Positions 1 through 64,000 of a stretch of DNA of 64,000 nt are shown piece by piece. Under the pieces are notes generated by a model. That model was not told the origin of the DNA. It worked only from the letters and a program-made list of their open reading frames with translations, and did no database searches. Position 1 is the stretch's first letter, and the number at the start of each line of letters is the position of its first letter. Both the position numbers and the translations under genes were made by a program. Where the stretch lies: positions 512,001 to 576,000 of the forward strand of contig CBDDTI010000746.1 of NCBI GenBank assembly GCA_965233585.1, written 5' to 3'. This DNA is from a bacterium. GTDB lineage: Bacteria; SAR324; NAC60-12.

Positions 1-1496
1 GTCAATTTGTCCACAAAATGCTTGTGTAAATCATTGACTTTTTGCCCTGTTGCTTGTTCCAGTTCTTCAATAGAGCCAAAGCAAATGTAGTCCCCTTCTT
101 CAGAAGTCCAAATCGGCAAAGGCGTCCCCCAAAAGCGGTTGCGACTGATTGCCCAGTCTCTGGCATTTTCTAGCCATTTGCCAAAACGTCCTGTCTTGAT
201 ACGTTCAGGTTGCCAGTTGATGGTCTGATTGTTTTGAATCAATTTTTCTTTGAGTGTTTCCACATTGACAAACCACGTGTCAATCGCCTTATACATCAAG
301 GGAGTGTCGGTTCTCCAACAAAACGGGTAGCTATGATGCAAGGATTGATGAACAAAAACATTCCCTTGTGTTTTGAGTGTTTTGATGATGAGAGAGTCTG
401 CCTCTTTAAAATGCTTGCCTGCAAAGTCTCCTGCCACTTTTAAAAAATAACCTTCTGAATTGATGGGGTCAAAAATCTTGATTCCTGCTTGCTGACAAAT
501 CCGCAAGTCGTCTTCACCAAAGGCGGGGGCTTGATGCACAATTCCAGAGCCACTTTCATCGCTGACGTAGTCATCGCTTAAAAGACTCCATGCGTTGTCT
601 CCACAATCAGCACCTGCAAAATCAAACAAACGCCGATAACGTTTTCCAACCAACTCTGACCCCTGATGAGTGCTGAGAATTTCAAAGGTGTCAGGTTGAA
701 AATAGTCTGCAATACGGTTTTTGCTTAAATAATAAGTCGCTCCATCTTTGAGGCTTTTGACTTTGGCATATTGTAAACTTGCCCCCACACAAAGAGCCAA
801 ATTAGAAGGCAGCGTCCAAGGGGTCGTTGTCCATGCAAGGAAAAAAGTGTCAGGTTCTCCATCAACTGCAAATCTGACAGTGAGTGAATGGTCTTGAGTG
901 TCTTTGTAGTTCAGATTTGCCTCAAAGTTAGAAAGAGGACTTGAAAGCCTTGCAGAAAACGGCACAACCTTCAAACCTTTGTAGATTAAGCCTTGATTCC
1001 AAAGTTGTGCAAAAACCCACCAGACAGATTCCATGAAGGAAAGGTCTATCGTCTTGTAATCGTTGTCAAAATCCACCCAACGACCAATCCTTTCAATCGT
1101 TTCACGCCATTGAGAAGTATAACGAAGCACGATTTTTCGGCATTCTTCATTAAATTTTTCAATACCAAATGCCTCAATGTCTGGTCTGCCATTGAGCTTG
1201 AGCATTTTTTCAATTTCAGCTTCCACAGGCAAACCGTGACAATCCCAGCCAAAGCGTCTTTCAACACGTTTGCCTTGCATGGTTTGGTAACGTGGAATGG
1301 CATCTTTGATGATACTTGCCAGCAAATGCCCATAGTGAGGCAAACCTGTCGCAAATGGAGGTCCGTCATAAAAAACAAAGGCATTGGATTGGGGCTTTTG
1401 CTCAATGGATTTTTCAAAGATTTGTCGGTCTTTCCAAAACTTCAAAACATTGAGTTCTTGTTCAGACAAAGACAGTTTGTTAGAGATTTTTTTCAT
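1..1496 (-). CDS. ileS: Isoleucine--tRNA ligase, type 2 (N-terminal part; runs off window)
   Basis: Not in the ORF track. My translation from ATG 1496 gives FYDGPPFATGLPHYGH, RRFGWDCHGLPVE, AWTTTPWTLPSN and GKWLENARDWAISRNRFWGTP. Confidence 0.96.
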   Translation of the reverse strand, partial: MKKISNKLSLSEQELNVLKFWKDRQIFEKSIEQKPQSNAFVFYDGPPFATGLPHYGHLLASIIKDAIPRYQTMQGKRVERRFGWDCHGLPVEAEIEKMLKLNGRPDIEAFGIEKFNEECRKIVLRYTSQWRETIERIGRWVDFDNDYKTIDLSFMESVWWVFAQLWNQGLIYKGLKVVPFSARLSSPLSNFEANLNYKDTQDHSLTVRFAVDGEPDTFFLAWTTTPWTLPSNLALCVGASLQYAKVKSLKDGATYYLSKNRIADYFQPDTFEILSTHQGSELVGKRYRRLFDFAGADCGDNAWSLLSDDYVSDESGSGIVHQAPAFGEDDLRICQQAGIKIFDPINSEGYFLKVAGDFAGKHFKEADSLIIKTLKTQGNVFVHQSLHHSYPFCWRTDTPLMYKAIDTWFVNVETLKEKLIQNNQTINWQPERIKTGRFGKWLENARDWAISRNRFWGTPLPIWTSEEGDYICFGSIEELEQATGQKVNDLHKHFVDKL

Positions 1497-1680
1497 AATT
1501 CAATGATGGAATGGAGTTTTAAGATATTAGATGACTCTCACCAACTTTTTGGGGTCAAAAGATTTGAGAAGAGAATGATTTAAATCATGGTTTGATAGAT
1601 TGGAGTTACTGGTGTTTGAATGCGGATTTCGCCGTAAGCTATGGAATGCTTTGCATCATAGCATCTTTGGCTTGCTAAAT

Positions 1681-4008
1681 TCAATGGGACTCTGTTGTGA
1701 TGGTGTTTGAGAAGATTCCAAAAATGCCTCCTGTTTTTTGAGGGGACTGGTTGCCATATTCAATCATAATGCTTAAATTTTGACCCCCGTGATATTCATT
1801 GCCTGAACTTTTAGGTGCTGGGTCAAAAGGCAGGCTGTACGTGTCTTCTCCCTGAAAGTCTTCAAACCATGCAAATCCATTTTGCGATGCCGCACCTTGA
1901 GACAGTTGCCCTTTTGAAAGGTAACGATCATTGCCTCCATAATCTAAAAGCATGGCAGCGCTTAAATCCCACGACATCGCTTGACCTGCAGAAATTTTGA
2001 CACGATATTGGTCATCTCCTCCTTCTTCAATGAGAACTCCTAATGCAGAATGAGCAGAAAATCCTTGGGCGTAACGTTCGCCCAGATAAAAATCTTGCTC
2101 TTCTCCTGCATTGTGCAAAAGTCCCATTGCAAAAAAATAACCGCCTCCTTGCGAGAAATTCCCTGCCTCAAAAGTATCCTTGCCCGCACCATCAAACAAC
2201 ACACCAAACCCACCTGAAGCATAGCCACGCAATCCCAGACCAAAGCCTTGAGATGCACCACGAAATGCACCCTCTCTGCCATAACTACTTGCCCATTTGC
2301 CTGATGCAAAATACTCATCATCTCCTGCACAATCAACCAAAGCCCCAACGGCTTGGACTGTCCCAACTCCCTGCGCTAGATAATGTGAACGAAATCGGTC
2401 ATCTCCCGCTTGATCCCAAAGAATTGCAATGGCGCCAAAACCTGAGGCTTGAGCAAATTCTTCTGATGTAAAATCATCATCTCCTGCCAAATCAATCAAA
2501 AGCCCCCCGCCTAAAATGGCACTGCCTTGTGCAAGATGGGTCGCACGATAGCGGTCATTCCCTGACAAATCAATCAGAAGTCCAAGCCCAAGCAAGGCAG
2601 ACCCTTGTGCAATTCCTGAAGTGGCTGAATACTCATCATCTCCTGCCAAGTCAATCAGCAAAGCGATGCTGTCACTTCTTGCAGACCCTGCATTGTTCAT
2701 GTAAAGGTCGTTGCCTCCTAAATCAATCAAAATGGCAATATCCTGTTCATAATGTGAATCTTGCGAGCTTCCAATCACAAGGCGTCCAAAGGCAGTTTGG
2801 CGGTCAAGCAATACAGCATTTTCTTGATTTTGTTGTGCCTCCCATTGCTTTAAAACACTTTGAAGTTGCCCAAGCCATTGTTGATGAGTCAACTGACTCA
2901 ACGTTTGTTGGGCAGAAAAAAGCCGTGCAAAGTCTATCTTTTTCATCAAATTGAGAACATGATGAAATTCTTCTGAAGACTTGGGATTCAGGAAAAAACT
3001 GTCATTCAACGACTGAACAAGCAAGGGGGCATACTGTTTTAAAAACAGGCGTTCTTTGAGAGAAAGCTGAGAGAATGCTAAATCTTTGAGTTTGGTAGCA
3101 TCTTCTACAATTTTCAGGAGGTAGGTCAAATGCTCTTCCATCTGGTCAGACTGAGGGGGAAGACTTGCTTTGAATTTGGGGAGGGGTGCGTCAAGCAATC
3201 TGGCAAAGTTCCCTATCAGTTCTGGAAGAGATGCGTTGTGATTGCAGTTTGGGATATTGAATTGATTGGCAAGTGATTTGAGCTTGGTTGGGTCACGATG
3301 TGCAAGAGAAATCGCACTTAGGCGAAAGTCATCAGGCGAGGCTTCGTCATCTTTGAAACGTTGCAGTAAATCATCATAAGCGTTTTGAGCTTCTTTGATG
3401 TTCAGAAACTGGTTTAATTTTTTTTGAATGGTGGCATCAGATTTTAGCCAAAAAAGTTTTTTAGTTTTTTTAGTTTTTTTCAGAAAACGTCCTTTTAAAA
3501 CTGGGGTGATTTGGAAAGTCTGGGCTTGTGTGCGGATAGTCCATTCTTGATTTTTTTGAAGGTGAAAGCCTTCAAGCTGTTGAACCAATTCATCAGTGTT
3601 GACAGGCGTCCAATCTTCTTGATTTTTACGAACTAAGGTGGTTTGTCTGACGACCTCCAATTTTAAGCGATGCCCGATGGGCTTTGACTTCACGTATTGA
3701 CTGAAAGCAGAAGACATTTCATCAAATTGCAATTTGTCAAAATGGATTCCATCATAAGACACAATGAAATCATTGACTTGCAACCCTGCTTGTTCTGCTG
3801 ACGTTCCCGGTAAGACTGTATTGATTTTGAGGGCATGTTGTTTGGGTTGAACCTGTAAAGACTCCGTTTTCACTGCCTCAAAAGACACCCCTAAAAAAGC
3901 ATGTTGTGAAGGCATGTTGTCATCATCAGGGGCAAGGGAAGGCAAAGGGTTTTGATGAGGTTTGCAGGAGATGAGAAACGCAAAGATGATGAAAGACAAG
4001 CATCTCAT
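1681..4008 (-). CDS. Lipoprotein with N-terminal PDZ domain and C-terminal D-x-x-G-x-D-x-Y repeats
   Basis: Likely start MRCLSF (4008) with lipobox-like LISC; PDZ motif FLGV...VLPGTSAEQAGLQVNDFIV; repeated LIDLAGDDEY-type units. Confidence 0.7.
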   Translation of the reverse strand: MRCLSFIIFAFLISCKPHQNPLPSLAPDDDNMPSQHAFLGVSFEAVKTESLQVQPKQHALKINTVLPGTSAEQAGLQVNDFIVSYDGIHFDKLQFDEMSSAFSQYVKSKPIGHRLKLEVVRQTTLVRKNQEDWTPVNTDELVQQLEGFHLQKNQEWTIRTQAQTFQITPVLKGRFLKKTKKTKKLFWLKSDATIQKKLNQFLNIKEAQNAYDDLLQRFKDDEASPDDFRLSAISLAHRDPTKLKSLANQFNIPNCNHNASLPELIGNFARLLDAPLPKFKASLPPQSDQMEEHLTYLLKIVEDATKLKDLAFSQLSLKERLFLKQYAPLLVQSLNDSFFLNPKSSEEFHHVLNLMKKIDFARLFSAQQTLSQLTHQQWLGQLQSVLKQWEAQQNQENAVLLDRQTAFGRLVIGSSQDSHYEQDIAILIDLGGNDLYMNNAGSARSDSIALLIDLAGDDEYSATSGIAQGSALLGLGLLIDLSGNDRYRATHLAQGSAILGGGLLIDLAGDDDFTSEEFAQASGFGAIAILWDQAGDDRFRSHYLAQGVGTVQAVGALVDCAGDDEYFASGKWASSYGREGAFRGASQGFGLGLRGYASGGFGVLFDGAGKDTFEAGNFSQGGGYFFAMGLLHNAGEEQDFYLGERYAQGFSAHSALGVLIEEGGDDQYRVKISAGQAMSWDLSAAMLLDYGGNDRYLSKGQLSQGAASQNGFAWFEDFQGEDTYSLPFDPAPKSSGNEYHGGQNLSIMIEYGNQSPQKTGGIFGIFSNTITTESH

Positions 4009-5057
4009 GGAACAGGTTTTTCTACTTTGACAATTCCACGAAGTAAGCGTCCAAGAATGTCTGCTCCTGTGATGATTCGTTTTTGGTCTGTCCCCCAATA
4101 TAAAATCAAATCACGGTCAATCACGTCATCTTCAGGGTGTTCAGAAACGACAGAAAGCTCACGCAATAAATCCCCAAAGCGAATGTTAGAGTTGCGAACA
4201 ATCAACGGACGGTGGCAATGGAAATAGGGATTAAACATGCCTTGATGATAAATCTGGTCTCTCAAAAAAGAATCTGCATCAAGTGCCATACAGGGTTGCC
4301 CTTGTTCCTCTACCAAAATAATCCATTTTCTGCCAGACCTTTGAATGCTTTGCAAAAATTCATCTTGTGGAGAGTCAAAGGACTCTGGAATGACTGGAAT
4401 CCCAAACTTGGTCTTGACTTGAACAATGCTGGAGGGGTCTATTTCTTCACCTTCTTGATGAATCTTTAAATCATCAAACTTTAAAAAATTTAATGCTCCA
4501 ACTCCCTCCACTTCTCCAATGTCAGAAGTTTTTGAGGTCATGTGTTTTTTAATCATCAAGCTAAAACTTTTTTCTTCTAGGTAAGCAGGTCTTTCACGAC
4601 CCAACCAAAAATCCAAAAATAATGCTGATGGTTTAGCGATGGGATAAAGCAAAATTTGATAGACTCGCACCAAAGGAGAGAACAATGACCCGATGTACAA
4701 AGAACGTCTTGAAAAATAGGCTTGGGGAATGATTTCTCCAAAAATGGTGATGCCTAATGTGGAAAGTAAAAACGCACTGACGCCTGAAAAAAGAGAGTCT
4801 AGCAGGATTGTAAGTAAGCAGTTGACAGAAACATTGCCCCAAAGCAGTGTAGTCAAAAGTAAGTGAGAGTCTTTGCGGAGTTCCAAAACCTTTTTGGCTC
4901 GGGTGTCTCCTGACTCTGCTTTGACTTCCAGATTAAGCCGTCCAAGACCAAACAACCCCAACGTTAATCCTGAAAAAACAGCAGATTGGACAAAACTTAA
5001 AACGATTCCTATCAATTTTAAAACGAAGAACGTGTCTCCATTTAGTTGTAGCATCAT
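4005..5057 (-). CDS. CNNM/DUF21 domain membrane protein
   Basis: SAVFSGLTLGL, LLTTLLWGNVSVN and IFGEIIPQA are CNNM transmembrane-domain motifs. Confidence 0.88.
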   Translation of the reverse strand: MMLQLNGDTFFVLKLIGIVLSFVQSAVFSGLTLGLFGLGRLNLEVKAESGDTRAKKVLELRKDSHLLLTTLLWGNVSVNCLLTILLDSLFSGVSAFLLSTLGITIFGEIIPQAYFSRRSLYIGSLFSPLVRVYQILLYPIAKPSALFLDFWLGRERPAYLEEKSFSLMIKKHMTSKTSDIGEVEGVGALNFLKFDDLKIHQEGEEIDPSSIVQVKTKFGIPVIPESFDSPQDEFLQSIQRSGRKWIILVEEQGQPCMALDADSFLRDQIYHQGMFNPYFHCHRPLIVRNSNIRFGDLLRELSVVSEHPEDDVIDRDLILYWGTDQKRIITGADILGRLLRGIVKVEKPVP

Positions 5058-5268
5058 GTGCGGTCAAAGATGGCAAAAGTCAGAGATTGTAACATGAATT
5101 TACAGGATATTCAGGTTAAAAAATTGAACATGGTTAGCTAAATCTAGTCTTTTGCCTGAAAGACTTTGATTGACTTGTTGACAGGGAACAAGGTTTGAAA
5201 AAAAACAAAAAGAAAGCTGAAAAATCGGAATGCTTCCAAAATCAGGTTAAAAATTGTCAAAAAAGGAC

Positions 5269-5298
5269 TTGACAAATTTTTGACGTTTCAATTAGAAT
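5269..5298 (+). promoter_or_regulatory. sigma70-type promoter for the leader peptide / rhodanese cluster
   Basis: TTGACA (5269-5274), 18 bp spacer, TAGAAT (5293-5298). Confidence 0.6.
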
Positions 5299-5353
5299 GT
5301 TCACTTTTTGAATTTTTCGCTAATCGCTAAAATATCTAACACAGAGTTCCCCA

Positions 5354-5440
5354 ATGAGTGACTTGATTTTACTGTCCTTTGGTATGTCATCATCTCAACC
5401 CCTTCCTTCTGACTTCTGTTGTTGCTGTTGTTGCAGCTAA
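5354..5440 (+). CDS. Putative poly-cysteine leader peptide MSDLILLSFGMSSSQPLPSDFCCCCCCS
   Basis: ATG 5354, six consecutive TGY codons (5417-5434), TAA 5438-5440; lies between the promoter and sulfur-uptake genes. Below the ORF-track cutoff. Confidence 0.7.
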   Translation: MSDLILLSFGMSSSQPLPSDFCCCCCCS

Positions 5441-5522
5441 CATCTTCTTCTTTCAAAAAGAGTTTCTTCTGTTAGGAACTCCAAATAATCAATCTCGTAC
5501 ATCTTGATTTATTTCAAAAACG

Positions 5523-5565
5523 ATTGAGAGAACCGTTTGTTCTTGAATGGCTTGTCTCAATTTTT
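5523..5565 (+). terminator. Candidate attenuator terminator hairpin
   Basis: ATTGAGA (5523-5529) pairs with TCTCAAT (5555-5561), inner CCGTTT/GAATGG stem, then a T-rich tail. Confidence 0.4.
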
Positions 5566-5685
5566 AGGCTTTTTTCACAAAGCCAACCGACTGGGAAATG
5601 TGGTTGTTTCCCAGTTGATTTGATTCACTATCATTAATAAAAGGAGAAAAAATGATAAAAAAATTCATACAACCAGCTTTGAAAA
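5540..5685 (+). repeat. Repeated 5' leader/RBS/signal-peptide-start module, copy 1
   Basis: Core GACTGGGAAATGTGGTTGTTTCCCAGT...ACTATCATT...AAAAGGAGAAAAAATGATAAAAAAATTCATACAACC; matches the copies at ~11234 and ~12177. Confidence 0.9.
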
Positions 5686-6590
5686 TATACATGGCATGTG
5701 TATTTTCATTTTCTAGTGCCTTTGCAGTGACAACTTTTCAATCACCATTGATTGATGCACAGAGTCTGTCAAAACGTCTGGGGCAAGTCACGGTCTTGGA
5801 CATACGAAGCCAGAAAGACTACAACAGCTCGCACATTACAGGTGCGGTCAATTCCCCGTATCAAAAATGGAGGGTGAGTAGAAACGGGGTAGTAGGGCTT
5901 TTGCCTGAAGCTGACTATGTGGAAAACCTTATCCAAAAGGCAGGAATTGATGAAACACAATCGGTTGTCGTGGTCTTTGGAAATGTGAAGGGTTCAGACT
6001 TTGGAAGTGCTGCAAGGGTTTACTGGACTCTTAAAGTAGCTGGGCTGACTGACATCGCAATTCTTGACGGAGGCTTCAAAAACTGGCAAGATTCAGGCTA
6101 TGAAACTGATGCACAAGCTGTAACTCCTCAAATCTCCTCCTTTACTCTTGAGAAGTTTGACGATGCTTACTTGACTGATGCGCAAGGAGTTCAAAGCTCA
6201 CAAGGAGACCCTAATGTTGTGCTATTAGATGCAAGACCAGATGACCAATATCAAGGTTACCAGAAGCATTCTAAAGCAAAATACGGAGGCACGATTCCTG
6301 ATTCTCAACAATTTTCGCAATTCAAGGTCTTTGCAGAAGATGGGACGATTGTCAATCAAGCGACTTTGAAAAAACTTGCTCAAGGTTTAAATTTTGATGG
6401 GCAAAAAAGCATCGTGTCTTTTTGTAACACTGGACATTGGGCGGCAACGAACTGGTTTGTGTTTTCTGAACTTTTAAACTATGACGTCAAACTTTATGAT
6501 GGTTCTATGGTAGATTGGACTCATAAAAACTTGGAAGTTGCTAACCAAAAAAATAGACTTCAACTTTGGTGGCATGAGGTCAGCAATTAG
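5652..6590 (+). CDS. Exported tandem-domain rhodanese / sulfurtransferase
   Basis: Signal peptide (SSAFA); HITGAVN, AARVYWTL, LDGGFKNW, active-site CNTGHWA, LYDGSMVDW. Confidence 0.92.
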   Translation: MIKKFIQPALKIYMACVFSFSSAFAVTTFQSPLIDAQSLSKRLGQVTVLDIRSQKDYNSSHITGAVNSPYQKWRVSRNGVVGLLPEADYVENLIQKAGIDETQSVVVVFGNVKGSDFGSAARVYWTLKVAGLTDIAILDGGFKNWQDSGYETDAQAVTPQISSFTLEKFDDAYLTDAQGVQSSQGDPNVVLLDARPDDQYQGYQKHSKAKYGGTIPDSQQFSQFKVFAEDGTIVNQATLKKLAQGLNFDGQKSIVSFCNTGHWAATNWFVFSELLNYDVKLYDGSMVDWTHKNLEVANQKNRLQLWWHEVSN

Positions 6591-6593
6591 CCC

Positions 6594-7745
6594 ATGTCTG
6601 TTTTAGCCTCTCTTCAATCAGTCAAGCGACTGAACTTGTACCCGGCTTTTTTGATTCCTGCTTCACTACTGCTTTATGTGGTAGTGGTTGCAGGGGTGCG
6701 AAGCACTTTGCTTATCATCTTGGGTATGATGCTGGGGTTATTTTTTGTCCAAGGCTCTATTGGTTTTACAGTGGCTTGGAGACGTTTCATTGTCTTAAAA
6801 GACCCCAGCGGTATGTTTTTGCAGTGCGTCCTTTTGGCTGTGGGTATGTTTTTGTTCATACCGACACTTTCTTCTTATGAAAGCCTTCAGCCAGCAGTAG
6901 GACCGATTAGTGTCAGTTTACTGATTGGAGCATTTTGCTTTGGCTTTTTTATGCAAATTGCCAACGGCTGTGGTTCTGGTCTTGTGGCAAACGCAAGTAG
7001 CGGGAATCAAACAGTGTTAGCCTTTTTCTTTTTTGCAATAGGAGCGTTTTTAGGGACTTTCCACTTGTCTTGGTGGCTTTCTTTAGGCAGTCTAGGTCAG
7101 GTCATTTTGTACAAAGAAGTAGGGAGTGCTTTGACCCTGATGATACAAAGTTTTGTCCTGCTGTTACTTGCTTTCATAGTGTATTTGAGATGCAAAAACA
7201 CACCTTATGACCTTTGGAAGTATCAAGGTAGAGTCCCCTTGATTTGTGTCGCTTTGGTTGCATTGACATCTTATGCTGTTTTACTGATTAGTGCAGTGCC
7301 TTGGGGAATTGTCTATGGTTTAGGACTTTGGGTTGCTAAAATCGTACAAGCATTGGGATTCTCTGTCACTAGTCTCACGTTTTGGTCTCAAGAAGCAACT
7401 CAAGCCACATTGCAAAATAGTCTTTTGTTAGACAATACTTCACTGACAAATGTTGGTTTTATGGTGGGAATTTGGGCAGTCTCTTATCTGAACAAAGTCA
7501 AAAAGCCGTTGCAATCCACTCAAAACGAGCCAAATGATCTGGAAAGAAGAAAAAAATTATTTAATGTGATTGGTGCATTGGGAGCAGGTTATTTTTCACG
7601 GGTTGCATTTGGTTGTAATATTGGTGCATTATATGGCGGAATCATCAGCAGCAGTTTACATGGTTGGATTTGGTTTGCTGCTGCTTTTTTGGGGAGTGTC
7701 TTAGCTGTCAAAGTGAGACCTTTTTGTGGTATGAAACAGACATAA
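6594..7745 (+). CDS. YeeE/YedE family sulfur-compound (thiosulfate-type) transporter
   Basis: Polytopic membrane protein with NGCGSG and FGCNIGALYGGI..SLHGWIW motifs. Confidence 0.9.
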   Translation: MSVLASLQSVKRLNLYPAFLIPASLLLYVVVVAGVRSTLLIILGMMLGLFFVQGSIGFTVAWRRFIVLKDPSGMFLQCVLLAVGMFLFIPTLSSYESLQPAVGPISVSLLIGAFCFGFFMQIANGCGSGLVANASSGNQTVLAFFFFAIGAFLGTFHLSWWLSLGSLGQVILYKEVGSALTLMIQSFVLLLLAFIVYLRCKNTPYDLWKYQGRVPLICVALVALTSYAVLLISAVPWGIVYGLGLWVAKIVQALGFSVTSLTFWSQEATQATLQNSLLLDNTSLTNVGFMVGIWAVSYLNKVKKPLQSTQNEPNDLERRKKLFNVIGALGAGYFSRVAFGCNIGALYGGIISSSLHGWIWFAAAFLGSVLAVKVRPFCGMKQT

Positions 7746-7750
7746 GCATT

Positions 7751-7945
7751 ATGAAAGTAACGCTTTATTTGATTCCAGCAATGATCCTTGCACTGTTGCT
7801 TTGGGATTTGTTTGATACGGGTGTGAATCCTTACTTGATTCCTCCCCCTTTGGGGTGGATTCAGGATTCAAATATCAATCAAGGTGCGCATTGTAGTCTT
7901 AGTACGCCTGTCAAAAAGTCAGCTGAAGATTTTTTCTTCCGTTAA
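7751..7945 (+). pseudogene. Possible N-terminal remnant of a TauC/SsuC-type ABC permease
   Basis: MKVTLYLIPAMILALLLWDLFDTGVNPYLIPPP resembles the first helix and loop of NitT/TauT permeases, then degenerates and stops. Confidence 0.4.
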
Positions 7946-8046
7946 GAAATAATTCTCTTTCTTTCATGGGGTACCGCTTTGAAAGTTTGTTTTTCAAGTG
8001 GCACTTTTCAAGCATTGTTAAGTGCATAATTGAGGGTTTGTGAACA

Positions 8047-9183
8047 ATGAGTTTGTTCCATGGTGTAGCCACTAGTGAATTTAAAGCATTTCGGGATTCA
8101 ACATACGGGCAATGGTCAGAATCTTTTTTACAGAATCTGTATATGGTTACCCTAGATGCTCTACCATTCCTAGCACTGGGATTTTTTATCGCTGGGCTGT
8201 TAAAATCTTTTGTGCCAGATAAATGGGTGTTACGAGTTCTTGGCAATCCGTCCTCTTGGTTTTTGTCCCCCTTAAAAGGAGCCGTTTTTGGAACGCCCCT
8301 GCCCCTGTGTTCATGCAGTGTGGTTCCTGTAGTTGTGGAATTAAAAAAACAAGGGGCAAACAAAGGATCATTAGTATCGTTTCTAGTATCTGGGCCTGAA
8401 ACAGGGGCGGACAGTTTAAGCCTGTCCTATGCTTTGTTAGGACCGATTATGATGGTTGCAAGATTGTTAAGTGCCTTGGCAACCGCCATTGTAACCGCGT
8501 GGACAGTTATTGTATTGACAGGTAAGCACATGCCCACACACGATACAGAGGACGGGGCATGTTGTACCCGTTCATCCCATGCCCACACACAAGATTCTTG
8601 CCGTCATACTTCCAATGATTCGCCAAAGACTTTATGGTATCGTTTTTTAATGGGGCAACGCTGTGCGTTTACCAATTTATTAGACGATGTGTTTAAATAT
8701 ATGGTGCTAGCACTGATATTTACAGCAGTGATGCGGACATTTGTGCCGGCGACATTCTTGGGACAACATAGTTATGGGTTGTTTCCCATGGCATTGGCGG
8801 TTTTGGTGGCGTTACCTATGTATGTTTGTGCGTCTGCGGCCACGCCTATTGCCGCATGGTTAATTTTATCGGGCATATCTCCCGGGGTAGCATTGGTATT
8901 TATGCTAGCCGGTCCTGCGTCCAATATTGCAACGCTAATGGTTGTTTCCAATATGTTAGGTCGATCAGCAATGATTGTTTATGTTGTGTCCATTAGTGTA
9001 CTGTCCATACTGGCAGGGCAGGCATTAAACACACTAGAAGCCATATACAACTGGAACATTTTATCCCAAACAGGGCAAGGCTATATCTTAAACAAACAAA
9101 TCGCCCTTGCCCTGAGTATATTTATTATCCTATGTGCTATTAAACCCTTACGAAAATATATAGGCAAAACGATTTATGTGTAG
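8047..9183 (+). CDS. DUF318 / SO_0444-type metal or metalloid permease
   Basis: PLPLCSCSVVP, FLVSGPETGADS, PMYVCASAATP, LAGPASNIAT; His/Cys-rich loop ACCTRSSHAH. Confidence 0.88.
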   Translation: MSLFHGVATSEFKAFRDSTYGQWSESFLQNLYMVTLDALPFLALGFFIAGLLKSFVPDKWVLRVLGNPSSWFLSPLKGAVFGTPLPLCSCSVVPVVVELKKQGANKGSLVSFLVSGPETGADSLSLSYALLGPIMMVARLLSALATAIVTAWTVIVLTGKHMPTHDTEDGACCTRSSHAHTQDSCRHTSNDSPKTLWYRFLMGQRCAFTNLLDDVFKYMVLALIFTAVMRTFVPATFLGQHSYGLFPMALAVLVALPMYVCASAATPIAAWLILSGISPGVALVFMLAGPASNIATLMVVSNMLGRSAMIVYVVSISVLSILAGQALNTLEAIYNWNILSQTGQGYILNKQIALALSIFIILCAIKPLRKYIGKTIYV

Positions 9184-9282
9184 TGTTATATAATTTATGG
9201 AAAAATAAATAATTCAAAATACTCTAGAGCCTTGATTCTTTTTTGAAAAAGATGAAATGATAATTTTTGACAAAAAACTCAC

Positions 9283-10221
9283 ATGATACCAACACAAAAA
9301 ACTAAAGAAGTCAGGTCTTTGAATCATTTGATAGATGCTTCAGTCCTCAAGCAATTTTATACTCGTTCTGATGTTCCTGCATTGACCTATACTTTTTGCC
9401 ACTTTGGATTGCTAGCCATTGGAGCAGTTTTGATTGATTGGCTGATAGAGACAGGGCAAAGCAGTCCTTTGTTGTGGTTAGTGCTTTTTCTGCATGGAAT
9501 CGTTCTTGTGCATTTATTTGCTCCAATGCACGAGACTTCTCATGCCAGCGCCTTTAAAACTCCTCTTTTGAATAAAATCGTCCTGCATCTGACAGGGTTT
9601 TTACTCTTTATTCCCGGACGTTATTTTACTTTGGAACATCATCGGCATCATGCCTTCACAAATCAACCTGAACACGACCCCGAGTATATTCCCAATGTAG
9701 AAAGCCTGAAAGGATACCTGCTTTACGCAACAGCATTACCCTATTTTCTTGGGATTTTGAAGACTTTTTTGCATACACTCACGGGTCAACTGACAGAAAA
9801 TGAACAAAAATTTATCAAGAGCAAAAATAAAAAACGGGTGATTTTGGAATCATGGGTCATGCTGACAGGCTATGCCATCTTGCTAGGAGGTTCTTTTTAT
9901 TTAGAAAACTCCTTGTTGTTGTGGGTGTGGATTATTCCAAGAATAATGAGCGAACCTGTCATGCGGTTGATTCGTATGAGTGAGCATGTAGATTGTCATT
10001 TCACCAAGGACATTCGTGCCAACACACGCACAACCTACACTTTGAATTGGGTGTCTTCATTGAATTGGAAAATGAACTATCATGCAGAGCATCATGCCGC
10101 TCCCAATATTCCTTTTTTTCGTTTAAAAGATTTACATGGATTGATTGAAGGTGAGTTACAACATCTTGCAAAAGATGGTTATTATATGACTCATCAAGGG
10201 ATCATTCAGAAACGTTTGTAA
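9283..10221 (+). CDS. Membrane fatty-acid desaturase superfamily di-iron enzyme
   Basis: His boxes HETSH, HHRHH and HAEHH with transmembrane segments. Confidence 0.88.
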   Translation: MIPTQKTKEVRSLNHLIDASVLKQFYTRSDVPALTYTFCHFGLLAIGAVLIDWLIETGQSSPLLWLVLFLHGIVLVHLFAPMHETSHASAFKTPLLNKIVLHLTGFLLFIPGRYFTLEHHRHHAFTNQPEHDPEYIPNVESLKGYLLYATALPYFLGILKTFLHTLTGQLTENEQKFIKSKNKKRVILESWVMLTGYAILLGGSFYLENSLLLWVWIIPRIMSEPVMRLIRMSEHVDCHFTKDIRANTRTTYTLNWVSSLNWKMNYHAEHHAAPNIPFFRLKDLHGLIEGELQHLAKDGYYMTHQGIIQKRL

Positions 10222-10269
10222 CCCAAACAGATTGTTCATTTTTATTTTTAACATTCAAAAAAGTTTGAC

Positions 10270-11226
10270 ATGATGATTCATAGTTTAGTAGATGCTTTTC
10301 AAATACTCAGAAATTCTTCCTTCAATGGAGTGCAAGGCTGTTATGCGTTTGAGGGAAGTAGCACTGGCAAGACTGTTGGGATTGGTGTGATGACTCACGG
10401 TAACGAGCCTAGCGGTCTTGCTGGCTTTCAGTACTTTCTTGAAAAGAATGTCAAACCGGAAAGCGGGAGGGTGATTTTTACATTGAACAATCTAAAAGCC
10501 GCAGAGCTTTATTTTGATGACCTTGACAAGCCATCTGCACAAAAAGAAATTTATCGCTTTCTCAATCTCAACATGAACCGATTACCTTGCAACCTAGAAC
10601 CAACAAATGATGAGTATGAAATTGCAAGGATTAAAGAGTTGTTGCCTATCTATGAAACTTTTGATTATGGCTTAGATGTTCACAGCACTCTAAACGATTC
10701 AGAACCTACAATTATCAATATCAGTGACCGCTTAGATCATGGATTGTTTAGGGGATTCCCTCCGCAAATGAAAAAAATCATCTCTAACATTGCCAACATT
10801 CAAATTGGAGTGCCTGTTTCTAAATTGTTTGGAGGTCAAAAACGAAGCATTCCCATTCTTTCAATAGAAACAGGTAGCCATGAAGAACCAACAGCTTTTG
10901 AGACAGCCGTCAGCTGTATTTTGCAATTTTGCAAAAATTGTGGTGTCCTTCCGCAAGAAGAGATGCCAGAGAAGCGAAGTTTTTATGATTATCAAACAAT
11001 CGCCTCTATTTTCTATCCCAAAGAAGATTACTTGACACCAAAAGGGTTTTTGGCATTTGAAGAATTGACTAGGAATCAGGTGCTAGGCATCAACAACCTT
11101 GACCCTCCTGTCCTTTGTCCTGTGGATTGTTTGAATCTTTTTGGAAGAAAGAGGTTGGACAAAAGCCCATCTATTGCTGAAGAGGCGTTTTTCCTGCTTG
11201 ATTTTCCTAAACTAGTTAAGTTGTAA
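10270..11226 (+). CDS. Succinylglutamate desuccinylase / aspartoacylase family metallo-hydrolase
   Basis: THGNE, NMNR, LDVHST and IETG motifs. Confidence 0.8.
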   Translation: MMIHSLVDAFQILRNSSFNGVQGCYAFEGSSTGKTVGIGVMTHGNEPSGLAGFQYFLEKNVKPESGRVIFTLNNLKAAELYFDDLDKPSAQKEIYRFLNLNMNRLPCNLEPTNDEYEIARIKELLPIYETFDYGLDVHSTLNDSEPTIINISDRLDHGLFRGFPPQMKKIISNIANIQIGVPVSKLFGGQKRSIPILSIETGSHEEPTAFETAVSCILQFCKNCGVLPQEEMPEKRSFYDYQTIASIFYPKEDYLTPKGFLAFEELTRNQVLGINNLDPPVLCPVDCLNLFGRKRLDKSPSIAEEAFFLLDFPKLVKL

Positions 11227-11233
11227 TGACTGA

Positions 11234-11378
11234 TTCTTGAATGACTTCTATAATTTGAGGCTTTTTCAAAAAAAGCCAGCTGACTGGGCAATGTGGTTGT
11301 TTCCCAGTCAATTTCATTAACTATCATTTGAAAAGGAGAAAAAAATGATAAAACAATTCATACAAGCAGTACTTAAAT
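11234..11378 (+). repeat. Repeated leader module, copy 2
   Basis: TTCTTGAATG...AGGCTTTTT..AAAGCC..GACTGGGCAATGTGGTTGTTTCCCAGTC...AAAAGGAGAAAAAAATGATAAAACAATTCATACAA. Confidence 0.9.
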
Positions 11379-12136
11379 CTTTAATGGTGTTCCTAGTTCT
11401 TGGTCTCATCTCAACTTATGCAACTGCTGAAAAATTAAACCAAAAATTGGCAGCGACTCAGGTGATTGATTTGACTCAACCCATGTATGATGGCATGCCA
11501 TATTGGCCAGGAGGAGTCCCTTTTAAAAAGGAACGTCTTGTGGATTATGACCAAGGCTACCAGCTACATCAGTTTACTATGGGAGAAAATACAGGGACAC
11601 ATGTTGATGCCCCTTCTCACTTTGTCAAAGGTCAACACACGATTGACCAAATTCCACTCAATCAGTTAGTTCTACCCATTGCTGTCATTGACGTTCAAAG
11701 ACAAGCCAGAGCCAATGCTGATTATCAACTCACTGTAGAAGAGGTCAAGAAATGGGAGAAGAAGAATGGACAGATTCCCTCTGGCAGCTTGGTTGTTTTA
11801 AATACAGGCTGGCATAAGAAGTTTAAAGACCCTAAAAGTTATGTCAATTTAGATGAAAACAATGTCATGCACTTTCCCGGGTTTTCTGCTGATTCTGCCA
11901 AACTCCTAATCAAACGAAACGTCACAGGCATTGGAATAGACACATTGAGTCTTGATTATGGAATGTCCCAAGACTTTGCAACCCATTTGCTCATGCTTCA
12001 AGCTAACAAATATCAAATAGAAAATATGGCCAATTTAGATGCGTTACCAGAGACAGGTGCCACAGCAGTGATTGGGGTCTTACCAATCAAGGAAGGCTCT
12101 CAAGCACAAGCTAGAATCCTAGCCTTTTTGCCATAA
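11345..12136 (+). CDS. Cyclase (kynurenine formamidase-like) family hydrolase with signal peptide
   Basis: IDLT, ENTGTHVDAPSH, HFPGFS, GIDTLSLD, IENMANL motifs; hydrophobic N-terminus. Confidence 0.9.
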   Translation: MIKQFIQAVLKSLMVFLVLGLISTYATAEKLNQKLAATQVIDLTQPMYDGMPYWPGGVPFKKERLVDYDQGYQLHQFTMGENTGTHVDAPSHFVKGQHTIDQIPLNQLVLPIAVIDVQRQARANADYQLTVEEVKKWEKKNGQIPSGSLVVLNTGWHKKFKDPKSYVNLDENNVMHFPGFSADSAKLLIKRNVTGIGIDTLSLDYGMSQDFATHLLMLQANKYQIENMANLDALPETGATAVIGVLPIKEGSQAQARILAFLP

Positions 12137-12176
12137 TTTTAACTTTCTCTTCTTATTTGTAAGAAAAGAAAACGTA

Positions 12177-12272
12177 GCTGGGAGATGTGGTTGTTTCCCA
12201 GTCCATTTCATTAACTATCATTTGAAAAGGAGAAAAAAATGATAAAAAAATTCATACAACCATTGCTGAAAA
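12177..12272 (+). repeat. Repeated leader module, copy 3
   Basis: GCTGGGAGATGTGGTTGTTTCCCAGTCCATTTCATTAACTATCATTTGAAAAGGAGAAAAAAATGATAAAAAAATTCATACAACC. Confidence 0.9.
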
Positions 12273-13054
12273 CACTCATCTTGTCAAAGTTGATGCTGGC
12301 AGTTTCAATGCCTGCCTTTGCTCAAAGCAAGTCTGTCATAGATGAGATTATTGAACGTGGCTCAATCCGTGTCGGCATGAGTGCCTTTGTTCCTTGGGCT
12401 TTTTTGAACAAGGAAGGGGAATATGTTGGCTTTGAAGTTGACGTTGCCAAACAGCTGGCAGAGGATTTAGGGGTAGAATTACAGCTTGTGCCAACTGCGT
12501 GGGACGGGATTATTCCTGCCCTACAAACAGGCAAGATGGATGTGATTATTGGAGGTATGAGCGTGACAACTAAACGTAATCTGAAAGTCAACTTTTCCAT
12601 TCCATACGGGGGTGGAGAATACGTCGTGGTTGCCAACATGAAAGACAAAGAGAAGTTCACATCATTGAAGCAATTCAATAGCCGCAAGATTACTCTTGCT
12701 GTCAGACGTGGAGCGATTCCTGCCATACTCGCCAAAAGATTTTTTCCCAAAGCCAAACTTCGTCAATTTGATGATGATGGAATTGCAGCACAAGAAGTCG
12801 CTAATGGCAATGCAGATGCGAGTATTGATAATTCTATGGGAGCATTAGACAGCTTGGAAAACCACAAAGGACAGGTTTATCTGGTAGAAGATGGTGCGAA
12901 TTTGGCGAAGTTGCCTGCCGCTTTTGCTTTGCGAAAAGGAGACATTGAATCCCTCAATGTCTTCAATAATTGGATTCGTATCAACCAAGCCAACGGCTTC
13001 TTGCAAGCAAGGGACGCCTACTGGTTCAAAAGCAGAGATTGGAAAGAGGAATAA
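12239..13054 (+). CDS. Polar amino-acid ABC transporter substrate-binding protein (family 3)
   Basis: Signal peptide (PAFA); GFEVDVAK, WDGIIPAL..GKMDVIIGGMSVT..R..V.FS.PY. Confidence 0.93.
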   Translation: MIKKFIQPLLKTLILSKLMLAVSMPAFAQSKSVIDEIIERGSIRVGMSAFVPWAFLNKEGEYVGFEVDVAKQLAEDLGVELQLVPTAWDGIIPALQTGKMDVIIGGMSVTTKRNLKVNFSIPYGGGEYVVVANMKDKEKFTSLKQFNSRKITLAVRRGAIPAILAKRFFPKAKLRQFDDDGIAAQEVANGNADASIDNSMGALDSLENHKGQVYLVEDGANLAKLPAAFALRKGDIESLNVFNNWIRINQANGFLQARDAYWFKSRDWKEE

Positions 13055-13057
13055 ACA

Positions 13058-13102
13058 GCATGGCTAAACTTTCTTGTCAATCCGCTTGACAAGCTGCCAT
13101 GC
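13058..13102. terminator. Hairpin between convergent genes
   Basis: GCATGGC...CTTGTCAA-TCCGC-TTGACAAG..GCCATGC inverted repeat. Confidence 0.55.
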
Positions 13103-13104
13103 AA

Positions 13105-14199
13105 TCAATCAAGTGGCTTGGTCTCACCAATTTTAAAAATTTTTAAATTTTCTGGTGGAATATTCAATGCTTGTGCCGCTTTTTTAAAATCTTCAATAGG
13201 CTCATTGAAGGGGTGTAAACCAAGTTGAATTGTCCCCCAATGAGCAGGCATGAAGTTTTGAGCCTTGAGTTCCAAGCCAATTTTGAGGCAGTTGATGGGT
13301 TCGCAGTGACTGCCTTTCATCACAAAAGAGGGTTTATAAGGAGAGATGGACAAAATAGCCAAATCAAAGGGTCCGTATTTTGCCAGCGATTTGTAATGCG
13401 TGCCATATTCTAAATCGCCACTAAAGAAAATCTTTTTTTGAGTTGAAGCAATAGAAAACCCTGCCCAAAGCGTGTCGTTTTTTTTAAACGGACTTCGCTT
13501 AGACCAATGAATGACAGGCAAGGCAATGATTTGTATGCCTTTTACCTTCGTTTCCTCATACCAGTCTAGCTCAATCACTTGAGCAAAGCCTTTATCCTTA
13601 GCATAAACTCCTAGCTTCAAAGGGACAACGACTGTAATGTTGTCTTTGTTTGGAATTTTTTCCAAAGACGGTAAATCTAAGTGGTCATAATGGCTATGAG
13701 AAATGAGAATGATGTCAATCGGTGGTAAGTCTTCTATTTTAACTCCTGGATCCACGCTTCGTTTAGGACCAAAAGGAGGAACTGGTGTTGCATAATCACT
13801 AAAAAATGGGTCTGTTAAAACAACTTTTCCATCTAAACGAATCAAAGTTGTCATGTGTCCAATCCAAGTGACAATTTCTTGCTCTGTGCCAAAACTTTTG
13901 AGCAATTCTACTGCTGCAGGATAAGGTATGACATGACCCTCTGGAATTTCTATATCATAATCTTCTGTGACCTTATTGATAAAAAATTTACGAAAGCGAT
14001 AGAAAGCAGATACCTCTTCAGCAGGTATGCCACCGGGTAAGTTTCTAAATCCATTGTCAGTATGATGATAAGGTCTTTCTTCTGGAGTCTCTGCAAAAGA
14101 ACAAGAGTTGATGATAAAACCCAATAAAAATACAATTTTAATTTTTGTCAATCTAAATGTCTTTTGACCTGTATTTATTAAAAGTTTAATGAAATCCAT
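13105..14199 (-). CDS. MBL-fold metallo-hydrolase (NAPE-PLD/RomA-like)
   Basis: TWIGH, LTDPFFS, ISHSHYDHLD, HWSKR, FFSGD, PAHWGT. Confidence 0.9.
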   Translation of the reverse strand: MDFIKLLINTGQKTFRLTKIKIVFLLGFIINSCSFAETPEERPYHHTDNGFRNLPGGIPAEEVSAFYRFRKFFINKVTEDYDIEIPEGHVIPYPAAVELLKSFGTEQEIVTWIGHMTTLIRLDGKVVLTDPFFSDYATPVPPFGPKRSVDPGVKIEDLPPIDIILISHSHYDHLDLPSLEKIPNKDNITVVVPLKLGVYAKDKGFAQVIELDWYEETKVKGIQIIALPVIHWSKRSPFKKNDTLWAGFSIASTQKKIFFSGDLEYGTHYKSLAKYGPFDLAILSISPYKPSFVMKGSHCEPINCLKIGLELKAQNFMPAHWGTIQLGLHPFNEPIEDFKKAAQALNIPPENLKIFKIGETKPLD

Positions 14200-14304
14200 T
14201 TTGAATGACCTGCCACAAATGATTTTTTGCGTTTTTTAAGAATTTTTTTAAATGAAGAGGAATTTTGGGGAAGGAAGTATGAGGAGCAACTTATCACAAA
14301 AAAT

Positions 14305-14586
14305 TCATACAAATTTAAACACTAATAGTAAATAGATTGTAGAAAGTACTGTTGCAATCCAAAGAGAAAAATCACTGATTCCGAGCCAAGCCAGGTGAAT
14401 AAAAGCACTTCCTAGTAAAGAAATAAACAAACGATCCCCTCTGGTCGTTTCTATGCCTAATATTCCTTGACGAGGCGAACCACCGGGCACCAAATATTCC
14501 CAAACTCCCATTGCAAACAGCATGAAAGCAATACAAATAAAAAAAGTAGCAGTCTGCCACGTCCAAGACATCCAAGATAAAAACAT
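14305..14586 (-). CDS. DUF2160 small membrane protein of glycerol-type ABC clusters
   Basis: WMSWT..TA.FF and TTRGDRLFISLLGSAFIHL motifs; cluster context. Confidence 0.85.
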   Translation of the reverse strand: MFLSWMSWTWQTATFFICIAFMLFAMGVWEYLVPGGSPRQGILGIETTRGDRLFISLLGSAFIHLAWLGISDFSLWIATVLSTIYLLLVFKFV

Positions 14587-15387
14587 TCAAACCCTCCCTA
14601 ATGCAAAACCTTTGGCAATGTAGTTTCGGACAAAATAAACCACCAACGCCCCGGGTATAATAGTCAACACCCCTGCCGCAGACAACAATCCAATTTCATA
14701 CCCTGAAGAACTGGCAGTACGAGTCATGGTTGCAGAAATGGGCTTCGCCTCCACAGCAGTCAATGTTTTGGCAAGTAATAATTCTACCCATGAAAACATG
14801 AAGCAAAAGAAGGCTGCCACTGCAATTCCAGAAATGATGGCAGGAATAAAAATTTTGATAAAAAATCGCCAGAACGAATAGCCGTCAATGTATGCCGTTT
14901 CGTCTAGCTCTTTTGGAATCCCAGACATAAAACCCTCCAAAATCCAGACTGCTAGTGGAATGTTAAAAAGAGTGTGAGCCAATGCAACAGCAAGGTGCGT
15001 GTCAAATAATTGCAAAGCTGAATAGAATTGAAAGAAAGGCAATGCAAAGACAGCTGGCGGAGCCATGCGATTGGTGAGCAACCAAAAGAAGAGATGTTTG
15101 TCTCCAATGAAGCGATAACGAGAAAAGGCATAGGCGGCAGGTAATGCAAACGTAACAGAAATGATGGTATTGATGGAGACATAAATCAGAGAATTGACAT
15201 AACCCATATACCATGTTGAATCTGTGAAAATTTTGATGTAGTTATCAAGCGTCCATTCACGGGGAAACAGAGTAAACGTATTCAAAATCTCTCCACTACT
15301 TTTAAAAGACATACTGACCAGCCAATAAATTGGAAGCATCAAAAATAAGATGTACAAAGTCGGAGGAATCCAAACGAATTTTTTCAT
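14587..15387 (-). CDS. Carbohydrate ABC permease (glycerol-type, GlpQ-like)
   Basis: WLLTNRMAPPAV; EAA loop ELDETAYIDG; C-terminal RNYIAKGFALGRV. Start at 15387 or 15399. Confidence 0.9.
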   Translation of the reverse strand: MKKFVWIPPTLYILFLMLPIYWLVSMSFKSSGEILNTFTLFPREWTLDNYIKIFTDSTWYMGYVNSLIYVSINTIISVTFALPAAYAFSRYRFIGDKHLFFWLLTNRMAPPAVFALPFFQFYSALQLFDTHLAVALAHTLFNIPLAVWILEGFMSGIPKELDETAYIDGYSFWRFFIKIFIPAIISGIAVAAFFCFMFSWVELLLAKTLTAVEAKPISATMTRTASSSGYEIGLLSAAGVLTIIPGALVVYFVRNYIAKGFALGRV

Positions 15388-15406
15388 AATCTGAAACAAG
15401 AGAACA

Positions 15407-16276
15407 TTAAGTTTTGACTTCTTGATGAGTCATAAACGTGTAAAACAGCCAACTCAGCAACAACACAACTAGAAAGTAAATCAACGACATAGCAGAGGCA
15501 GGTCCTAAATCAAATTGACCAAGTGCCACTTTGACCAAATCAATAGACAGAAAAGTGGTGCTATTACCGGGACCTCCACCTGTCAAAACAAAAGGTTCTG
15601 TGTAAACCATGAAGCTATCCATAAGCCTTAACAAAATACCAATGGTCAAGACTTTTTTCATTTTAGGCAGTTGAATCAGCCAAAAAATCTGCCACGTAGA
15701 CGCTCCATCAATTTTTGCCGCTTGGTAAAAAGCGTCTGGAATAGACCTTAAACCTGCATAAGCCAAAAGCACGATCAGCGAAGTCCAATGCCATACATCC
15801 ATCGCAATCACAGTCACCCATGCTGAAATTGGTTGCTGTGTGAAATTGTAATCTATTCCTAAAGCATTGACTGTTCGCCCCAATAAACCCAGGTCAGGCA
15901 ATGCAAAGATATTCCATATTGCCCCCACCACATTCCAAGGAATCAACAATGGCAATGCCATCAACACCAGACAAAGAGAAGCCCACGTTCCTTCTTTAGG
16001 CATCGTAACGGCAATGGTAATGCCCAGCGGAATCTCAATCAACAAAATCAAAAAAGTAAAAAGAAGTTGCCGACCCATCGCATCATGGAATCGTTCTGAA
16101 CGCAAAATGTCTTGAAACCACTTGACACCCTCCCAAAAAAACACGTTGTTCCCAAAAGTTTCTTGCACCGAATAATTCACAACCGTCATCAAAGGAATCA
16201 CAGCATTAAATGCAACTAAGATGAGTACAGGCAAGACCATCAACCACGCTTTTTGATTTTGTGTTTTTTCAATCAT
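15407..16276 (-). CDS. Carbohydrate ABC permease (glycerol-type, GlpP-like)
   Basis: IPLMTVVNYSVQ, MDVWHWT, YQAAKIDGAS; ATG 16276 overlaps the upstream stop codon. Confidence 0.9.
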   Translation of the reverse strand: MIEKTQNQKAWLMVLPVLILVAFNAVIPLMTVVNYSVQETFGNNVFFWEGVKWFQDILRSERFHDAMGRQLLFTFLILLIEIPLGITIAVTMPKEGTWASLCLVLMALPLLIPWNVVGAIWNIFALPDLGLLGRTVNALGIDYNFTQQPISAWVTVIAMDVWHWTSLIVLLAYAGLRSIPDAFYQAAKIDGASTWQIFWLIQLPKMKKVLTIGILLRLMDSFMVYTEPFVLTGGGPGNSTTFLSIDLVKVALGQFDLGPASAMSLIYFLVVLLLSWLFYTFMTHQEVKT

Positions 16277-17358
16277 GGGGCAACCTTTTGGCACAACCAG
16301 CCATTATGATAGACGTGTGTATAATCGGGGTGAAAACGGACTTTCAGATTGCCACTGTCCACCGCAAGCTCTTCAGAAAGATAGATTTTAAACTCGTGAT
16401 GCTCATGGCTGACTGTGAGAATTTGATAACGACCAATGTCTTTGATACTAACTAGATTGACAGGAAAGCCTTCAGGAGTGATTTCAATAAACTCTGGTCT
16501 GATTCCAAGCTGTAAATCTTTGGGGTTGTCAATTTTTTGGTAAGGTTCTGAAATTGGAATGAGGTTTTGGCAAAAAATAGGCATGCCTTCTGATGAAAGT
16601 TCACAAGGTAAAAAATTCATACCGGGAGAACCAATAAAATGTCCTACAAATGTATGTTGAGGGTGTTTAAACAATTCTTCAGGAGAGCCAATTTGCACCA
16701 CTTGCCCACTGTGCATCACAACCACTTGGTCAGCAAAAGTCAAGGCTTCTGTCTGGTCGTGTGTGACATAAATCATGGTGAAATTAAACTCCCTATGCAA
16801 CTCTTTTAGTTTAGAACGCAATTCCCATTTGAGATGTGGGTCAATCACAGTCAAGGGTTCATCAAACATGATGACGTTGACATCAGAACGCACTAAGCCA
16901 CGTCCTAGTGAAATTTTTTGTTTGCTATCAGCCCCCAATCTAGCCGCTCGCTTATCCAAAACAGAGTCCAGACCTAATATCTCTGCAACACGCCTCACCT
17001 GTTCTTCTACATCTTGGGGAGACATGTTTCTATTTTTCAATGGAAATTCTAAATTTTGGCGAACGGTCATGGTGTCATAAACCACAGGAAATTGAAAAAC
17101 CTGCGCAATGTTGCGTTCGTCAGGAGAAAGCGTCGTGACATCTTGTTCTCCAAAAAAGATTCTGCCTTGAGTTGGAGTGATTAAACCTGATGTGATGTTG
17201 AGCAACGTTGTTTTTCCACAGCCAGAAGGTCCTAAAAGTGCGTAAGCACTGCCATCTTGAAATGTCAGATTAAGCTCTTTTAACACAAAATCCTCATCAG
17301 ACAAGTGAGGTGCTTGTCTGTAACTGTGTCTAAGTTGTTCAAATTTGATTTGAGCCAT
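16273..17358 (-). CDS. ABC ATP-binding subunit (glycerol-type, GlpT-like)
   Basis: Walker A GPSGCGKT; AQVFQFPVVY; MFDEPLTVIDPHLKW. Confidence 0.92.
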   Translation of the reverse strand: MAQIKFEQLRHSYRQAPHLSDEDFVLKELNLTFQDGSAYALLGPSGCGKTTLLNITSGLITPTQGRIFFGEQDVTTLSPDERNIAQVFQFPVVYDTMTVRQNLEFPLKNRNMSPQDVEEQVRRVAEILGLDSVLDKRAARLGADSKQKISLGRGLVRSDVNVIMFDEPLTVIDPHLKWELRSKLKELHREFNFTMIYVTHDQTEALTFADQVVVMHSGQVVQIGSPEELFKHPQHTFVGHFIGSPGMNFLPCELSSEGMPIFCQNLIPISEPYQKIDNPKDLQLGIRPEFIEITPEGFPVNLVSIKDIGRYQILTVSHEHHEFKIYLSEELAVDSGNLKVRFHPDYTHVYHNGWLCQKVAP

Positions 17359-17363
17359 TGAAT

Positions 17364-18440
17364 TTATTGAGGAAACACGCGTTGACCCTGTTGATCAAAG
17401 ACCAAAAAAGATTCAGGTTTGAGATAGACATGAATGCTTGAGCCTGCCTCTAAATTGTGGACTCCATGGGCTTGAATCACCCATATTTTTGATGATGGAA
17501 AGCCAGACATGTCAAGGTGAATGTAACTTTCTGAACCACTGATTTCTGAAACAATCACTTTTCCTAATAATTCAATCGTATGATTTTCAGATTGTTGTAA
17601 AGCAAGGTGATAGGGGTGAAATGCAAAAATATACTCTCCATCTGCAATCTGACTATATTGAGCCAAATTCCATTGGCTTTGATCCTCAAATAGAAAGCAT
17701 TGTCCTTGCTTTTTCGCTTGTAAAAGATTGAGAGGAGGGTCAGCAAATCCTTGTGCTGTCTTTAAATCACAAGGGTTGCGATACACTTGATGAGTCTCCC
17801 CGTATTGAGTCACAGCACCTTCTTTTAAAACAGCCGTGTATCCTCCAAATAACAAAGCCTCAGTGGGTTCAGTCGTTGCGTAAACCACAGTGGTTTTGGC
17901 ATCTTTAAAAATTTGTGGCAATTCTTCACGGAGTTCTTCACGCAATTTGTAATCTAAATTGACCAACGGTTCGTCCAGTAAAATTAATCTTGCTTTCTTC
18001 ACCAATGCCCTAGCTAATGCAGTCCGTTGTTGCTGTCCTCCAGATAATTCACTGGGCAGACGGTCTAAGTAAGGCGTTAATTTGAGCAATTCAGACGTGT
18101 CTTTGACTCGTTGAGTGATTTGTTCTTGACTCATCTTTTGAAGCCTTAAAGGGGAGGCAATGTTTTCAAAGATCGTCATGTTAGGGAAGTTGATGAATTG
18201 TTGATAAACCATGGCAACATTTCTTTTTTGGACAGGTTGACCTGAGACATCAACATCGTCAAACAAAAGATGCCCTGTTGTCGGTTGATCTAGCCCTGCC
18301 ATCAGTCTCATCAACGTTGTTTTTCCTGACCCTGTTGGTCCGAGCAAGATATTAAAAACCCCCGATTGCAACTTTAACGAGGTTTCATAAATATAATGTT
18401 CGTTTGAAGCAACTTTGCTGACCTTCTGGAGTTCTAACAT
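17364..18440 (-). CDS. ABC ATP-binding subunit (glycerol-type, GlpS-like)
   Basis: [43 protein letters not shown]. Confidence 0.92.
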   Translation of the reverse strand: MLELQKVSKVASNEHYIYETSLKLQSGVFNILLGPTGSGKTTLMRLMAGLDQPTTGHLLFDDVDVSGQPVQKRNVAMVYQQFINFPNMTIFENIASPLRLQKMSQEQITQRVKDTSELLKLTPYLDRLPSELSGGQQQRTALARALVKKARLILLDEPLVNLDYKLREELREELPQIFKDAKTTVVYATTEPTEALLFGGYTAVLKEGAVTQYGETHQVYRNPCDLKTAQGFADPPLNLLQAKKQGQCFLFEDQSQWNLAQYSQIADGEYIFAFHPYHLALQQSENHTIELLGKVIVSEISGSESYIHLDMSGFPSSKIWVIQAHGVHNLEAGSSIHVYLKPESFLVFDQQGQRVFPQ

Positions 18441-18530
18441 ACCATCAAAACAAAACAAGAAAGAATGAAAAAGGGTAGCAATAGCACCATCTAAAAAAAT
18501 AAAAAGTGCTATTGCCAGATTTGATTGGAA

Positions 18531-20267
18531 TTAGCTACTTTGCCATCGTTTCACTAAAATATCGTAATTGACGGTTTCACCCTGTGGCTTTTCATTTTTC
18601 AACTTAGGCTTGGGAGAACCAGCTTTGTTCAGCCAATAAGAGGGGTCTCTTTCTTTGTTGAGCCTTGGACCGCATCCTCCGTAAACGTTAGCTCGTTCAT
18701 CAGCAACCTGCATTCTTGCCATGACTTGATCCATTTCACTAGCAAGACGATCCATCGCTTCTTGTGGGGTGAACGCTCCAGAGTTAACATCTCCAATCTG
18801 TTGCCACCAAATTTGGGCAAGTTTTGGATAATCAGGGACATTGACACCAGTTGGAGACCAACGAACACGGTCAGGCGAACGATAAAATTCCACTAAACCT
18901 CCCAACTTAGGAGCACGTTCTGTAAAAGACTGATGGCGAATGTCGCTGTCCCGAATGGGAGTTAAGCCCACATGCGTTTTCTTCAAAGACACTGTTTTAG
19001 ACACAGTGAATTGTGCATAAAGCCATGCCGCCTTTCTTCTGTCAACAGGTGTTGATTTGAACAAAGTCCATGAACCTGCATCTTGGTAGCCTAATTTCAT
19101 ACCTTTTTCCCAATACGGACCATGAGGAGAGGGAGCCATACGCCAAAGAGGCATTCCTTCTTTGTCTACGGTGTTGTTTCCTTCCTCAATAGGTTTGACC
19201 ATATCAGGAAGAAAGGAAGTGTACCAGAAGATTTGTTGAGCCACGTTTCCAATAGAAAGGGCTGGTAAGGATTGATAAAAGTCATAACTCGCTGCAGCAG
19301 GCGGGGCATAGTTTCTAAGCCACTCGTCCCACTTTCTAATTGCATAAACTGCAGCAGGAGCATTGGCAGCACCACCCCTTGAAACAGAAGCACCTACTGG
19401 ATTGCAAGTGTTTTTTTCCATACGGATTCCCCATTCATCAACGGGGACGCCATTGGGTAATCCCTTGCTTCCAGCTCCTGCCATAGAAAGCCAAGCATCT
19501 GTCATTCGCCAACCTAAATCAGGCGCCCGCTTTCCATAATCCATGTGTCCATAAACCCTGACACCATCAATGTTTTTGACATCATTAGTAAAAAAGTCTG
19601 CAATATCTTCATAAGCAGACCAGTTAACAGGAACTCCTAATTCATAGCCATATTTGGCTTTGAAACGTTTTTTGAGGTCAGGGCGGTCAAACCAATCTTT
19701 TCTGAACCAATAAAGGTTAGCAAATTGTTGGTCAGGCAGTTGGTATAACTTCCCATCTGGACCTGTGGTGAAGGACTTCCCCATAAAATCATCAATGTCC
19801 AATGTAGGCAATGTGACACCTTTACCCTCGCCATTCATCCAATCAGTCAAATTGACAGCCAGTTGCAATCGCGAATGCGTTCCAATCAAATCAGAATCAT
19901 TGACGTAGGCATCGTAAAGGTTGCGTCCAGTTTGCATTTGAGTTTGCACTGCCTGCACAACCTCGCCTTCTCCTAAAATTTGATGATTGACTTTGATCCC
20001 TGTGATGTCTTCAAAAGCCTTTGCCAGTACCTTTGCCTCATAGTCATGAGTTGCAATAGATTCTGAAAGGACATTGATTTGCATGCCCTTAAAGGGACGA
20101 GATGCTTTGATGAACCAATCCATCTCAGACATTTGTTGCTTCTTGGAAAGTGTGGAGGGCTGAAATTCTTGGTTGATCCATTTCTCAGCCTCCTCTTTTC
20201 CTGCCATTGCCGTCGTACACATGCCCACTGCAAGTGCTACATTGATACACGAATTTAAAAGTTTCAT
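18531..20267 (-). CDS. Sugar/glycerol ABC substrate-binding protein (GlpV-like)
   Basis: Signal peptide; EFQPSTL, NDSDLIGTH, QLPDQQFANLYWFR, GHMDYGK, NVPDYPKLAQ. Confidence 0.9.
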   Translation of the reverse strand: MKLLNSCINVALAVGMCTTAMAGKEEAEKWINQEFQPSTLSKKQQMSEMDWFIKASRPFKGMQINVLSESIATHDYEAKVLAKAFEDITGIKVNHQILGEGEVVQAVQTQMQTGRNLYDAYVNDSDLIGTHSRLQLAVNLTDWMNGEGKGVTLPTLDIDDFMGKSFTTGPDGKLYQLPDQQFANLYWFRKDWFDRPDLKKRFKAKYGYELGVPVNWSAYEDIADFFTNDVKNIDGVRVYGHMDYGKRAPDLGWRMTDAWLSMAGAGSKGLPNGVPVDEWGIRMEKNTCNPVGASVSRGGAANAPAAVYAIRKWDEWLRNYAPPAAASYDFYQSLPALSIGNVAQQIFWYTSFLPDMVKPIEEGNNTVDKEGMPLWRMAPSPHGPYWEKGMKLGYQDAGSWTLFKSTPVDRRKAAWLYAQFTVSKTVSLKKTHVGLTPIRDSDIRHQSFTERAPKLGGLVEFYRSPDRVRWSPTGVNVPDYPKLAQIWWQQIGDVNSGAFTPQEAMDRLASEMDQVMARMQVADERANVYGGCGPRLNKERDPSYWLNKAGSPKPKLKNEKPQGETVNYDILVKRWQSS

Positions 20268-20306
20268 ACTTTTACTCCTTGCAAATAATTAGGTTAACAA
20301 ACAACC

Positions 20307-20364
20307 GTAAGGTTCAAACCTTACCGTGATTCGCAACTCTATACATAAAAAAACGGCATGTCAA
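20307..20364 (-). promoter_or_regulatory. sigma70 promoter plus downstream palindrome for the glycerol-type ABC operon
   Basis: Minus strand TTGACA (20364-20359), 17 bp, TAGAGT (20341-20336); perfect palindrome GTAAGGTT-CA-AACCTTAC at 20307-20324. Confidence 0.55.
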
Positions 20365-20527
20365 GAAAAATCTTTTGCAATCTTTTTTTTGATTGAATTT
20401 TTTGATTGGAAACACTTCGTTTTTGCTTCGTGACTGTTGACGGTCAAATGAAATTCAAAAAAGTCATTGCACCCCATTCACACATTTTGTAAACTGCAAA
20501 CTTTTGTTCACTTTCAATCAATCAAAA

Positions 20528-23257
20528 ATGGATTACCTCGCTCAAGCAGACCCGCAAACTATAGAACATCTTTATTCTCAATATTGCCAAGACCCTCAAA
20601 GTGTTGATGTCAGTTGGCAACGTTTCTTTGAAGGCTTTGAGTTTTCAGGGGGGGGGATTTCCTCCCAAAAGACAACTGAACACTCAGCAGACCATTCATC
20701 AAATTTTCAGAAAGAGAGTGCCGTTGCCAATTTAATTGGGGCATATCGGCAACGGGGGCATCTTTACTCCAAAACCAATCCAGTCCGTCCCAGAAGAGTC
20801 CATGAAGCACCCATAAAAATTGAAAACTTTGGCTTGTCTCAAGAAGACTTGAATGCCACTTTTCAAGCTGGGGCAAGTATCGGATTAGCCAACGGTACTT
20901 TGCGAGAGGTCATTGATGCAATGGAAAAGACCTATTGCGGTGCGATTGGTGTTGAAATTGCTCATGTCAGACCAAGTGAAGCCAGTTTTTGGTTGAGAAG
21001 TGAGATAGAAAAAACTCAAAACCAACCCCATTTTTCTAAAGAACAAAAGAAAAAGCTGCTGCAGAAACTCTTGCAAACTTCTCTTTTTGAAAAGTTTTTA
21101 CATACCAAATTTACAGGTCAAAAACGTTTTTCATTGGAGGGTTCTGAAAGTTTCATTCCTGCCCTTGATGACATTATTAAAATCGGTGCAAAATCTGGGG
21201 TTAAAGAATTTGTAATCGGCATGGCACATCGTGGCAGGTTGAATGTTTTGGCAAACATCATGTCTAAAAGCTATGTTGATATTTTTGCAGAATTTTTAGG
21301 AAAATCTCTGGACCATACAGAATTTGAAGGAGACGTGAAGTATCATTTGGGTTATTCAGCAGATCGGACAGAAGAAGGAGGACAAAAAGTACACTTGCAC
21401 CTTGCCGCTAACCCTTCTCATTTAGAGGCAATCAATGCAGTCGTCTTAGGTATGACTCGGGCAAAGCTAGACATGCGTTATGCGGGGGACTTTGGCAAGA
21501 TTGCTCCTATCTTGGTTCATGGCGATGCGGCGATTGCAGGGCAGGGCATCAATTACGAGTTAATTCAGATGTCAGGATTAGCTGGCTATAAGATTGGCGG
21601 TGCAGTGCATGTGGTTCTCAATAATCAAGTTGGATTCACTACCAATTACCAAGAGGCTCGTTCTAGCGTTTACTGTACAGACCTTGCTAAAGCAACCAGC
21701 TCTCCTGTGTTCCATGTCAATGGAGATGACCCAGAAGCTGTGGCTTATTCCATTCAATTAGCCCTAGAATACAAACAAAGATTCAATCGTGATGTGTTTG
21801 TGGACATTCTGGGATACCGCCGTTATGGACACAATGAAGGCGATGAACCACGTTTTACTCAACCTATCCTTTACAATCTGATAGGTCAACACCCAGACCC
21901 TCTTGAGATTTATTCTAAACGTCTGATTCAAAACGGAAGCCTCTCCCAAGCAGAATTTGACAAGATGTATCAAGACCATTGGCAACATTTGGAACAATGC
22001 CTTGAGGAAAGCAAAGAGCGGGATTTTGTCAAAACCTCCAGCTTTTTACAAGGACAATGGAAGCAAATCAGGCAAACTCAAGTCAGCGATTTTGACTCAT
22101 CGCCCCAAACGGGAGTTGCGCAGGAGACATTGTTTGATGTCGTCAAGACCATTACTGATGTGCCAGAAGATTTCACATTCTTTCCTAAACTTGAAAAACT
22201 GTTTAAGACACGTCAAAAGATGGTGCTGGAACAAAACAAAATGGACTGGGCGATGGCAGAACTTTGTGCTTATGGAACATTACTGAATGAAGGGAAGTCT
22301 GTGCGATTGAGTGGGCAAGATGTCTGCCGTGGCACCTTTGCGCATCGTCATGCTGTCATTAAAGACCCCAACGATGAAACCACCTATATTCCCCTTGAAA
22401 AATTAGTCCAGCCTCATGGACTCTTCCAAATTTATAACTCTAACCTTTCCGAGTACGGTGTCTTAGGTTTTGACTATGGTTACTCATGGTCTTCTCCAGA
22501 TTGCCTCACCATCTGGGAAGCGCAATTTGGAGACTTTGCCAATGGCGCTCAAATCATCATTGACCAATTCATCTCCTCGGCTGAAACGAAATGGCAACGT
22601 ATGTCTGGCATTGTGCTTTCTCTTCCTCATGGTTACGAGGGGCAAGGTCCAGAACATTCCTCTGCCAGAATTGAACGTTTTCTCATTCTTTGTGCCAGTA
22701 ATAACATTCAGGTCACAAACTGCACCACTCCTGCCAATCTCTTTCACGCCTTTAGGAGGCAACTCATCAGAGAATTTCGCAAGCCTTTAATTCAATTCAG
22801 TCCCAAAAGCCTCCTGCGCCACCCTCAATGTGTGAGTCCCATAGAAGACTTTTTAAATGACACAAACTTCCAAGAAGTGATTGACAATCAACGCGTCCAA
22901 GCACCGCAACAAATCAAGCGAATCCTGTTTTGCAGTGGCAAAATTTACTATGATTTAGAAGAGTTTCGGCAAAGCCAACAAATAGAAAATATAGTCATTG
23001 TGAGGCTTGAACAACTTTATCCCCTCCCAAAAAAGCAAATCCAGAACGTGTTAGAAAAATATCACAAGGCTGAGGTCGCTTGGGTGCAAGAAGAACCTGA
23101 AAATATGGGGGCATGGTCTTTTATCCTCAGGCACACAAAAGACTGGTTGCCTCTCAAATGCTATGCACGCCCTGCTTCTGCTTCTCCCGCAGTCGGGACG
23201 TTGAAACAGCACAAACAGCAACATGAAGACTTGATTCAAAAAGCGTTGACAAAGTAA
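20528..23257 (+). CDS. sucA: 2-oxoglutarate dehydrogenase E1
   Basis: KRFSLEG, GMAHRGRLNVL, GDVKYHLG, HGDAA, WEAQFGDFANGAQ, PHGYEGQGPEHSS. Likely ATG 20528. Confidence 0.98.
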   Translation: MDYLAQADPQTIEHLYSQYCQDPQSVDVSWQRFFEGFEFSGGGISSQKTTEHSADHSSNFQKESAVANLIGAYRQRGHLYSKTNPVRPRRVHEAPIKIENFGLSQEDLNATFQAGASIGLANGTLREVIDAMEKTYCGAIGVEIAHVRPSEASFWLRSEIEKTQNQPHFSKEQKKKLLQKLLQTSLFEKFLHTKFTGQKRFSLEGSESFIPALDDIIKIGAKSGVKEFVIGMAHRGRLNVLANIMSKSYVDIFAEFLGKSLDHTEFEGDVKYHLGYSADRTEEGGQKVHLHLAANPSHLEAINAVVLGMTRAKLDMRYAGDFGKIAPILVHGDAAIAGQGINYELIQMSGLAGYKIGGAVHVVLNNQVGFTTNYQEARSSVYCTDLAKATSSPVFHVNGDDPEAVAYSIQLALEYKQRFNRDVFVDILGYRRYGHNEGDEPRFTQPILYNLIGQHPDPLEIYSKRLIQNGSLSQAEFDKMYQDHWQHLEQCLEESKERDFVKTSSFLQGQWKQIRQTQVSDFDSSPQTGVAQETLFDVVKTITDVPEDFTFFPKLEKLFKTRQKMVLEQNKMDWAMAELCAYGTLLNEGKSVRLSGQDVCRGTFAHRHAVIKDPNDETTYIPLEKLVQPHGLFQIYNSNLSEYGVLGFDYGYSWSSPDCLTIWEAQFGDFANGAQIIIDQFISSAETKWQRMSGIVLSLPHGYEGQGPEHSSARIERFLILCASNNIQVTNCTTPANLFHAFRRQLIREFRKPLIQFSPKSLLRHPQCVSPIEDFLNDTNFQEVIDNQRVQAPQQIKRILFCSGKIYYDLEEFRQSQQIENIVIVRLEQLYPLPKKQIQNVLEKYHKAEVAWVQEEPENMGAWSFILRHTKDWLPLKCYARPASASPAVGTLKQHKQQHEDLIQKALTK

Positions 23258-23347
23258 ATTGATTTGGAAAGATAAATTTGATTTTGTAGAATTTTTGATG
23301 ATGATTGATTTGTGTAATTACTATTATTTTATTTTTAGGAGTGGGTT

Positions 23348-23653
23348 ATGAGCATTACATTAAATTTGCCAATAAATATTGAGAATGCTTTGCTTGAAAA
23401 AGCAGAAGCAAAAAAACAAGATTTGGAGAGTGTTATTATTGAGTATTTAAATGATAAAATAAGTCATGATGTAAATGAGAGTTTAGATTTAAGAGGTATG
23501 CTTGTAGATGTGAGAAAAAGACTTGAAGAAGCTAAAAAAAGACCTAAAACAGATTTAGTATCAATGGTCGGTTCTGGAGTTCATTGTAGTAGTTTTAAGT
23601 CTATGGAAGAAGCAAATGATTTTATCAACGAATTAAGGAACGAATGGAGATAG
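23348..23653 (+). CDS. Putative antitoxin
   Basis: RHH-like N-terminus (MSITLNLP..IE..L...A); C-terminus EEANDFINELRNEW; overlaps the PIN gene; very AT-rich. Confidence 0.65.
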   Translation: MSITLNLPINIENALLEKAEAKKQDLESVIIEYLNDKISHDVNESLDLRGMLVDVRKRLEEAKKRPKTDLVSMVGSGVHCSSFKSMEEANDFINELRNEWR

Positions 23654-24087
23654 TTAAAAATCAAAGATATTATTTTGATTCAAACGTTTTTATATATTCT
23701 ATTGAAAAAATAGATAAGAATAAATCATCTATTGTGCAAGAGTTATTTGATTCTATTGTTAAAAATGATAGTCAGGTTATCACAAGTGAACTAACTTTAG
23801 GAGAATGTCTTGTAAAACCTAGAAAAGATAATAATATGTTACTTGAAACGTTATATGTAGATAGTATATTTAATAATAAAAATATTTTTCTTGAAAGCAT
23901 AGATATAGAAGTGTTGTTTTTAATGGCAGATATAAGAGCTAAAAATAATTTTAGAACTCCTGATGCAATTCATATAGCAACAGCAGTAAAAAATAATTGT
24001 TCTGCTATTTTGACGAATGATAAGCAGTTTAAAGCATTAGAAAATGAAGATATGAAAGTTTGGTATTTAGATGAATTATTAAAATAA
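23644..24087 (+). CDS. vapC: PIN-domain VapC-family toxin
   Basis: YFDSNVFIY, TSELTLGECL, RTPDAIHIATA, ILTNDKQF. Confidence 0.88.
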   Translation: MEIVKNQRYYFDSNVFIYSIEKIDKNKSSIVQELFDSIVKNDSQVITSELTLGECLVKPRKDNNMLLETLYVDSIFNNKNIFLESIDIEVLFLMADIRAKNNFRTPDAIHIATAVKNNCSAILTNDKQFKALENEDMKVWYLDELLK

Positions 24088-24210
24088 ATGAACACTCAAA
24101 GGCAAAAAAATATCTATAAAAAATGGAAAAAATTATTTTGCGTTGTGTTGGAGAAATGATAGTAAATGATAGTAGAGGAATTGATTCAAAAAGCATTGAC
24201 ACAGTGAAAG

Positions 24211-24732
24211 GTGTCTGATTTTGTCATCTCTCAAACCTTAGTTGGCTTCGCAATATTGTTAGACACTGCTTCCTTCCAATTCAAAAAGAGGGAGCATGTC
24301 TTGTTCATTTTATTTGTATCGGGCGGATTCATTGGGTTCCACTTCTATCTATTAGAGCAATATACGCCATCTGCCTTGATATTGATTTCAATGACAAGGT
24401 ATTTATTAAGTATCTTTTGGACAACCAATGTGTTGAAGTACCTCTTCCTAAGTGCTTCATTGACTGCTACTTTGTTCACTTATTCTGGGGTCATCAGCAT
24501 CTTGGCATTTTGTGGAACAACCTGTCATACATTTGGTGCGTTTAGCCCTGATAACAAAGTGATGAGACTTTGGATGGTCTTGGGAACATTGTTGTGGATT
24601 GTTCATAACTTCATAGTGTGGACACCAATGGGAGTTCTCATGGAAGTCTTGTTTTTAGGGAGCAATCTTTTGGGATATTACCGCCTCTATTTGAAAAATC
24701 AGCACTATTCACTTAAAAGCAGCCATCGTTGA
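24211..24732 (+). CDS. YgjV family inner-membrane protein
   Basis: SQTLVG.A....ASFQFKKR, HFYLL, LWIVHN patterns. Confidence 0.75.
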   Translation: MSDFVISQTLVGFAILLDTASFQFKKREHVLFILFVSGGFIGFHFYLLEQYTPSALILISMTRYLLSIFWTTNVLKYLFLSASLTATLFTYSGVISILAFCGTTCHTFGAFSPDNKVMRLWMVLGTLLWIVHNFIVWTPMGVLMEVLFLGSNLLGYYRLYLKNQHYSLKSSHR

Positions 24733-24889
24733 TGAAACGTTCAACACATGAGTTTGAAACCATTTGAAACCAAATAAATTTGAAATGAACGAGACCAAAT
24801 GGTGATGTCATCGCCCGTCAGTTGCACTATAAAAAAATATTTGACCCACCAAACCCCAATCTATTGAACCACTGAAACAAGGAGTTATT

Positions 24890-26077
24890 ATGATAGAAGT
24901 CACCATTCCCAGCCCAGGAGAATCCATTACAGAAGTATCTATCGCCTCTTGGTACAAAGCCACCGGCGATGTTGTTAAAAAAGATGAAGTCATCTGTGAA
25001 ATAGAGTCAGACAAAGCCACTTTGCCCATCTCTGCAGCAGATTCAGGAACTTTAGAGATTTTGATTGCAGAGGGAGAAGATGCCAAAGTAGGCGACGTCC
25101 TTTGCAAAATTGACACAAGCCAGTCTGACACAAAAGAGGTTGCTGACACTTCTGCTGAAACCACTGAAAGTCAACCAAGTCAAGCAGAACCACAACAACA
25201 GCAACAACCCATAGCCTCACCTGCGGCACAAAAAATCATGGCAGAAACAGGGGCTTCAGTAGAACAAGGCACAGGAAAAGATGGACGCATCACCAAACAA
25301 GATGTTCTCCAAGCCCCCAAACCTGCTGTCAGCGAGCCAACTCAAATGCCAGCGGCTCAAGCCAGCCAGCCAATGGCTGAAGCCCCCAAGCGGCAAAAGA
25401 TGTCCCGCATGCGTCAAGCTATTTCGGCAAGACTTGTCAAAGTTAAAAATGAAACGGCGATGCTGACCACTTTTAATGAACTGGACATGAGTCAAATCAT
25501 GGCATTGCGTCAACGTTACAAAGACACCTTCCAAAAAACCCACGATGTCAAGTTGGGCTTCATGTCCTTTTTTACCAAAGCCTGTGCGATGGCATTACAA
25601 AAGTTTCCTATGGTGAATGCCATGATTGACGGCAATGAATTTGTCTTGTCTGATGCGGCTCATATTGGAATTGCTGTGAGTACTCCTAAAGGTTTAGTCG
25701 TGCCTGTCCTCAAGAATGCTGACCAAATGAGTCTTGCTGAAATTGAACGAGAGATTTTGAATCTTGCCCTCAAAGCACGGGACAACAAAATTTCTATTGA
25801 CGAGATGCAAGGGGGGACTTTTTCCATTACAAATGGAGGCGTGTTTGGCTCTATGCTTTCTACACCCATTCTCAATTCCCCTCAAAGTGCCATTTTGGGA
25901 ATGCACAACATTGTAGAACGTCCCGTTGCAGTAGAGGGACAAGTCGTCATCCGTCCTGTCATGTACCTTGCTCTTTCCTATGACCACCGAGTCATTGATG
26001 GTCGCGAATCGGTCAGTTTTCTTAAAACTGTGAAGGAATCCATTGAAGACCCTGCAAGAATGTTATTGGAAGTCTAA
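24890..26077 (+). CDS. sucB: Dihydrolipoyllysine succinyltransferase (E2)
   Basis: Lipoyl domain [38 protein letters not shown]. Confidence 0.98.
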
Positions 26078-26162
26078 ATTCAACGCTTCTGCCAGACTGA
26101 TGAATCAAAGTTTACAGACCTGCCTGTCAATCTTGTCCATAGCAGATTTGTCTGCTTTTTGA

Positions 26163-26230
26163 GTCATGGCAGAACTTGATTCAGAATCTCAAAAACAGAA
26201 GATGAGATTACGGGTCAATGCCGCAATGAC
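26163..26230. repeat. Inverted pair of degenerate REP-like palindromes
   Basis: GTCATGGCAGAACTTGATTCAGAATCTC and GAGATTACGGGTCAATGCCGCAATGAC. Confidence 0.7.
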
Positions 26231-26294
26231 GAAAAACAAGTCTTCATTTGATTCATCAGAGTTTTAAAACGATTTGGAGACTGAAGATTTACCC

Positions 26295-27020
26295 ATGACA
26301 ACGTTTGATATTCTGTACTTTGACAAACTTGACTCTACAAATACTCATCTGTTAGCAAATCCTGAACTGCTGAAACAAGATAGATTGGTGGTAGTGGCAG
26401 ACCATCAAACTCAAGGCAGGGGACGCATGAATCGTCAATTTTTGGCACTGGAGGAACAAAATTTGACCTTCTCCTTAGTCATTCACAGACAAATTCCTCC
26501 TGACAAAATTGGAATCTACTCTTTGCTTGCAGGGGTTGCAGTCTCTCAAACCTTGCAAACGCTTTACGGATTGCAAACTCATTTGAAGTGGCCCAACGAC
26601 GTCCTCATTCAAAATGCAAAAGTCTGTGGAATCTTGACCGAGTCTTCCAATCTTGCAAATGTGCTGGTCATGGGCATTGGAATCAATTGCTGTGGCTCTG
26701 GACAAGTTTACACCCAGCAATTCAACAGACCCATCACCACCATTGAAGAACACACCTCAAATCCTGTTGAGCGGGAAGTCCTCTTGACTGCCTTACTTCA
26801 AGAAATCCAACAACTTTTACAACAATGCCACCGAAAAAGCTCTGTCATTCTCAAGCGATGGCTCAAGCAAACTCAACAACTCCATCAAATGACCTCTGTC
26901 AAACAAGGTTCTGAAACCATTCAAGGAATGATGACAGGACTGACCGATGAAGGATTTTTAAAAATACGCTTGCTAAATGGCAAAGAACAAATCTGCTTTT
27001 CAGGAGAAACCTCTTTGTAA
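26295..27020 (+). CDS. birA: Biotin--[acetyl-CoA carboxylase] ligase, no HTH domain
   Basis: DSTN, QTQGRGR, LKWPNDV, KVCGILTE, GIGIN. Confidence 0.95.
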   Translation: MTTFDILYFDKLDSTNTHLLANPELLKQDRLVVVADHQTQGRGRMNRQFLALEEQNLTFSLVIHRQIPPDKIGIYSLLAGVAVSQTLQTLYGLQTHLKWPNDVLIQNAKVCGILTESSNLANVLVMGIGINCCGSGQVYTQQFNRPITTIEEHTSNPVEREVLLTALLQEIQQLLQQCHRKSSVILKRWLKQTQQLHQMTSVKQGSETIQGMMTGLTDEGFLKIRLLNGKEQICFSGETSL

Positions 27021-27044
27021 AAAACATCTGAAAACCTCCCTCCT

Positions 27045-27270
27045 GTCATGGCTCACCTTGACACGCAATCTCTAAACAACCGTCATGGCACACTCTGAAC
27101 TTAGTCATTACTCACCTTGACCCGCAATCTCTCTTGTTTTCTATCCGCGTCATTGCTGACCTTGAAAAAAGTCATTGCGGGACCTGACCCGCAATCTCAT
27201 CTTATTTTTTGAGATTCCGTGTCAAGCACGGAATGACAGAGGAATTTGCTCACCTTGACCCGCAATCTCA
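27045..27270. repeat. Cluster of REP-like palindromes
   Basis: At least five copies of (GTCATT)..(C/T)TGACCCGCAATCTC or its inverse GAGATTCCGTGTCAAGCACGGAATGAC. Confidence 0.85.
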
Positions 27271-27725
27271 TTCTTCTTAAAACACAGGACAAACACTTGG
27301 GTTTGTCCCTACTCTGCCACCTGCTTGCTTTTCATCATTTTTCTGTTTTTTGACTTCCCAATCTGCTTACTTTTCAGATTTTTTTGAAAAATCTTCAAAA
27401 CTTTTTAAATTTTTTAAATTTTTTTCAAACTACCTTCACACCTTCATCTTTCCTGACTTCCCAAAGACATTCTTTTGACAAAAAATCTTCAAAATTCCTT
27501 AAAAACCAAAAAAATCTCCTCAAATCCTGAGTCTTGACTTGGTTTTTTTTGTACGTGCATAATGCTCGTTTTGGTTTTTCGCAAAACTCCCATCTTGAAA
27601 ATAAATGAAGGTTTCATTTCAAGAGGAGAGTTTTTCGTGTGACAGCACCCTAAAGGGTGCTGTTGTGTTGTTGGTTTTTAATTTTTTCTCAATCTTGTTC
27701 AATTTTGTTTAATAGGTAGGTTTTT

Positions 27726-29618
27726 ATGCAAAAGTTCATCAATCGTTGTTTTGTTCATTTGGCATCTGTTGTCAAACCTTCTGTTGTCCAGACAGGTGTT
27801 TGCCTGCTGTGCATCACGACTCTCTTTGCCTGCAGTAGTGACGATGGTGGTGTGTCCACGGTGACCGTCACAGAAAAAGTAGTGCCACCAAGCACTCCGA
27901 GTGAAGTGAAAACGAGCGAGGTCAAAGCCAGCAGTGTCAAGGTCAGCTGGTTGCCTTCAGCAGATTCAGATGGTCAAGTGGAAGGTTATGAAGTCTCTTA
28001 CAAGACAAGTAGCGGGTCATGGACTGGCACACAAACCACCACGCAAACCAGTCTGATTGTGTCAGGATTACAGCCTGAAACCAGCTACACTTTTCGTGTT
28101 CGTGCCAAAGATGATGAGGGAGACTGGAGTCCTTACCAACAAAGCTCTGCTGTCAAGACTGCACCCAACGCACCAACTTCTCTTGCTATTTCAGGCAGAA
28201 CGCTCACCTTTGCCACCACTTCAGGCAAGAGTTACGAATGCACCACGCATGGCACAAGTGCCACTGCCGCACAAATCACAAACTGCACCAGCCCTTTTCG
28301 CTTTGGAGATGATGCCATTGCTAAAGACAACCTTTGCGTTCGTGTCAAAGCATCTGGCACTCCTGCTTCTGATTGGGCTTGTTACGCACAAGCGATTTTT
28401 AAGAAAGTCTTGACTAAACAATGGTCCAAACTGCTTGGCAGTAGCAGTTATGATGAAGGAAAAGGAGTGAGTGTGGATTCTTCAGGAAATGTGTATGTGA
28501 CAGGATACTCTGGGGGAAATTTTGATGGACACAGCCGTTCAGGAGGTTGGGACATGTTTTTAGTGAAGTATGACAGTTCAGGTAATAAGAAGTGGTCTAA
28601 ATTGCTTGGCAGTAGCAGTGATGATAGAGGAAGAGGAGTGAGTGTAGATTCTTCAGGAAATGTCTATGTGACAGGATACTCTAAGGGAAATTTTGATGGA
28701 CACACCAATTCAGGAAGAGGGGACATATTTTTAGTGAAGTATGACCCTTCAGGCAACAAAAAGTGGTCTAAACTGCTTGGCAGTAGCAGTTTTGATTATG
28801 GAAAAGGAGTGAGTGTGGATTCAGCAGGGAATGTTTACGTGACAGGATACTCTGGGGGAAATTTTGATGGACATGTCAATTCAGGAAGTTGGGACATGTT
28901 TTTAGTGAAGTATGACAGTTCAGGTAATAAGAAGTGGTCTAAATTGCTTGGTACTAGCAGTTGGGATTTAGGAGAAGGAGTGGTTGTGGATTCTGCAGGC
29001 AATGTGTATGTGACAGGATACTCTGGGGGAAATTTTGATGGACACAGCAATTCAGGAGGTTGGGACATGTTTTTAGTGAAATATGACCCTTCAGGTAATA
29101 AGAAGTGGTCTAAACTGCTTGGCAGTAGCAGAAATGATGAAGGAAGAGGAGTGAGTGTGGATTCTGCAGGCAATGTGTATGTGACAGGAGAATCTGGGGG
29201 AAATTTTGATGGACACAGCAATTCAGGAAGTGATGATATGTTTTTAGTGAAGTATGACAGTTCAGGAGTGAAGAAGTGGTCTAAACTGTTTGACAGTAGC
29301 AGTTGGGATTCAGGAAGAGGAGTGAGTGTGGATTCAGCAGGCAATGTGTATGTGACAGGAATATCTGTAGGAATATCTGAAGGAAATTTTGATGGACACA
29401 GCAATTCAGGAAGTGATGATATGTTTTTAGTGAAGTATGACAGTTCAGGTAATAAGAAGTGGTCTAAACTGCTTGGCACTACAGATTATGATAGAGGATA
29501 TGGAGTGAGTGTGGATTCAGCAGGCAATGTTTACGTCACAGGAAGCTCTTGGGGAAATTTTGATGGACATGTCAATTCAGGAGATAGGGACATGTTTTTA
29601 ATCAAGTTTGGGAGGTAG
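27726..29618 (+). CDS. Surface lipoprotein: fibronectin type III domain plus seven SBBP-type beta-propeller repeats
   Basis: Lipobox LFAC; FN3 motifs VSW...GYEV.Y...GLQPETSYTFRVRA; seven VSVDSSGNVYVTG...DMFLVKYD units. Confidence 0.9.
   Translation: MQKFINRCFVHLASVVKPSVVQTGVCLLCITTLFACSSDDGGVSTVTVTEKVVPPSTPSEVKTSEVKASSVKVSWLPSADSDGQVEGYEVSYKTSSGSWTGTQTTTQTSLIVSGLQPETSYTFRVRAKDDEGDWSPYQQSSAVKTAPNAPTSLAISGRTLTFATTSGKSYECTTHGTSATAAQITNCTSPFRFGDDAIAKDNLCVRVKASGTPASDWACYAQAIFKKVLTKQWSKLLGSSSYDEGKGVSVDSSGNVYVTGYSGGNFDGHSRSGGWDMFLVKYDSSGNKKWSKLLGSSSDDRGRGVSVDSSGNVYVTGYSKGNFDGHTNSGRGDIFLVKYDPSGNKKWSKLLGSSSFDYGKGVSVDSAGNVYVTGYSGGNFDGHVNSGSWDMFLVKYDSSGNKKWSKLLGTSSWDLGEGVVVDSAGNVYVTGYSGGNFDGHSNSGGWDMFLVKYDPSGNKKWSKLLGSSRNDEGRGVSVDSAGNVYVTGESGGNFDGHSNSGSDDMFLVKYDSSGVKKWSKLFDSSSWDSGRGVSVDSAGNVYVTGISVGISEGNFDGHSNSGSDDMFLVKYDSSGNKKWSKLLGTTDYDRGYGVSVDSAGNVYVTGSSWGNFDGHVNSGDRDMFLIKFGR
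28422..29615 (+). repeat. Seven 171-bp (57-aa) intragenic tandem repeats
   Basis: Units start at 28422, 28593, 28764, 28935, 29106, 29277 and 29460; unit 6 carries a 12-bp internal duplication. Confidence 0.95.
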
Positions 29619-29893
29619 GTTGCCAAGAGAAAGGTTGTAGTGGAGTTGGAAGGAGTGTTTGGAGTAGTATTTTGTCTTCCAGCAAGTGTTGTCATACTTG
29701 CTGTGAAAAGTCAAGTTTTTTTCTTAAAACGCTCCGTCACCTGCGGGCGTGTCTTGGTCATTGGGGACCTGACCCGCAATCTCATTCTTCTTTCATTCTG
29801 CCTTTATTTTTTTTCTGCTTTGTTCTCCCTTTTTCTCAAAAATCTGCTAGGCTAGGAGTTTAAGCTCGATAATCTTCAATTTAAGGAGTCAAG

Positions 29894-30526
29894 ATGTCAG
29901 AACGTTTAGATAGGGTTGAGGCAATTTTAGAGGGCATTGCTGCACGACAAGAAAAAACAGACAAACAGTTAACAGAGCTAACAAAGAAGCAAGAAGAAAA
30001 TGCCAAACAGCAAGCAGAAACGACTTTGCAACTTCAGGAACTGAAACCAGCAGTTGCCAGCATGGTGCGGGGCATTCAGAAGATGGAAAACTTCATCAGC
30101 AATACTTCGGAGATTTTAGAAAGTCGTCTGTGCCGTTCTGTGGAACAGGTTATAGAAAAATATGGCTTCATTGAAATTGGAGGCATTCGCTACGACGAAG
30201 TGGAACAAAACCTCAAAGGGAAAAATGGCATCACGGCTCAATATGACCTCGTACTGTTCAGTAAAACAAAGCATCTGCTTTTGATAGAAGTCAAACGTAA
30301 GCCTCATGTTAAGGATTTCCAACAAGTGTTTCGGCAGAAAGAGACCTTCCCTAAATTGTTTCCAAGTTATCAAGACTATACAATTCACTGTGGTTTAGCG
30401 GGAGAAGTCTTTTATGACGAACTCATCAGTGAGGCAGAAGAAGAAGGCATTTATCTTTTTCAAGAACAAGCGGGAGAATTACAGGTCATCACGTCTGCTT
30501 CGTTGCAACCACAGCTGGAAGCGTAG
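29894..30526 (+). CDS. Coiled-coil plus PD-(D/E)XK nuclease-like protein (DUF3782-like)
   Basis: Q/E/K-rich heptads followed by E...QYDLV...LIEVK and AEEEGIYL. Confidence 0.65.
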   Translation: MSERLDRVEAILEGIAARQEKTDKQLTELTKKQEENAKQQAETTLQLQELKPAVASMVRGIQKMENFISNTSEILESRLCRSVEQVIEKYGFIEIGGIRYDEVEQNLKGKNGITAQYDLVLFSKTKHLLLIEVKRKPHVKDFQQVFRQKETFPKLFPSYQDYTIHCGLAGEVFYDELISEAEEEGIYLFQEQAGELQVITSASLQPQLEA

Positions 30527-30610
30527 AATCCTGAACACTCGTTTTCTGTTAGGCTGTAGTACCTTCCTTCACTCTTGTGAAAGCTCTGAATCCATACTTG
30601 GTTTGCTGAT

Positions 30611-30822
30611 AGATTCCGCATCAAGTGCGGAATGAAGGAGAGAGTTTGCAGGTGTGGCTTTTTGTCATTGCGGGCTTGACCCGCAATCTCTCTTTTTCTC
30701 CTAATTTTTTCATTTTCCCAAACGACTTTTATTTTTTGAAATTCCGCATCAAGCACAGAATGACAGAGAACGTTTGAGATTCTGTGTCAAGCCCGCAATG
30801 ACAGAGGGTCGCACAGAATGAC
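30611..30822. repeat. Cluster of REP-like palindromes
   Basis: Canonical GTCATTGCGGGCTTGACCCGCAATCTC at 30664-30690; inverse copies at 30611, 30738 and 30776. Confidence 0.85.
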
Positions 30823-30901
30823 GAAAAGCCAAGCCAACTCTTACCTTTCTCACTCCCCTCTTTTTGGGGCAGTGTTCACTTGGTGTTGGTGTGATATTTT
30901 T

Positions 30902-31661
30902 GGTATTGTTAAACTATAAGTGATATGCGATATTAAGTTCATTTAATTGAATTGATAGTCATGGTGTAGCAATGAAGTTGTGTCCTAGATGTGAAAGTGA
31001 GAAGACGGTTAAGAATGGTTTTTTATATGGTAAACCGAGGAGGCGTTGCAATGCCTGCAACTATCAATATACCAAGTCCTATCGTGGTCAAATCTCACCA
31101 CAGATCAAAAGAAGAGCATTAGAGTTGTATTTGGAGGGTCTTGGTTTCAGGTCAATCGGTCGTTTGCTGAATTGTTCTCATGTTTCAGTTTATAATTGGG
31201 TCTGTAGTTTTGGCGAACAGCTCAAGGCATTAAGAAAGGACACAGACATTGAAATTATGGAAATTGATGAAATGCACACCTACATCCAGTCAAAAAAAAC
31301 TACTGCTGGCTCTGGATTGCTGTTGATAGACGTGGGAAGCAATTTATCAATTATGTGCTTGGAAACAGAGACTCAAAAGCCTGTAGGCATTTATGGGACA
31401 AGGTCAAGGAAACAAAACCTCTTCAGGTGATGACTGATCACTGCAAGGCTTACAAACAAGTCATTCCCAAAGAAATTCATACATGTTCCAAGGCAGAAAC
31501 ATACACGGTAGAAGGGTATAATTCTCTCTTGAGACATTTCTTGGCAAGAATGAGAAGGAAAACCAAATGTTACAGCAAGTCTCTTAAAGCATTACAATAT
31601 TCTGTTCTTTTGTTCATGGCAAAACGGAATAATCAACTATCACTTATTATTTAACAATGCC
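30902..31661 (+). mobile_element. IS1-family element A (inner, 760 bp)
   Basis: 24-bp IRs, 21/24 identical (30902-30925 and 31638-31661); 8-bp target duplication ATATTTTT at 30894-30901 and 31662-31669. Confidence 0.95.
30972..31654 (+). CDS. IS1 transposase (InsA/InsB joined by -1 frameshift)
   Basis: Zn ribbon CPRC..CNAC, HTH, EIDEMHTY; slippery A8C at 31292-31300; -1 frame continues NYCWLWIAVD...TDH...VEGYNSLLRH. Confidence 0.92.
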
Positions 31662-32359
31662 ATATTTTTCAAGTCTTTTATAGTCAAAGAAGAGTTTGAG
31701 AGAGTGTTCTAGCATGTCCAAAGTTTTAGAATGTCGTTTAGATTTTCTCATAAAACGAGCTAGGTTATCTCTGATGGAAGAATTAGAAGATTCAATGAGA
31801 TGAGTATTTCTCTTGCCTATTTCGTGGTTCTCTGGAATTTGTAATTGAGCAAATGCCACTTGATAGCATGAGTTGGCATCGGTATAGATTGTCTTCATTC
31901 TAGGTCGCTGTTCTTTGACCAGTGCATACAACTTTTGGGCAGCTGCCAATCCTTTGCCTATCACAAAGGCAATCACACATTGCTCTCTACGAGAGTCTGC
32001 TGTCCAAACGGCTACTCTTTGGCTTTTTTTTGAACAAAAGTATAGATTTCATCCATCTCTATACTATCTACTTGTTCATGGAAACTTGGTGCGTCTTTTG
32101 GGAGTTGAGACACTCTGGCTTTTTTGATCCAGTTGAGAACTGAAGTTGGAGACACCTGCACAAAACGAGCGATCTTTCTGATGCCTACACTATTGACATA
32201 CATTTCTAAAGCTTGACGCTTCGTCTCTAGTGGGATTCTCAACCCATTTGAACTGAACGACCTCCCACATGATTTGCAAACATATCTCTGCACTCCTTTG
32301 CAACTTCCATTCTTTATATAATTCTGACTTCCACAATGATGACAACTTCTCATATTCAT
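31647..32359 (-). CDS. IS1 transposase (-1 frameshift); last codons replaced by the nested IS
   Basis: CHHC..CKSC, EMDEIYTF; A8 run at 32031-32024; YTDA..Y and IESSNSSIRD. Confidence 0.9.
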
Positions 32360-32446
32360 TCCTCAAATTCACTCTCACATGCAATAACAATACCAAGTGA
32401 ACACTGCCGTGAAAACAGGGGCAGGAATCCATGCCTTGTTTAGGGT

Positions 32447-32528
32447 AGATTCCGTGTCAAGCACGGAATGACTAGAAGAGGCACGGAATGACAGGAGAGG
32501 GGGAATTGCTTCACTTGATTTGCAATCT
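32447..32528. repeat. REP-like palindromes
   Basis: AGATTCCGTGTCAAGCACGGAATGAC, a partial GCACGGAATGAC, and a degenerate CTTGATTTGCAATCTC. Confidence 0.8.
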
Positions 32529-32726
32529 CTCTTTTTCCTTTTTGTCTTTGAATTTGTTATGCTTTGACTCACACTTCATCAAGGATTTTGAAAAATGTTA
32601 GTGTCAGTACGCATGGGTTTTACAATGGACTTGATTGAAGGTTTTGATAAACTCTTGTAATTTTATGGGAAAGCTCGTAAGATAGTCCCTTGCTTTCAAA
32701 ACAATTCTTTTTTAAGTCAACTAAAC

Positions 32727-33089
32727 ATGGTTGCTCAAGAGTATTTTCCTATCCTAACTATTGTGGTGATTGCTGTTGGATTTGGTGCAGTGTTGACAAT
32801 AGCCAACATTCTGCTTGGACCCAAAAATCGTACAGAGATCAAAGCTAAACCCTTTGAGTGTGGCTTAATCAGCGACACTGTTGCCAAGGATCAGAGGTAT
32901 AACGTCAAATTTTACATGACGGCATTGGCTTTTTTAATCTTTGATGTAGAAGTGGTCTTTTTGTATCCTTTGGCGACTTCATTCAGAGGAGTTGGTTTTT
33001 ATGGCGTTATAGTGGGGGGGATTTTTTTGTTTATGCTTGTATTAGGTTTGGTTTATGAATGGAAAAAAGGCGGTTTAGAATGGGAGTAA
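32727..33089 (+). CDS. nuoA: NADH-quinone oxidoreductase subunit A
   Basis: PFECG, FLIFDVEVVFLYP, YEWKKGGLEW. Confidence 0.97.
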   Translation: MVAQEYFPILTIVVIAVGFGAVLTIANILLGPKNRTEIKAKPFECGLISDTVAKDQRYNVKFYMTALAFLIFDVEVVFLYPLATSFRGVGFYGVIVGGIFLFMLVLGLVYEWKKGGLEWE

Positions 33090-33090
33090 C

Positions 33091-33648
33091 ATGATGGGAA
33101 GTTCAAGGTTTGAGGAAGGTTTTTTGACAACGAAGATAGATTCTGCGGTCAACTGGGCTAGGAAATTTTCTTTGTTTACTTATCCTTTTGTCACGGCATG
33201 CTGTGGCATGGAGTATATGTCTGTGGCATGTGCGCATTATGACATTGCTCGTTTTGGTGCAGAAGTGCCAAGATTTTCACCAAGGCAAGCAGACTTGTTG
33301 CTTGTCGTGGGAACAGTCAATCATAAAATGGCGCCCATTCTCAAAACAGTGTATGAGCAGATGTCAGACCCTAAGTGGGTGGTAGCGTTTGGGGCATGTG
33401 CTTCTTCTGGTGGTTTCTATCAAAATTATGCAGTAGTACAAGGGATTGATCGGGTCGTGCCTGTTGACATTTACATTGCAGGCTGTCCGCCACGTCCTGA
33501 AGCAGTCCTTGATGCCATCATTGAACTTCAAAACCGAATCCAAGACAACGATTCGCAAGAGAAGAGACGAGACCGCCTTGCCTCTATCCTGCCAAATGCC
33601 CCGCAAAAACCATCACAAAAAATCACCCTTAGTCGTTCTCCTGCTTAA
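33091..33648 (+). CDS. nuoB: NADH-quinone oxidoreductase subunit B
   Basis: ACCGME, RFSPRQADL, GACASSGG, GCPPRPE. Confidence 0.97.
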   Translation: MMGSSRFEEGFLTTKIDSAVNWARKFSLFTYPFVTACCGMEYMSVACAHYDIARFGAEVPRFSPRQADLLLVVGTVNHKMAPILKTVYEQMSDPKWVVAFGACASSGGFYQNYAVVQGIDRVVPVDIYIAGCPPRPEAVLDAIIELQNRIQDNDSQEKRRDRLASILPNAPQKPSQKITLSRSPA

Positions 33649-34170
33649 ATGAATCCCAACGCAGTCGCTCAACTCCAAGAGTCTTATTCTACTGACATTC
33701 TTTCATGTGAGACTTATCGCGGGGAGGTGACTGTGAGAGTCAACCCTGATGTCATCTTGCCGTTTTGCCAATTCTTGCGTGATGATGAGACGTTGCAAAT
33801 GCAAATGCTCATTGACTTGACTGCCGTGGATTATCTGGATTCCAAAAGAACCCCACGTTTTGACATGGTCTATCACTTCCATTCGCTAAAGTTTCAGCAT
33901 CGCTTGCGTGTGAAGGCAGGTGTTTCAAAGGAGGACTGTCAGATTGATTCTCTTTCTTCACTTTGGGCGTGTGCTGACTGGTACGAAAGAGAGTGCTACG
34001 ACATGTATGGAATTATCTTCAAAAATCACCCCAATTTGGAAAGACTTTTGATGTATGATGGCTTTGAAGGATACCCCTTGCGCAAAGACTATCCCGTTGG
34101 TAAACAACAACCTCTGGTAGAACTCAAACCCGTTGAAGAACGTTACGCCTATCAACAAGACCGATATTAA
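33649..34170 (+). CDS. nuoC: NADH-quinone oxidoreductase subunit C
   Basis: DLTAVDY, WYERECYDMYGI.F..HP, GYPLRKDYP. Confidence 0.96.
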   Translation: MNPNAVAQLQESYSTDILSCETYRGEVTVRVNPDVILPFCQFLRDDETLQMQMLIDLTAVDYLDSKRTPRFDMVYHFHSLKFQHRLRVKAGVSKEDCQIDSLSSLWACADWYERECYDMYGIIFKNHPNLERLLMYDGFEGYPLRKDYPVGKQQPLVELKPVEERYAYQQDRY

Positions 34171-34173
34171 AAG

Positions 34174-35355
34174 ATGATGCAGGAAAACAATGATGCCTTG
34201 ATGACTGTGGAAATGGGACCTTCTCACCCTGCAATGCACGGGATTGTGCGATTCACTGTGCAACTTGACGGAGAACGTATTGTGGACATGATTCCTGAAA
34301 TCGGCTACTTGCATCGTGGGTTTGAAAAGGAATCGGAAAACTCAACGTGGGTGCAAATCATGCCCTACACAGACCGATTGAATTATGTCTCTCCTTTGCT
34401 TTGCAACATCGGCTACTCTATGGGAGTTGAAAAACTTTTTGGAGTGGAGATTCCCAGACGTGCGGAGTTCTGCCGTGTGATCATGGGTGAAATTTCACGC
34501 ATCACAGACCATTTGACCTGCCTTGCCGCCTCAGCAATGGAGGTGGGAGGGTTTACTTTTTTCTTGTGGGCAATCAAAGCACGAGAGTATCTTTGGGAAT
34601 TGATTGAGAATGTCACAGGGGCAAGGCTGACAACCAACTGGCCACGTTTTGGTGGCAATGCCACTGACTTTCCTGATGACTTCTTGCCTGAACTAGATGT
34701 CAGACTCAAACAAGTTTCAGAAGTGGTGGAAGAGTGTGACCAACTCATCACACGCAACAAAATTTTTATTGACCGCATGAGAGACATTGCACCCGTCACC
34801 CCTGAAGAAGCAATGACTTGGGGTTTCACGGGACCCTTGTTGCGTGCATGTGGTGTGGCTCAAGATTTAAGGCGGACAGAACATTACTCTGTCTATGATG
34901 AACTAGATTTTGAGATTGCAGTTGGCACAACAGGAGATTGCTACGATCGCTTTCTTGTCAGAATGGAAGAAATCAGGCAGAGTATTTCAATCATCAAACA
35001 AGCAGCAGACAAGTTGCCTTATGGTCCTGTTTGCACGTATGACCGCAAATTGAGCTTCCCTGAAAAAAAACATGTTTACGGAAATATAGAGGGAATGATT
35101 GACCACTTTAAACTGGTCATGGAAGGGCATCAACCCCCTGCTGGTGAAGTTTATGCTGCCATTGAAGGTGGTAACGGAGAGCTTGGATTTTATTTGGTAT
35201 CAGATGGCACAGGGCGTCCGCTCAAGTGTCGTGTGAGACCTCCTTGCTTTAATTTTGTAGCCGCAATGCCTGCCATGTGCATTGGCAATTATGTAGCAGA
35301 CATCATTGCGATTTTTGGATCAATTAACATGATCGGTGGAGAATTAGAACGTTAA
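34174..35355 (+). CDS. nuoD: NADH-quinone oxidoreductase subunit D
   Basis: GPSHPAMHG, IGYLHRGFEK, DRLNY, GDCYDR, GGELER. Confidence 0.97.
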   Translation: MMQENNDALMTVEMGPSHPAMHGIVRFTVQLDGERIVDMIPEIGYLHRGFEKESENSTWVQIMPYTDRLNYVSPLLCNIGYSMGVEKLFGVEIPRRAEFCRVIMGEISRITDHLTCLAASAMEVGGFTFFLWAIKAREYLWELIENVTGARLTTNWPRFGGNATDFPDDFLPELDVRLKQVSEVVEECDQLITRNKIFIDRMRDIAPVTPEEAMTWGFTGPLLRACGVAQDLRRTEHYSVYDELDFEIAVGTTGDCYDRFLVRMEEIRQSISIIKQAADKLPYGPVCTYDRKLSFPEKKHVYGNIEGMIDHFKLVMEGHQPPAGEVYAAIEGGNGELGFYLVSDGTGRPLKCRVRPPCFNFVAAMPAMCIGNYVADIIAIFGSINMIGGELER

Positions 35356-35357
35356 CT

Positions 35358-36440
35358 ATGTTGGAAATTTTAGCAAATCCAGTCGTTGTCACATTGTTGA
35401 AAATTGCTGTCATTCTCTTTGCTTTTGCATTACCTCTTGCAACCTTGCTGACTCTGTTTGAAAGAAAATGGAGTGCCATGATTCAAGACCGAGTCGGCCC
35501 AAACCGTGCCAATCTTCCTTTTTTCAAAAACTTCAGGGGGCGTGGCACTGCACACATTGCCGCTGATGCTCTCAAATCTTTGTTCAAAGAAGACACAGTC
35601 CCAGATGGTGCAGACCGCTTTCTGTTTACTATTGCGCCTTGGTTTGGGTTCATTCCTGCTTTTGCCATCTTTGCTGTCATTCCCATTGCTGCACCTATTG
35701 GAGACTTCAAGTTCCAAATTGTAGATATTGAACCGGGGCTTTTGTATATTTTTGCCGTGTCGTCTTTGGGGGCATACGGGGCAGTTTTGGCAGGCATGAG
35801 TTCCAATAATAAGTACTCTGTGCTTGGTGGAACTCGTGCCTCTGCTCAGGTGATTTCTTATGAAGTGTTTATCGGGATTGCCTTACTTGGCTTGCTAATG
35901 ATTTACGGAGACACAAGAATTTCTGCATTAGTAGAAGGTCAAGGAGAATACTGGCTCAACGGATTGATTCCAAAGTGGGGTATTTTCACGCAGCCTGTCG
36001 GGGCAGTTTTGTTTTTTGTTGCCATGATGGCAGAGACCAAACGTCCGCCATTTGATGCACCAGAGGGGGAATCAGAGCTTGTTGCAGGTTATTTTGTAGA
36101 ATATTCAGGCATGCGGTTTGCCTCGTTTCTGCTGGCAGAATATGTGGCGATTGTCGGAGTTGGTGCATTGACAGTGACTTTGTTTTTTGGGGGCTATCAC
36201 GTCCCTTGGATAGATTTGTGGAAGGAAGCCCCTGTGTGGCTTGTCAGAGTCTTACAAGCCTTGAAGTTTGGTGCGTTCACCTTCTTTTTTTGCTGGCTTC
36301 AGCTTCAACTTCGCTGGACACTCCCTAAATTCCGCTTTGACCAAATTATGACATTAGGCTGGAAGAAACTTTTGCCAATTTCACTAGGTAATGTCCTTGT
36401 CACTGCGGCTGTTCTAGTGTTCATTGATTATTACAACTAA
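35358..36440 (+). CDS. nuoH: NADH-quinone oxidoreductase subunit H
   Basis: ERK..A.IQDRVGPNR, AETKRPPFDAPEGESELVAGY.VEYSG, RWTLPKFRFDQ. Confidence 0.97.
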   Translation: MLEILANPVVVTLLKIAVILFAFALPLATLLTLFERKWSAMIQDRVGPNRANLPFFKNFRGRGTAHIAADALKSLFKEDTVPDGADRFLFTIAPWFGFIPAFAIFAVIPIAAPIGDFKFQIVDIEPGLLYIFAVSSLGAYGAVLAGMSSNNKYSVLGGTRASAQVISYEVFIGIALLGLLMIYGDTRISALVEGQGEYWLNGLIPKWGIFTQPVGAVLFFVAMMAETKRPPFDAPEGESELVAGYFVEYSGMRFASFLLAEYVAIVGVGALTVTLFFGGYHVPWIDLWKEAPVWLVRVLQALKFGAFTFFFCWLQLQLRWTLPKFRFDQIMTLGWKKLLPISLGNVLVTAAVLVFIDYYN

Positions 36441-36555
36441 ATCCATTCAAACCCTTTTTTTTCTTGGGACAACCTACTCATTTGAGTAGATTTTAGTTTA
36501 GATAGATTCTTAAAAGCTCACTTTTTAGAACAATTAGAATAATTACAAAAAACTG

Positions 36556-37131
36556 ATGCTCAATATTCCTGATTTCTTTCATCAACAATTTGATGAACAC
36601 CTTCAAGTAACCCAAGCTACACAGCATGCTTTGGGCGACACCTTTAGCCAATTTGCCCATGCTGCATTGGAGACTATCAAAAACAGTGGCAAGATTGTCT
36701 GGTTTGGCAATGGGGGGAGTGCATCTGATGCGCAGCATCTGGCAACAGAGTTGGTGGCTCGCTATCGTGTCAACCGCCGTGCGATTCCTTCTCTTGCTTT
36801 GACAACAGACACGTCTGCACTCACAGCCATTGGCAACGATTTTGGTTTTGACTTCGTATTTTCAAGGCAGGTAGAGGCACTTTGCAATCATCAAGATTTG
36901 GTGATAGGCATTTCCACTTCTGGCACAAGCAAGAATGTCATAGAAGCTATCAAGAAAGCCCGCGAGATCGGTTGCAAAACGGCACTGCTAGGTGGTTGTG
37001 ATGGAGGAACGCTTGGAAAGCTGGTTGATTTTCCGTTGATTGTGCCAAGCCAAACGACTGCAAGGATTCAAGAAATGCACATCACACTTGGGCAACTTCT
37101 TTGTGACATTCTGGAACAATCGGTCATCTAA
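36556..37131 (+). CDS. gmhA: Phosphoheptose isomerase
   Basis: GNGGSASDAQH, TAIGNDFG, ISTSG, TARIQEMH. Confidence 0.96.
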   Translation: MLNIPDFFHQQFDEHLQVTQATQHALGDTFSQFAHAALETIKNSGKIVWFGNGGSASDAQHLATELVARYRVNRRAIPSLALTTDTSALTAIGNDFGFDFVFSRQVEALCNHQDLVIGISTSGTSKNVIEAIKKAREIGCKTALLGGCDGGTLGKLVDFPLIVPSQTTARIQEMHITLGQLLCDILEQSVI

Positions 37132-37152
37132 TCTCTAATCTTCTTAAAAAAC

Positions 37153-37560
37153 ATGGTCTCATTTTTGTTAGTCCTTCACATTCTTTCTGTAACATTTGTG
37201 ATTGGCTCACTTTTCACTCAATCTTTAGTCTTGGTTTTGAGACACAAACTTGAATCTGAAGAACACATGGGCGCTGTTCAAAAGATTCAAAGAAAAGTCC
37301 ACCTGCTTCTCTTCCCCCCAAGTCTAGTGGTTGCCATCATCTCAGGACTCACTCTTGCCGTAAAAACAGGGGCTTTCACGACTGGCAAGTGGTTGCATTG
37401 GAAGCTCATCTTTGTTTTCATCTTCATCGTCTTCAGCATCATAGCAGGGGGGCAAATGAAAAAAAATCAAGTGGCTCCATTCTTCAAAATACTCATTCCT
37501 GTTGGTGTGTTGGTTCTTGCCACAGTGATTATTTACCTAGCACGAATCAAACCTTTTTAA
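37153..37560 (+). CDS. Four-helix membrane protein (CopD/HemJ/DUF2269-like)
   Basis: LHIL, WLHWKL and C-terminal KPF patterns. Confidence 0.55.
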   Translation: MVSFLLVLHILSVTFVIGSLFTQSLVLVLRHKLESEEHMGAVQKIQRKVHLLLFPPSLVVAIISGLTLAVKTGAFTTGKWLHWKLIFVFIFIVFSIIAGGQMKKNQVAPFFKILIPVGVLVLATVIIYLARIKPF

Positions 37561-37588
37561 CTTTTCTGCTGACAAGTCAAATGGAAAC

Positions 37589-38347
37589 ATGGACTTTGGC
37601 ACGTTAATCGGATTCATTTTAGCCTGTGCTTTGATTATCTTCGGCATGGGTTCTTACATCTCAGCCTTTGTAGATATTCCCTCTTTATTGATTGTTGCAG
37701 GTGGGACGATTGGGACTGTGCTGATGTCTTTTCCTCTTTCTACACTCAAAGGGCTTGGTGGGATTCTTAAAAAAGCTCTTTTTGCCTCTCCTCCTCAATT
37801 CCAAGGTGTTTTTGCAACCATCATGGAATTTGCAGCACGTGCCAGAAGAGAGGGTTTGCTCAGCTTAGAAGGTGTGGAAAATGACACAGATGATGCGTTC
37901 TTCATTAAAGGAATTAACATGGCTGTTGACGGATTGGAGGTAGCAATCATTGAAGAGACACTAAAGAATCAACTTGCCTCAACAGAAGACCGACACAAAA
38001 CAGGCTACACCGTGTTTATGACCATTGCAGCACTTGCCCCCGCAATGGGTATGATTGGAACACTGGTAGGGCTTGTGATTATGCTCCAAAATTTATCAGA
38101 CCCTGATGCCATCGGTCCCTCAATGGCGATTGCCTTGATTACAACATTTTATGGAGCTTTCATTGCCAATGTCATTGCCTTGCCTATTGCCAACAAACTT
38201 CAACGACGAAGCGAGGAAGAACTCCTTGTCATGCGTTTAGTCATGGAAGGAATCCTTTCTATTGCTGTTGGAGATAACCCACGTATCGTAGAAAACAAAC
38301 TCAACAGCTTTCTTGCTCCAAAAGATCATACTTCTTCAGCAGAATAG
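37589..38347 (+). CDS. motA: Flagellar stator protein MotA/PomA
   Basis: ARREGLLSLE, APAMGMIGTL.GL, MAIALITTFYG, GDNPR. Confidence 0.92.
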   Translation: MDFGTLIGFILACALIIFGMGSYISAFVDIPSLLIVAGGTIGTVLMSFPLSTLKGLGGILKKALFASPPQFQGVFATIMEFAARARREGLLSLEGVENDTDDAFFIKGINMAVDGLEVAIIEETLKNQLASTEDRHKTGYTVFMTIAALAPAMGMIGTLVGLVIMLQNLSDPDAIGPSMAIALITTFYGAFIANVIALPIANKLQRRSEEELLVMRLVMEGILSIAVGDNPRIVENKLNSFLAPKDHTSSAE

Positions 38348-38592
38348 CTGCTTAGAATCTTTTTCTTCAAACATTGTCCCAAACAAAAAATAAGAACCTG
38401 TTCCCCTTATTTTTTAATGGCTTGCTATCTATTTAATTTCAAGATAAGAGTTGAAGATAAAAACATGATGCTCGTACAAAAAACAAAGCCCTACCTAAAA
38501 CACTTTTAAAATTTTAAAAAAGGCTTTAAAAGAAAGTAACGGACTGAATTTGTGATTTGGAATACGAGGTCTGCCCAAGACGATGCCTCAGC

Positions 38593-39327
38593 TTACTTTC
38601 TGTTCAATATATCAGCAATGCGACCTCCCACTGTGGAGTTTTGTTTGCCAACCAAAGGAGATAATTGTTCAAGACGTTGTCTCAGCAAATTTCCTAGAAT
38701 TTGACGTTTGACCTTGACTTCGGGGTAAACGAGCTTGGTTGCAGAAACGATATTAGAGTCATCAATGTCCACAGGACGCAAGACCCCTTGAATGGTGGTG
38801 ATATAACGGACGCCATTTTGCTGACGATGATCCACTTTTTGTCCTCTGATGACCATATTGCCATTGGGTAGCACACGCACCACTTCTACCGACATGACAG
38901 AGGTAGAAGCTAAAATGTCGTTTTGGTCTTTTTCTAATTGATCCCGAAGCGTCAGGGCTTCCAGTGCAATATTTGCCCGACCTGCATCGGTTGTGGTGTC
39001 TTGTTCTGTTTGAGAAGTTTCAGGTAAAGTGATGATTTGACCAATCTCATTGATAGTTAAAAGGTCATTTTTGTAACGCGCTCTGTGGTCTCTCCAAAGG
39101 TTTCCAAATGAAGACTCATTACTCCATAGTGAGCCTTCGTATTGATTTCCCACAGAGGGCAATCTGGGACGCCTCAGTTGATTGGGCAATGTTTTTCTTG
39201 CAATTTCTGGAGTCTCAGGTTCTTGTGGCGTTTTCTGATTTCTCAAGACAGTGCAACTCATCGTGAAAATGCCTAGTAAGCCAAATAAAATCGCTTGTTT
39301 TATTTTGAAACACATCTTTGAACGCAT
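38593..39327 (-). CDS. flgH: Flagellar L-ring protein (divergent)
   Basis: Lipobox-like TMSC; GSLW, D.RA...ND.LTI, VVRVLPNGNMVIRG.K, G.LRPVDI; follows flgA. Confidence 0.85.
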   Translation of the reverse strand: MRSKMCFKIKQAILFGLLGIFTMSCTVLRNQKTPQEPETPEIARKTLPNQLRRPRLPSVGNQYEGSLWSNESSFGNLWRDHRARYKNDLLTINEIGQIITLPETSQTEQDTTTDAGRANIALEALTLRDQLEKDQNDILASTSVMSVEVVRVLPNGNMVIRGQKVDHRQQNGVRYITTIQGVLRPVDIDDSNIVSATKLVYPEVKVKRQILGNLLRQRLEQLSPLVGKQNSTVGGRIADILNRK

Positions 39328-39331
39328 GATT

Positions 39332-40324
39332 TTAATTCACTTGAACGGTGTTAGAGCTTAAAATTTTTGCCTGCACAATTTTTTTGCTGGAGAGATTCCT
39401 CACAGGGATTGTCTCACCACGTCTGCCGTGCTTCATCGCCACGCCAACTGTGCTGACACGAAACAACTCAGTTTCATACAAAATACTCATTTTGTCACCA
39501 GTTTTGACGATGGGTTGAACTTCTACAGTCCGAGTTTGTAGGGTCTCACCTGCGGCGATTGGACGTTTACTTTGCTTGCCAAGCAAATCAGATTTATCTG
39601 TGACATAATGAGAAGGGATTCTGTCCACATTCAGACGCACTTTCTCAATGTCGTTTTCTTTGATCACTTGGTTATAGCCTATGTCATTTTTGGCAACATA
39701 CACCTCTTTATAAATTTTGAGATAGATGCGGCTCATCACCGTTTTTGCTAACTTGTTGTTGATAAAAAACTCTACCTTATAAGTGCGGTACCCACCCTCT
39801 TTTTTATACTTGCCATGTAGTTTAACTTCATATTTTAGCTCTCCTTTAGGCAAGAAAATATCACGATTTTTAGAGAGCAAACGTGGCTTGATGTTTTCTG
39901 ATGGATATTGGTCTTGAATGTGAAACAACACCGCTTGGTCAATGTCTGAACCTGAGATTTGCAAGGCAGAGCGTCTGACTACTGTCCTTTGCTTCAAAGG
40001 AAACTCAATTTGAGAGACATCAACAAAACGTCTCATTTTAGAAAGAATGAGAGAGTTTGTGACAGTCAGAGAGCCACCGGGTAAAGGAGACCTGCCAATT
40101 TGAATGCCTCCAATTTTTGCAACAAAAGATGCCTCTCCTTCCAGTTTTGCAATGTCTGCAAGGGTATAATTGAGGTTATTCACTGTGGTTTGTTCTTGCA
40201 AAATCACTGATGCCGCACCTTTGATTTTTTTTGCCAAAGACTGTCCTGTGAGTCCAAATACAGTGAATCCTAACAATGCAATGCTAAACCTCAAAATTTG
40301 AGTGAGATGTGTTTGTGTTTTCAT
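39332..40324 (-). CDS. flgA: Flagellar P-ring assembly chaperone
   Basis: Signal peptide; SAF-like domain; G.A...G..GETIPVRNLSSKKIVQA. Confidence 0.9.
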   Translation of the reverse strand: MKTQTHLTQILRFSIALLGFTVFGLTGQSLAKKIKGAASVILQEQTTVNNLNYTLADIAKLEGEASFVAKIGGIQIGRSPLPGGSLTVTNSLILSKMRRFVDVSQIEFPLKQRTVVRRSALQISGSDIDQAVLFHIQDQYPSENIKPRLLSKNRDIFLPKGELKYEVKLHGKYKKEGGYRTYKVEFFINNKLAKTVMSRIYLKIYKEVYVAKNDIGYNQVIKENDIEKVRLNVDRIPSHYVTDKSDLLGKQSKRPIAAGETLQTRTVEVQPIVKTGDKMSILYETELFRVSTVGVAMKHGRRGETIPVRNLSSKKIVQAKILSSNTVQVN

Positions 40325-40336
40325 GGTTTTTAAAAA

Positions 40337-41125
40337 TTATTTTGCCAGTCCGTTGGCAGTTTGAAGCATTTGGTCGGCTGTTTGAATGGCTTTGGAATTG
40401 ACCTCATACGCACGTTGTGCCGTAATCATGTCCACCATTTCCTCCACAATAGACACGTTAGAGCCTTCTAAAAATCCCTGATTCAATGTTCCAATTCCAT
40501 TCATACCGGGCGTTTCTACAATGGGATTGCCTGATGCAGGGGAGGACAAGTAAAGATTTTTCCCCATAGGCGTCAGTCCTGCGGTGTTGGTAAATCTTGC
40601 AATTTGAATCGTGCCAATGGCTTGGGGCTGTGTTTCGTCACGTAAAAAGACAGACACTGTGCCGTCAAAACCAATGTTAATTTTTCGTGTTTCTTGAGGA
40701 ATATTGATTTCAGGGTCAAGCAACATACCATCAGGCGTCACCACACGTCCGAGTCCATCAATATTAAAATTGCCTGCACGGGTGTAGGCAATCGCTCCGT
40801 TTGGTTGCAAAATTTGAAAGAAACCAGGTCCGTCAATGCTGACATCTAATTGATTCCCTGTGCTTTCCATGTCTCCTTGTGTGTGAATTTTTTCAGTAGA
40901 GATATGCTTCACACCATGCCCGACATGAATCCCGACGGGGGATTGTGTCACAGAAGAAGATGCGGCACCTGCAATTCTTTCGTTGTGGTACAGCAGGTCT
41001 TGAAAGTTGTTGCGACTCTTTTTAAAACCATTGGTGTTCACATTAGCCAGATTGTTGGCAACGGTGTCTATTTGTTTTTGCTGTGCCGTCATTCCAGTTG
41101 CGGCAGTAAATAATGAACGCATCAT
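40337..41125 (-). CDS. flgG: Flagellar distal rod protein
   Basis: ANNLANVNTNGFKKSR, YTRAG, LEGSNV.IVEEMV.MI.AQRAYE.NSK. Confidence 0.97.
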   Translation of the reverse strand: MMRSLFTAATGMTAQQKQIDTVANNLANVNTNGFKKSRNNFQDLLYHNERIAGAASSSVTQSPVGIHVGHGVKHISTEKIHTQGDMESTGNQLDVSIDGPGFFQILQPNGAIAYTRAGNFNIDGLGRVVTPDGMLLDPEINIPQETRKINIGFDGTVSVFLRDETQPQAIGTIQIARFTNTAGLTPMGKNLYLSSPASGNPIVETPGMNGIGTLNQGFLEGSNVSIVEEMVDMITAQRAYEVNSKAIQTADQMLQTANGLAK

Positions 41126-41143
41126 AAGTCAGCCTCCTATTTT

Positions 41144-41917
41144 TTATGAGATACGCGAAAGTGAGATTGCTTTTTCATCAAGGCGGTCCATACTTTTCAT
41201 AGCAGACTGCACTTGCTCGTAAGCACGATTGCCTTGAATCATCGTCACCATCTCCTTCACAGAATTGACATTTGAAGACTCAAGCATGCCTTGCTGAACC
41301 TTCACAGAGCCATCTACAATCGGCACATTATCACTCCCCAGTGGAGCATACATGGACGAGCCAAGTTTTTGTAAATTATGAGGATTCCGAAACTTTGCTA
41401 ACTTCAGCTGGTCTATCAGTTGTCCATCAACGCTGATGCCTCCTTCATCATTAATGGCAATGTCATCACCTTCTAATTTGATAGCTCCATTTTGCCCGAT
41501 GACAGGGAAGCCATCTTTGGTTGTTAAAATCTTTTCTGAATTGATGGCAAATTGTCCTGAACGTGTGTAACGTTCCCCTTGCGGTGTAGAGACTGCAAAA
41601 AATCCTTGCGACTCAATGGCAAGGTCAAGCGGATTCCCTGTGGACTCCATTCTGCCCGGCTCAAAATTGTTTGAAACGGCATCTACTTTGACAGCTGATT
41701 TGTCCATGCCAACAAACAAGTCAAGATACTCATGGGACAAAAACTGCTCCTCATCAGATTCAGGAACAACCCGAGTTGCCTGTGACAAAACCTCTTTAAA
41801 AACAGGTTGATCTTCTTTAAAGCCTGCTGTGTTGACGTTTGCCAAATTATTAGAGGTCACCTCAAGTTTTTTTTCGTAAGCGTTCGTTGCTGAAATTAAG
41901 CTATAAATTCCACTCAT
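41144..41917 (-). CDS. flgF: Flagellar proximal rod protein
   Basis: Likely start MSGIY (41917); SNNLANVNTAGFK, TGNPLDLAI, LESSNVNSVKEM; upstream of flgG. Confidence 0.9.
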   Translation of the reverse strand: MSGIYSLISATNAYEKKLEVTSNNLANVNTAGFKEDQPVFKEVLSQATRVVPESDEEQFLSHEYLDLFVGMDKSAVKVDAVSNNFEPGRMESTGNPLDLAIESQGFFAVSTPQGERYTRSGQFAINSEKILTTKDGFPVIGQNGAIKLEGDDIAINDEGGISVDGQLIDQLKLAKFRNPHNLQKLGSSMYAPLGSDNVPIVDGSVKVQQGMLESSNVNSVKEMVTMIQGNRAYEQVQSAMKSMDRLDEKAISLSRIS

Positions 41918-41958
41918 TTTTTTAAGTTTGCCAAAAGGTCTGAATGTTAGGAAGGAAA

Positions 41959-41973
41959 GCAAGCGTTATGCCA
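41959..41973 (-). promoter_or_regulatory. sigma54 (-24/-12) promoter of flgFGAH
   Basis: Minus strand TGGCATAACGCTTGC, i.e. GG-N10-GC, about 40 bp upstream of the flgF ATG. Confidence 0.75.
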
Positions 41974-42087
41974 GAAGCCTGACAGTTCAGCAAAGTCAGA
42001 AAAAGTAGAGGGATTTTTTGACAAAATTGAAACAGAAGACCCTTGGTACAAGGGCAAAAGAGATTCTTGAATGAAGTGAAGGATTGG

Positions 42088-43842
42088 TTAATGAGGGAAG
42101 TAATCTTTCCATCGCTGGTCAACAAGCTGGCGTGTTGTGTCATCTACTTCTACTTCTTTGGGATACCAAGGCTTCATTCTGCAGTCAAAAACAAGTGGAG
42201 CAGAAAGGCGAACCTGATTTCTCATAATCGCTTGTTTTGCTGGATAAATATCAGCGGCAGGCTCAAAACGTGTGAAGGTTGACCAAATAAATGTTCTGTC
42301 ATCTTTGGCAACAGAGATGTCATCAGTCAAAACAATGATTGACCAGTCTTTGACGATGGGATCCTTGGCGAGTTCACTTGCATAGTTTTTGGTATTTTCT
42401 GAGTAAGCAGATGCTTGCACCACCAAAACGCCGCCACAATACATCGCTACTGCTTTTGCTCCGATGGGCAAGCGTTCAGGAAGAACTGTTTGTAAATCTC
42501 TGATTGGTTCACCAATTCCCAATAACACCGCTTTGCTCCCATGATTGACTTTGGGCCCCGTATAGTCTAAAGAATCCATTGCCAGATGAGACAAAATAAA
42601 GAGGTCGCTTTCAAAGCGGGTGCGTTTTAAAACATGCTCTAACATCAACTTAAAATTTTGTAAGTCTATGGCTTCATTGAGAACAATCAAAAACTTGGTT
42701 AATCCAAGCTGTCCCCCAGACTCTCCCAAAATTCTAAAAGCGGACATCATAGATTCACGTGCATAACGTTCTTTGACAATAATGGAACTTAATGAATGAT
42801 AGCCCGCCTCACCATAGCTCCAAATTTCACGTACTGAAGGCATCACCAGCTTACTCAAAGGTGAAAGCAGTGTTTGCAAATAATTTCCTAGAAAAAAATC
42901 TTCTTGCACAGGCTTTCCAACCACTGTTGCAGGATAGATGGCATTTTGACGATGAAAGATAGTTTTGACGTGAAACACAGGATAAGGATGTTGGAGAGAG
43001 TAATATCCATAATGGTCACCAAAAGGTCCTTCTGGTCTGGTTTCGTGAGGGGGAACATGTCCGTAAATGCAAAACTCTGCATCTGCCAGCAAGGGGAGTG
43101 TGATGCCTTGTGGCTTGGTCGTTCTTAATTTTTTCTCTTGAATGAAAGATGCCAGCATCAGTTCAGGAATGTTTTCAGGTAGAGGAGCAATCGCGGCAAG
43201 CATCAATGCAGGTGATCCTCCGAGTGACACGCACATTGGCAAAGGTTGGTCTTGTGATTCATGGTAATGGAATCCACCGCCTTTTTGGATTTGCCAATGA
43301 ATGCCTGTTGTGCAGTCATCGTAAATTTGTATGCGATACATGCCAAGGTTATGCTCGCCTGTTTTGGGTGATTCTGTATAAACCAAGGGCAGGGTTAAAA
43401 AATGCCCTCCATCTTCTGACCAAAGTTTCAAAGCGGGGAGTTCTGTCAGCTTGGGCGTGTGCTGAACACATTCTAAAATTGGAGCAGATTTGACTTTTTT
43501 TAATCCCGTAGAAAGCCCTGCACGCAGTAAATGCTTTTGCTTCCAAAGTGTTGGAAGTTTAGGGGGCAGACCTCCTTCAACTATTTCAATGACGCTTTTA
43601 AGGAGTTGTTCTGGACGACTTCCAAATGCCATTTCTACACGCCTTGCTGTTCCAAAAAGATTCGTGACACATGAAAATTTCGCACCTTCAACGTTGGTAA
43701 AAAGTAAGGCAGGACCGTCTTCTGAAATGACCCGCCTGTGAATCTCTGCAATTTCTAAGTTAGCAGAGACTGGGGCATCAATGACTTGTAATTCTCCTGA
43801 TTGTTTCAGTAAATCAAGATAGTCTCGTAAATTTTGAATCAT
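42088..43842 (-). CDS. UbiD family prenylated-FMN decarboxylase
   Basis: NLGMYRIQ, EGPFGDHYGYY, TVVGKP.QED, LDYTG. Confidence 0.92.
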   Translation of the reverse strand: MIQNLRDYLDLLKQSGELQVIDAPVSANLEIAEIHRRVISEDGPALLFTNVEGAKFSCVTNLFGTARRVEMAFGSRPEQLLKSVIEIVEGGLPPKLPTLWKQKHLLRAGLSTGLKKVKSAPILECVQHTPKLTELPALKLWSEDGGHFLTLPLVYTESPKTGEHNLGMYRIQIYDDCTTGIHWQIQKGGGFHYHESQDQPLPMCVSLGGSPALMLAAIAPLPENIPELMLASFIQEKKLRTTKPQGITLPLLADAEFCIYGHVPPHETRPEGPFGDHYGYYSLQHPYPVFHVKTIFHRQNAIYPATVVGKPVQEDFFLGNYLQTLLSPLSKLVMPSVREIWSYGEAGYHSLSSIIVKERYARESMMSAFRILGESGGQLGLTKFLIVLNEAIDLQNFKLMLEHVLKRTRFESDLFILSHLAMDSLDYTGPKVNHGSKAVLLGIGEPIRDLQTVLPERLPIGAKAVAMYCGGVLVVQASAYSENTKNYASELAKDPIVKDWSIIVLTDDISVAKDDRTFIWSTFTRFEPAADIYPAKQAIMRNQVRLSAPLVFDCRMKPWYPKEVEVDDTTRQLVDQRWKDYFPH

Positions 43843-43978
43843 GTTTCCTTGCTTCTGAAATGGTTTTTCAAATAAAAGTTTTTTGCTTTCTTCTTGGCTT
43901 TCTAATCAATGATTTCAGTATAGCATACTGATTGCTGACTTTCTTAAAATGAAGAGACGATGGGACATTCAGGACGTT

Positions 43979-45337
43979 TTAAATCTGGAATTTTTCCAAA
44001 GTTTGCACTAGCTTTTTCCCCTTATGCAAAGTCTCTTCGTATTCTTTGAGTGGTTGGCTGTCAATCACAATACCACCTCCTAAACCGATAGAAATTTGCC
44101 CTTGATGCACAACGGGAGTCCTGATTGCCACATTAAACTCTGCATTTCCATCAAAACTAATCCAGCCGATAGACCCTGTGTAAATTCCACGTCGTCGGTT
44201 TTCCAGCTTGGCAATTTGTTGCATGGCAGACAATTTGGGCGTTCCTGTAATAGATCCGCAAGGGAACAGAGCTTGAATCAGATCAAAGACGTCATGTTTT
44301 TGGTCAAGGACACCTTCAATCGTTGAGACTAAATGATGCACACTGGCAAAAGTTTCAAGTTTGCAAATTTTTGGCACATAGACACTGCCAACTTCGCAAA
44401 CTTTTCCCAGATCATTACGTTCAAGGTCAACAATCATCATCAGTTCTGCAAGGTCTTTTGAGCTTTTTTGTAAGAGTTGCTGGCTAGTAGAATCTTTGGC
44501 AAGGTCTTCAAAACGTGGGGCTGTTCCTTTGATAGGTCTGACCATCACTTGACGATTTTGAAGTTTAAAAAACAATTCAGGTGATGCACTCAAGACGGCA
44601 TCATTTTGCCCAAAAGGAAGGAATGCACAGTATGACGCAGGGTGTGCATTCACAAGCTCTTGGTAAAGTGCCAAAGGATTCCCTTCAAATGATGCACAAA
44701 GCTCACGAGACAAATTGACTTGATAAACAACGCCTTGACGAATGCACTCTTGGATTTCTTCTACTAACTGACAATATTGCTCACAAGACAAATTAGAATG
44801 GAGTTGACCAACTTTTACATGGTTTTGAGGTAAGGGGAGATTTTTTGTTTTTTGGTCTAAGTCCAAAATTTCTTGTAAGCGCACTTGATTTCCATAAAAT
44901 GACCACTTTTCTTGCAAGTGATTATAGACAAGAGACCAATCATAAAACAAAAAGTAGGCTTCAGGCAGAGAACTTGGCAGGTATGGAATTTTTTCTCTCC
45001 AAAAGGACACTCCCAAGTCATAGCTTAAAAATCCAATACAACCGCCATTAAATGTTGGTGCAGGGCTAACAGCATCAGGGACAAATTCTGCCAAAGTAGA
45101 ACGGAGGGCTGACCATAATGAATCAAACGATCTAGTGTTGCTTGGAGTCTCTACCAGAATTTGAGGCAGTTGACAAGTCAGAGAAGCAACAGGGTCTGCC
45201 GCAAGAATAGAATAGCAGGAAGGAGACACTTGAGGCATGGTATTTTCCAAAAAAGTCGCATTTGGAAATTCATGATGTAGCCTTGCAAAAAAATGTTTTG
45301 GGGATTGAGCAAGCGTTATGTCTGATCGGCAAACCAT
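43979..45337 (-). CDS. pabB: Aminodeoxychorismate synthase component I
   Basis: YQVNLS, SASPELF, PIKGTAPR, KDLAELMMIVDLERND, FPCGSITGTPK. Start uncertain. Confidence 0.88.
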   Translation of the reverse strand: MVCRSDITLAQSPKHFFARLHHEFPNATFLENTMPQVSPSCYSILAADPVASLTCQLPQILVETPSNTRSFDSLWSALRSTLAEFVPDAVSPAPTFNGGCIGFLSYDLGVSFWREKIPYLPSSLPEAYFLFYDWSLVYNHLQEKWSFYGNQVRLQEILDLDQKTKNLPLPQNHVKVGQLHSNLSCEQYCQLVEEIQECIRQGVVYQVNLSRELCASFEGNPLALYQELVNAHPASYCAFLPFGQNDAVLSASPELFFKLQNRQVMVRPIKGTAPRFEDLAKDSTSQQLLQKSSKDLAELMMIVDLERNDLGKVCEVGSVYVPKICKLETFASVHHLVSTIEGVLDQKHDVFDLIQALFPCGSITGTPKLSAMQQIAKLENRRRGIYTGSIGWISFDGNAEFNVAIRTPVVHQGQISIGLGGGIVIDSQPLKEYEETLHKGKKLVQTLEKFQI

Positions 45338-45606
45338 TCTTGCAAAATTAAGGAGATTTGAATCGCTTGTTTGGCACTAGAAATGTTAAATTTGCTTTTC
45401 TGTTTAAAAACTCCTTGTTGTTTTTGATAACGTCTGATGGTTGCCTTAGGTTCACCAAATTCCCCGGTCCTAACGTTTAGCTCACGATAGTGAAATAAAA
45501 CCGTTGTCCATGCTCCCTTAGAAAGCACTTCTTTATCCAACTCTTCTACAACAACCTGACCGTCTTCTTCAAAAGTCACCGTTAAATCATCAATGGTCTC
45601 GCTCAT
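45316..45606 (-). CDS. Conserved hypothetical protein
   Basis: 96 aa ORF with a globular-looking sequence (LSKGAWTT, TIRRYQK, SKFNISS), overlapping the pabB start. Confidence 0.7.
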   Translation of the reverse strand: MSETIDDLTVTFEEDGQVVVEELDKEVLSKGAWTTVLFHYRELNVRTGEFGEPKATIRRYQKQQGVFKQKSKFNISSAKQAIQISLILQEWFADQT

Positions 45607-45722
45607 CTTTCAAACATTTTAAAATTGCACACAAAAATTAATCCCTGAATTATATCTATAATCATCAAAATTTGATAACCTTTTCTGCTCGTCTAACCTC
45701 TAGCTATGTGTTTTAAAACCAG

Positions 45723-46655
45723 ATGTTGTCTACGTTCAATGCGCTGTTTCCTATCTTTTCGCTGATTGCATTGGGTTTTGTATTTCAATTCAGACAATTT
45801 CCATCAGCTCATTTTTGGGAGAATGCAGACAAGTTGGTTTATTACGTCCTCATTCCGTCTTTTTTAGTAAAAAGGCTAGGGTTTTCACAGCAGTTAGGAC
45901 TTGATGCAACAGGCGTCACCACCATTGCAGTTGTTTCAATCCTCACTGTGTCTATCAGTCTTATGATGTTTCAAATGGTGTTCAAACGCAATGGTGCATC
46001 GTTTTCTTCTATTTATCAAGGGGCGGTAAGATTCAATGCGTACGTTGGGCTTTCTATCATTGGGGCAATGTATGGGGAGGCAGGATTGACCAGTTTTTCT
46101 GCAGTCATGGGAGGCACGATTCCTGTCATCAATCTCTTGTGTATTGGAGTTTTGAATGCCTATGCACAGGGGCAGATGTCTTTGAAAGCATTTTTGCTAC
46201 CTACGTGTAAGAACCCTTTAATCTGTGCAACGGTGATAGGGCTTTCCATACGTTACTTTCAAATTCCTGTGCCTCAACCTGTTCAAGATGTTGTGGGACT
46301 TTTAGGACAAGCGGCACTACCTTTGGGTCTAGTTTCGGTGGGTTTTGCACTTCGTTGGAAAATTAACATGTCCAAACTCACCGATGTCATTTACTCCTGT
46401 ACTTTCAAATTTGTTGTTTTGCCAATGTTTGGAGTTTTGGTAGGCATTTGGTGGCAGATGACACCCAGAGAGATAGAGTTGTTAACACTTTACCTATGCT
46501 TGCCAACCGCTGTCAGCGGTTACATTTTTGCAAAACAGCTGGGGGGAGATACAGAATTGATGTCAACCATCATCACAATTCAAACTGTTTTAGGCTTTGT
46601 CATCATTCCTCTCATGTTTCAAATTCTGCCAGTGATTGATGCGGTCAAGTTTTAA
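45723..46655 (+). CDS. AEC (auxin efflux carrier) family transporter
   Basis: VYYVLIP, RFNAYVG, NPLI, AALPLGL, PTA.S.YI.AKQLGGD. Confidence 0.9.
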   Translation: MLSTFNALFPIFSLIALGFVFQFRQFPSAHFWENADKLVYYVLIPSFLVKRLGFSQQLGLDATGVTTIAVVSILTVSISLMMFQMVFKRNGASFSSIYQGAVRFNAYVGLSIIGAMYGEAGLTSFSAVMGGTIPVINLLCIGVLNAYAQGQMSLKAFLLPTCKNPLICATVIGLSIRYFQIPVPQPVQDVVGLLGQAALPLGLVSVGFALRWKINMSKLTDVIYSCTFKFVVLPMFGVLVGIWWQMTPREIELLTLYLCLPTAVSGYIFAKQLGGDTELMSTIITIQTVLGFVIIPLMFQILPVIDAVKF

Positions 46656-46731
46656 TGTTGCTGTTTTACAAGTAATTGGTTGTTGACAGATTTTTGATTG
46701 ATGCGGTCAAGTTTTAATGTTGCTGTTTTAC
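46633..46731 (+). repeat. 37-bp perfect direct repeat (46633-46669 and 46695-46731)
   Basis: TGATTGATGCGGTCAAGTTTTAATGTTGCTGTTTTAC twice, 25 bp apart. Confidence 0.95.
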
Positions 46732-47609
46732 TTCTCCAAAGCTCCAATTCTGACTTTTCTCCTTTCATAATCAGGTTTGAGACGTTGAAACATTGCCTTA
46801 TAGCGGGCGCAAATAGTGCTGTTTTCTATTCCCAAATTATATGCAATCTTGTCGTATCCTTCTTCTGAATCAACAGCTTTACGATAAGTTGTATTTTTTT
46901 CTTCTATTTGTGAAAGGAGGATTCTCACCTGTTTAAAGAAGGAGATGGTTGCAGATTCTCCTTGAATCAAAGGTCTAATTTCTTGCTTAATCTCATTGGC
47001 ATTTTGAGAGTCTGCATTACTGGCACCGACTTCTTGAATAAGCCTTGCGATGTGACTTTCTAGTTGAGGATACTGTCTGACTAAAAAACGTTGCATCGTG
47101 TCAATGTTTCCATTTAAAACTTCCAATAACAAATCACACCTAACAGAGTTGATGAGATAGCGGTTAAATTCTTTTTCAAGTTCTGCGCGCGAACGCACGT
47201 GGACAGGAGAAAAAGAGGTGACGCCTTTTCTTTTCAAGGGTGCATCAAGAGCAAGAATTTTCCATTCTTTGTCTTGACGTTCCTTCACCTTTTTTAAAAG
47301 GTCTTCACGCTTCTTTTTTTCACGTAGCCGTTGTTGTTTTGCAATATTTTTAAGAGAGCTACTTTCATTGCGCTTCCACACCAGATCAATGAACTGGTTT
47401 TTGTCAATACTTTTGATTTTTTCCAGCCCAAGAGACCTGAGTACTGAGACAAAAGTAGAGGGGTGGATTCCCTTGGATTCTTGACAAGCCAGCATTCCTG
47501 CAAGCCATCTTGCTTCTTCTTCGGAAATTTGGAAACGTTCCATGCAACGTTTCAACACAGCTTGATTTGTTGAAACTTGCTCTTGATTGGAATGAGTGGT
47601 GTCTGTCAT
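46728..47609 (-). CDS. Hypothetical protein (helical, basic)
   Basis: 293 aa ORF in operon-like arrangement; no motif recognised. Confidence 0.7.
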   Translation of the reverse strand: MTDTTHSNQEQVSTNQAVLKRCMERFQISEEEARWLAGMLACQESKGIHPSTFVSVLRSLGLEKIKSIDKNQFIDLVWKRNESSSLKNIAKQQRLREKKKREDLLKKVKERQDKEWKILALDAPLKRKGVTSFSPVHVRSRAELEKEFNRYLINSVRCDLLLEVLNGNIDTMQRFLVRQYPQLESHIARLIQEVGASNADSQNANEIKQEIRPLIQGESATISFFKQVRILLSQIEEKNTTYRKAVDSEEGYDKIAYNLGIENSTICARYKAMFQRLKPDYERRKVRIGALEK

Positions 47610-47615
47610 AAATCA

Positions 47616-48131
47616 TCAATGTTCCAAAGAGTAACATTGAGCAAGCTCGGCATAATGTGATGCGGATTCTCTGATGGTTTCAATGATGCTGGGGTCATAA
47701 GTTTTTTTGACTTTTGCAGGACTTCCCACAACCAGTGAATAGGGAGGAATGAAGGTCTTTTCCAAAACCAAAGCACCTGCACCAATGATTGTCCCTTTGC
47801 TGACGTGGACTTCATTCATCAGAATTGCTCCCATGCCAATTAAGCAATCGTCTTCTACGAAACAGCTATGTAGCAAGCACTTATGCCCAACTGTCACTCT
47901 ATTGCCAAGAATCAGAGGCTGTTTGAAATCCACATGACAAACAGAGAGGTCTTGGATGTTGGTTTCATCTCCTACGGAAATACTGCAAATATCTGCCCTT
48001 AAAACAGAATTAAACCAAACCGATGCACGTTCTCCAACAGACACATTGCCAATCAGCTGAACACCCGATGCAAGCCAAGCTGTTGGTGCAACCTTTGGGG
48101 AAACCTCTTGAAAAGAATGAATTTTGCCCAT
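47616..48131 (-). CDS. Gamma carbonic anhydrase family protein
   Basis: Hexapeptide repeats; VLRAD, TNIQD, VTVGH..LH.C. Confidence 0.93.
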   Translation of the reverse strand: MGKIHSFQEVSPKVAPTAWLASGVQLIGNVSVGERASVWFNSVLRADICSISVGDETNIQDLSVCHVDFKQPLILGNRVTVGHKCLLHSCFVEDDCLIGMGAILMNEVHVSKGTIIGAGALVLEKTFIPPYSLVVGSPAKVKKTYDPSIIETIRESASHYAELAQCYSLEH

Positions 48132-48152
48132 TGTTCCTTTTTTAAAAACGCA

Positions 48153-48968
48153 TTAAGTCAAAAATGAACGTTCTACAACATTTAATAGATATTTGAGTGC
48201 ATAAAGGCGACTTCCTTTGTCCCGACCAACTAGCGAATCTAACTTCTGCCTCTGTTCCCTTGGCGCCCTTGCAAAATAATACTTCATGCTAACAGAATGC
48301 ACGGCTCTCATTCTTTTGTTGAGCTTTGCGGCATCTACTAAGACTTTGTCTTCCAATAACTGCACCAATTCAAAAATTTCTCGTCTCAAACCGACTTTAA
48401 GCAAAATGCGTGCTAGTAAATGCACTTCTTGATTTTGAATGGGAGACAAGTAGAAATTGGCAAGTTTGAGGTATTTTTCACATTCTTGGGTGCGGATTGA
48501 GTAGACACGTTCTTCATCTTTCAAGATTTTTCGTAATTGGTTGTGAAAGTAATACGGCAATGCTTGAAAAGGGATTTTTTTGGCAGCTTCAGGTGCTAGT
48601 TGATTCAAAGTAATTTGTTCTCGGTAGCACAACTGACGGAGTTGGTCAAAGTGTGGAAAGATCCAAAACCGACCATCTTTGTTGACCAATCCTCTCATCT
48701 GTGGTTCGTAAAAATAATAGATTGGAGTTTTGGACATGAAGTAATTTCTCCAAGGCTCCCATTCATCACGCAATAAATAAATATCTTGAATCAATATGGG
48801 TTGTCCTTTTTGCAAGGCGTAAAAGTACTGCAAATCGTCTTTAATCTTTTCTTGCTTGTTGTTTTGTCTCTCCAGCCTCAAGATCAGTTGACTTGTCCAG
48901 CGAATCAGTGGTTCAAAGAAAGTAATTTCTTCGTAAATTGGTATGTTATCAAGTTCTGCAACAGCCAT
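48153..48968 (-). CDS. Hypothetical protein
   Basis: 271 aa ORF, 1 bp from the upstream gene; no motif recognised. Confidence 0.7.
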   Translation of the reverse strand: MAVAELDNIPIYEEITFFEPLIRWTSQLILRLERQNNKQEKIKDDLQYFYALQKGQPILIQDIYLLRDEWEPWRNYFMSKTPIYYFYEPQMRGLVNKDGRFWIFPHFDQLRQLCYREQITLNQLAPEAAKKIPFQALPYYFHNQLRKILKDEERVYSIRTQECEKYLKLANFYLSPIQNQEVHLLARILLKVGLRREIFELVQLLEDKVLVDAAKLNKRMRAVHSVSMKYYFARAPREQRQKLDSLVGRDKGSRLYALKYLLNVVERSFLT

Positions 48969-48969
48969 A

Positions 48970-49686
48970 TTAAAAAATTTTTGGAGCTTTCACGATGATC
49001 AAGTTTTGACGTTCAATCCATGCCTCTTGAGTTTGTGGCATTTCAACCCGCACCCAGTTCTCTTGCACTTCTTTAACTTTGGTTTGTATGAGGTCTTCAG
49101 TCTTGAGAATGATTTCAGTTTTGGAGTGTGGTGCAAGATGGACAGGAGTTTGTACCTTGACAACCGACACAGGTGCATCAAACCAGAGTCTCCAAACTGA
49201 CAGAGCAACTCCCAAAATCCCAAGACAGACCCCCAAAGCAGGCACGACCTTTGGCAACTTGTGACGTGACGCCAAAAGTCCCCACATCAGCAACCATGCA
49301 AAACCTGAAGCAAGCACTGTCTCTAACCTTGTCAGTTTTTTAAGTCCGTTTTCTAGCCAATGCTGATTTGCATAACGAGTGTGTGCTGGAATCAGGTTTA
49401 AATTATGCTGGACATTGGCATTGCGGGGAATATATTCCTGTGCTTGCAAATAGTAGCCCATTGCCGATGCAACATCTCCAGAAAGAAATGCGGCTACTCC
49501 TGCATTGTAATACAATGCACCTTCCCTAATGTCCATTGCTAATAATTGCTTGTAGCCAGCCAGTGCCTTTTGCCAATCTTTTGAGTCCATCTGTTGATTA
49601 GATTGCGACCAAAGCTGTTGTACATCATCAGCCAAGAGTATTTTGGAAAAAGCAATCAAGATGACAAAAATGAGACTTTTTTTCAT
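48970..49686 (-). CDS. BatE-like TPR / transmembrane / SH3-like protein
   Basis: Signal peptide; TPR LYYNAG...PRNANVQHNL; two TM helices; SH3b-like WVRV...AWI. Confidence 0.7.
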   Translation of the reverse strand: MKKSLIFVILIAFSKILLADDVQQLWSQSNQQMDSKDWQKALAGYKQLLAMDIREGALYYNAGVAAFLSGDVASAMGYYLQAQEYIPRNANVQHNLNLIPAHTRYANQHWLENGLKKLTRLETVLASGFAWLLMWGLLASRHKLPKVVPALGVCLGILGVALSVWRLWFDAPVSVVKVQTPVHLAPHSKTEIILKTEDLIQTKVKEVQENWVRVEMPQTQEAWIERQNLIIVKAPKIF

Positions 49687-50133
49687 AGGTTATCTACTTC
49701 CGAATCGTGTCAAAGCCTCATAGATTATCACAACAAACAGAAAAAAACGATGTTCAGAGACCTCAGAGTCTTGAATGATTTGAGTGACACCTGCCTCGCT
49801 CTAAATTTGAAGATGAAAAAAGAATAAGATGTCAATTTGTCATAAAATATTGATTTTATAATTTTTTGTGTTATACTATGAAACGATTTTTGTTTGATGT
49901 AAAAAAGTTCAATGGCTTAAGTCCGCTTGGCAATAGCATTTGAATCCAAAAACTGAGGTGTCTTCAAATAGCGAAAAATTGGGAAACAAGTCGTTTTCAC
50001 TCCTTTTCACTGACTGATGTCATTTTTTCTTAGGTTATCTGGATAGGAGTCTATTGCAATAAATCTATTTTGGTGTATCATCTTTGTTTCCTAACAATGC
50101 CGTTTTTTGTTTTTTGATTCACTACTTTGGGGT

Positions 50134-50184
50134 ATGAATCAAAGAATGCGATGAATGACTTTTGAGGGAGGCTGTTTTTGGTGT
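50134..50184 (+). pseudogene. Degenerate duplicate of the first 17 codons of msrAB
   Basis: 43/51 identical to 50222-50272, with an in-frame TGA at codon 7. Confidence 0.75.
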
Positions 50185-50221
50185 CATCTCCTTTTAACAA
50201 CTTATTTTTTAACCAACCATT

Positions 50222-51181
50222 ATGAATCAGAAAATACAATTAGCGACTTTTGCGGGAGGCTGTTTTTGGTGTATGGAGTCTCCTTTCGTCAAGCAAGAAG
50301 GAGTTCTGCAAGTGCAGGTTGGATACACCGGCGGAACAGAAGTCAATCCTACGTATGAACAAGTTGCTTCAGGCAAGACAAGCCACCGTGAAGCTGTCCA
50401 GATTTCTTATGACGTTTTGCAAATTGACTATCAGACACTATTGCACCTCTTTTGGACACAAATTGACCCCACTGATGCAGGTGGTTCGTTTGCAGACAGA
50501 GGACAACACTACACTTCTGCCATTTTTTATCACTCTGAAGAACAAAAAAACTTGGCTGAAGAGTCCAAACGAACGCTTGACCAAACCCAAGTTTACAACC
50601 AGCCTGTCGTCACAGAAATTCTACCTTACTCCGACTTTTATTTGGCAGAAGACTATCATCAAAAATACTATCAGAAAAATCCTTTGGCATATCAAAGCTA
50701 TCGTCAAGGTTCGGGACGTGACCAGTTTTTACAAAAAATCTGGGGACAAAAACAAGAATCTCAAAAGTCAGTTCAGTTGACCCCTTTGCAATATCATGTT
50801 GTCAAACAAGATGGCACAGAACCAGCTTTCCAAAATGAGTATTGGAATCACCATGAAGAAGGAATTTACGTAGACATCGTCTCAGGGGAGGCTCTTTTTT
50901 GTTCTTGCGACAAGTTTGACTCAGGCACTGGCTGGCCCAGCTTTACACAACCCATCACCAAAGAAGCATTAGTCCAGCAAGACGATGATAAGCTAGGGTA
51001 TCAACGCACAGAAGTCAGAAGCCGACAAGCTGACTCTCACTTAGGGCATGTCTTTAATGATGGACCCAAAAAACAAGGAGGTTTAAGGTATTGTATTAAC
51101 TCCGCATCACTCAAATTTGTTGCTAAAGAAGACTTGGAAGCCCAAGGATACGAACAATACCTGACTTTGTTTGGGGAGTGA
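50222..51181 (+). CDS. msrAB: Peptide methionine sulfoxide reductase MsrA/MsrB fusion
   Basis: [37 protein letters not shown]. Confidence 0.97.
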
Positions 51182-51275
51182 ATGATTGCCAAAAACGTGT
51201 GCCAGCTCACCAATTTTGAAAAACATCATCTTTGCAAAACCAATTTGTTAAACACAACTTTTGAATATCAGGAAT

Positions 51276-52280
51276 ATGAAAAGAATCTCTTATTTAAGCA
51301 CTAGATCAGAATTTTTAAGCTCCAAAGAAATTAGAGCGATTGAAGAGATTTCCAGAAAAAATAATCAAGCTAGGGGGATTACAGGTTTTTTTGTCATCAT
51401 TGACAATCATTTTTTTCAAACAATAGAAGGACCTGCAGAGGCTATTGACCTGCTGTTTGACAAAATCCGACAAGACCCCAGACATGATCAAATCATTTGC
51501 CTCACTTCAGAAGAAAATGTCAGCACCAGAAAGTTTCCAGATTGGTCTATGAATTGGTTTGCTACCAATCATGCCTTTGGGGTCAAGAACGTCTTTGAGA
51601 GTATTTTGAAATCTATCATTGGTTTGCAAAATAATCTGGCTCAATATACCCAAATCAAAATTCTCAATTACTTGTCTCAAGGAGTTTTACCTTCTTCTGT
51701 TGAACCCTTCCGAGTAGAAAAAACAGTCTTGATGTCCGATATTGCAGGGTTTACGATGCTTTGTGAAAATTTGGAGTCCCAAAAGTTGGTGAACCTTGTC
51801 AATCACTTTCTGGAAATCACTTGTGATCAAGTGAACAAACATGGAGGAGAAATTAACAAGATCATTGGTGACTGCGTCTTGGCAGTTTTTGATGCTTCTA
51901 ACACAGATGACGCCATCCAAGCGGCAGTCAGTATTGTGCAAAATGTGACCCAGTTGAGGCAGGAATCCCAAGACAGTGTGTGCAAATTCCTTCAATGTGG
52001 AATCGGCATAGATACAGGAATGGTGACAGAAGGCAATATTGGCACCGCTGTCAAAAAAGACTACACCATTTTAGGGACAGCTGTGAATGTTGCATCAAGG
52101 CTGGAATCACTCACAAGGTTTTTCCAAAAAAGCATTGTCATTTCTGAAAGAACCTCTAGCCTAATGTCAGACCATTGGGAGTTGGAAGCATTAGGAGACT
52201 TCAAGATCAAAGGAATAGATGCCAAACAATATCTTTACACCCTCAAAAATTTACAGAAATTCAATGTCAACAGCATTTAG
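51276..52280 (+). CDS. BLUF-domain photoactivated adenylyl cyclase (bPAC-like)
   Basis: BLUF: RISYLS, NN..GITG, FFQTIEG, DPRH, FPDWSM. Class III cyclase: MSDIAGFT, KIIGDC, DYTILG.AVNVASRLE, IKG. Confidence 0.92.
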   Translation: MKRISYLSTRSEFLSSKEIRAIEEISRKNNQARGITGFFVIIDNHFFQTIEGPAEAIDLLFDKIRQDPRHDQIICLTSEENVSTRKFPDWSMNWFATNHAFGVKNVFESILKSIIGLQNNLAQYTQIKILNYLSQGVLPSSVEPFRVEKTVLMSDIAGFTMLCENLESQKLVNLVNHFLEITCDQVNKHGGEINKIIGDCVLAVFDASNTDDAIQAAVSIVQNVTQLRQESQDSVCKFLQCGIGIDTGMVTEGNIGTAVKKDYTILGTAVNVASRLESLTRFFQKSIVISERTSSLMSDHWELEALGDFKIKGIDAKQYLYTLKNLQKFNVNSI

Positions 52281-52504
52281 GTCGTTAAGTCTGTTCACAC
52301 GCTTTCCTTTGCAACAAGAAATAACGCCTTTTTTCGCTAAAATCTATTGAACCCTGTGAAGATTTTAGCAGGGTTGCACCTTGCTTGACCTCATATTAAA
52401 AGTCAAAATTTCCTCACTTCTTTCTTTTCATACTTGCAATTTCATTCCAAAAATTTTAAATTCTATCTTTTTGGTTTTGTTAATAGATTTTTAGATAGGA
52501 AAAC

Positions 52505-53272
52505 ATGAGTAACCCCGAAAGACTGACAGACAGCACTGACATCATCACAATCTCTAAGATGAACAAGTGGTATGATGCTTTTCATGTGCTGAAAGACATT
52601 AATTTGAATGTTAAGAAAGGAGAACGTATCGTGATTTGTGGTCCGTCAGGGTCAGGAAAATCAACCATGATTCGTTGTCTCAATCGGTTGGAAGAACACC
52701 AAGAAGGCACTGTCATCATTGATGGTGTGGAATTGAGTGACAATTTAAAGAACATAGAAAAGATCCGCAGCGAGGTGGGTATGGTGTTCCAAAGTTTTAA
52801 TCTTTTCCCTCATCTTTCTATTTTAGAAAACCTAACCCTTGCACCAATCTGGGTCAGGAAGCAATCTCCTAAAGAAGCAGAAGAAATTGCATTGCAGTAT
52901 TTGGAACGTGTCAAGATTCCAGAGCAGGCACATAAATATCCCGGTCAGCTTTCTGGGGGTCAACAACAGCGCGTGGCGATTGCAAGGAGTCTTTGCATGA
53001 ACCCCAAGATCATGTTGTTTGATGAACCCACTTCTGCACTTGACCCTGAGATGATCTCAGAAGTTCTGGACGTAATGGTAGAGTTGGCAGAAGGTGGTAT
53101 GACCATGTTGTGTGTGACCCATGAAATGGGATTTGCCAAACAAGTCGCAGATTGCGTCATTTTTATGGACCGTGGAGAAATTGTAGAACAAGGCACACCT
53201 GAACAGTTTTTCAACAACCCTCAAGAAGAACGTACCAAAAAGTTTTTAAGTCAGATTTTACACCACGGATAA
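52505..53272 (+). CDS. Polar amino-acid ABC transporter ATP-binding protein
   Basis: [45 protein letters not shown]. Confidence 0.95.
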
Positions 53273-53317
53273 AATCACTCCATTTCACAACTCTTTTCTA
53301 TTTCACAACTTTTTTCA

Positions 53318-54526
53318 ATGAAAGCGATGAAACCACCATTTCAAGTGATTCAAGACCTAGAAGTTTCTGGCAAAACCGTTCTAGTTCGTGCAGACCTCAA
53401 TGTGCCTTTTGCAGAGTCTCAAGTGACTGATGCCACACGGATTGAGCGATTTGTTCCAACAGTTCAGGCATTGCTTGAAAAAAATGCTACTGTTGTCATT
53501 TGTTCCCATTTTGGAAGACCAAAAGGGCAAGTCATTGACAAATATTCTTTGGGGCAGATTGTAGATGCCATTTCTAAAGAATTAGGCAAACCTGTTCAAT
53601 TTGTCAAAGATTGCATAGGTGAAGAAGTCGCGTCAAAGGTGAAGGCATTACAAGCGGGTCAAGTCTTATTGTTGGAAAATCTCCGTTTTCATCAGGAAGA
53701 GGAACAAAACAACCCGCAGTTTGCAAAACAGCTGGCAAACCTTGCTGATGTGTATCTCAACGATGCCTTTTCGTGTTCTCACCGAGCGCATGCGTCTGTG
53801 GAGGCAATTACACAATTCTTGCCTTCTGGTGCAGGTTTGTTGATGGAGCAGGAACTTAATGCACTTAATCAGGCATTGGGGAATCCCAAAAAACCTGTGC
53901 TTGCGATTGCATCGGGGGCAAAGGTTTCTACCAAATTAACCGTACTGAAAAACCTTGCAAAAAAAGTGGATTATCTGGTGTTGGGTGGTGGAATGGCAAA
54001 CACGGCTCTTTATGCCAAAGGAATTGCCATAGGTGCTTCACTTTGTGAAAAAGACATGGCAGACATTTTTAATGAACTCACCAAAGAGCTTCAACAAGAA
54101 CAATGTGAGCTGATTTTGCCTGTTGATGCTGTGATTGCTAAAGAACTGAAAGCTGGTGTTGCCACAAATGTTGTTGATGTCAATGCTGTGCCTGATGATG
54201 AGATGATCTTAGACATTGGTCCCAAAACGATTGACCTCATCAAGCAATATTTTCAAAAATCTCAGACGATTGTTTGGAATGGTCCAATGGGTGTTTTTGA
54301 AGTCAAGGGTTTTGAACAAGGGACACTGCAACTTGCAAAAGAAGCTGCCAGATTGACTAAGGCAGGTGATTTGCTCACTGTGGCAGGCGGAGGAGACACC
54401 GTTGCCGCATTGGCATTGTTAGATGAAGATGAAAAATTCTCGTATGTTTCCAGCGCAGGGGGGGCGTTTTTAGAATGGATGGAAGGCAAAGAGTTGCCGG
54501 GAGTCAAAGCATTGCTTATGAAATAG
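53318..54526 (+). CDS. pgk: Phosphoglycerate kinase
   Basis: RADLNVP, SHFGRP, LLENLRF, NDAF..HRAHAS, WNGPMGVFE, GGGDT. Confidence 0.98.
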   Translation: MKAMKPPFQVIQDLEVSGKTVLVRADLNVPFAESQVTDATRIERFVPTVQALLEKNATVVICSHFGRPKGQVIDKYSLGQIVDAISKELGKPVQFVKDCIGEEVASKVKALQAGQVLLLENLRFHQEEEQNNPQFAKQLANLADVYLNDAFSCSHRAHASVEAITQFLPSGAGLLMEQELNALNQALGNPKKPVLAIASGAKVSTKLTVLKNLAKKVDYLVLGGGMANTALYAKGIAIGASLCEKDMADIFNELTKELQQEQCELILPVDAVIAKELKAGVATNVVDVNAVPDDEMILDIGPKTIDLIKQYFQKSQTIVWNGPMGVFEVKGFEQGTLQLAKEAARLTKAGDLLTVAGGGDTVAALALLDEDEKFSYVSSAGGAFLEWMEGKELPGVKALLMK

Positions 54527-54566
54527 CTCATGCCTTAGCAGCAACCATTTACCTATCAGGTCTTTT

Positions 54567-55808
54567 TTAAAAGGGATACCCAATAAACACAGTGCGTTGT
54601 GAACCTTCATCTTGGCTAAATCCCATGTCCACCCGAATGACCACCGTACTCATTAAAAAACGAATCCCAAAACCTGAAGAAGTTTTAAATTCGTCCCATA
54701 ATTCATCTTCTTCGGGTGCGACAGTCCCTTCCTCATAAAACAAAGCCAGCTGGAATCCTGTGTAAGTTCCTTTGGAGACTAGAAAGTTGTAGGGAAAGTT
54801 TGTTTCAGCAGCATACCATCTCCATTCAATTCCACGGAATGCCATGAAGCTGTCAAAGAAACGATTTGCAGGATACCCACGCAACCGATTTGTGCCACCC
54901 AGTGACGTTGCCCGAGGTAGCTTGGATTCTTTTTCCTGCTTCTCAAAAATTTGATCTACGTCTTCTTGACACCCAGGCTCTGCACCAGGACCACAAATGA
55001 AGTTCTCCCGATCTACTTCGCCTTCTTCATCTAACTTTGATGTTGCCCTAAAATAATTCAGCACAAAAACATGACTTCTTTCAGCAAAAGGAACAAAGAG
55101 TGTGTAGTTATAATCACTCTGGAAGTAAGAGGGGGATTCTGCCCGACTTTGTGGAATTTTGTAATGTTCATACTGAATCCGATAACCGACTCTGGGGTCT
55201 CTTCGGTTATCGGTATCGTCAAGCAATATCCCATAGCGCCAGCCCTCTGGTTTTTCATTCAATTGCGCTCTGTTGGCATCAACTTTCGTTCCGTCTGGCA
55301 ACACTAACCCATAAGGGGTCACCGATAACGTGACTACTCCATAATAAATCTCAAATTGATCGTCAAGAAAGCTCAAGGACACTTCGCCACTCCTTAAAAA
55401 AACTCTTTTGCCTAATAAGATAAAACTTTCGTCTGGGTCTGAATCTATGCCTCTTTCAGGTTCGGGAAAACCTGCGTTTCTGACATCAGAATAAATCACA
55501 GAGAATGAAAGATAAGGGTACCAAATGGGTAAGTCTAAAGCTGTGAGTAAATCAATTTGAAAATCTTCACCTTCAATATGTTCAGACTCACCTGTCAAAC
55601 GAACATAAGTGACGTCAGAGATTGGATTCCCAAGAGCCGACAAGGTGATGCCAAATCCAAAAAACTGCTGAACCCCCGGTATCTCTCCTGCCACAGGATA
55701 GACAAACCAAGAGAACTCTGGGTCGGGAATGTCTCTTCTGTCAAAAATGATGGCATGAGAGATTTGAATTTGTAACAACAACACACATAGCGCAAATAGT
55801 TTTTTCAT
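54567..55808 (-). CDS. Outer-membrane beta-barrel, Omp85/BamA-TamA-like
   Basis: Signal peptide from MKKLF (55808); LGG..RLRGY..NRF loop motif; G.G.RF; C-terminal IGYPF. Confidence 0.65.
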   Translation of the reverse strand: MKKLFALCVLLLQIQISHAIIFDRRDIPDPEFSWFVYPVAGEIPGVQQFFGFGITLSALGNPISDVTYVRLTGESEHIEGEDFQIDLLTALDLPIWYPYLSFSVIYSDVRNAGFPEPERGIDSDPDESFILLGKRVFLRSGEVSLSFLDDQFEIYYGVVTLSVTPYGLVLPDGTKVDANRAQLNEKPEGWRYGILLDDTDNRRDPRVGYRIQYEHYKIPQSRAESPSYFQSDYNYTLFVPFAERSHVFVLNYFRATSKLDEEGEVDRENFICGPGAEPGCQEDVDQIFEKQEKESKLPRATSLGGTNRLRGYPANRFFDSFMAFRGIEWRWYAAETNFPYNFLVSKGTYTGFQLALFYEEGTVAPEEDELWDEFKTSSGFGIRFLMSTVVIRVDMGFSQDEGSQRTVFIGYPF

Positions 55809-56217
55809 GATATATCTCCAGAAAATAGTGAACTCAACCAATAATCATTATTTATCGGTTTCCATACAAGAAACTTTAACAATTAAAGAAGTCTTTGTCA
55901 ATACAAAATTTGATATTTTTATGAAAAAATAGTGATGCAATTTTTATGACATCTAGCACAAAGAAAAAAAATATTTCTTGAAAAACAAGGACTTTCGGCA
56001 TTGGCTCGGGTTCAAAAATGATGTGAAAAATTCTAAAAAATCTGTAAAAAAACCTTTCTAAATTCTGTGCTGACAGAATATGATTTTATTCATCAACTGA
56101 ATCAGGCAAAAAAGACTCTTGACAAAAAATCAAAGTGAGTGTAGCCTCTCTTCTTCTTTTGTCATTTTGACTCTGTTTCAATCAACTCTTTTCAAAATTT
56201 TATTCAAACGACAAGCG

Positions 56218-57576
56218 ATGAAAAATCCTAAAATTACCTTCATTGGTGCTGGGTCTTCAGTCTTTATGAAAAATCTTATTGGAGATTGCTTGCACAAAGA
56301 GGCTCTTCAAAGTTCTCATTTTGCTTTGGTGGATATTGATGAAACCAGACTGAATGACTCAGTCATTATCATTGAAAAACTCATTCAAACTATGAAAGTT
56401 GATGCAACTTTTTCTACACATCTCAACTCACAAAAAGAGGCATTGGAGGGGAGTGATTTTGTGATAGTTGCATTTCAAATAGGAGGTTACAAGCCTTGTA
56501 CTGTAACAGATTTTGAAGTATGCAAGAAACATGGCATAGAACAAACGATTGGGGACACCTTAGGGGTGGCTGGTATTATGCGGGGGATAAGGACAATTCC
56601 GCATCTTTGGAAAATCTGTGAGGACATGAGAGAAGTCTGCCCCAATGCAACGATGTTAAACTACGTAAACCCTATGGCAATGAACACTTGGGCAATGTAT
56701 GAGAAATATCCAGACATTCAGCAAGTGGGGCTGTGTCATTCTGTTCCCCTCACTATTGAAGATTTGGCTCACGACCTAAGCATAGATGCTGAAAAATTAA
56801 GATATGTTTGTGCAGGTATTAACCACATGGCTTTTTACTTGACACTAGAAAAACAAACTGACAACGGGGACTACACTAACGTTTACCCTGACTTGTTAAA
56901 AGCCTATCACAACAAAATTGCCCCAAAGCCAAATCAAACTGCCATGGGTCAACGATGCCCTAATCTCATTCGTTATGCGATGTTTGAAAAACTAGGCTAT
57001 TTCGTGACAGAGTCTTCTGAACATTTTGCAGAATACACTCCTTACTTCATTAAACCTCATCGTCCTGATTTAATTAAGCAATATCAAATCCCTCTTGATG
57101 AATATCTCGTGCGATGTGAAGAAAACATTGCAGGCTGGGACAATGAACTGGAAGAATACAAACAAGCAGAAAAAATTGAGATTCAGGCAACCAAAGAATA
57201 TGCGTCTTCTATCATGGAATCCATTTGGACAGGCAAGCCTAGTGTCATCAATGGGAATGTGAGAAACGATCGTTTGGTCAACAACCTGAATGAAGGATGT
57301 TGCGTGGAAGTTCCTTGTTTGGTTGACAACAACGGCATTCAACCTACACATATTGGCAGGCTACCAACCCATTTAGCCGCCTTAATGCGGACTAATATCA
57401 ACGTCCAAGAGTTAGTCGTAGAAGGAATGATACAAGAAAAGAAAGAAAGCATCTATCATGCGGCTTTGTTAGACCCCCATACTGCCTCAGTTTTGGGAAT
57501 TGATGACATTTATAGATTAGTTGATGAATTGATAGAAGCCCACGGAGATTGGTTACCTGAATGGATTCATCGGTAA
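56218..57576 (+). CDS. melA: NAD+-dependent alpha-galactosidase (GH4)
   Basis: KITFIGAGS, QTIGDTLG, NYVNPMA, GLCHSV, AGINHM, VTESSEH. Confidence 0.9.
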   Translation: MKNPKITFIGAGSSVFMKNLIGDCLHKEALQSSHFALVDIDETRLNDSVIIIEKLIQTMKVDATFSTHLNSQKEALEGSDFVIVAFQIGGYKPCTVTDFEVCKKHGIEQTIGDTLGVAGIMRGIRTIPHLWKICEDMREVCPNATMLNYVNPMAMNTWAMYEKYPDIQQVGLCHSVPLTIEDLAHDLSIDAEKLRYVCAGINHMAFYLTLEKQTDNGDYTNVYPDLLKAYHNKIAPKPNQTAMGQRCPNLIRYAMFEKLGYFVTESSEHFAEYTPYFIKPHRPDLIKQYQIPLDEYLVRCEENIAGWDNELEEYKQAEKIEIQATKEYASSIMESIWTGKPSVINGNVRNDRLVNNLNEGCCVEVPCLVDNNGIQPTHIGRLPTHLAALMRTNINVQELVVEGMIQEKKESIYHAALLDPHTASVLGIDDIYRLVDELIEAHGDWLPEWIHR

Positions 57577-57619
57577 AATTTGACTGAAATGATGTCAAGA
57601 AAAGGAGGGAAAAAAGGAA

Positions 57620-57641
57620 GGGGCTGTCAGAAAACAACCCC
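57620..57641 (-). terminator. Intrinsic terminator after the small acidic gene
   Basis: Minus strand GGGGTTGT-TTTCTG-ACAGCCCC followed by TTCCTTTTTT. Confidence 0.55.
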
Positions 57642-57666
57642 TAAGAAAGAGAAAAGATGATGAAAG

Positions 57667-57864
57667 CTAGAAACTTCCAAGAGTGCCGTAATTAGAAATG
57701 CAATCTTGGATGTCGCTGAGATCATTGTTTGATTGCTCATCAAGATCAAAGAGATTATCGCACACGGTCGCATTGCTTGGGTCAAGTTTTTCCACTTTAC
57801 CCCCACCTGCTAGGAAATTTTGAACAGCCTCGTCCAAACTCTCTTTTGTTAATTCTACTGACAT
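57667..57864 (-). CDS. Small acidic protein with a SutA-like RNA-polymerase-binding motif
   Basis: GGAGG RBS before ATG 57864; LDEAVQNFLAGGGKVEKLDP resembles the Pseudomonas SutA core (recalled as LAKAMEEFLSRGGKVQEIEP). Confidence 0.65.
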   Translation of the reverse strand: MSVELTKESLDEAVQNFLAGGGKVEKLDPSNATVCDNLFDLDEQSNNDLSDIQDCISNYGTLGSF

Positions 57865-57920
57865 AAGAACCTCCATTTTGTAAAAAAAATTAAATAATAA
57901 GTAAAATTAAAATATCTTTT

Positions 57921-57935
57921 GCGATAACCGTGCCA
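57921..57935 (-). promoter_or_regulatory. sigma54 (-24/-12) promoter
   Basis: Minus strand TGGCACGGTTATCGC, i.e. GG-N10-GC. Confidence 0.75.
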
Positions 57936-58012
57936 TACTTTTGATTTATATACAAGCCGTTGTTTTTTATGAATAAAACATCTTTTATCAAATCAACTCA
58001 ATCAACAACCAA

Positions 58013-58047
58013 ATACATTTTATGTATGTTGCATGACATTTTATGTA
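58013..58047. promoter_or_regulatory. Tandem palindromic candidate enhancer sites
   Basis: ACATTTTATGT at 58015-58025 and 58036-58046 (21 bp period); the first extends to perfect ATACAT-TTT-ATGTAT. Confidence 0.65.
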
Positions 58048-58078
58048 CATAAATCTTTATTTTTGTAAAAAATTGTAA

Positions 58079-59566
58079 ATGAATGAATTAGAAATAAGTT
58101 TTTTGGAAACTGTCAGGAATATCGTAATTATGAACCCTTTCAGTGATCAATATTGCCTTGTTGCCAAAAAGATTGCCAAAATTCCTGACCAAGCCAGTGC
58201 TTCTGAAGTTTTGGGTTGTGTTGCAAAAACTGCCCAGGATTGGATTGCACAAATTGAATCTAAGTACCAGTACACCCTGACGCTTTCCACTTTTGAAGAC
58301 GAAAAAAACGAGCTTTTGCATTCTCTTTTTTTGTTAGAAGGCTATGGACGATACACCAAAGGCTTTGTTAAATTGATTCAGAAACAGCTTCAAAATAACG
58401 GACAATCACAAGAAGTCAAATTTGGCAAAGAAGCCATTGCCTATTTAGAAAGTCGTGGATTTTCTTACAAAGAAGCATTGTCAAGGTTTGCTCTTTTTTA
58501 TCAGATTCACCGCGCACATTATTTCATCGGAGATTCGTTGCGTGGATGTTCCCAATCTATGCGTGAGCTTCGTTATAAGCTGTGGAGTAACATTTTTACA
58601 AATAGCATTGTCTGGTATGAAAAATACCTTTTTGGAAAGATGGAGGGGTTTTCTACCTTGTTTCTTGGCGAAACTGGCACGGGTAAAGGAGCAGCAGCAG
58701 CAGCACTGGGACAGTCTGGATACATTCCATACGACCATAAAAAACACTGCTTCTCAGAAAGTTTTACAAAAACCTTTCTTGCGACCAATCTTTCTCAATA
58801 TTCCGAACAACTCATTGAATCAGAGCTTTTTGGACACAAAAAAGGAGCATTTACTGGTGCAGTAGAGTCTTATGATGGCTTACTCGGGCAATGTAGCCCA
58901 AACGGTTCAATTTTTCTTGATGAACTGGGAGAAGTCAATATGTCTATCCAAATCAAGTTGCTTCAGGTTTTACAAGAAAGAACCTATACACCTGTGGGAA
59001 GCCACGAACACAAACGTTTTTCAGGACGCATCATTGCAGCAACTAATAAATCCCTAGCAGATTTAAGACAACAGGGAGCAATCCGAGATGATTTTTTTTA
59101 CAGGCTTTGTTCTGATGTCATCACTGTCCCACCATTACGCATGAGAATCCAAGAATCACCCCAAGAAATGGACTTGTTGATTCATATCACTTTGCAAAGA
59201 TTAACAGGTGAAGAACACCCTGAACTTTTTGGGATTGTCAAACGCGCTTTGTCTCATAACTTGCCCAAAGAATACCATTGGCCCGGTAATGTCAGGGAAC
59301 TTGAGCAGGCGGTGAGGCGTGTCTTGCTGACCAAAGAATACCTTGGGGACAGAAAATATGTTGCGGCAGATTTAAGAACAAGACTGCTCAATGATTTTGT
59401 GGAGGGCAATTTGCCTGCTAGCGAAGTGCTTGGTGCTTATTGTGCATTACTTTACGCACGTTATTCTACTTACGAAGAAGTCGCACGCCGTACAATGCTT
59501 GACCGCCGCACAGTGAAAAAATACATTGACTACTGGAAAAAACAAGTTAACACTGATACCATTTAA
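58079..59566 (+). CDS. sigma54-dependent enhancer-binding protein with unrecognised N-terminal domain
   Basis: GETGTGK, ESELFGHKKGAFTGA, FLDELGE, RDDFFYRL, WPGNVREL; C-terminal HTH YEEVARRTMLDRRTVKKY. Confidence 0.93.
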   Translation: MNELEISFLETVRNIVIMNPFSDQYCLVAKKIAKIPDQASASEVLGCVAKTAQDWIAQIESKYQYTLTLSTFEDEKNELLHSLFLLEGYGRYTKGFVKLIQKQLQNNGQSQEVKFGKEAIAYLESRGFSYKEALSRFALFYQIHRAHYFIGDSLRGCSQSMRELRYKLWSNIFTNSIVWYEKYLFGKMEGFSTLFLGETGTGKGAAAAALGQSGYIPYDHKKHCFSESFTKTFLATNLSQYSEQLIESELFGHKKGAFTGAVESYDGLLGQCSPNGSIFLDELGEVNMSIQIKLLQVLQERTYTPVGSHEHKRFSGRIIAATNKSLADLRQQGAIRDDFFYRLCSDVITVPPLRMRIQESPQEMDLLIHITLQRLTGEEHPELFGIVKRALSHNLPKEYHWPGNVRELEQAVRRVLLTKEYLGDRKYVAADLRTRLLNDFVEGNLPASEVLGAYCALLYARYSTYEEVARRTMLDRRTVKKYIDYWKKQVNTDTI

Positions 59567-59618
59567 GAGAAGCGACGTTGGATACTGGAAAACAACAAAC
59601 ACTAACACTTTCTAAAAG

Positions 59619-61112
59619 ATGGGATCCATTGATCTTCAAATAAGCTGGCAAGCAGTTGTCATCACATTTTTAATCGGAACGTTAGGAAGCATTCTAGTCT
59701 GTCTGCCTTCTCTTGTCCGAATTTCCAAATTAAGCCCTGCACAGCTGTTCCGTTCTGGCTCTCCTGAAGCCCACCAAAAATATTGGAAGCTGTCCCTTAT
59801 TGCCTGTCTGCCTGTCATTGTCTTTTATGCCTTGCTTGCTTTTTGGCAAGTCAGGTCATGGCTGGTTGGGGGAATCTTTTTGGTGAGTTTCACCGTGGTT
59901 CTTACGATCTTAGGTTCTACTGCATCGCTTGGGTTGTTTTTATTACAAAAAATTCAAATTGAATCCTACCCCAGATTGAGGCTGGCTTTACGAAGTTTGA
60001 CAAGGCATAAAATTGGGTCAACGCTCTGTTTTGTCGCCATTGGGTCAGGAGCTTTTCTTGCCAGTGTTCCTGAGCAAGTTCGCTCCATCGTTTTTGATGA
60101 ACTCTACCAAAAAGACCCAGACCTCCCAACTCCTAGTTTGTTTTTGTTTGATATTCAACCCAATCAAGTTGAGCCTTTAAAGCAGTTTTTAATTGAAAAA
60201 AATACCAAGCTAGAAGACCTTTCCCCAATGGTGCGTGGACGCATGACTCATATCAACGGCGAATTGATAGAAAAAGACAATGAAGACTTTCAAAGACGCA
60301 GTGTCAATTTGTCTTATCGTGAAAAACTGTCTGTCACAGAACGAATCACTGATGGTGAGGTCATTGACCAGCCTTATGATGAATCAAGTGGAGAACTCCC
60401 CAAAGTTTCTCTAGTCTGGGATTTTGCTGAAGAAAGAGGCATCAGCATCGGGGATACAATTACGTTTGATGTGCAAGGAATCGCAGTTGAAGGGAAAATT
60501 GTCAATTTCAGAGAAGTGTTGTGGACAAGTTTCAGACCTAATTTCTTCATTATGTTTCAAAGTGGAGTGCTAGAAGAAGCTCCCCAAACTTATGTCGGGG
60601 TCATCACATCTGTCCCCCAAGATGAACGTCCAGCGTTACAACATGCTCTCTCTGAACGATTCACCAATATTGCCGCATTAGACGTCTCTAAAAGCATTGA
60701 TGCCATCTCAAAACGTATTGAGCAGATTGTGTGGGCATTGCGTGTAGTGGCATCTGCTACCTTAGTTGTTGGCTTAGTTGTGTTATTTGCGATTGCACAG
60801 TCAGAAACCAAATCGCGTGACTGGGAAGTGGGATTGCTCAAATCACTAGGGGCATCTTTGAACAATGTACGTGTGGTGGTCTATGCTGAGTTTGGCATTT
60901 TATGCCTCGCATCTACTATCGTTGCAATGTTGATGAGTCTTTCCATCTCTCAAACGATTTCATGGCTTATCTTTGGAAGAGTCGGAAGCATTGCATGGAC
61001 TGCCTTCATTGTTGACATAGTGTCTATTCTCTCTTTCAGTTTTTTGATTGCAATCCTTGCTGTTTCACACAGTCTCAAACAAACGCCTCTCAAACTTTTA
61101 CGTTCTGTTTGA
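59619..61112 (+). pseudogene. FtsX-like (YbbP-type) ABC permease, apparently C-terminal part only
   Basis: PSLFLFDIQP.Q, PMVRGR, R.V.W.SFRPNFF, LKSLGAS. Starts at the end of the first FtsX domain; in-frame TAA at 59613; no ATPase adjacent. Confidence 0.6.
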
Positions 61113-61438
61113 TTGACTCTCAAAAATCGTACTTTGTTTAAGTCTTTGTGTTTCTGATTGACGCCCCTTTCATGTTTTTATCAGTATTTTTTACAAATTT
61201 TAAAATATTTGTTAAAGAAACTTTAAAAAGTAATCTTTTAAAGCTATAATTGGCAAAATTTACTTTTGATGTATCCCAGCCCTTTGCTAAATTTGGCTGC
61301 CATACATCTAAAGAAAAATCTCGTTGGTGCAGAGATGAGACAAATTGCTCAGACTTGAATCAGGGATTTTGAAAATCTCATCAATCTATCACAACTCATC
61401 GCATAGAATTTTTTGAAAAATATTTTGGAATTTGGGTT

Positions 61439-62335
61439 ATGGAAAAACAGACAGATAGGCTTTTTGCTCAAAATTTTCATGATTTAGACCAAGCCACTTG
61501 GCTAACCACTGAGAATGGGGAAGAGCTTGCCGAATACAAAGGGAGTTCGTTCAATGGTGTGCCAGAAGGCACTGGCGTCATCACGTTCCCTGATGACACC
61601 ATTTATACAGGAGAATTTCACAAGGGCAATTACCACGGCTACGGACGCTTGCTTGATGCAGGTGGAAGTCATTATGAAGGATTTTGGGAAGCAGGCAAGA
61701 AACATGGTCGAGGCATCCTCTCTTATCCTGATGGTGAAATCTTTACAGGTGTTTTTCAAGACGATGAACCCCAGAAAGGTCATGGCACACTCATGTTATC
61801 TGATGGCACTAAATATATTGGGGAAATCAATCACGGAAATTTTTCGGGTGCAGGAATTTATACTCTGCCTTATGGGGGACAATATATTGGAGAATTTAGA
61901 GACGGACTCTATCATGGACAAGGCTATTTTAAAGACGCAGACGGTACTAGATATATTGGAGAATTTAAAAAGGGAAAAAGGGACGGGCAAGGAATTTTTA
62001 CCTCATCTGGTGGACACACGTACATTGGGGGATTTAAATCTGGAAAATACCACGGACAAGGGACTTATCAATTACCTGATGAAAAATATGTCGGAGAATT
62101 TAAAAATGGAATGCCTAACAATCAAGGTAGGTTGTCTTTTAGTGACGGGGGAGAATACCTAGGTCAATTCAAAAATGGAAGTTACCATGGTGAAGGAACG
62201 CTCTGCTTCCCAGATGGTGGAAAATATGTTGGGCGATTCAAAAACAACGAATACTGGCAAGGCATTCTTTATGATGAACATGGCAACATTGAATCTTCCT
62301 ACGATGGAGGTCAAGAACAAATCAAAGCTGACTAA
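61439..62335 (+). CDS. MORN-repeat protein
   Basis: About 10 repeats of Y.GEFK.G..HGQG. Confidence 0.92.
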   Translation: MEKQTDRLFAQNFHDLDQATWLTTENGEELAEYKGSSFNGVPEGTGVITFPDDTIYTGEFHKGNYHGYGRLLDAGGSHYEGFWEAGKKHGRGILSYPDGEIFTGVFQDDEPQKGHGTLMLSDGTKYIGEINHGNFSGAGIYTLPYGGQYIGEFRDGLYHGQGYFKDADGTRYIGEFKKGKRDGQGIFTSSGGHTYIGGFKSGKYHGQGTYQLPDEKYVGEFKNGMPNNQGRLSFSDGGEYLGQFKNGSYHGEGTLCFPDGGKYVGRFKNNEYWQGILYDEHGNIESSYDGGQEQIKAD

Positions 62336-62883
62336 CTCCAGACTTTTTTGATTTCAGGAAAAAGTAACCATAACTTACTATCTAAAACATCGCCTTTTTC
62401 AACGCAATCCTTCACCCACTTGCCGATGTTCTTTCGGGCATGCACAAAAACCTCAATTCTTTCTTCAGGTTCTAAATTGGGTTGAGGATTTTGATTGTCT
62501 GCCAAACTCTCATCAATCCTCACCTCCACAAGATGAAAAGACTCTGTCAAACAACCCGGTGAACTGAGCAGCGGGGGACTGACACTTGACACCTCTCCAA
62601 CATAGCCTGTCTCTTCCTTCAATTCACGCAATGCCGTTTCTGCTGGGGATTCTCCTTCATCCATCAAACCTGCTGGACATTCCAACACATAAGCATTGAC
62701 AGGATAGCGATATTGCCGCAAGACCACATAATTTTGAGAATGCTGAAAACGTGCAAACACGACGCAAGCCTTGTTTTGCTTGACCCTACTCACAGACTCC
62801 CATGTTTTAGTCACGCCTTGTCTATCAGTATAGGTTTGCTCTGTGACGCAAATCCAATTCCCTTGAAACACTGTTTTTTTCAT
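62332..62883 (-). CDS. NUDIX hydrolase (ADP-ribose pyrophosphatase-like)
   Basis: QYRYP; Nudix box GLMDEGESPAETALRELKEETGY; SSPG. Confidence 0.92.
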   Translation of the reverse strand: MKKTVFQGNWICVTEQTYTDRQGVTKTWESVSRVKQNKACVVFARFQHSQNYVVLRQYRYPVNAYVLECPAGLMDEGESPAETALRELKEETGYVGEVSSVSPPLLSSPGCLTESFHLVEVRIDESLADNQNPQPNLEPEERIEVFVHARKNIGKWVKDCVEKGDVLDSKLWLLFPEIKKVWS

Positions 62884-62895
62884 CAAAATTCTGAT

Positions 62896-63891
62896 TTAAA
62901 AGGTTCTGTCAACGATAAAATGAGCCGCTTGGAGTAGAAACGTTTTTGCATCAGATGGAGGCAAGTTTTCAATAGACTCAGTGGCTTGTTCCACATACTT
63001 TTTAGCAGTTTCAAGACCTTGCTCAATCACTTGATGACGTTTGAGCATTTCAACCACCAACAACACTTCTTGATGACCAATTTTCTCCAATTCCAGAATA
63101 GAGTGAAGCTGACGGCGTTCTGAATCGCTGACACACTTCATCAGGTCAATGAGTGGCAAGGTGGCTTTACGTTCCTTCAGGTCATTGCCAAGAGTTTTGC
63201 CTGTTTGGTCTGTGTAATCCAAAAGGTCATCAACCATTTGAAAGGCAACCCCCACATTCAAACCATAATCATAGAACTGTTGACTCCATCTTTGAGATGT
63301 GTCTGAAAAGAGACTGCCAAAACAAGCACTGACCCCAAACAGCTTAGCGGTCTTGTTGCAAATGACATGATAGTAATGTTCAAAATCAAGTACAGAATAG
63401 GGTTGCACTAGCTGTGAAAGTTCTCCTTTGACCATGCCAAGAGTCGTTTCTGTCACAAGTTCCACCGCACGTAAATTTTTGAGTTGAACAAGCATCAATA
63501 AGGCTTCTGAAAATAAGTAATTGCCTGTCACGACGCTGGTTTGATTATTCCAGACACAACGTACCGTTTCTTGCCCACGACGCAGTTGTGCACAGTCAAT
63601 CACATCATCATGTAAAAGTGTAGCATTGTGTAAGTATTCAATGACGCGTGCGGCTTGTAAATGTTTGGGGGTCAGGTCTCCGCATGCTTTGGCACTTAAA
63701 AAACATAATGCCGCCCGCAAATACTTGCCACCCGCTTTGAAGTGATACGAAGACACACTTTTGAGCAAAGGCTCATTAGGTTCAAGCAAAAAGGTTAAGT
63801 CGTGCTGAAGTTCCTCAAGAGGACTTTTGAGGAAGTCAAAAAGGTTGGAAAGATTGAAATGAGCCACTTTGATTTGAAATTGAAAAATCAA
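62896..63891 (-). CDS. Polyprenyl (octaprenyl-type) diphosphate synthase
   Basis: GGKYLR, LLHDDVID..LRRG, KTA, FQMVDDLLD, GNDLKERKATLP. Start uncertain. Confidence 0.92.
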   Translation of the reverse strand: MIFQFQIKVAHFNLSNLFDFLKSPLEELQHDLTFLLEPNEPLLKSVSSYHFKAGGKYLRAALCFLSAKACGDLTPKHLQAARVIEYLHNATLLHDDVIDCAQLRRGQETVRCVWNNQTSVVTGNYLFSEALLMLVQLKNLRAVELVTETTLGMVKGELSQLVQPYSVLDFEHYYHVICNKTAKLFGVSACFGSLFSDTSQRWSQQFYDYGLNVGVAFQMVDDLLDYTDQTGKTLGNDLKERKATLPLIDLMKCVSDSERRQLHSILELEKIGHQEVLLVVEMLKRHQVIEQGLETAKKYVEQATESIENLPPSDAKTFLLQAAHFIVDRTF

Positions 63892-64000
63892 TATACCACA
63901 TTCCCGCTTGCAATCTCAATCAATAAAAACCTCCCAATAACTGTCGCAAGGAAACCTACCTTTAAAACTTCAATGATTTGAAGCATTCTTGTCTTGGAAG

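Follow-up and report, generated by a model that had tools for sequence, protein, structure and literature searches.

A short open reading frame (sORF) with six consecutive Cys codons lies ahead of a small cluster of sulfur-transfer and sulfur-uptake genes in a 64-kb stretch of bacterial DNA, called the window here, in which all positions are counted (Table 1). The Cys run makes up codons 22–27 of 28 and ends one codon before the stop codon. An earlier note on this DNA had described a 28-codon ORF with six Cys codons just ahead of the stop, and both direct reading and the ORF listing confirm it. The note had also placed a promoter of the form TTGACA-18-TAGAAT upstream; this was found, with 55 nt between the end of the -10 box and the sORF ATG, and 211 nt separate the sORF stop from the rhodanese ATG (5652), in agreement with the distances that had been claimed.

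Table 1. Features of the leader and of the genes around it (window positions; hairpins, their energies and all regulatory roles are predictions).
Feature	Coordinates	Strand	Properties
Sigma-70-like promoter TTGACA-18-TAGAAT	5269..5298	+	predicted; 11 of 12 consensus matches
Leader sORF MSDLILLSFGMSSSQPLPSDFCCCCCCS	5354..5440	+	ATG 5354, TAA 5438–5440; 28 aa; direct read and ORF listing
Six consecutive Cys codons TGTTGTTGCTGTTGTTGC (TGT TGT TGC, twice)	5417..5434	+	proposed regulatory codons
Hairpin A (Cys run, Ser codon and stop codon)	5420..5442	+	predicted, -9.2 kcal/mol
C-rich, G-poor spacer	5441..5521	+	17 C vs 7 G; possible Rho entry site
Pyrimidine tract UUCUUCUUUCAA ("region 2")	5445..5456	+	starts 5 nt past the sORF stop
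Hairpin B	5460..5481	+	8 bp, -8.0 kcal/mol; lies in the loop that the candidate antiterminator would close
Hairpin C (5522–5562) and UUUUU (5561–5565)	5522..5565	+	-15.2 kcal/mol; candidate attenuator terminator
Proximal leader module (hairpins D and E, linker, SD AAAGGAGAA, ATG, first 8 codons MIKKFIQP)	5540..5676	+	
Hairpin D	5567..5584	+	6 bp
Hairpin E	5588..5617	+	13 bp, -16.4 kcal/mol; terminator-like, poor U tract; flagged by terminator scan
Two-domain rhodanese (thiosulfate/3-mercaptopyruvate sulfurtransferase type)	5652..6590	+	PF00581, two stretches
YeeE/YedE-type sulfur (thiosulfate) transporter	6594..7745	+	Sulf_transp PF04143
Small hydrophobic protein, 64 aa	7751..7945	+	end of cluster; no family found
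SO_0444-family Cu/Zn efflux permease	8047..9183		separate gene beyond the cluster

The cluster downstream consists of the rhodanese, the transporter and a small hydrophobic protein, and the Pfam matches bear out the first two of these, which the earlier note had named. The rhodanese carries the active-site motif FCNTGHW, and its N-terminus looks like a signal peptide, as in an exported protein. Thiosulfate uptake is an established route that feeds the cysteine supply, and in E. coli yeeE and yeeD respond to sulfur limitation. YeeE is reported to mediate thiosulfate uptake (published abstracts).

The window also encodes FlgH of the flagellar L ring, FlgA, FlgF/G, a MotA-like protein and an Omp85-family protein, and has a G+C content of 41%. 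With an L ring and other flagellar and Omp85-family genes present, the host is a flagellated diderm, as had been proposed. Its lineage is very poorly sampled. Besides the window's own protein, the relatives of its phosphoglycerate kinase comprise one at 88% identity and a next at about 58%, and the closest rhodanese homologues stand at 69, 58, and 51% identity.

Promoter-like sites are no more frequent around the leader than expected, with two between 4900 and 5900 against a shuffle mean of 2.1, and the one at 5269–5298 is the only sigma-70-like site 5' of the rhodanese start in that interval. Since this sole upstream site precedes the sORF, polymerase must pass hairpins C and E to reach the operon. 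From the position of the -10 box, transcription would start near 5305, which would leave a 5' UTR of about 48 nt ahead of the sORF.

The Cys run stands out among sequences of its kind in the window. A pattern of six TGY codons has a single match on the two strands of the 64 kb and occurred in none of 100 dinucleotide-preserving shuffles. Runs of at least five TGY number three, of which the other two (25192–25206 and 58691–58705, on the - strand) lie antisense within long ORFs of the + strand, so that the run at 5417–5434 is the only intergenic one. Among 399 intergenic sORFs of 6–60 aa, drawn from 29 regions, 32 contain a run of at least three identical residues and two a run of six. At the DNA level the Cys run is a perfect tandem repeat of a 9-nt unit, present 2.1 times at 5416–5434, and tandem repeats of comparable size are common (38 TRF rows in the 64 kb).

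Initiation at the sORF would rely on a Shine–Dalgarno (SD) sequence that is at best AGAG, with a duplex energy of -2.4 kcal/mol, and folding predictions put the start codon in a base pair (5356:5396, P 0.92). The lack of a strong SD, which the earlier note had counted as a weakness of its proposal, is thus real as far as the duplex goes, but it is no special weakness, since 27 of the 50 long ORFs of the window do no better than this value, in a comparison that took longest-ORF starts and a generic anti-SD motif. The same note had held that only the Cys frame of the run has an ATG. This stands for ATG starts and fails for TTG starts, because both other frames can be entered from TTG, and the exclusivity of the Cys frame is limited accordingly. 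The Val frame, closed by TGA at 5364, reopens at TTG 5379 as a 42-aa hydrophobic Val/Ala ORF, and beyond the TGA at 5410 the Leu frame has a TTG at 5419 that begins an 18-aa ORF with LLLLL. Each of the two has an SD duplex of 0 kcal/mol. Exact look-up of four leader ORFs in a public protein collection found none of them present, and none is annotated in the source record; the 42-aa Val-frame ORF had no match at E ≤0.001 among 1.84 billion representative proteins.

The leader as a whole, about 345 nt, is predicted to be more structured than its shuffles (z -3.6 for 5305–5660 and -4.7 for 5400–5640). Hairpin C has its 5' arm at 5524–5532 ("region 3") and its 3' arm at 5555–5562 ("region 4"); its base is A-U-rich, just five U follow it, and it was left unflagged by the consensus terminator scan. 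Compared with equally long windows of the + strand, the spacer that begins at the sORF stop (5441–5521) reaches the 97th percentile for C/G ratio. Searches with Rfam 15 at permissive thresholds yielded no family above its gathering score in either region covered, the best hit in 4900–5900 scoring 19.3 bits (gathering score 35), and the best in 11150–12320, preQ1-II, 23.9 bits (gathering score 47).

A candidate antiterminator helix joins 5448–5456 in the pyrimidine tract to 5524–5532 in the 5' arm of hairpin C, with a 9-bp core of -10.5 kcal/mol. No 20-mer of the leader pairs better with this arm than the one at 5438–5457, whose first base is that of the stop codon; of 9140 20-mers of the window, 2.4% reach -10.8 and 7.7% reach -9 kcal/mol. 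The post-stop tract is also the best leader partner of the rhodanese ribosome-binding site (RBS), at -8.8 kcal/mol and in the 2% tail. The complementarities among region 2, the SD and hairpin C are those of low-complexity purine/pyrimidine tracts. This structural evidence comes from in silico folding of a single sequence, with controls at roughly the 2–3% level.

How a ribosome on the sORF would bear on these helices was modeled by masking the A site and an assumed footprint of 15 nt to either side. In equilibrium folds, P is ≥0.97 for hairpins C, D, and E in all four ribosome states; they are unaffected by the mask, and a thermodynamic switch is therefore ruled out in these folds. A different picture is obtained when nascent RNA is folded with its end at 5552 or 5556, ahead of the availability of the 3' arm of hairpin C. 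The probability of the antiterminator pair 5450:5530 at these two ends is 0.77 and 0.73 with the A site at 5426, and 0.89 and 0.80 with the A site at 5432. It falls to 0.20 and 0.31 when the first Cys codon is in the A site and to zero at both ends with the ribosome at the stop codon. In untranslated RNA it is 0.65 and 0.56, which means that a ribosome stalled at the first Cys codon is expected to favor the antiterminator less than an RNA free of ribosomes would (0.20–0.31 vs 0.56–0.65). Because untranslated RNA also forms the antiterminator, no superattenuation is predicted. With ends at 5540–5546 the antiterminator stays at P ≤0.41 in every state, and from 5560 onward hairpin C wins everywhere, leaving the antiterminator at P ≤0.002 in all states. 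The antiterminator is thus lost once the 3' arm of hairpin C is available, and the model needs kinetics. In these folds the dependence on ribosome position is qualitatively that of the trp attenuator, although the values for untranslated RNA and for a stall at the first Cys codon fit this scheme less well.

The part of the leader next to the rhodanese gene is shared with two other places in the window. The proximal module (5540–5676) has copies at 11234–11369, before a cyclase-family gene (11345), and at 12117–12263, before a gene for a family-3 solute-binding protein (12239), whose best NCBIfam match is a cystine-binding protein, below cut-off. The core of hairpin E lies at 5588–5617, 11281–11310, and 12175–12204, and a 17-nt stretch of it is identical in all three copies; three matches were obtained in none of 100 shuffles. 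The three genes open with the same signal-peptide start and all appear by sequence to encode exported proteins. Covariation within the three copies did not stand out from background, as the observed values were reached in 59 to 109 of 500 shuffles, and an nhmmer profile of the module detected no fourth copy within the window. The Cys sORF occurs only before the first copy, and those at 11234 and 12117 are without it. The leader of the rhodanese gene is therefore two-part, with a unique distal section that holds the sORF and a shared proximal module.

Related loci were sought with a profile built from an alignment of the 12 closest rhodanese homologues and run on genome contigs. At least 581 stretches matched, 570 were confirmed and 80 were kept, all of them at 35–44% identity and with named records from Pseudomonadota; they include neither the genome of the window nor any close relative of it. 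On the + strand, up to 400 nt before the rhodanese match, frames of at most 80 codons with at least three TGY were collected and read by eye. A convincing Cys leader was seen in none of the 80 loci, a result of little weight, as these are distant, G+C-rich genomes at 35–44% identity. Two frames were considered and rejected: in one locus (L069, at 3879) there is no start codon ahead of the run, and in another (L051, at 1472) the run is inside a coding region in another frame.

In the mechanism proposed for this locus, the sORF would act as a leader peptide through which the level of tRNA-Cys charging controls expression of the rhodanese–YeeE genes for thiosulfate uptake. RNA polymerase would start near 5305, and a ribosome would then translate the sORF. 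With ample cysteine the ribosome would reach the stop codon (5438–5440), where its footprint would lie over the pyrimidine tract that starts 5 nt downstream; with the tract covered, hairpin C would form and transcription would terminate in the U run at 5561–5565. With scarce cysteine the ribosome would be held within the six Cys codons and 5448–5456 would be left free. This segment could then pair with 5524–5532, the terminator would come too late, and polymerase would read into the operon. In full-length RNA the same tract may pair with the rhodanese SD and so add a translational layer of the Ms5788A kind (see below).

That the sORF is a Cys-sensing leader peptide is put at about an even chance, an estimate that allows for the case having been picked because of its match. 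This reading is favored because the Cys run stands in the ATG frame, adjoins the stop codon and has sulfur genes downstream. The combination is a specific one: the run codes for an amino acid with just two codons, lies in the frame that starts with ATG and ends close to the stop; a promoter near the consensus precedes it and sulfur-uptake genes follow; and the tract just past the stop is the best leader partner of the next hairpin. The inference of a cysteine attenuator made in the earlier note is in part upheld, since position, frame, promoter and gene context are as it had stated, and a candidate terminator/antiterminator pair, found in silico, can be added to them; translation of the sORF, termination at hairpin C and a response to cysteine are predicted. 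An intrinsic terminator/antiterminator as the specific mechanism is a tentative proposal, on the improbable side of the balance, that depends on the modeled folds. A further possibility, judged a long shot, is that the leader RNA (~5305–5565) is a cysteine-gated riboregulator with two outputs, in which translation of the Cys6 sORF would determine whether the tract is free, the tract would serve in cis as antiterminator and anti-SD for the rhodanese–YeeE operon, and the terminated RNA might act in trans on the mRNAs of the three module genes (rhodanese at 5652, cyclase-like at 11345, amino-acid-binding at 12239); leader peptide and shared 5' UTR module would then make up a small "Cys ribulon" in a diderm lineage.

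The run may instead be a neutral 9-nt duplication in a long, structured and untranslated 5' UTR, with a Cys frame that is coincidental and with regulation residing elsewhere, chiefly in the module of hairpin E and the RBS, as the target of a protein or a small RNA. Such a coincidence is possible but rather doubtful. It would account for the perfect 9-nt repeat (2.1 units) in a window with 38 TRF rows, and it agrees with the weak SD, the predicted pairing of the start codon and the absence of the leader ORFs (four looked up) from the protein collection. Elsewhere in the window a sORF with six Ser codons in a row (37412–37444) precedes a MotA-like gene to which it has no functional link, and hence a run of this length can come about, probably through repeat expansion, without serving any function. 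The recurrence of the module at 11234–11369 and 12117–12263 without a sORF implies that the Cys leader is not required to explain the conserved part of the leader, and the high predicted pairing of the rhodanese SD is not distinctive, other genes giving 0.32–0.84. Against coincidence, a run of Cys codons that falls in the ATG frame, adjoins the stop and precedes sulfur-uptake genes would be a specific one; Cys has two codons only, and any six-residue run at all is found in just 2 of the 399 intergenic sORFs. Within the leader, moreover, no segment pairs better with the 5' arm of hairpin C, or with the RBS, than the tract on the stop side, and both pairings fall near the 2% level.

A Cys sensor at this place could also have another output. 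The segment 5445–5453 might mask the rhodanese SD (5640–5648) until opened by a ribosome that lingers at the 3' end of the sORF, as at Ms5788A, or a stalled ribosome might block Rho entry at 5441–5521, as at tnaC; together these outputs are considered unlikely. Masking is suggested by the pairing of 5445–5453 with the SD at P ~0.96 in the full leader, by a mean pairing of 5640–5648 of 0.936 against 0.73 ± 0.12 in shuffles, of which 3 in 100 reach the observed value, and by the loss of the helix when the A site holds the last Cys codon or the stop. Yet the helix stays in place with the ribosome at the first Cys codon (P 0.89), and a ribosome at the stop disrupts it just as well as one at the last Cys codon does, so that no clear direction of regulation is predicted. 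It spans about 190 nt and four hairpins, and 2 of 12 genes with a strong SD score as high over -13 to -6 (0.83 and 0.84). Masking was accordingly set aside as a distinctive feature of the locus, being modestly above background (3 of 100 shuffles; 0.32–0.84 in other genes). For Rho, the 17 C and 7 G of the spacer, at the 97th percentile, fit an entry site, but such a site is not demonstrable from sequence alone. The sORF product could, in turn, be a working peptide, its C-terminal Cys6 tail binding metal or carrying sulfane sulfur in co-expression with the rhodanese and near a Cu/Zn permease. This is regarded as very improbable. Six adjacent thiols would indeed bind soft metals or persulfide, and a Cu/Zn efflux permease of the SO_0444 family is encoded at 8047–9183, but this permease is a separate gene beyond the cluster. 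The peptide also lacks an SD, and it has no signal peptide to match the apparent export of the rhodanese; it is unannotated and without known relatives, and 211 nt with terminator-like hairpins lie between its ORF and the next gene. Hardly any probability at all is given to the reading of another frame of the repeat, Val/Ala from TTG 5379 (42 aa) or Leu from TTG 5419 (LLLLLQ..., 18 aa). Both frames are open from TTG, but neither has an SD (0 kcal/mol), the 42-aa frame has no match among the 1.84 billion representative proteins, and a Leu or Val leader would be without link to sulfur genes.

If the sORF is a Cys-sensing leader peptide with a classical terminator/antiterminator, ribosomal sensing of cysteine would have arisen more than once, and sulfur uptake, beyond biosynthesis, can be wired to the charging of tRNA-Cys without regulators of the CysB type. 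It would also provide a search rule for unannotated sulfur regulons, namely a Cys-run sORF before rhodanese, YeeE or cys genes. Should the run be a neutral duplication, the locus would teach caution, as short tandem duplications can mimic regulatory codon runs.

Leader peptides with hungry codons are textbook elements for Trp, His, Thr, Phe, Leu, and Ile/Val. Cysteine leaders are described for Actinobacteria. The earlier note knew of no described example in a lineage like that of the host. In the full-text literature other than subscription-only papers, Cys leaders were likewise found for Actinobacteria only and none outside that phylum. The accessible part of Naville and Gautheret (2010) likewise contains no Cys leader outside Actinobacteria. 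It is plausible that the present candidate would extend these leaders, found in the literature for Actinobacteria only, to a flagellated diderm.

The closest published parallel in architecture is provided by Ms5788A/Rv0815A, polycysteine sORFs of mycobacteria that are leaderless and act as translational attenuators, as shown in M. smegmatis (Canestrari et al., 2020, bioRxiv 10.1101/834739, accessible text). According to that text, Ms5788A has eight Cys at its 3' end and its operon includes the thiosulfate sulfurtransferase gene cysA2. A paper of 2026 cites polycysteine leaders, in the part available, as leaderless translational attenuators. By these partial accounts the two loci share a short ORF that ends in consecutive Cys codons (eight there, six here) and is the first ORF of its transcript, a thiosulfate sulfurtransferase operon downstream with genes of cysteine and sulfur metabolism, and a leader predicted to be highly structured, in which the SD of the following gene has its partner at the 3' end of the sORF region. 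This resemblance is one of architecture, and sequence homology is not expected. Set against the same accounts, the present locus belongs to another phylum, that of a diderm with a flagellar L ring and 41% G+C, and it is by prediction not leaderless, as 55 nt lie between the end of the -10 box (5298) and the ATG (5354) and no closer promoter-like site exists. The SD partner here is the post-stop tract at 5445–5453, while the Cys tract would be engaged in hairpin A, and the spacer of 211 nt (97 nt in Ms5788A) holds terminator-like hairpins and a candidate antiterminator. The cys leaders of mycobacteria, which precede cysK, cysE and cbs, were described in the accessible text as having no obvious terminators, and Rho was proposed (Seliverstov et al., 2005, PMC1262725). 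As far as that description goes, they have in common with this leader a pyrimidine-rich sequence between leader ORF and first gene. They differ in lineage and in the genes served, which are uptake genes here, and this leader has a hairpin, a run of five U and an alternative pairing.

The tnaC leader offers another comparison. Its arrest involves the nascent peptide and free tryptophan at the stop codon, not hungry codons. As in tnaC, a ribosome held at the end of the leader ORF would keep Rho from a C-rich, unstructured entry site that starts at the stop; unlike tnaC, hungry codons are proposed here, and the Rho site is a candidate only.

With the classical leaders trpL, hisL, thrL, pheL and those of the ilv/leu operons the locus shares a leader stop a few nt before region 2 and, as candidates, a 2:3 antiterminator that would compete with a 3:4 terminator followed by a U run. 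The spacing from stop to region 2 in the trp leader is similar to the 5–8 nt found here. The differences from the classical proteobacterial attenuators lie in the amino acid, which is cysteine, in the genes controlled, which would serve uptake and sulfur transfer and not biosynthesis, and in the second hairpin module that stands before the gene. There is also no 1:2 hairpin that sequesters region 2, and for this reason, too, no superattenuation is predicted. Taken together, and by analogy, the element looks more like a classical proteobacterial attenuator with cysteine codons than like the mycobacterial class, because it is by prediction not leaderless and its Cys tract does not pair with the SD.

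A leader module of about 120-140 nt is found three times in the window, before the genes for the exported-looking two-domain rhodanese (copy 1), a cyclase-family protein (copy 2) and a family-3 solute-binding protein (copy 3). Each copy is built from hairpin D, hairpin E, a linker, the Shine-Dalgarno (SD) sequence AAAGGAGAA, the ATG and the first eight codons, which read MIK[KQ]FIQ[PA], and the hairpin E core ATGTGGTTGTTTCCCAG is identical in all three. The products of the three genes appear, from their sequences, to be exported, and the best hits of the solute-binding protein resemble cystine binders. The module common to these genes suggests a shared post-transcriptional or operator control. 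Covariation across the three copies is not significant.

In copy 1, the loop of hairpin E (UGGUUG, 5601-5606) is complementary to codons 7-8 (CAACCA, 5670-5675). In the equivalent columns this complementarity is also perfect in copy 3, and copy 2 has one mismatch. The candidate pseudoknot of the loop with codons 7-8 would enclose both SD and AUG, and would explain the conservation of the first codons at the nucleotide level. In the fold of the full rhodanese leader, its predicted 5' end UGAAUUUUU (5309-5317) pairs with rhodanese codons 3-5 AAAAAUUCA (5659-5667) at P ~0.96, in a helix that is A-U-rich and hinges on the predicted transcription start. Together with the anti-SD helix, formed by the pyrimidine tract behind the stop of the Cys-run leader ORF and the rhodanese SD, this helix is predicted to clamp the rhodanese ribosome-binding site from both sides.

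Copy 2 contains a promoter-like site matching 10 of 12 positions; in the alignment with copy 1, the -10 box of this site falls on the 3' arm of hairpin C, the candidate terminator of the rhodanese leader. If this promoter is used, the copy 2 module is a complete 5' UTR beginning at hairpin D. Among 50 long ORFs of the window, no SD is detectable within 20 nt at 21 of the longest-ORF starts, and a handful of genes, the three module genes among them, have a very strong one (-8.9 kcal/mol). The organism seems to employ SD for some genes only. Among 399 intergenic short ORFs, the only six-residue run besides the Cys run lies in the frame LFSSSSSSAS, and this frame serves as a control, indicating that such runs can arise with no obvious functional link.

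Features of the leader module and neighboring regions (window coordinates)
Feature	Position	Strand	Remarks
Module copy 1	5540-5676	+	before rhodanese
Module copy 2	11234-11369	+	before cyclase-family protein gene
Module copy 3	12117-12263	+	before family-3 solute-binding protein gene
Promoter-like site	11226-11254	+	ATGACT-17-TATAAT; within module copy 2
preQ1-II match	5551-5654	+	17.2 bits
preQ1-II match	11203-11347	+	23.9 bits
preQ1-II match	12156-12241	+	20.9 bits
64-aa hydrophobic protein	7751-7945	+	directly 3' of YeeE
318-aa protein	10270-11226	+	
Tandem repeat	28422-29607	+	171-nt unit, 6.9 copies, 84% matches; within SBBP beta-propeller lipoprotein gene
Ser-run frame	37412-37444	+	10 codons, TTG start, six Ser codons; upstream of MotA/ExbB-family gene (37589)

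The 64-aa protein behind the YeeE/YedE-type transporter gene is a singleton in the public protein collection with zero Pfam family matches, and no YeeD/TusA-like partner gene was seen adjoining YeeE. Neither Pfam nor NCBIfam gives a match for the 318-aa protein. The ESM Atlas clusters closest to it score 0.96-0.98 and contain the catalytic domain of AstE/AspA (succinylglutamate desuccinylase/aspartoacylase), an assignment to be taken as a lead only. The sequence TGTTGCTGT occurs twice on the + strand (46656-46664 and 46718-46726, spaced 62 nt), both copies lying in the short gap separating the convergent genes 45723-46655 and 46728-47609. The repeat-bearing lipoprotein gene (27726-29618) shows a likeness, below cut-off, to the Leptospira LipL53 family.

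Among known regulatory RNAs, the preQ1-II riboswitch gives weak matches in all three module copies, each ending at the start codon. All scores lie below the gathering score of 47, and the matches probably reflect a likeness of the A-rich SD region rather than membership of this family.

Follow-up and report, generated by a model that had tools for sequence, protein, structure and literature searches.

How did three unrelated exported proteins, encoded in a single gene cluster, come to share the same upstream hairpin, ribosome-binding site and first codons, and what might the shared segment do for them? The question is raised by a stretch of 64,000 nt of bacterial DNA (hereafter, the window), in which the genes for a tandem-rhodanese protein, a cyclase and a family-3 solute-binding protein (SBP) begin with near-identical blocks of sequence. 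The features on which the argument rests are collected in Table 1, where SD stands for Shine-Dalgarno sequence and T1, H2 and H3 designate hairpins.

Table 1. Features of the gene cluster and its upstream region, in window coordinates.
Feature	Positions	Strand	Description
Sigma-70-like promoter site	5269..5298	+	TTGACA-18-TAGAAT, 11/12, best in 5000-13300; consensus match only
Short ORF MSDLILLSFGMSSSQPLPSDFCCCCCCS, followed by stop	5354..5440	+	28 codons; candidate cysteine-sensing leader peptide
Pyrimidine tract CAUCUUCUUCUUUCA	5441..5455	+	Directly 3' of the leader ORF stop; lead only
T1, long imperfect hairpin	5522..5565	+	5522-5562, -15.2 kcal/mol, into UUUUU; candidate attenuator terminator
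Module copy 1 (long form)	5540..5684	+	T1 3' half, H2, H3, spacer, ACTATCATT, SD, ATG, rhodanese codons 1-11
Copy 1, parts	H2 5567-5584; H3 5588-5617, core 5591-5614; ACTATCATT 5627-5635		
Copy 1, start signals	SD AAGGAG 5641-5646; ATG 5652		Spacer AU-rich, G-poor
Exported tandem-rhodanese protein	5652..6590	+	312 aa; Rhodanese x2; signal peptide MIKKFIQPALKIYMACVFSFSSAFA; active-site cysteine in FCNTGHW
Genes without module	6594..11226	+	The four genes that follow
YeeE/Sulf_transp	6594-7745	+	Without module
ArsP_1 / SO_0444-family permease	8047-9183	+	Without module
FA_desaturase-like	9283-10221	+	Without module
Unnamed 318-aa protein	10270-11226	+	Grouped with AstE/AspA-type deacylases through language-model features alone; without module
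Module copy 2 (long form)	11234..11377	+	T1 3'-arm relic, H2, H3, ACTATCATT, SD, ATG, cyclase codons 1-11
Copy 2, parts	H2 11259-11278; H3 11281-11310; ACTATCATT 11320-11328; SD AAGGAG 11333-11338; ATG 11345		
Exported cyclase / kynurenine-formamidase-family protein	11345..12136	+	PF04199, 263 aa
Pyrimidine tract ACUUUCUCUUCUUAUUU	12142..12158	+	Begins 6 nt past the cyclase stop codon; lead only
Module copy 3 (short form)	12177..12271	+	H3, spacer, ACTATCATT, SD, ATG, SBP codons 1-11
Copy 3, parts	H3 12177-12202; ACTATCATT 12214-12222; SD AAGGAG 12227-12232; ATG 12239		
Exported family-3 solute-binding protein (SBP_bac_3)	12239..13054	+	271 aa

A preliminary description of this DNA had reported three near-identical blocks, each joining a hairpin, a ribosome-binding site and an N-terminus, and all of these elements were recovered, together with the additional GGCTTT...AAAGCC stem (H2) that it had ascribed to copies 1 and 2. 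A search for the hairpin pattern CTGGGNNATGTGGTTGTTTCCCAG, in which up to three mismatches were tolerated, returned three sites in the window (5591, 11284 and 12178), all on the forward strand and all free of mismatches, and no match in any of 100 dinucleotide shuffles. The same three sites make up one family (D2, 118 nt) in a repeat search of the window, with 100, 79 and 70% identity to copy 1. The alignment of the copies is ungapped between the hairpin and codon 11, ACTATCATT lying at offset 36 and the ATG at offset 61 in each, with a mean column identity of 90% over 102 columns and 70 of the 88 core columns invariant, and the encoded N-termini read MIKKFIQPALK (rhodanese), MIKQFIQAVLK (cyclase) and MIKKFIQPLLK (SBP). 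Run against the whole window with filters off, a covariance model of the block recovers these sites alone (119-122 bits); the next matches are minus-strand reflections of the palindrome (25.9 and 20.7 bits), and the remainder score at most 13.1 bits (E of at least 2.3). The block was thus found at none of the remaining genes, whether of the cluster or of the window, in agreement with the earlier statement that the membrane and cytoplasmic genes of the cluster lack it. It is also missing from other exported proteins of the window, such as the SBP_bac_1 protein at 18531-20267 and FlgH/FlgA, and hence it is not a general export-linked element.

Beyond the window, the exact hairpin has no match in 185,579 species genomes. 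A blastn comparison of the block with plasmids, phages and E. coli genomes was likewise negative, and the suggested Rfam scan of the whole window yielded no family at the gathering threshold. Relaxing the latter to E values of up to 5 over 5000-12400 produced eight matches, all far below gathering, of which the best over a module was preQ1-II (23.9 bits against a gathering threshold of 47, E 1.6).

The boundaries of the copies are informative as to how they arose. Upstream, copies 1 and 2 have about 50 nt more sequence in common than either has with copy 3, their shared homology starting with the 3' half of T1, and downstream the homology between copies fades gradually past codons 8-11. Such ragged, copy-specific boundaries would be expected from segmental duplication rather than from a discrete element. 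Relatedness is mixed as well: the first 24 nt of coding sequence are identical in copies 1 and 3 (24/24) and differ at two positions in copy 2, while over the 36 nt from hairpin to ATG copies 2 and 3 agree at 35 positions and match copy 1 at 26. The differing ends do not fit a discrete mobile repeat of the REP/MITE type, with the same ends in every copy; as regards scattering, the 64-kb window holds three copies, all at gene starts. A second duplicated gene start, decayed to 85% identity, is present at msrAB (50133-50184 and 50221-50272), which indicates that gene-start duplications recur in this window.

The three recipients belong to three different Pfam families, and their signal peptides, judged by eye, end in AFA, ATA and AFA without a lipobox. 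The preliminary description had envisaged a portable expression-plus-export cassette that recruited new genes. A portable 5' unit is indeed found on three unrelated genes; export, on the other hand, is not conferred by it. Relatives of the cyclase (119 listed, the nearest 71% identical) and of the rhodanese (149 listed, the nearest 45%) mostly possess signal peptides of their own, unrelated to those seen here, so that the comparison of cyclase homologs advised earlier speaks against an export cassette. Here, only the first 8-11 codons, corresponding to the n-region, are common to the three proteins, and hydrophobic cores and cleavage sites are gene-specific. Among 391 compared proteins, the pattern ^M[IL]K[KQR][FL][IL]Q occurs in the three window proteins and in the closest SBP relative (P0124) alone, and in none of the 119 cyclase and 149 rhodanese relatives listed; the N-termini of the cyclase and the rhodanese are foreign in origin. 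P0124, which is 83% identical to the SBP and equal to it in length, carries the copy-3 signal peptide in full (MIKKLIQPLLKTLIFSQLMLAVSMPTFAQS) and is the sole relative that starts with MIKK(L/F)IQPLLK, and a further SBP relative (P0125, 65%) keeps an LQP..LVKSL pattern. This weakly suggests that the SBP gene was the donor of the block, on the testimony of one close relative that might itself have the module on all three genes.

The cluster as a whole appears to be linked to sulfur, given the presence of the rhodanese, of YeeE/Sulf_transp and of an SBP whose best NCBIfam match, albeit below cut-off, is of the cystine-binding type. None of the 37 related cyclase loci holds any of the nine other window proteins tested (six from the cluster and three flanking), which supports a recruitment of the cyclase into this cluster; judged by these loci, the cluster is lineage-specific. 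No transcription-factor gene was found in it or beside it.

The SD of the block has a predicted strength of -8.9 kcal/mol, the third to fifth strongest among 54 window genes in a ranking that is weakened by the many comparison-gene starts that are longest-ORF calls and possibly wrong. The values for the membrane and cytoplasmic genes of the cluster are -6.3, -6.1, +0.7 and -0.6 kcal/mol, and this difference fits the idea, already advanced, of a boost to the periplasmic components. Absent from the earlier reading of the sequence is a stretch of 7-8 bp, present in every copy, over which ACTATCATT can pair with the region of the start codon (UAUCAUU with AAUGAUA) and leave the SD in the loop. A start-codon stem of at least 7 bp is predicted for one of 51 other genes, that at 8047 in the same cluster. 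The start regions fold with -3.0, -5.0 and -5.0 kcal/mol (ranks 11, 26 and 26 of 54) and are not unusually unstructured, and the pairing of the start codon itself argues against a simple design for maximal translation. For copy 3, the best upstream pairing partner of the start region is ACUUUCUCUUCUUAUUU (-8.6 kcal/mol), noted here as a lead only.

The hairpin itself is predicted to comprise a 10-bp core, with U-G and G-U pairs, closed by a UGGU tetraloop; the stem has five G-C pairs, and its full length is 13 pairs for copies 1 and 2 and 11 for copy 3, at -13.2 to -16.4 kcal/mol. The invariance of an 8-nt loop had been taken to suggest sequence-specific recognition, a suggestion that loses its force on inspection: the loop is partly base-paired and its invariance is not statistically meaningful, since 24 of the 81 8-column windows of the core show no variation at all, and when the variable columns were shuffled 20000 times, 3596 shuffles contained an invariant run of at least 18 columns. 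The single compensatory pair of the block is equalled in 277 of 500 shuffles, and covariation gives no support for or against RNA structure. With three near-identical copies, conservation cannot separate selection from recent common descent.

The region that precedes copy 1 contributes a regulatory aspect. The short ORF has six consecutive Cys codons (5417-5434) shortly before its stop (5438-5440), and its frame is the only one in which an ATG-initiated ORF crosses the Cys run. Its SD is weak (-2.4 kcal/mol), and the run sits in low-complexity DNA of the (TGT/TGC)n kind, two further runs of five Cys being found in non-coding frames of the window. Promoter-like sites are not in excess overall (23, against 18.2 +/- 4.5 in shuffles). 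The leader folds more stably than all of 100 shuffles (z-score -3.61), and T1, which a simple terminator scan does not list, forms in every minimum-free-energy (MFE) fold in which a ribosome was masked, for which reason an antiterminator switch is put forward as a candidate pairing only. Such a pairing would involve CAUCUUCUUCUUUCA, for which two alternative partners are predicted, namely the 5' arm of T1 (-10.8 kcal/mol) and the SD of copy 1 (about -8.8 kcal/mol for 8 bp between 5446-5453 and 5640-5647); 5-9% of random windows pair equally well with the SD region. The elements of a leader-peptide attenuator are nevertheless present, namely a promoter-like site, a short ORF with a Cys run near its stop, a terminator-like hairpin with a U-run downstream of it (T1) and a first gene thereafter, and the 5' leader is therefore regarded as a candidate cysteine-sensing attenuator with copy 1 at its 3' end.

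The explanation that we favor, and to which we give an even chance of being correct, is that a translation-start cassette was duplicated locally within an operon that is lineage-specific and controlled by cysteine. One gene-start segment would have given rise to three paralogous copies by local duplication or recombination (gene conversion) while the operon was being assembled, each copy bringing a stable hairpin, an AU-rich and nearly G-free spacer of about 20 nt, a strong SD, the AUG and an A-rich stretch of 8-11 codons for the positively charged residues at the beginning of a Sec signal peptide. Its most likely function would be that of a common, context-insulated translation-initiation unit, in which the hairpin may shield the start from interference by upstream RNA, and perhaps protect an RNA end, and the strong SD and A-rich start may cause three soluble periplasmic proteins to be translated above the membrane and cytoplasmic proteins transcribed with them. 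In every copy, the weak UAUCAUU/AAUGAUA stem whose loop holds the SD may dampen initiation or make it conditional. The operon would be switched by a cysteine-sensing leader made up of the promoter-like site, the 28-codon ORF and T1, with copy 1 as its 3' end. In a more elaborate version, which we hold to be very unlikely, the poly-Cys leader would report the charging of Cys-tRNA and the start cassette would relay that signal to the secreted components alone. A pyrimidine tract just past the preceding stop codon (that of the leader ORF for copy 1 and of the cyclase for copy 3) would mask the purine-rich SD, as would the start-codon stem, and initiation at the three exported genes would then depend on ribosome traffic immediately upstream. 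If so, the cassette would be a natural, reusable and insulated translational-coupling module, copied with each added periplasmic protein, and the poly-Cys leader peptide would apparently be, within the literature searched, the first outside the Actinobacteria.

The most serious competitor of the duplicated start cassette, although we consider it rather improbable, is that the block is a neutral scar, left when recombination brought in or rearranged the genes for the cyclase and the SBP, the homology at the gene starts being a crossover patch around a merely ordinary ribosome-binding site. The confinement of just three copies to 6.7 kb, their ragged ends and gradual decay after codons 8-11, the cyclase loci (0/37 with this context), the decayed duplicate at msrAB and the lack of any statistical sign of constraint are all as a scar would have them. 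It is harder to see in such terms why all three recipients are exported while four intervening genes lack the block, why the register from hairpin to ATG is exact and without indels, and why the SD ranks among the strongest of the window.

Other readings assign the block a function different from that of a start cassette. A single RNA-binding protein or small RNA might bind the hairpin, the G-free spacer with the start region, or both, so that the three periplasmic proteins are co-regulated independently of the remaining operon. Upstream of the SD lies a long single-stranded C/A/U-rich stretch similar to sites used by small RNAs that target binding-protein mRNAs, and hairpin top and spacer motifs are identical in all copies and at a fixed distance from the SD; the invariance, however, does not exceed expectation, the window has no fourth copy and Rfam no family, no partner sequence came to light, and a CsrA-type binding site is rejected because the hairpin GGA lies in the stem and not in the loop, and copy 2 reads GGGCAA in its place. 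We rate such a site as distinctly unlikely. At the DNA level, the near-perfect inverted repeat CTGGGAAA-N8-TTTCCCAG could be the operator of a dimeric transcription factor, with an internal promoter in or beside each block, the three genes being transcribed separately and regulated together. TATCAT, within ACTATCATT, resembles a -10 hexamer and copy 2 has a promoter-like site on its relic of the T1 3' arm (ATGACT-17-TATAAT, 11226-11254, 10/12), but TATCAT has no acceptable -35 at 16-18 bp (TTGTTT lies 19 bp away and the scan lists none), copy 3 lacks an upstream promoter-like site, no regulator gene lies nearby, and the arms vary independently, one A-to-G change preserving a pair (G-U) in RNA only, all of which leaves this proposal highly improbable. 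A comparably slight probability attaches to the idea that each hairpin is an intrinsic terminator or attenuator, with expression of the exported genes on read-through only. The energies (-13 to -16 kcal/mol) would suit it, and copies 1 and 3 have their hairpins listed by a terminator scan (13 and 11 pairs, tails ATTTGATTCA and CCATTTCATT). That of copy 2 is not listed, however; the tails (UUGAUUUGAUU, UCAAUUUCAUU and UCCAUUUCAUU) are all interrupted and U-poor beside the stem, T1 with its UUUUU is a better candidate just upstream in copy 1, and a terminator placed within an operon just ahead of a strong translation start would defeat its own purpose unless it had an antitermination partner, of which none was found.

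Parts of the duplicated-cassette explanation have counterparts among known systems. The enterobacterial his, trp, phe, leu and thr attenuators consist of a promoter, a short ORF whose regulatory codons form a run that ends one or two codons before its stop, and a hairpin with a U-run. The same order of elements before the first structural gene is seen here, whereas the regulatory amino acid would be cysteine and the antiterminator is only the -10.8 kcal/mol candidate, not favored in MFE folds. The polycysteine attenuators of mycobacteria and the actinobacterial Cys-run leaders also feature a short ORF with a Cys run near its stop upstream of sulfur or cysteine genes; in the mycobacterial case, stalled ribosomes are reported to block an RNA structure that sequesters a downstream ribosome-binding site (bioRxiv 10.1101/834739). 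The short ORFs in those systems are leaderless, and obvious terminators are lacking, while the ORF described here lies some 50 nt past the predicted start of transcription and has a terminator-like hairpin and U-run after it, in a genome of 41% G+C whose protein relatives are mostly proteobacterial. The literature searched contains no Cys-run leader peptides outside the Actinobacteria, which does not prove their absence in print.

As regards the block, a parallel is provided by the Erp loci of Borrelia burgdorferi (OspE, OspF and Elp, with their upstream homology box), in which mature proteins without relationship to one another have a leader peptide and non-coding upstream DNA in common, just as three Pfam families share here the segment from the hairpin to codons 8-11. 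The Erp leaders are those of lipoproteins, and the loci, each under a promoter of its own, are spread over multiple cp32 prophage plasmids. Neither lipoprotein leaders nor separate prophage-plasmid loci are found here, where no lipobox is present and all copies lie in one cluster; instead, Sec (AXA) signal peptides with only the first 8-11 residues in common are encoded in one chromosomal operon, and the block includes a hairpin. In a similar manner, the 5' stem-loop of ompA and the REP sequence between malE and malF are hairpins that set stability or differential expression within operons, and they have in common with the present case a stable stem-loop that flanks the cistron of an abundant periplasmic or outer-membrane protein, inside a transcript or at its head. 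Compared with malE, the hairpin predicted here lies upstream of the favored genes and not downstream of them and, in a departure from both precedents, it travels with the ribosome-binding site and the first codons as one duplicated unit.

The hairpin pattern that opens the shared 5' segment (hairpin, spacer, Shine-Dalgarno sequence (SD), ATG and first 8-11 codons; here termed the block, or module) occurs at exactly three sites in the window (5591, 11284 and 12178), all on the plus strand, and in none of 100 shuffled sequences. Repeat finding recovers the same sites as a single family of three members and 118 nt, bearing out the three near-identical blocks of the preliminary description. The copies, which precede the rhodanese (copy 1), cyclase (copy 2) and family-3 solute-binding protein (SBP; copy 3) genes, align without gaps from three bases 5' of the hairpin to codon 11, with ACTATCATT at offset 36 and the ATG at offset 61 from the hairpin start in all three; mean column identity over the block is 90%, and all three copies agree in 70 of 88 core columns. 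An unfiltered search of the full 64 kb with a covariance model built from them returned only the three known sites (119-122 bits), whereas the next-best matches, at 25.9 and 20.7 bits, mirror the palindrome on the minus strand and the rest have E values of at least 2.3; the earlier remark that no membrane or cytoplasmic gene of the cluster carries the block thus holds. Likeness 5' of the hairpin is limited to copies 1 and 2, which have about 50 additional bases in common, including the GGCTTT/AAAGCC stem (H2) already noticed in these two copies and absent from copy 3. The first 24 nt of the coding sequence are identical in copies 1 and 3 and carry two differences in copy 2 (K4Q and P8A), and over the 36 nt from hairpin to ATG copies 2 and 3 agree at 35/36 positions with each other and at 26/36 with copy 1. 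These relationships would fit either successive duplications of unequal length or gene conversion between copies.

Folding yields a module hairpin longer than first described, with a 10-bp core and a UGGU tetraloop. The hairpin itself stands, but not the fully open 8-nt loop ascribed to it, half of which forms U-G and G-U pairs. In copies 1 and 2 the stem comprises 13 pairs, in copy 3 it has 11 (-13.2 to -16.4 kcal/mol), and an AU-rich stretch of about 20 nt with one or two G follows it. Within ACTATCATT, UAUCAUU is perfectly complementary to the start-codon-bearing AAUGAUA, which yields a start-codon stem (7 bp in copy 1, 8 bp in the other two; -3.0 to -5.0 kcal/mol) whose loop of 13-15 nt contains the SD. 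Elsewhere in the window such a stem attains 7 bp in one and 6 bp in two of 51 other genes. The single 7-bp case is the cluster's own permease gene (8047), which presents the module's architecture in unrelated sequence (8010-8056), CAUUGUU pairing over 7 bp with the start-codon-bearing AACAAUG and the SD lying between them, a length reached by 0/47 genes outside the cluster. The SD of the block, AAGGAG, has an anti-SD pairing energy of -8.9 kcal/mol and ranks third to fifth of 54 genes, only two others being stronger; the values for four cluster genes without the block are -6.3, -6.1, +0.7 and -0.6 kcal/mol. In openness, the start regions of the copies rank 11, 26 and 26 of 54, which is nothing unusual. 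An ATG in the module hairpin opens mini-ORFs, read by eye as MWLFPS (5598-5618), MWLFPSQFH (11291-11320) and MWLFPSPFH (12185-12214), each closed by a stop codon; they are unlikely leader peptides and probably untranslated, since the stem sequesters the AUG and the sole SD-like element, GGGA, ends 1 nt upstream, which leaves no usable SD spacing. TATCAT was likewise rejected as the -10 element of an internal promoter, the promoter scan and direct reading giving no usable -35, as was a CsrA site, because the hairpin GGA sits in the stem and not in a loop, and copy 2 has GGGCAA.

Features of the cluster and of the leader 5' of copy 1
Feature	Positions	Strand	Basis
Best promoter-like site of the region, TTGACA-18-TAGAAT	5269-5298	+	promoter scan
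ATG-started 28-codon ORF encoding MSDLILLSFGMSSSQPLPSDFCCCCCCS; run of six Cys codons, one further codon, then the stop	5354-5440	+	ORF reading
Pyrimidine tract	5441-5455	+	reading/folding
Small hairpin	5460-5481	+	folding
T1, long hairpin running into UUUUU (-15.2 kcal/mol); followed by H2 and the module hairpin	5522-5562	+	folding
Tandem rhodanese, with block	5652-6590	+	domain/family searches
YeeE/Sulf_transp membrane protein	6594-7745	+	domain/family searches
ArsP_1 / SO_0444-family permease	8047-9183	+	domain/family searches
FA_desaturase-like membrane protein	9283-10221	+	domain/family searches
318-aa protein, no Pfam/NCBIfam match	10270-11226	+	domain/family searches
Cyclase PF04199 / kynurenine-formamidase-like, with block	11345-12136	+	domain/family searches
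SBP_bac_3 binding protein, with block; best NCBIfam cystine-binding, below cut-off	12239-13054	+	domain/family searches
Metallo-beta-lactamase-fold hydrolase, convergent with the cluster	13105-14199	-	domain/family searches

The three genes with the block start, as judged by eye, with Sec-type signal peptides, having a KK start, a hydrophobic core and AFA, ATA and AFA, respectively, before the mature part. The cyclase and the SBP contain no Cys and the rhodanese two; a sulfur-sparing composition was dismissed as too weak a signal, Cys plus Met amounting to 1.6-3.4%, where 31 other proteins have a median of 3.54% (range 1.52-7.12). Language-model features place the 318-aa protein, with a score of 0.98, among AstE/AspA-type (succinylglutamate desuccinylase/aspartoacylase) clusters, which we take as a lead only; together with the desaturase-like protein, the formamidase-like cyclase and the amino-acid-type binding protein, it hints at a small amino-acid-derivative pathway. 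Directly 3' of the YeeE gene, a 64-codon ORF (7751-7945; MKVTLYLIPAMILALLLWDLF...) takes up most of the 301 nt that separate the YeeE and permease genes; its product resembles a small membrane protein.

The preliminary description had also entertained a portable cassette conferring export on recruited genes, and the relatives of the cyclase speak against it. Among 1295 relatives with E values up to 0.001, the nearest being 71% identical, 119 were listed; inspection by eye shows a signal peptide at the N-terminus of most, and none (0/119) begins MIKxFIQ, so that the cyclase subfamily was exported already, its start having been overwritten here. Synteny was assessed in 37 loci fetched around cyclase relatives (best full-length relative 69% identical) by tblastn with ten window proteins at E values up to 1e-8. 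The cyclase was found in 37/37 and the other nine proteins in 0/37; its place in the cluster is lineage-specific. The covariance model gave seven matches over these loci (619,990 bases), all with E values of at least 3.7 and at most 17 bits, which were treated as chance. The signal-peptide-bearing cyclase/formamidase subfamily of these loci (54-70% identity to the window protein) is highly conserved and spread over Alpha-, Beta- and Gammaproteobacteria, cyanobacteria, Myxococcota-like, Flavobacteriales and Trueperaceae metagenome-assembled genomes, always without the window's neighbours, and this suggests a widely transferred periplasmic enzyme. The nearest rhodanese representative is 45% identical and the N-termini of its relatives are unrelated; by a crude pattern, 77 of 97 rhodanese relatives of 280-345 aa are signal-peptide-like. 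The closest SBP relative (P0124; 83% identical, 271 aa, on a 3.8-kb metagenome contig) starts MIKKLIQPLLKTLIFSQLMLAVSMPTFAQS and so has nearly all of the copy-3 signal peptide, and a second one (P0125, 65%) keeps an LQP..LVKSL pattern, remoter relatives being different. These starts are a weak hint that the coding part of the block came from the SBP gene, although the organism of P0124 may already have had the block.

Searches for a known RNA family or mobile element were negative. Rfam gave no match to the whole window at gathering thresholds, and the sub-threshold ones (E up to 5; preQ1-II, snoRNAs and others) were rejected as chance, leaving the module with no known family in Rfam. The exact hairpin was absent from 185,579 species, each represented by one genome, and hence the source genome and its close relatives are not among these. 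A 150-nt query from copy 1 found nothing by blastn in plasmid, phage or E. coli collections, and the differing ends of the copies fit a discrete element poorly. Used as a protein query for MIKKFIQP starts, rhodanese residues 1-40 recovered only themselves, missing even the window's own SBP. The window does harbor short intergenic palindrome-bearing repeats (...TTGACCCGCAATCTC... and ATTCCGCATCAAGTGCGGAATGA...) at 27022-27276, 29754-29783, 30613-30776 and 32449-32536, in four families of several copies each (D4, D5, D7 and D9), which look like a REP/MITE-type family unrelated to the module. Other repeats comprise six tandem 171-nt units (28415-29581; 67-100% identity to a reference copy) inside a gene for a fibronectin-III/SBBP beta-propeller repeat protein (27726-29618), and a perfect 37-nt direct repeat (46633-46669 and 46695-46731, spacing 62 nt) that spans the gap of the convergent genes 45723-46655 (+) and 46728-47609 (-). 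At 51261-52280, a BLUF domain is fused to an adenylate/guanylate cyclase domain (339 aa), a light-activated-cyclase architecture known from a filamentous sulfur bacterium and thus a weak pointer to the type of organism.

It seems reasonable to postulate, with an even chance of being right, that the block is a duplicated gene-start segment that serves the three periplasmic proteins of a cysteine-controlled operon as a common unit of translation initiation. What is observed is the structure, the number of copies, the strength of the SD and the foreign origin of the N-termini, and from these we infer the functional effects: the module hairpin would be an insulator and possibly an end-protector, the strong SD and A-rich first codons would drive initiation, and the weak start-codon stem would act as a modulator. 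A neutral recombination scar is an unlikely candidate; against it stand the constant offsets and strong SD of the copies, and for it a degraded copy, with a reading frame that stops after six codons, of the opening 51 nt of the msrA-msrB fusion gene (50133-50184 versus 50221-50272, 85%), 88 nt 5' of the real start; being the second duplicated gene start in the window, it indicates that such duplications recur in this genome. A binding site for a trans-acting factor we consider improbable. Little probability attaches to a DNA operator or promoter cassette, and equally little to a terminator. Covariation within the block is not significant and, given three near-identical copies, neither it nor conservation separates these explanations.

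The 594-nt gap before the rhodanese gene contains what may be the cysteine control itself. Based on the order of its elements and on the sulfur-related genes downstream, the leader at 5269-5565 is a candidate cysteine-sensing leader-peptide attenuator of the rhodanese/YeeE/binding-protein operon. The whole leader is more stable than 100/100 shuffles (z = -3.61). The pyrimidine tract after the poly-Cys ORF has two potential partners, the 5' arm of T1 (-10.8 kcal/mol) and, over 8 bp, the SD of copy 1; by the pairing with T1 it would be a candidate antiterminator, exposed by a ribosome stalled in the Cys run and hidden under one that has reached the stop. Against an attenuator, however, T1 forms in all ribosome-masked minimum-free-energy folds, the SD of the leader ORF is weak (-2.4) and the pairing with the SD region is matched by 5-9% of random windows; as 185 such tracts also occur on the plus strand, anti-SD pairing by post-stop pyrimidine tracts is a lead only. 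Alternatively, the ORF could encode a small Cys-rich metal-binding or modified peptide, or its run could be chance in low-complexity DNA; only the Cys frame has an ATG-started ORF through the run, and by their coordinates the window's two other Cys runs of five are antisense within long ORFs. Homology between copies 1 and 2 begins inside the T1 loop, so that copy 2 has only the 3' half of T1, the sequence of which is now a 10/12 promoter-like site (11226-11254). In mycobacteria, ribosomes stalled at polycysteine short ORFs are described as unmasking a downstream ribosome-binding site (bioRxiv 10.1101/834739), and actinobacterial leader ORFs with Cys runs are described upstream of cys and cbs operons (PMC1262725); a literature search found no case of such ORFs outside the Actinobacteria.

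The poly-Cys leader is, in our view, at least as interesting as the block and may matter more. If the attenuator reading is true, ribosome-mediated cysteine sensing extends from the Actinobacteria to a very different bacterium and is tied to a periplasmic rhodanese/YeeE/binding-protein set, providing a testable handle on the regulation of sulfur acquisition in an organism without a sequenced close relative. The block, should it work as proposed, would be nature's equivalent of the insulated, standardised parts that synthetic biologists design for translation starts, reused three times in one operon and setting the ratio of soluble periplasmic to membrane components, and gene starts, including the first signal-peptide codons, would have been exchanged between unrelated genes; even a mere recombination scar would be a record of operon assembly. 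The closest known arrangement is that of the Borrelia Erp proteins (see also Marconi 1996), and a literature search for a within-operon shared 5' UTR-plus-signal-peptide block gave nothing closer. In that system, unrelated mature lipoproteins have common leader peptides and an upstream homology box (PMC12018966). The copies of the block differ in lying all inside one operon, in including a hairpin, in sharing only the first 8-11 codons and in belonging to Sec rather than lipoprotein leaders.

What the first reader, a model, noticed from the sequence alone, without database searches (positions are those of the whole stretch)
57620..59566. Self-contained sigma54 module driving a SutA-like RNA-polymerase-binding microprotein
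Seen: a 65-aa acidic gene with RBS and terminator; a TGGCAC-N5-TCGC promoter (57935-57921); a near-IHF-consensus ATACAAGCCGTTG (57950-57962); two ACATTTTATGT palindromes 21 bp apart about 80-110 bp upstream; and a divergent GAFTGA activator whose ~180-aa N-terminus is not a receiver, GAF or PAS domain that I recognise. Known: Pseudomonas SutA binds RNA polymerase and supports transcription in slow growth; its core as I recall it (A..EFL..GGKV..I.P) matches AVQNFLAGGGKVEKLDP. Inference: an undescribed cascade in which an unknown signal triggers production of a global RNAP modulator. The acidic tract is C-terminal here but N-terminal in SutA.
Basis: partly seen in the sequence, partly recalled or inferred. 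Interest (0 to 1): 0.75.

Follow-up and report, generated by a model that had tools for sequence, protein, structure and literature searches.

The report
Sigma-54 switch driving SutA-like microprotein
A dedicated sigma-54 activator sits back to back with a 65-residue gene whose product resembles the RNA-polymerase-gripping part of Pseudomonas SutA but lacks SutA's activating arm, so it looks like a signal-controlled polymerase modulator of a new, still untested form.

Summary
The 65-aa acidic gene (57667-57864, minus) has an RBS and a terminator, and a TGGCAC-N5-TCGCA promoter. Two ACATTTTATGT palindromes lie 21 bp apart, and a divergent 495-aa GAFTGA activator follows.

Each motif alone is near chance. 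The case rests on comparison. A second genus keeps the activator, a divergent SutA-like gene, the same promoter type and the same palindrome. The palindrome also sits at the activator's start codon in 8 of 14 distant metagenome loci.

The small protein's best Pfam match is SutA-RBD, at 23.8 bits against a cut-off of 29.3. Its 77%-identical orthologue passes at 30.8 bits. Nine of the ten published SutA contact residues for the RNA polymerase beta protrusion are identical or conservatively replaced.

It starts where SutA's binding helix starts. It therefore lacks SutA's acidic N-terminal domain and wedge loop, which SutA needs to activate. Its acidic tail is C-terminal.

My verdict is a real, probably single-target sigma-54 module that makes an RBD-only SutA relative. 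Binding to RNA polymerase, the sign of any effect and the inducing signal are all untested. This is a new variant of a known kind.

The parts
57619..57642 (-). Intrinsic terminator of the small gene (10-bp stem, then a T-run)
   Evidence: It lies 25 nt after the stop codon.
57667..57864 (-). 65-aa acidic small protein. Residues about 3-30 are SutA-RBD-like (helix plus short strand). Residues 29-65 are an acidic tail with no basic residue.
57870..57874 (-). Ribosome-binding site GGAGG, 5 nt before the ATG at 57864
   Evidence: Read from the sequence
57920..57935 (-). Sigma-54-type promoter TGGCAC-GGTTA-TCGCA. The predicted transcript start is near 57909 (inferred).
   Evidence: The orthologous site TGGCATGCTAATCGCA is in G008.
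57950..57962 (+). Weak IHF-like site ATACAAGCCGTTG (7 of 9 specified consensus positions; consensus recalled)
   Evidence: G008 has a perfect AATCAACCCATTG between palindrome and promoter. The genome has three HU/IHF-family genes, none above the IHF-alpha cut-off.
58015..58025 (+). Palindromic activator site 1, ACATTTTATGT
   Evidence: The motif is conserved beside orthologous activators.
58036..58046 (+). Palindromic activator site 2, ACATTTTATGT, 21 nt from site 1
58079..58648 (+). Activator residues 1-190: all-helical domain with no named family, presumed sensor
   Evidence: No Pfam or NCBIfam match. The model has pLDDT 86.4 and nine helices. Orthologues appear.
58649..59110 (+). Activator AAA+ sigma-54 interaction domain (residues 191-344) with GETGTGKG, GAFTGA and FLDELGE
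   Evidence: Pfam PF00158, 138.5 bits; sequence
59441..59539 (+). Activator C-terminal helix-turn-helix (residues about 455-487, YEEVARRTMLDRRTVKKYI)
   Evidence: Weak HTH_23 hit, E 0.0039. It is almost invariant among orthologues.

Best explanation
The locus is a two-gene regulatory unit.

1. The 495-aa enhancer-binding protein binds through its C-terminal helix-turn-helix to the two ACATTTTATGT palindromes in the shared intergenic region.
2. When an unknown signal acts on its all-helical N-terminal domain, it uses ATP to open the sigma-54 holoenzyme complex at TGGCAC-N5-TCGCA. The signal is probably a metabolite, judged from the cargo genes beside its relatives.
3. The only product is a transcript of roughly 270 nt for a 65-aa protein.
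4. That protein consists of the SutA RNA-polymerase-binding element (helix plus short strand) followed by a 36-residue acidic tail. It most likely docks on the beta protrusion of RNA polymerase in the way SutA's binding domain does.
5. It has no N-terminal acidic domain and no wedge loop, so it cannot prise the beta lobe open as SutA does. I expect it to modulate the polymerase in another way: by occupying the site or by acting through its C-terminal tail. In SutA, the C-terminal end of the binding domain approaches sigma region 3.1. The effect may be negative.

**Shown by sequence and comparison:** the gene, the motifs, their conservation and the homology.
**Inferred:** DNA binding by the activator, sigma-54 dependence, polymerase binding, the sign of the effect and the signal.
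For: **Regulatory unit**
- The genome has one rpoN and only two clear sigma-54 activators among five PF00158 hits; the other three score 22-29 bits on 764-830-residue frames.
- G008, a different genus, has the orthologous activator (43% identity in the N-domain). A divergent 74-aa gene encodes ...AAMEQFFAKGGKINRIE.... Also present are TGGCATGCTAATCGCA, the palindrome TGTACATAAAATGT, a second copy 22 nt away overlapping the activator start codon, and a perfect IHF-type site between them.
- Of 18 SutA-like small genes checked, only these 2 have the promoter within 300 nt upstream.
- Close orthologues of both proteins come from contigs of identical lengths: 36686 nt for P0002 and P0009, and 17086 nt for P0003 and P0010. 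They therefore probably share contigs.
- The palindrome lies within 50 nt before the matched N-domain in 8 of 14 distant metagenome loci: 4 exact, 3 with one mismatch, 1 with two. Some loci are near-duplicates, leaving about 5 distinct cases. The helix-turn-helix is conserved across them.
- Within the genome, this is the only promoter-plus-palindrome pairing.
- No sigma-70-like promoter was found on the gene's strand in the intergenic region.

**Small protein**
- SutA-RBD is the best Pfam family for 12 of 12 family members tested. Three of the 12 exceed the gathering score, among them the 77%-identical orthologue P0002 at 30.8 bits.
- A family profile finds SutA (7f0r_G) as the best solved chain at E 1e-4; the next best is 0.056.
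- The alignment places K7, L10, V14, F17, L18, G21, G22, V24 and L27 opposite SutA R64, L67, M71, F74, L75, G78, G79, V81 and I84. Mutating these SutA residues impaired binding to the beta protrusion (PMC9300723, passages).
- The model shows one helix (residues 7-19) and an otherwise disordered chain, as reported for SutA.
Against: - The window protein itself scores below Pfam's cut-off (23.8 against 29.3 bits). The homologous stretch is only about 25 residues long.
- SutA K60 has no counterpart here.
- The parts SutA needs for activation are absent.
- The -12 element is TCGC rather than TTGC. Pattern matches of this kind are common in the genome (42 matches, about 31 expected).
- G009 has the activator but no adjacent small gene and no palindrome or promoter match.
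- None of the 14 metagenome loci pairs the activator with a SutA-like gene. In genus g42 the divergent gene is a carboxyltransferase. The pairing is therefore lineage-specific.
- The C-terminal tail is 77-100% conserved among the three close orthologues. That is more than a mere acidic spacer would need, so it may have its own, unknown partner.
- No expression data exist.
Confidence: 0.55

Rival explanations
1. The small protein is the activator's own feedback partner. Its main job would be to bind and tune or silence the adjacent activator, as PspA does with PspF (recalled). Any likeness to SutA would be secondary.
For: - The pairing with the activator is tight and conserved in two genera, and probably in two further contigs.
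- Single-target modules often carry feedback.
- The tail is strongly conserved among close orthologues.
- The palindromes overlap or abut the activator's own start in many lineages, which suggests autoregulation.
Against: - The same N-terminal motif occurs in small proteins of 28 of 61 related genomes. The adjacent activator was found in only 4 of those 61, and none of the fetched loci has one next door.
- The conserved residues are those SutA uses to hold the beta protrusion.
- Orthologous activators elsewhere work without such a partner.
Confidence: 0.12
2. The SutA likeness is a short shared motif without shared function. The product would then be an acidic, disordered small protein with some other role, such as a DNA mimic, a chaperone-like factor or a partner of another protein.
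For: - Only about 25 residues align.
- The score is below Pfam's cut-off for this protein.
- NCBIfam's best hit is a different small-protein family of unknown function, PFL_1563, at E 6.1e-5 and far below its cut-off.
- The architecture is reversed relative to SutA.
Against: - Nine of the ten functionally tested SutA interface positions are identical or conservative, including the GG pair.
- SutA is the best solved match with a clear gap to the next.
- 38 of 54 family members carry the Pfam domain in the precomputed annotation.
Confidence: 0.2
3. The sigma-54 promoter match is fortuitous. The small gene would be transcribed by another holoenzyme, and the activator would control something else.
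For: - Promoter-pattern matches are near chance genome-wide.
- The -12 element deviates from TTGC.
- There are no RNA data.
Against: - The same TGGCAY-N5-TCGCA lies upstream of the orthologous gene in G008, where the surrounding spacer is otherwise diverged.
- It has the correct orientation and distance to the gene.
- It lies 86-107 bp from a tandem activator site.
- No sigma-70-like site was found on that strand in the spacer.
- No other promoter-plus-palindrome pair exists in the genome.
Confidence: 0.1

Closest known systems
SutA of Pseudomonas aeruginosa (Pfam PF20661 SutA-RBD; NCBIfam NF041490; PDB 7XL3, 7XL4, 7F0R)
   Same: - Both share a helix plus short strand with the L..V/M..FL..GG.V..L/I pattern that grips the RNA polymerase beta protrusion.
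- Both are small, acidic and largely disordered.
- Relatives of the window protein appear stress-regulated, as SutA is.
   Different: - There is no N-terminal D/E-rich domain and no wedge loop, because the protein begins at about SutA residue 58.
- A 36-residue acidic C-terminal tail replaces SutA's short C-tail.
- The score is 15.6 bits against the full-length model's cut-off of 145.
- The host belongs to a small phylum: only 88 species genomes were found when 300 were requested. SutA is reported from Pseudomonadales, Alteromonadales and Oceanospirillales.
- P. aeruginosa sutA is driven by RpoD and by FliA and/or RpoS. Its putative RpoN sites were unsupported and not conserved (preprint 10.64898/2026.06.26.734693, passages). 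This gene has a dedicated sigma-54 activator.
PFL_1563 family small protein (NCBIfam NF058628)
   Same: It is a short protein with the same FL..GG motif, and it is the best NCBIfam hit (E 6.1e-5, residues 9-31).
   Different: The score is 22.6 bits against a cut-off of 60. The family's function is unknown, and a search for the name found no paper in the held library.
pspF-pspA type divergent sigma-54 units (recalled, not checked here)
   Same: - The activator gene is transcribed divergently from its single sigma-54 target.
- Tandem activator sites lie in the shared spacer, at or near the activator's own start.
- A bend site lies between the activator sites and the promoter.
   Different: PspF has no sensor domain and is controlled by its target's product. 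Here the activator has a 190-residue N-terminal domain, and the target encodes an RNA-polymerase-binding-type protein.
RtcR and other sigma-54 enhancer-binding proteins
   Same: The AAA+ core carries GAFTGA. RtcR is the best NCBIfam hit (E 1.7e-48 over residues 193-416).
   Different: The score is 165.8 bits against a cut-off of 650, so it is not an RtcR equivalog. The N-terminal domain gave no hit to any receiver, GAF, PAS or other Pfam family.

Membership tests
SutA-RBD domain (Pfam PF20661) | Score above the Pfam gathering threshold (29.3 bits) | tested here: inconclusive
   The window protein scores 23.8 bits, E 2.8e-5, and this is its only Pfam hit. The 77%-identical orthologue P0002 scores 30.8 bits. 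12 of 12 family members have it as best hit and 3 of 12 pass. The precomputed annotation with model version .3 lists it for this protein.
SutA-RBD domain (Pfam PF20661) | Residues that contact the beta protrusion (SutA K60, R64, L67, M71, F74, L75, G78, G79, V81, I84) | tested here: met
   By the alignment and the passages read: 6 are identical (L10, F17, L18, G21, G22, V24) and 3 are conservative (K7, V14, L27). K60 is not matched (V3, outside the aligned stretch).
SutA (NCBIfam NF041490 equivalog) | Full-length match above the cut-off (145 bits) | tested here: not met
   15.6 bits, E 0.021, over residues 10-34 only.
SutA (functional definition) | N-terminal D/E-rich domain and wedge loop, required for activation | tested here: not met
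   The binding helix starts at about residue 3, so there is at most a 1-2 residue N-terminal extension. The requirement is stated in PMC9300723 and 10.1101/423384.
SutA (functional definition) | Binds the RNA polymerase beta protrusion | not testable with these tools
   This needs a binding assay or a structure.
Sigma-54 enhancer-binding protein | AAA+ sigma-54 interaction domain with GAFTGA, Walker A and Walker B | tested here: met
   PF00158 at 138.5 bits against a cut-off of 20.2. GETGTGKG, GAFTGA and FLDELGE are read from the translation.
Sigma-54 enhancer-binding protein | C-terminal DNA-binding helix-turn-helix | tested here: inconclusive
   HTH_23 scores 17.4 bits, below its cut-off of 24.6. 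The segment is nearly invariant among orthologues.
Sigma-54 enhancer-binding protein | Sigma-54 present in the same genome | tested here: met
   One rpoN, Sigma54_DBD at 201.9 bits.
Sigma-54 promoter | GG at -24 and GC at -12 with canonical spacing, correctly placed before a gene | tested here: met
   TGGCACGGTTATCGCA lies 55 nt before the ATG. It is conserved as TGGCATGCTAATCGCA in G008.
Sigma-54 promoter | Transcription depends on sigma-54 and on the activator | not testable with these tools
   This needs a reporter assay, mutants or transcript-start mapping.
Known sensor domains of enhancer-binding proteins (receiver, GAF, PAS, V4R, CARF) | N-terminal domain matches one of them | tested here: inconclusive
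   No Pfam or NCBIfam family covers residues 1-190. The structure comparisons gave no clear relative, which does not exclude one.

The most novel reading that the evidence does not exclude
A whole family of stress-inducible, RBD-only SutA relatives with C-terminal acidic tails exists in a small non-proteobacterial phylum. In this lineage the sole family member has been captured by a dedicated sigma-54 switch whose activator carries a previously undescribed all-helical sensor domain. On an unknown, perhaps metabolic, signal the cell makes a microprotein that occupies the SutA site on the beta protrusion. Lacking the wedge, it acts with the opposite sign or a different target from SutA, for example by damping sigma-70 transcription or shifting competition between sigma factors. 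That would be an alternative-sigma circuit whose only output is a modifier of the polymerase itself.
Probability: 0.3. Interest if true: 0.75.

Novelty: new variant of a known kind. Interest (0 to 1): 0.6.

Why it matters
SutA is the only studied protein that uses the beta protrusion in this way. It has been described only in a few gammaproteobacterial orders.

- **A wider, modular family.** 54 small, unnamed proteins share the binding element. They belong to a distant phylum and have the acidic tail on the other end. This suggests the binding element is a portable module that evolution has joined to different effector tails.
- **A simple test system.** This locus offers one activator, one promoter and one 65-aa product. 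That makes it well suited to testing what an RBD-only variant does to RNA polymerase.
- **An undescribed activator subfamily.** The locus also points to a sigma-54 activator subfamily with a conserved operator and an unknown sensor domain. It occurs in several phyla next to metabolic genes.

Tried and rejected
- **Co-fold.** I co-folded the small protein (alignment A6) with residues 1-540 of this genome's RNA polymerase beta subunit (alignment A5). The verdict was 'no answer': score 0.22 against a mark of 0.32, and the controls were not run. This is not evidence either way.
- **RNA runs.** No RNA holder is listed for the locus. Four DNA or contig holders come from one study.
- **Fold search, N-domain model.** Foldseek against the PDB gave no match at E <= 0.001. 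VIA-align against 48,161 chains gave a best Z of 4.9 and none at 5 or more. The ESM Atlas gave only an unnamed cluster, at score 0.94. None of this shows that the fold is new.
- **Library-wide profile search with the three orthologues.** Besides P0002 it returned only four long proteins (723-1272 aa) hit in 4-9 short stretches, which I take to be repeat or composition matches.
- **Genome-contig scan.** Its single hit, labelled a Silvanigrellaceae MAG (L007), is spurious. It is a 531-aa periplasmic binding protein containing NVCDNLFD, so it gives no taxonomy.
- **Metagenome-contig scan with the small protein.** It found nothing.
- **P. aeruginosa beta contact residues S59 and E73.** They could not be mapped, because that chain was not among the five printed alignments.
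- **Earlier findings of this scan.** Nothing turned up by place, sequence or words.
- **Literature.** 'SutA' with 'sigma-54' found one unrelated paper. 'SutA' with 'homolog' and 'Bdellovibrio' found nothing relevant. 'PFL_1563' found no paper.
- **Recognition helix against operator type.** The comparison across orthologues was suggestive but not clean.
Full report
**What is there**

The small gene is on the minus strand. The longest ORF runs 57667-57876 (69 aa). GGAGG lies inside its first codons, 5 nt before a second ATG at 57864, which gives 65 aa. Both close orthologues are also 65 aa. The protein has pI 4.05, with 13 D/E and 3 K/R. From residue 29 onward there are 7 D/E and no basic residue. 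A terminator with a 10-bp stem and a T-run follows at 57642-57619.

The spacer to the divergent gene holds three motifs:
- TGGCACGGTTATCGCA at 57935-57920 on the minus strand.
- ATACAAGCCGTTG at 57950-57962.
- ACATTTTATGT at 58015-58025 and again at 58036-58046, 21 nt apart.

The divergent gene (58079-59566) encodes 495 aa. It has a sigma-54 interaction domain (PF00158, 138.5 bits, residues 191-344), a GAFTGA loop, an AAA lid and a weak C-terminal helix-turn-helix. Nothing in Pfam or NCBIfam covers residues 1-190.

**Is it more than chance?**

Taken one at a time, no.
- The promoter pattern TGGCAYN5TYGCW occurs twice in the window against 0.52 expected, and 13 of 100 shuffles reach that.
- A near-identical pattern occurs 42 times in the genome, against about 31 by my base-frequency estimate.
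- The 11-mer occurs 18 times in the genome, against about 19 estimated.

Taken together, yes. In 12 Mb this is the only sigma-54-like promoter with a palindrome (at most 1 mismatch) 40-300 bp upstream. It is also the only tandem pair at 21 nt spacing. The genome has one rpoN. Of its five PF00158 hits only two are clear sigma-54 activators; the other three score 22-29 bits on 764-830-residue frames.

**Comparative evidence for the regulatory unit**

The activator's N-domain was found in 4 of 61 related genomes and in 9 of 88 genomes of the phylum.

In G008, a different genus with 43% identity in the N-domain, the following are all present:
- The activator lies divergent from a 74-aa gene, MTKDKFNPISITRDDINAAMEQFFAKGGKINRIE..., which ends in an acidic tail.
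- The spacer carries TGGCATGCTAATCGCA.
- The palindrome TGTACATAAAATGT is there, with a second copy 22 nt away that overlaps the activator's start codon.
- A perfect WATCAANNNNTTR site (consensus recalled) lies between palindrome and promoter.

The rest of the spacer is poorly alignable, so these elements stand out. Of 18 SutA-like small genes from relatives, only these two carry the promoter within 300 nt.

The closest orthologues of the small protein (P0002, P0003) and of the activator (P0009, P0010) come from contigs of the same lengths, 36686 and 17086 nt. They therefore probably share contigs. I could not see their DNA.

In 14 metagenome loci with more distant activators (29-38% identity), the palindrome lies within 50 nt before the matched N-domain in 8. 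Four are exact, three have one mismatch and one has two. In several it overlaps the start codon. Some loci are near-duplicates, so there are about five independent cases. The helix-turn-helix (YEEVAR..DRRTVKK) is conserved throughout. I take the palindrome to be the cognate operator of this activator subfamily.

**Evidence against a universal pairing**

- G009 has the activator behind a PTPS-family gene, with no small gene, palindrome or promoter match.
- None of the 14 metagenome loci has a SutA-like neighbour.
- In genus g42 (4 of 5 genomes) the divergent gene is a carboxyltransferase, with a GGCAY-N5-TTGTAAT element and TGTATA-type repeats.
- Other neighbours are a BcrAD/BadFG CoA-enzyme activase, a B12/radical-SAM protein, an ABC transporter pair and a second activator.

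The subfamily mostly sits beside metabolic genes. Its link to a SutA-like gene is specific to this lineage. That is why I suspect a metabolite signal, but nothing tests it.

**The small protein**

- Pfam SutA-RBD is its only hit: E 2.8e-5, 23.8 bits, below the 29.3 cut-off.
- NCBIfam gives PFL_1563 small protein (E 6.1e-5) and SutA (E 0.021), both far below their cut-offs.
- In 12 family members tested, SutA-RBD was the best family in all 12 and passed the cut-off in 3, including P0002.
- Profiles find SutA (7f0r_G) as the best solved chain. The three orthologues give E 0.047. The 15-member family gives E 1e-4, with the next hit at 0.056.

The printed alignment puts query residues 7-30 opposite chain residues 68-91. 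The chain numbering runs four ahead of the paper's. I checked this by confirming that all nine aligned residues named in the paper fall on the right letters.

He et al. (PMC9300723, passages read) report two results. Alanine changes at L67, M71, F74, L75, V81, I84, K60 and R64 impair binding to the beta protrusion. So do bulky changes at G78 and G79. The window protein has L10, V14, F17, L18, V24, L27, K7, G21 and G22 at the matching places. Only K60 has no counterpart.

The model shows a helix at residues 7-19 and little else (pLDDT 60.9). This fits a protein that folds on its partner.

**How it differs from SutA**

SutA's binding domain spans residues 57-90. It is preceded by a 55-residue D/E-rich domain and a wedge loop (residues 54-57) that enters the gap between protrusion and lobe. 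The N-terminal domain is essential for activation. [quoted passage not shown]

The window protein begins at about SutA residue 58, so it has neither part. Its acidic stretch follows the binding element. In SutA, the C-terminal end of the binding domain runs toward sigma region 3.1.

The likely mode is therefore 'binds like SutA, acts differently'. A negative or sigma-selective effect is my inference.

**The family and the lineage**

The N-terminal motif occurs in small ORFs of 28 of 61 related genomes, often several per genome. Those ORFs are 47-86 aa, with short N-terminal extensions and mostly acidic tails.

A family profile finds 54 proteins of 43-127 aa. None carries a functional name; every source label is 'hypothetical protein' or a bare gene-call string. 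38 of them have the Pfam domain precomputed.

The window's genome has only this one copy.

The phylum yielded only 88 species genomes when 300 were requested. It is therefore not the very large phylum that holds Pseudomonas. Its name is not known to me. One family member is labelled 'Deltaproteobacteria bacterium' by its source. SutA has been reported only from Pseudomonadales, Alteromonadales and Oceanospirillales.

In P. aeruginosa, sutA is driven by RpoD and by FliA and/or RpoS. Its putative RpoN sites were neither supported nor conserved (preprint 10.64898/2026.06.26.734693, passages). Dedicated sigma-54 control is therefore a difference, not a shared trait.

**The activator's N-domain**

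The model is confident (pLDDT 86.4, pTM 0.80) and consists of nine helices. No named family or clear structural relative was found; details are under Tried and rejected. Its conservation across phyla, together with a conserved operator, marks an undescribed activator subfamily.

**Verdict**

- The regulatory unit and the SutA-type binding element hold up.
- Membership in SutA proper fails on two defining features.
- Binding, sigma-54 dependence, the sign of the effect and the signal remain to be tested.

This is a new variant of a known kind, of moderate to good interest.

Noticed in passing
L011 upstream of the gene at 1390-1602(-); L025 upstream of 690-899(+); L012 upstream of 1501-1710(+): SutA-like paralogues in related genomes sit behind a TTGACA-type promoter and an inverted repeat, TTAGCACTC-N9-GAGTGCTAA (slightly degenerate in L025 and L012). 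This matches the CIRCE/HrcA heat-shock operator as I recall it, which suggests heat-shock control of this small-protein family.
   Followed up: partly
window 41958-41973 (-): This is the second sigma-54-type promoter match in the window, TGGCATAACGCTTGCT. It lies 217 nt before a 198-aa ORF whose start (MSHEYLDLFVGMDKSAV...) looks like a flagellar rod protein. It may be a target of the genome's other activator.
   Followed up: no
L037, L038, L041-L044, L047 (about 45-48 nt before the matched N-domain): In distant metagenome orthologues the palindrome TACATTTTATGTATG overlaps the activator's own ATG. This suggests autoregulation across phyla.
   Followed up: partly
L075-L078 (genus g42): The orthologous activator is divergent from a carboxyltransferase gene (PF01039). 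A conserved GGCAY-N5-TTGTAAT element has GT, not GC, at -12, and GTATA...TATGCA...TGTATAT repeats are present. This may be a variant promoter and operator.
   Followed up: partly
window 59619-61112 (+): A 497-aa FtsX-family permease gene starts 53 nt after the activator's stop. In L039, L042 and L043 an ABC ATPase and a UPF0014 permease precede the activator on the same strand. The transporter families differ, and the link is absent in G008 and G009.
   Followed up: partly
P0004-P0007 (library hits, 723-1272 aa): Long proteins match residues 10-47 of the small-protein profile in 4-9 separate stretches each. They are probably repeats or a composition effect; I did not examine them.
   Followed up: no
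window 57865-57876: An in-frame ATG 12 nt upstream would extend the ORF to 69 aa, but the ribosome-binding site lies inside that extension. Automatic gene callers may pick the longer form.
   Followed up: yes
G000 whole genome: The assembly is 12.0 Mb in 747 contigs at about 40% G+C throughout. Most related genomes are 2-5 Mb. The two other genomes with close activator orthologues, G008 and G009, are 9.7 and 5.3 Mb.
   Followed up: no
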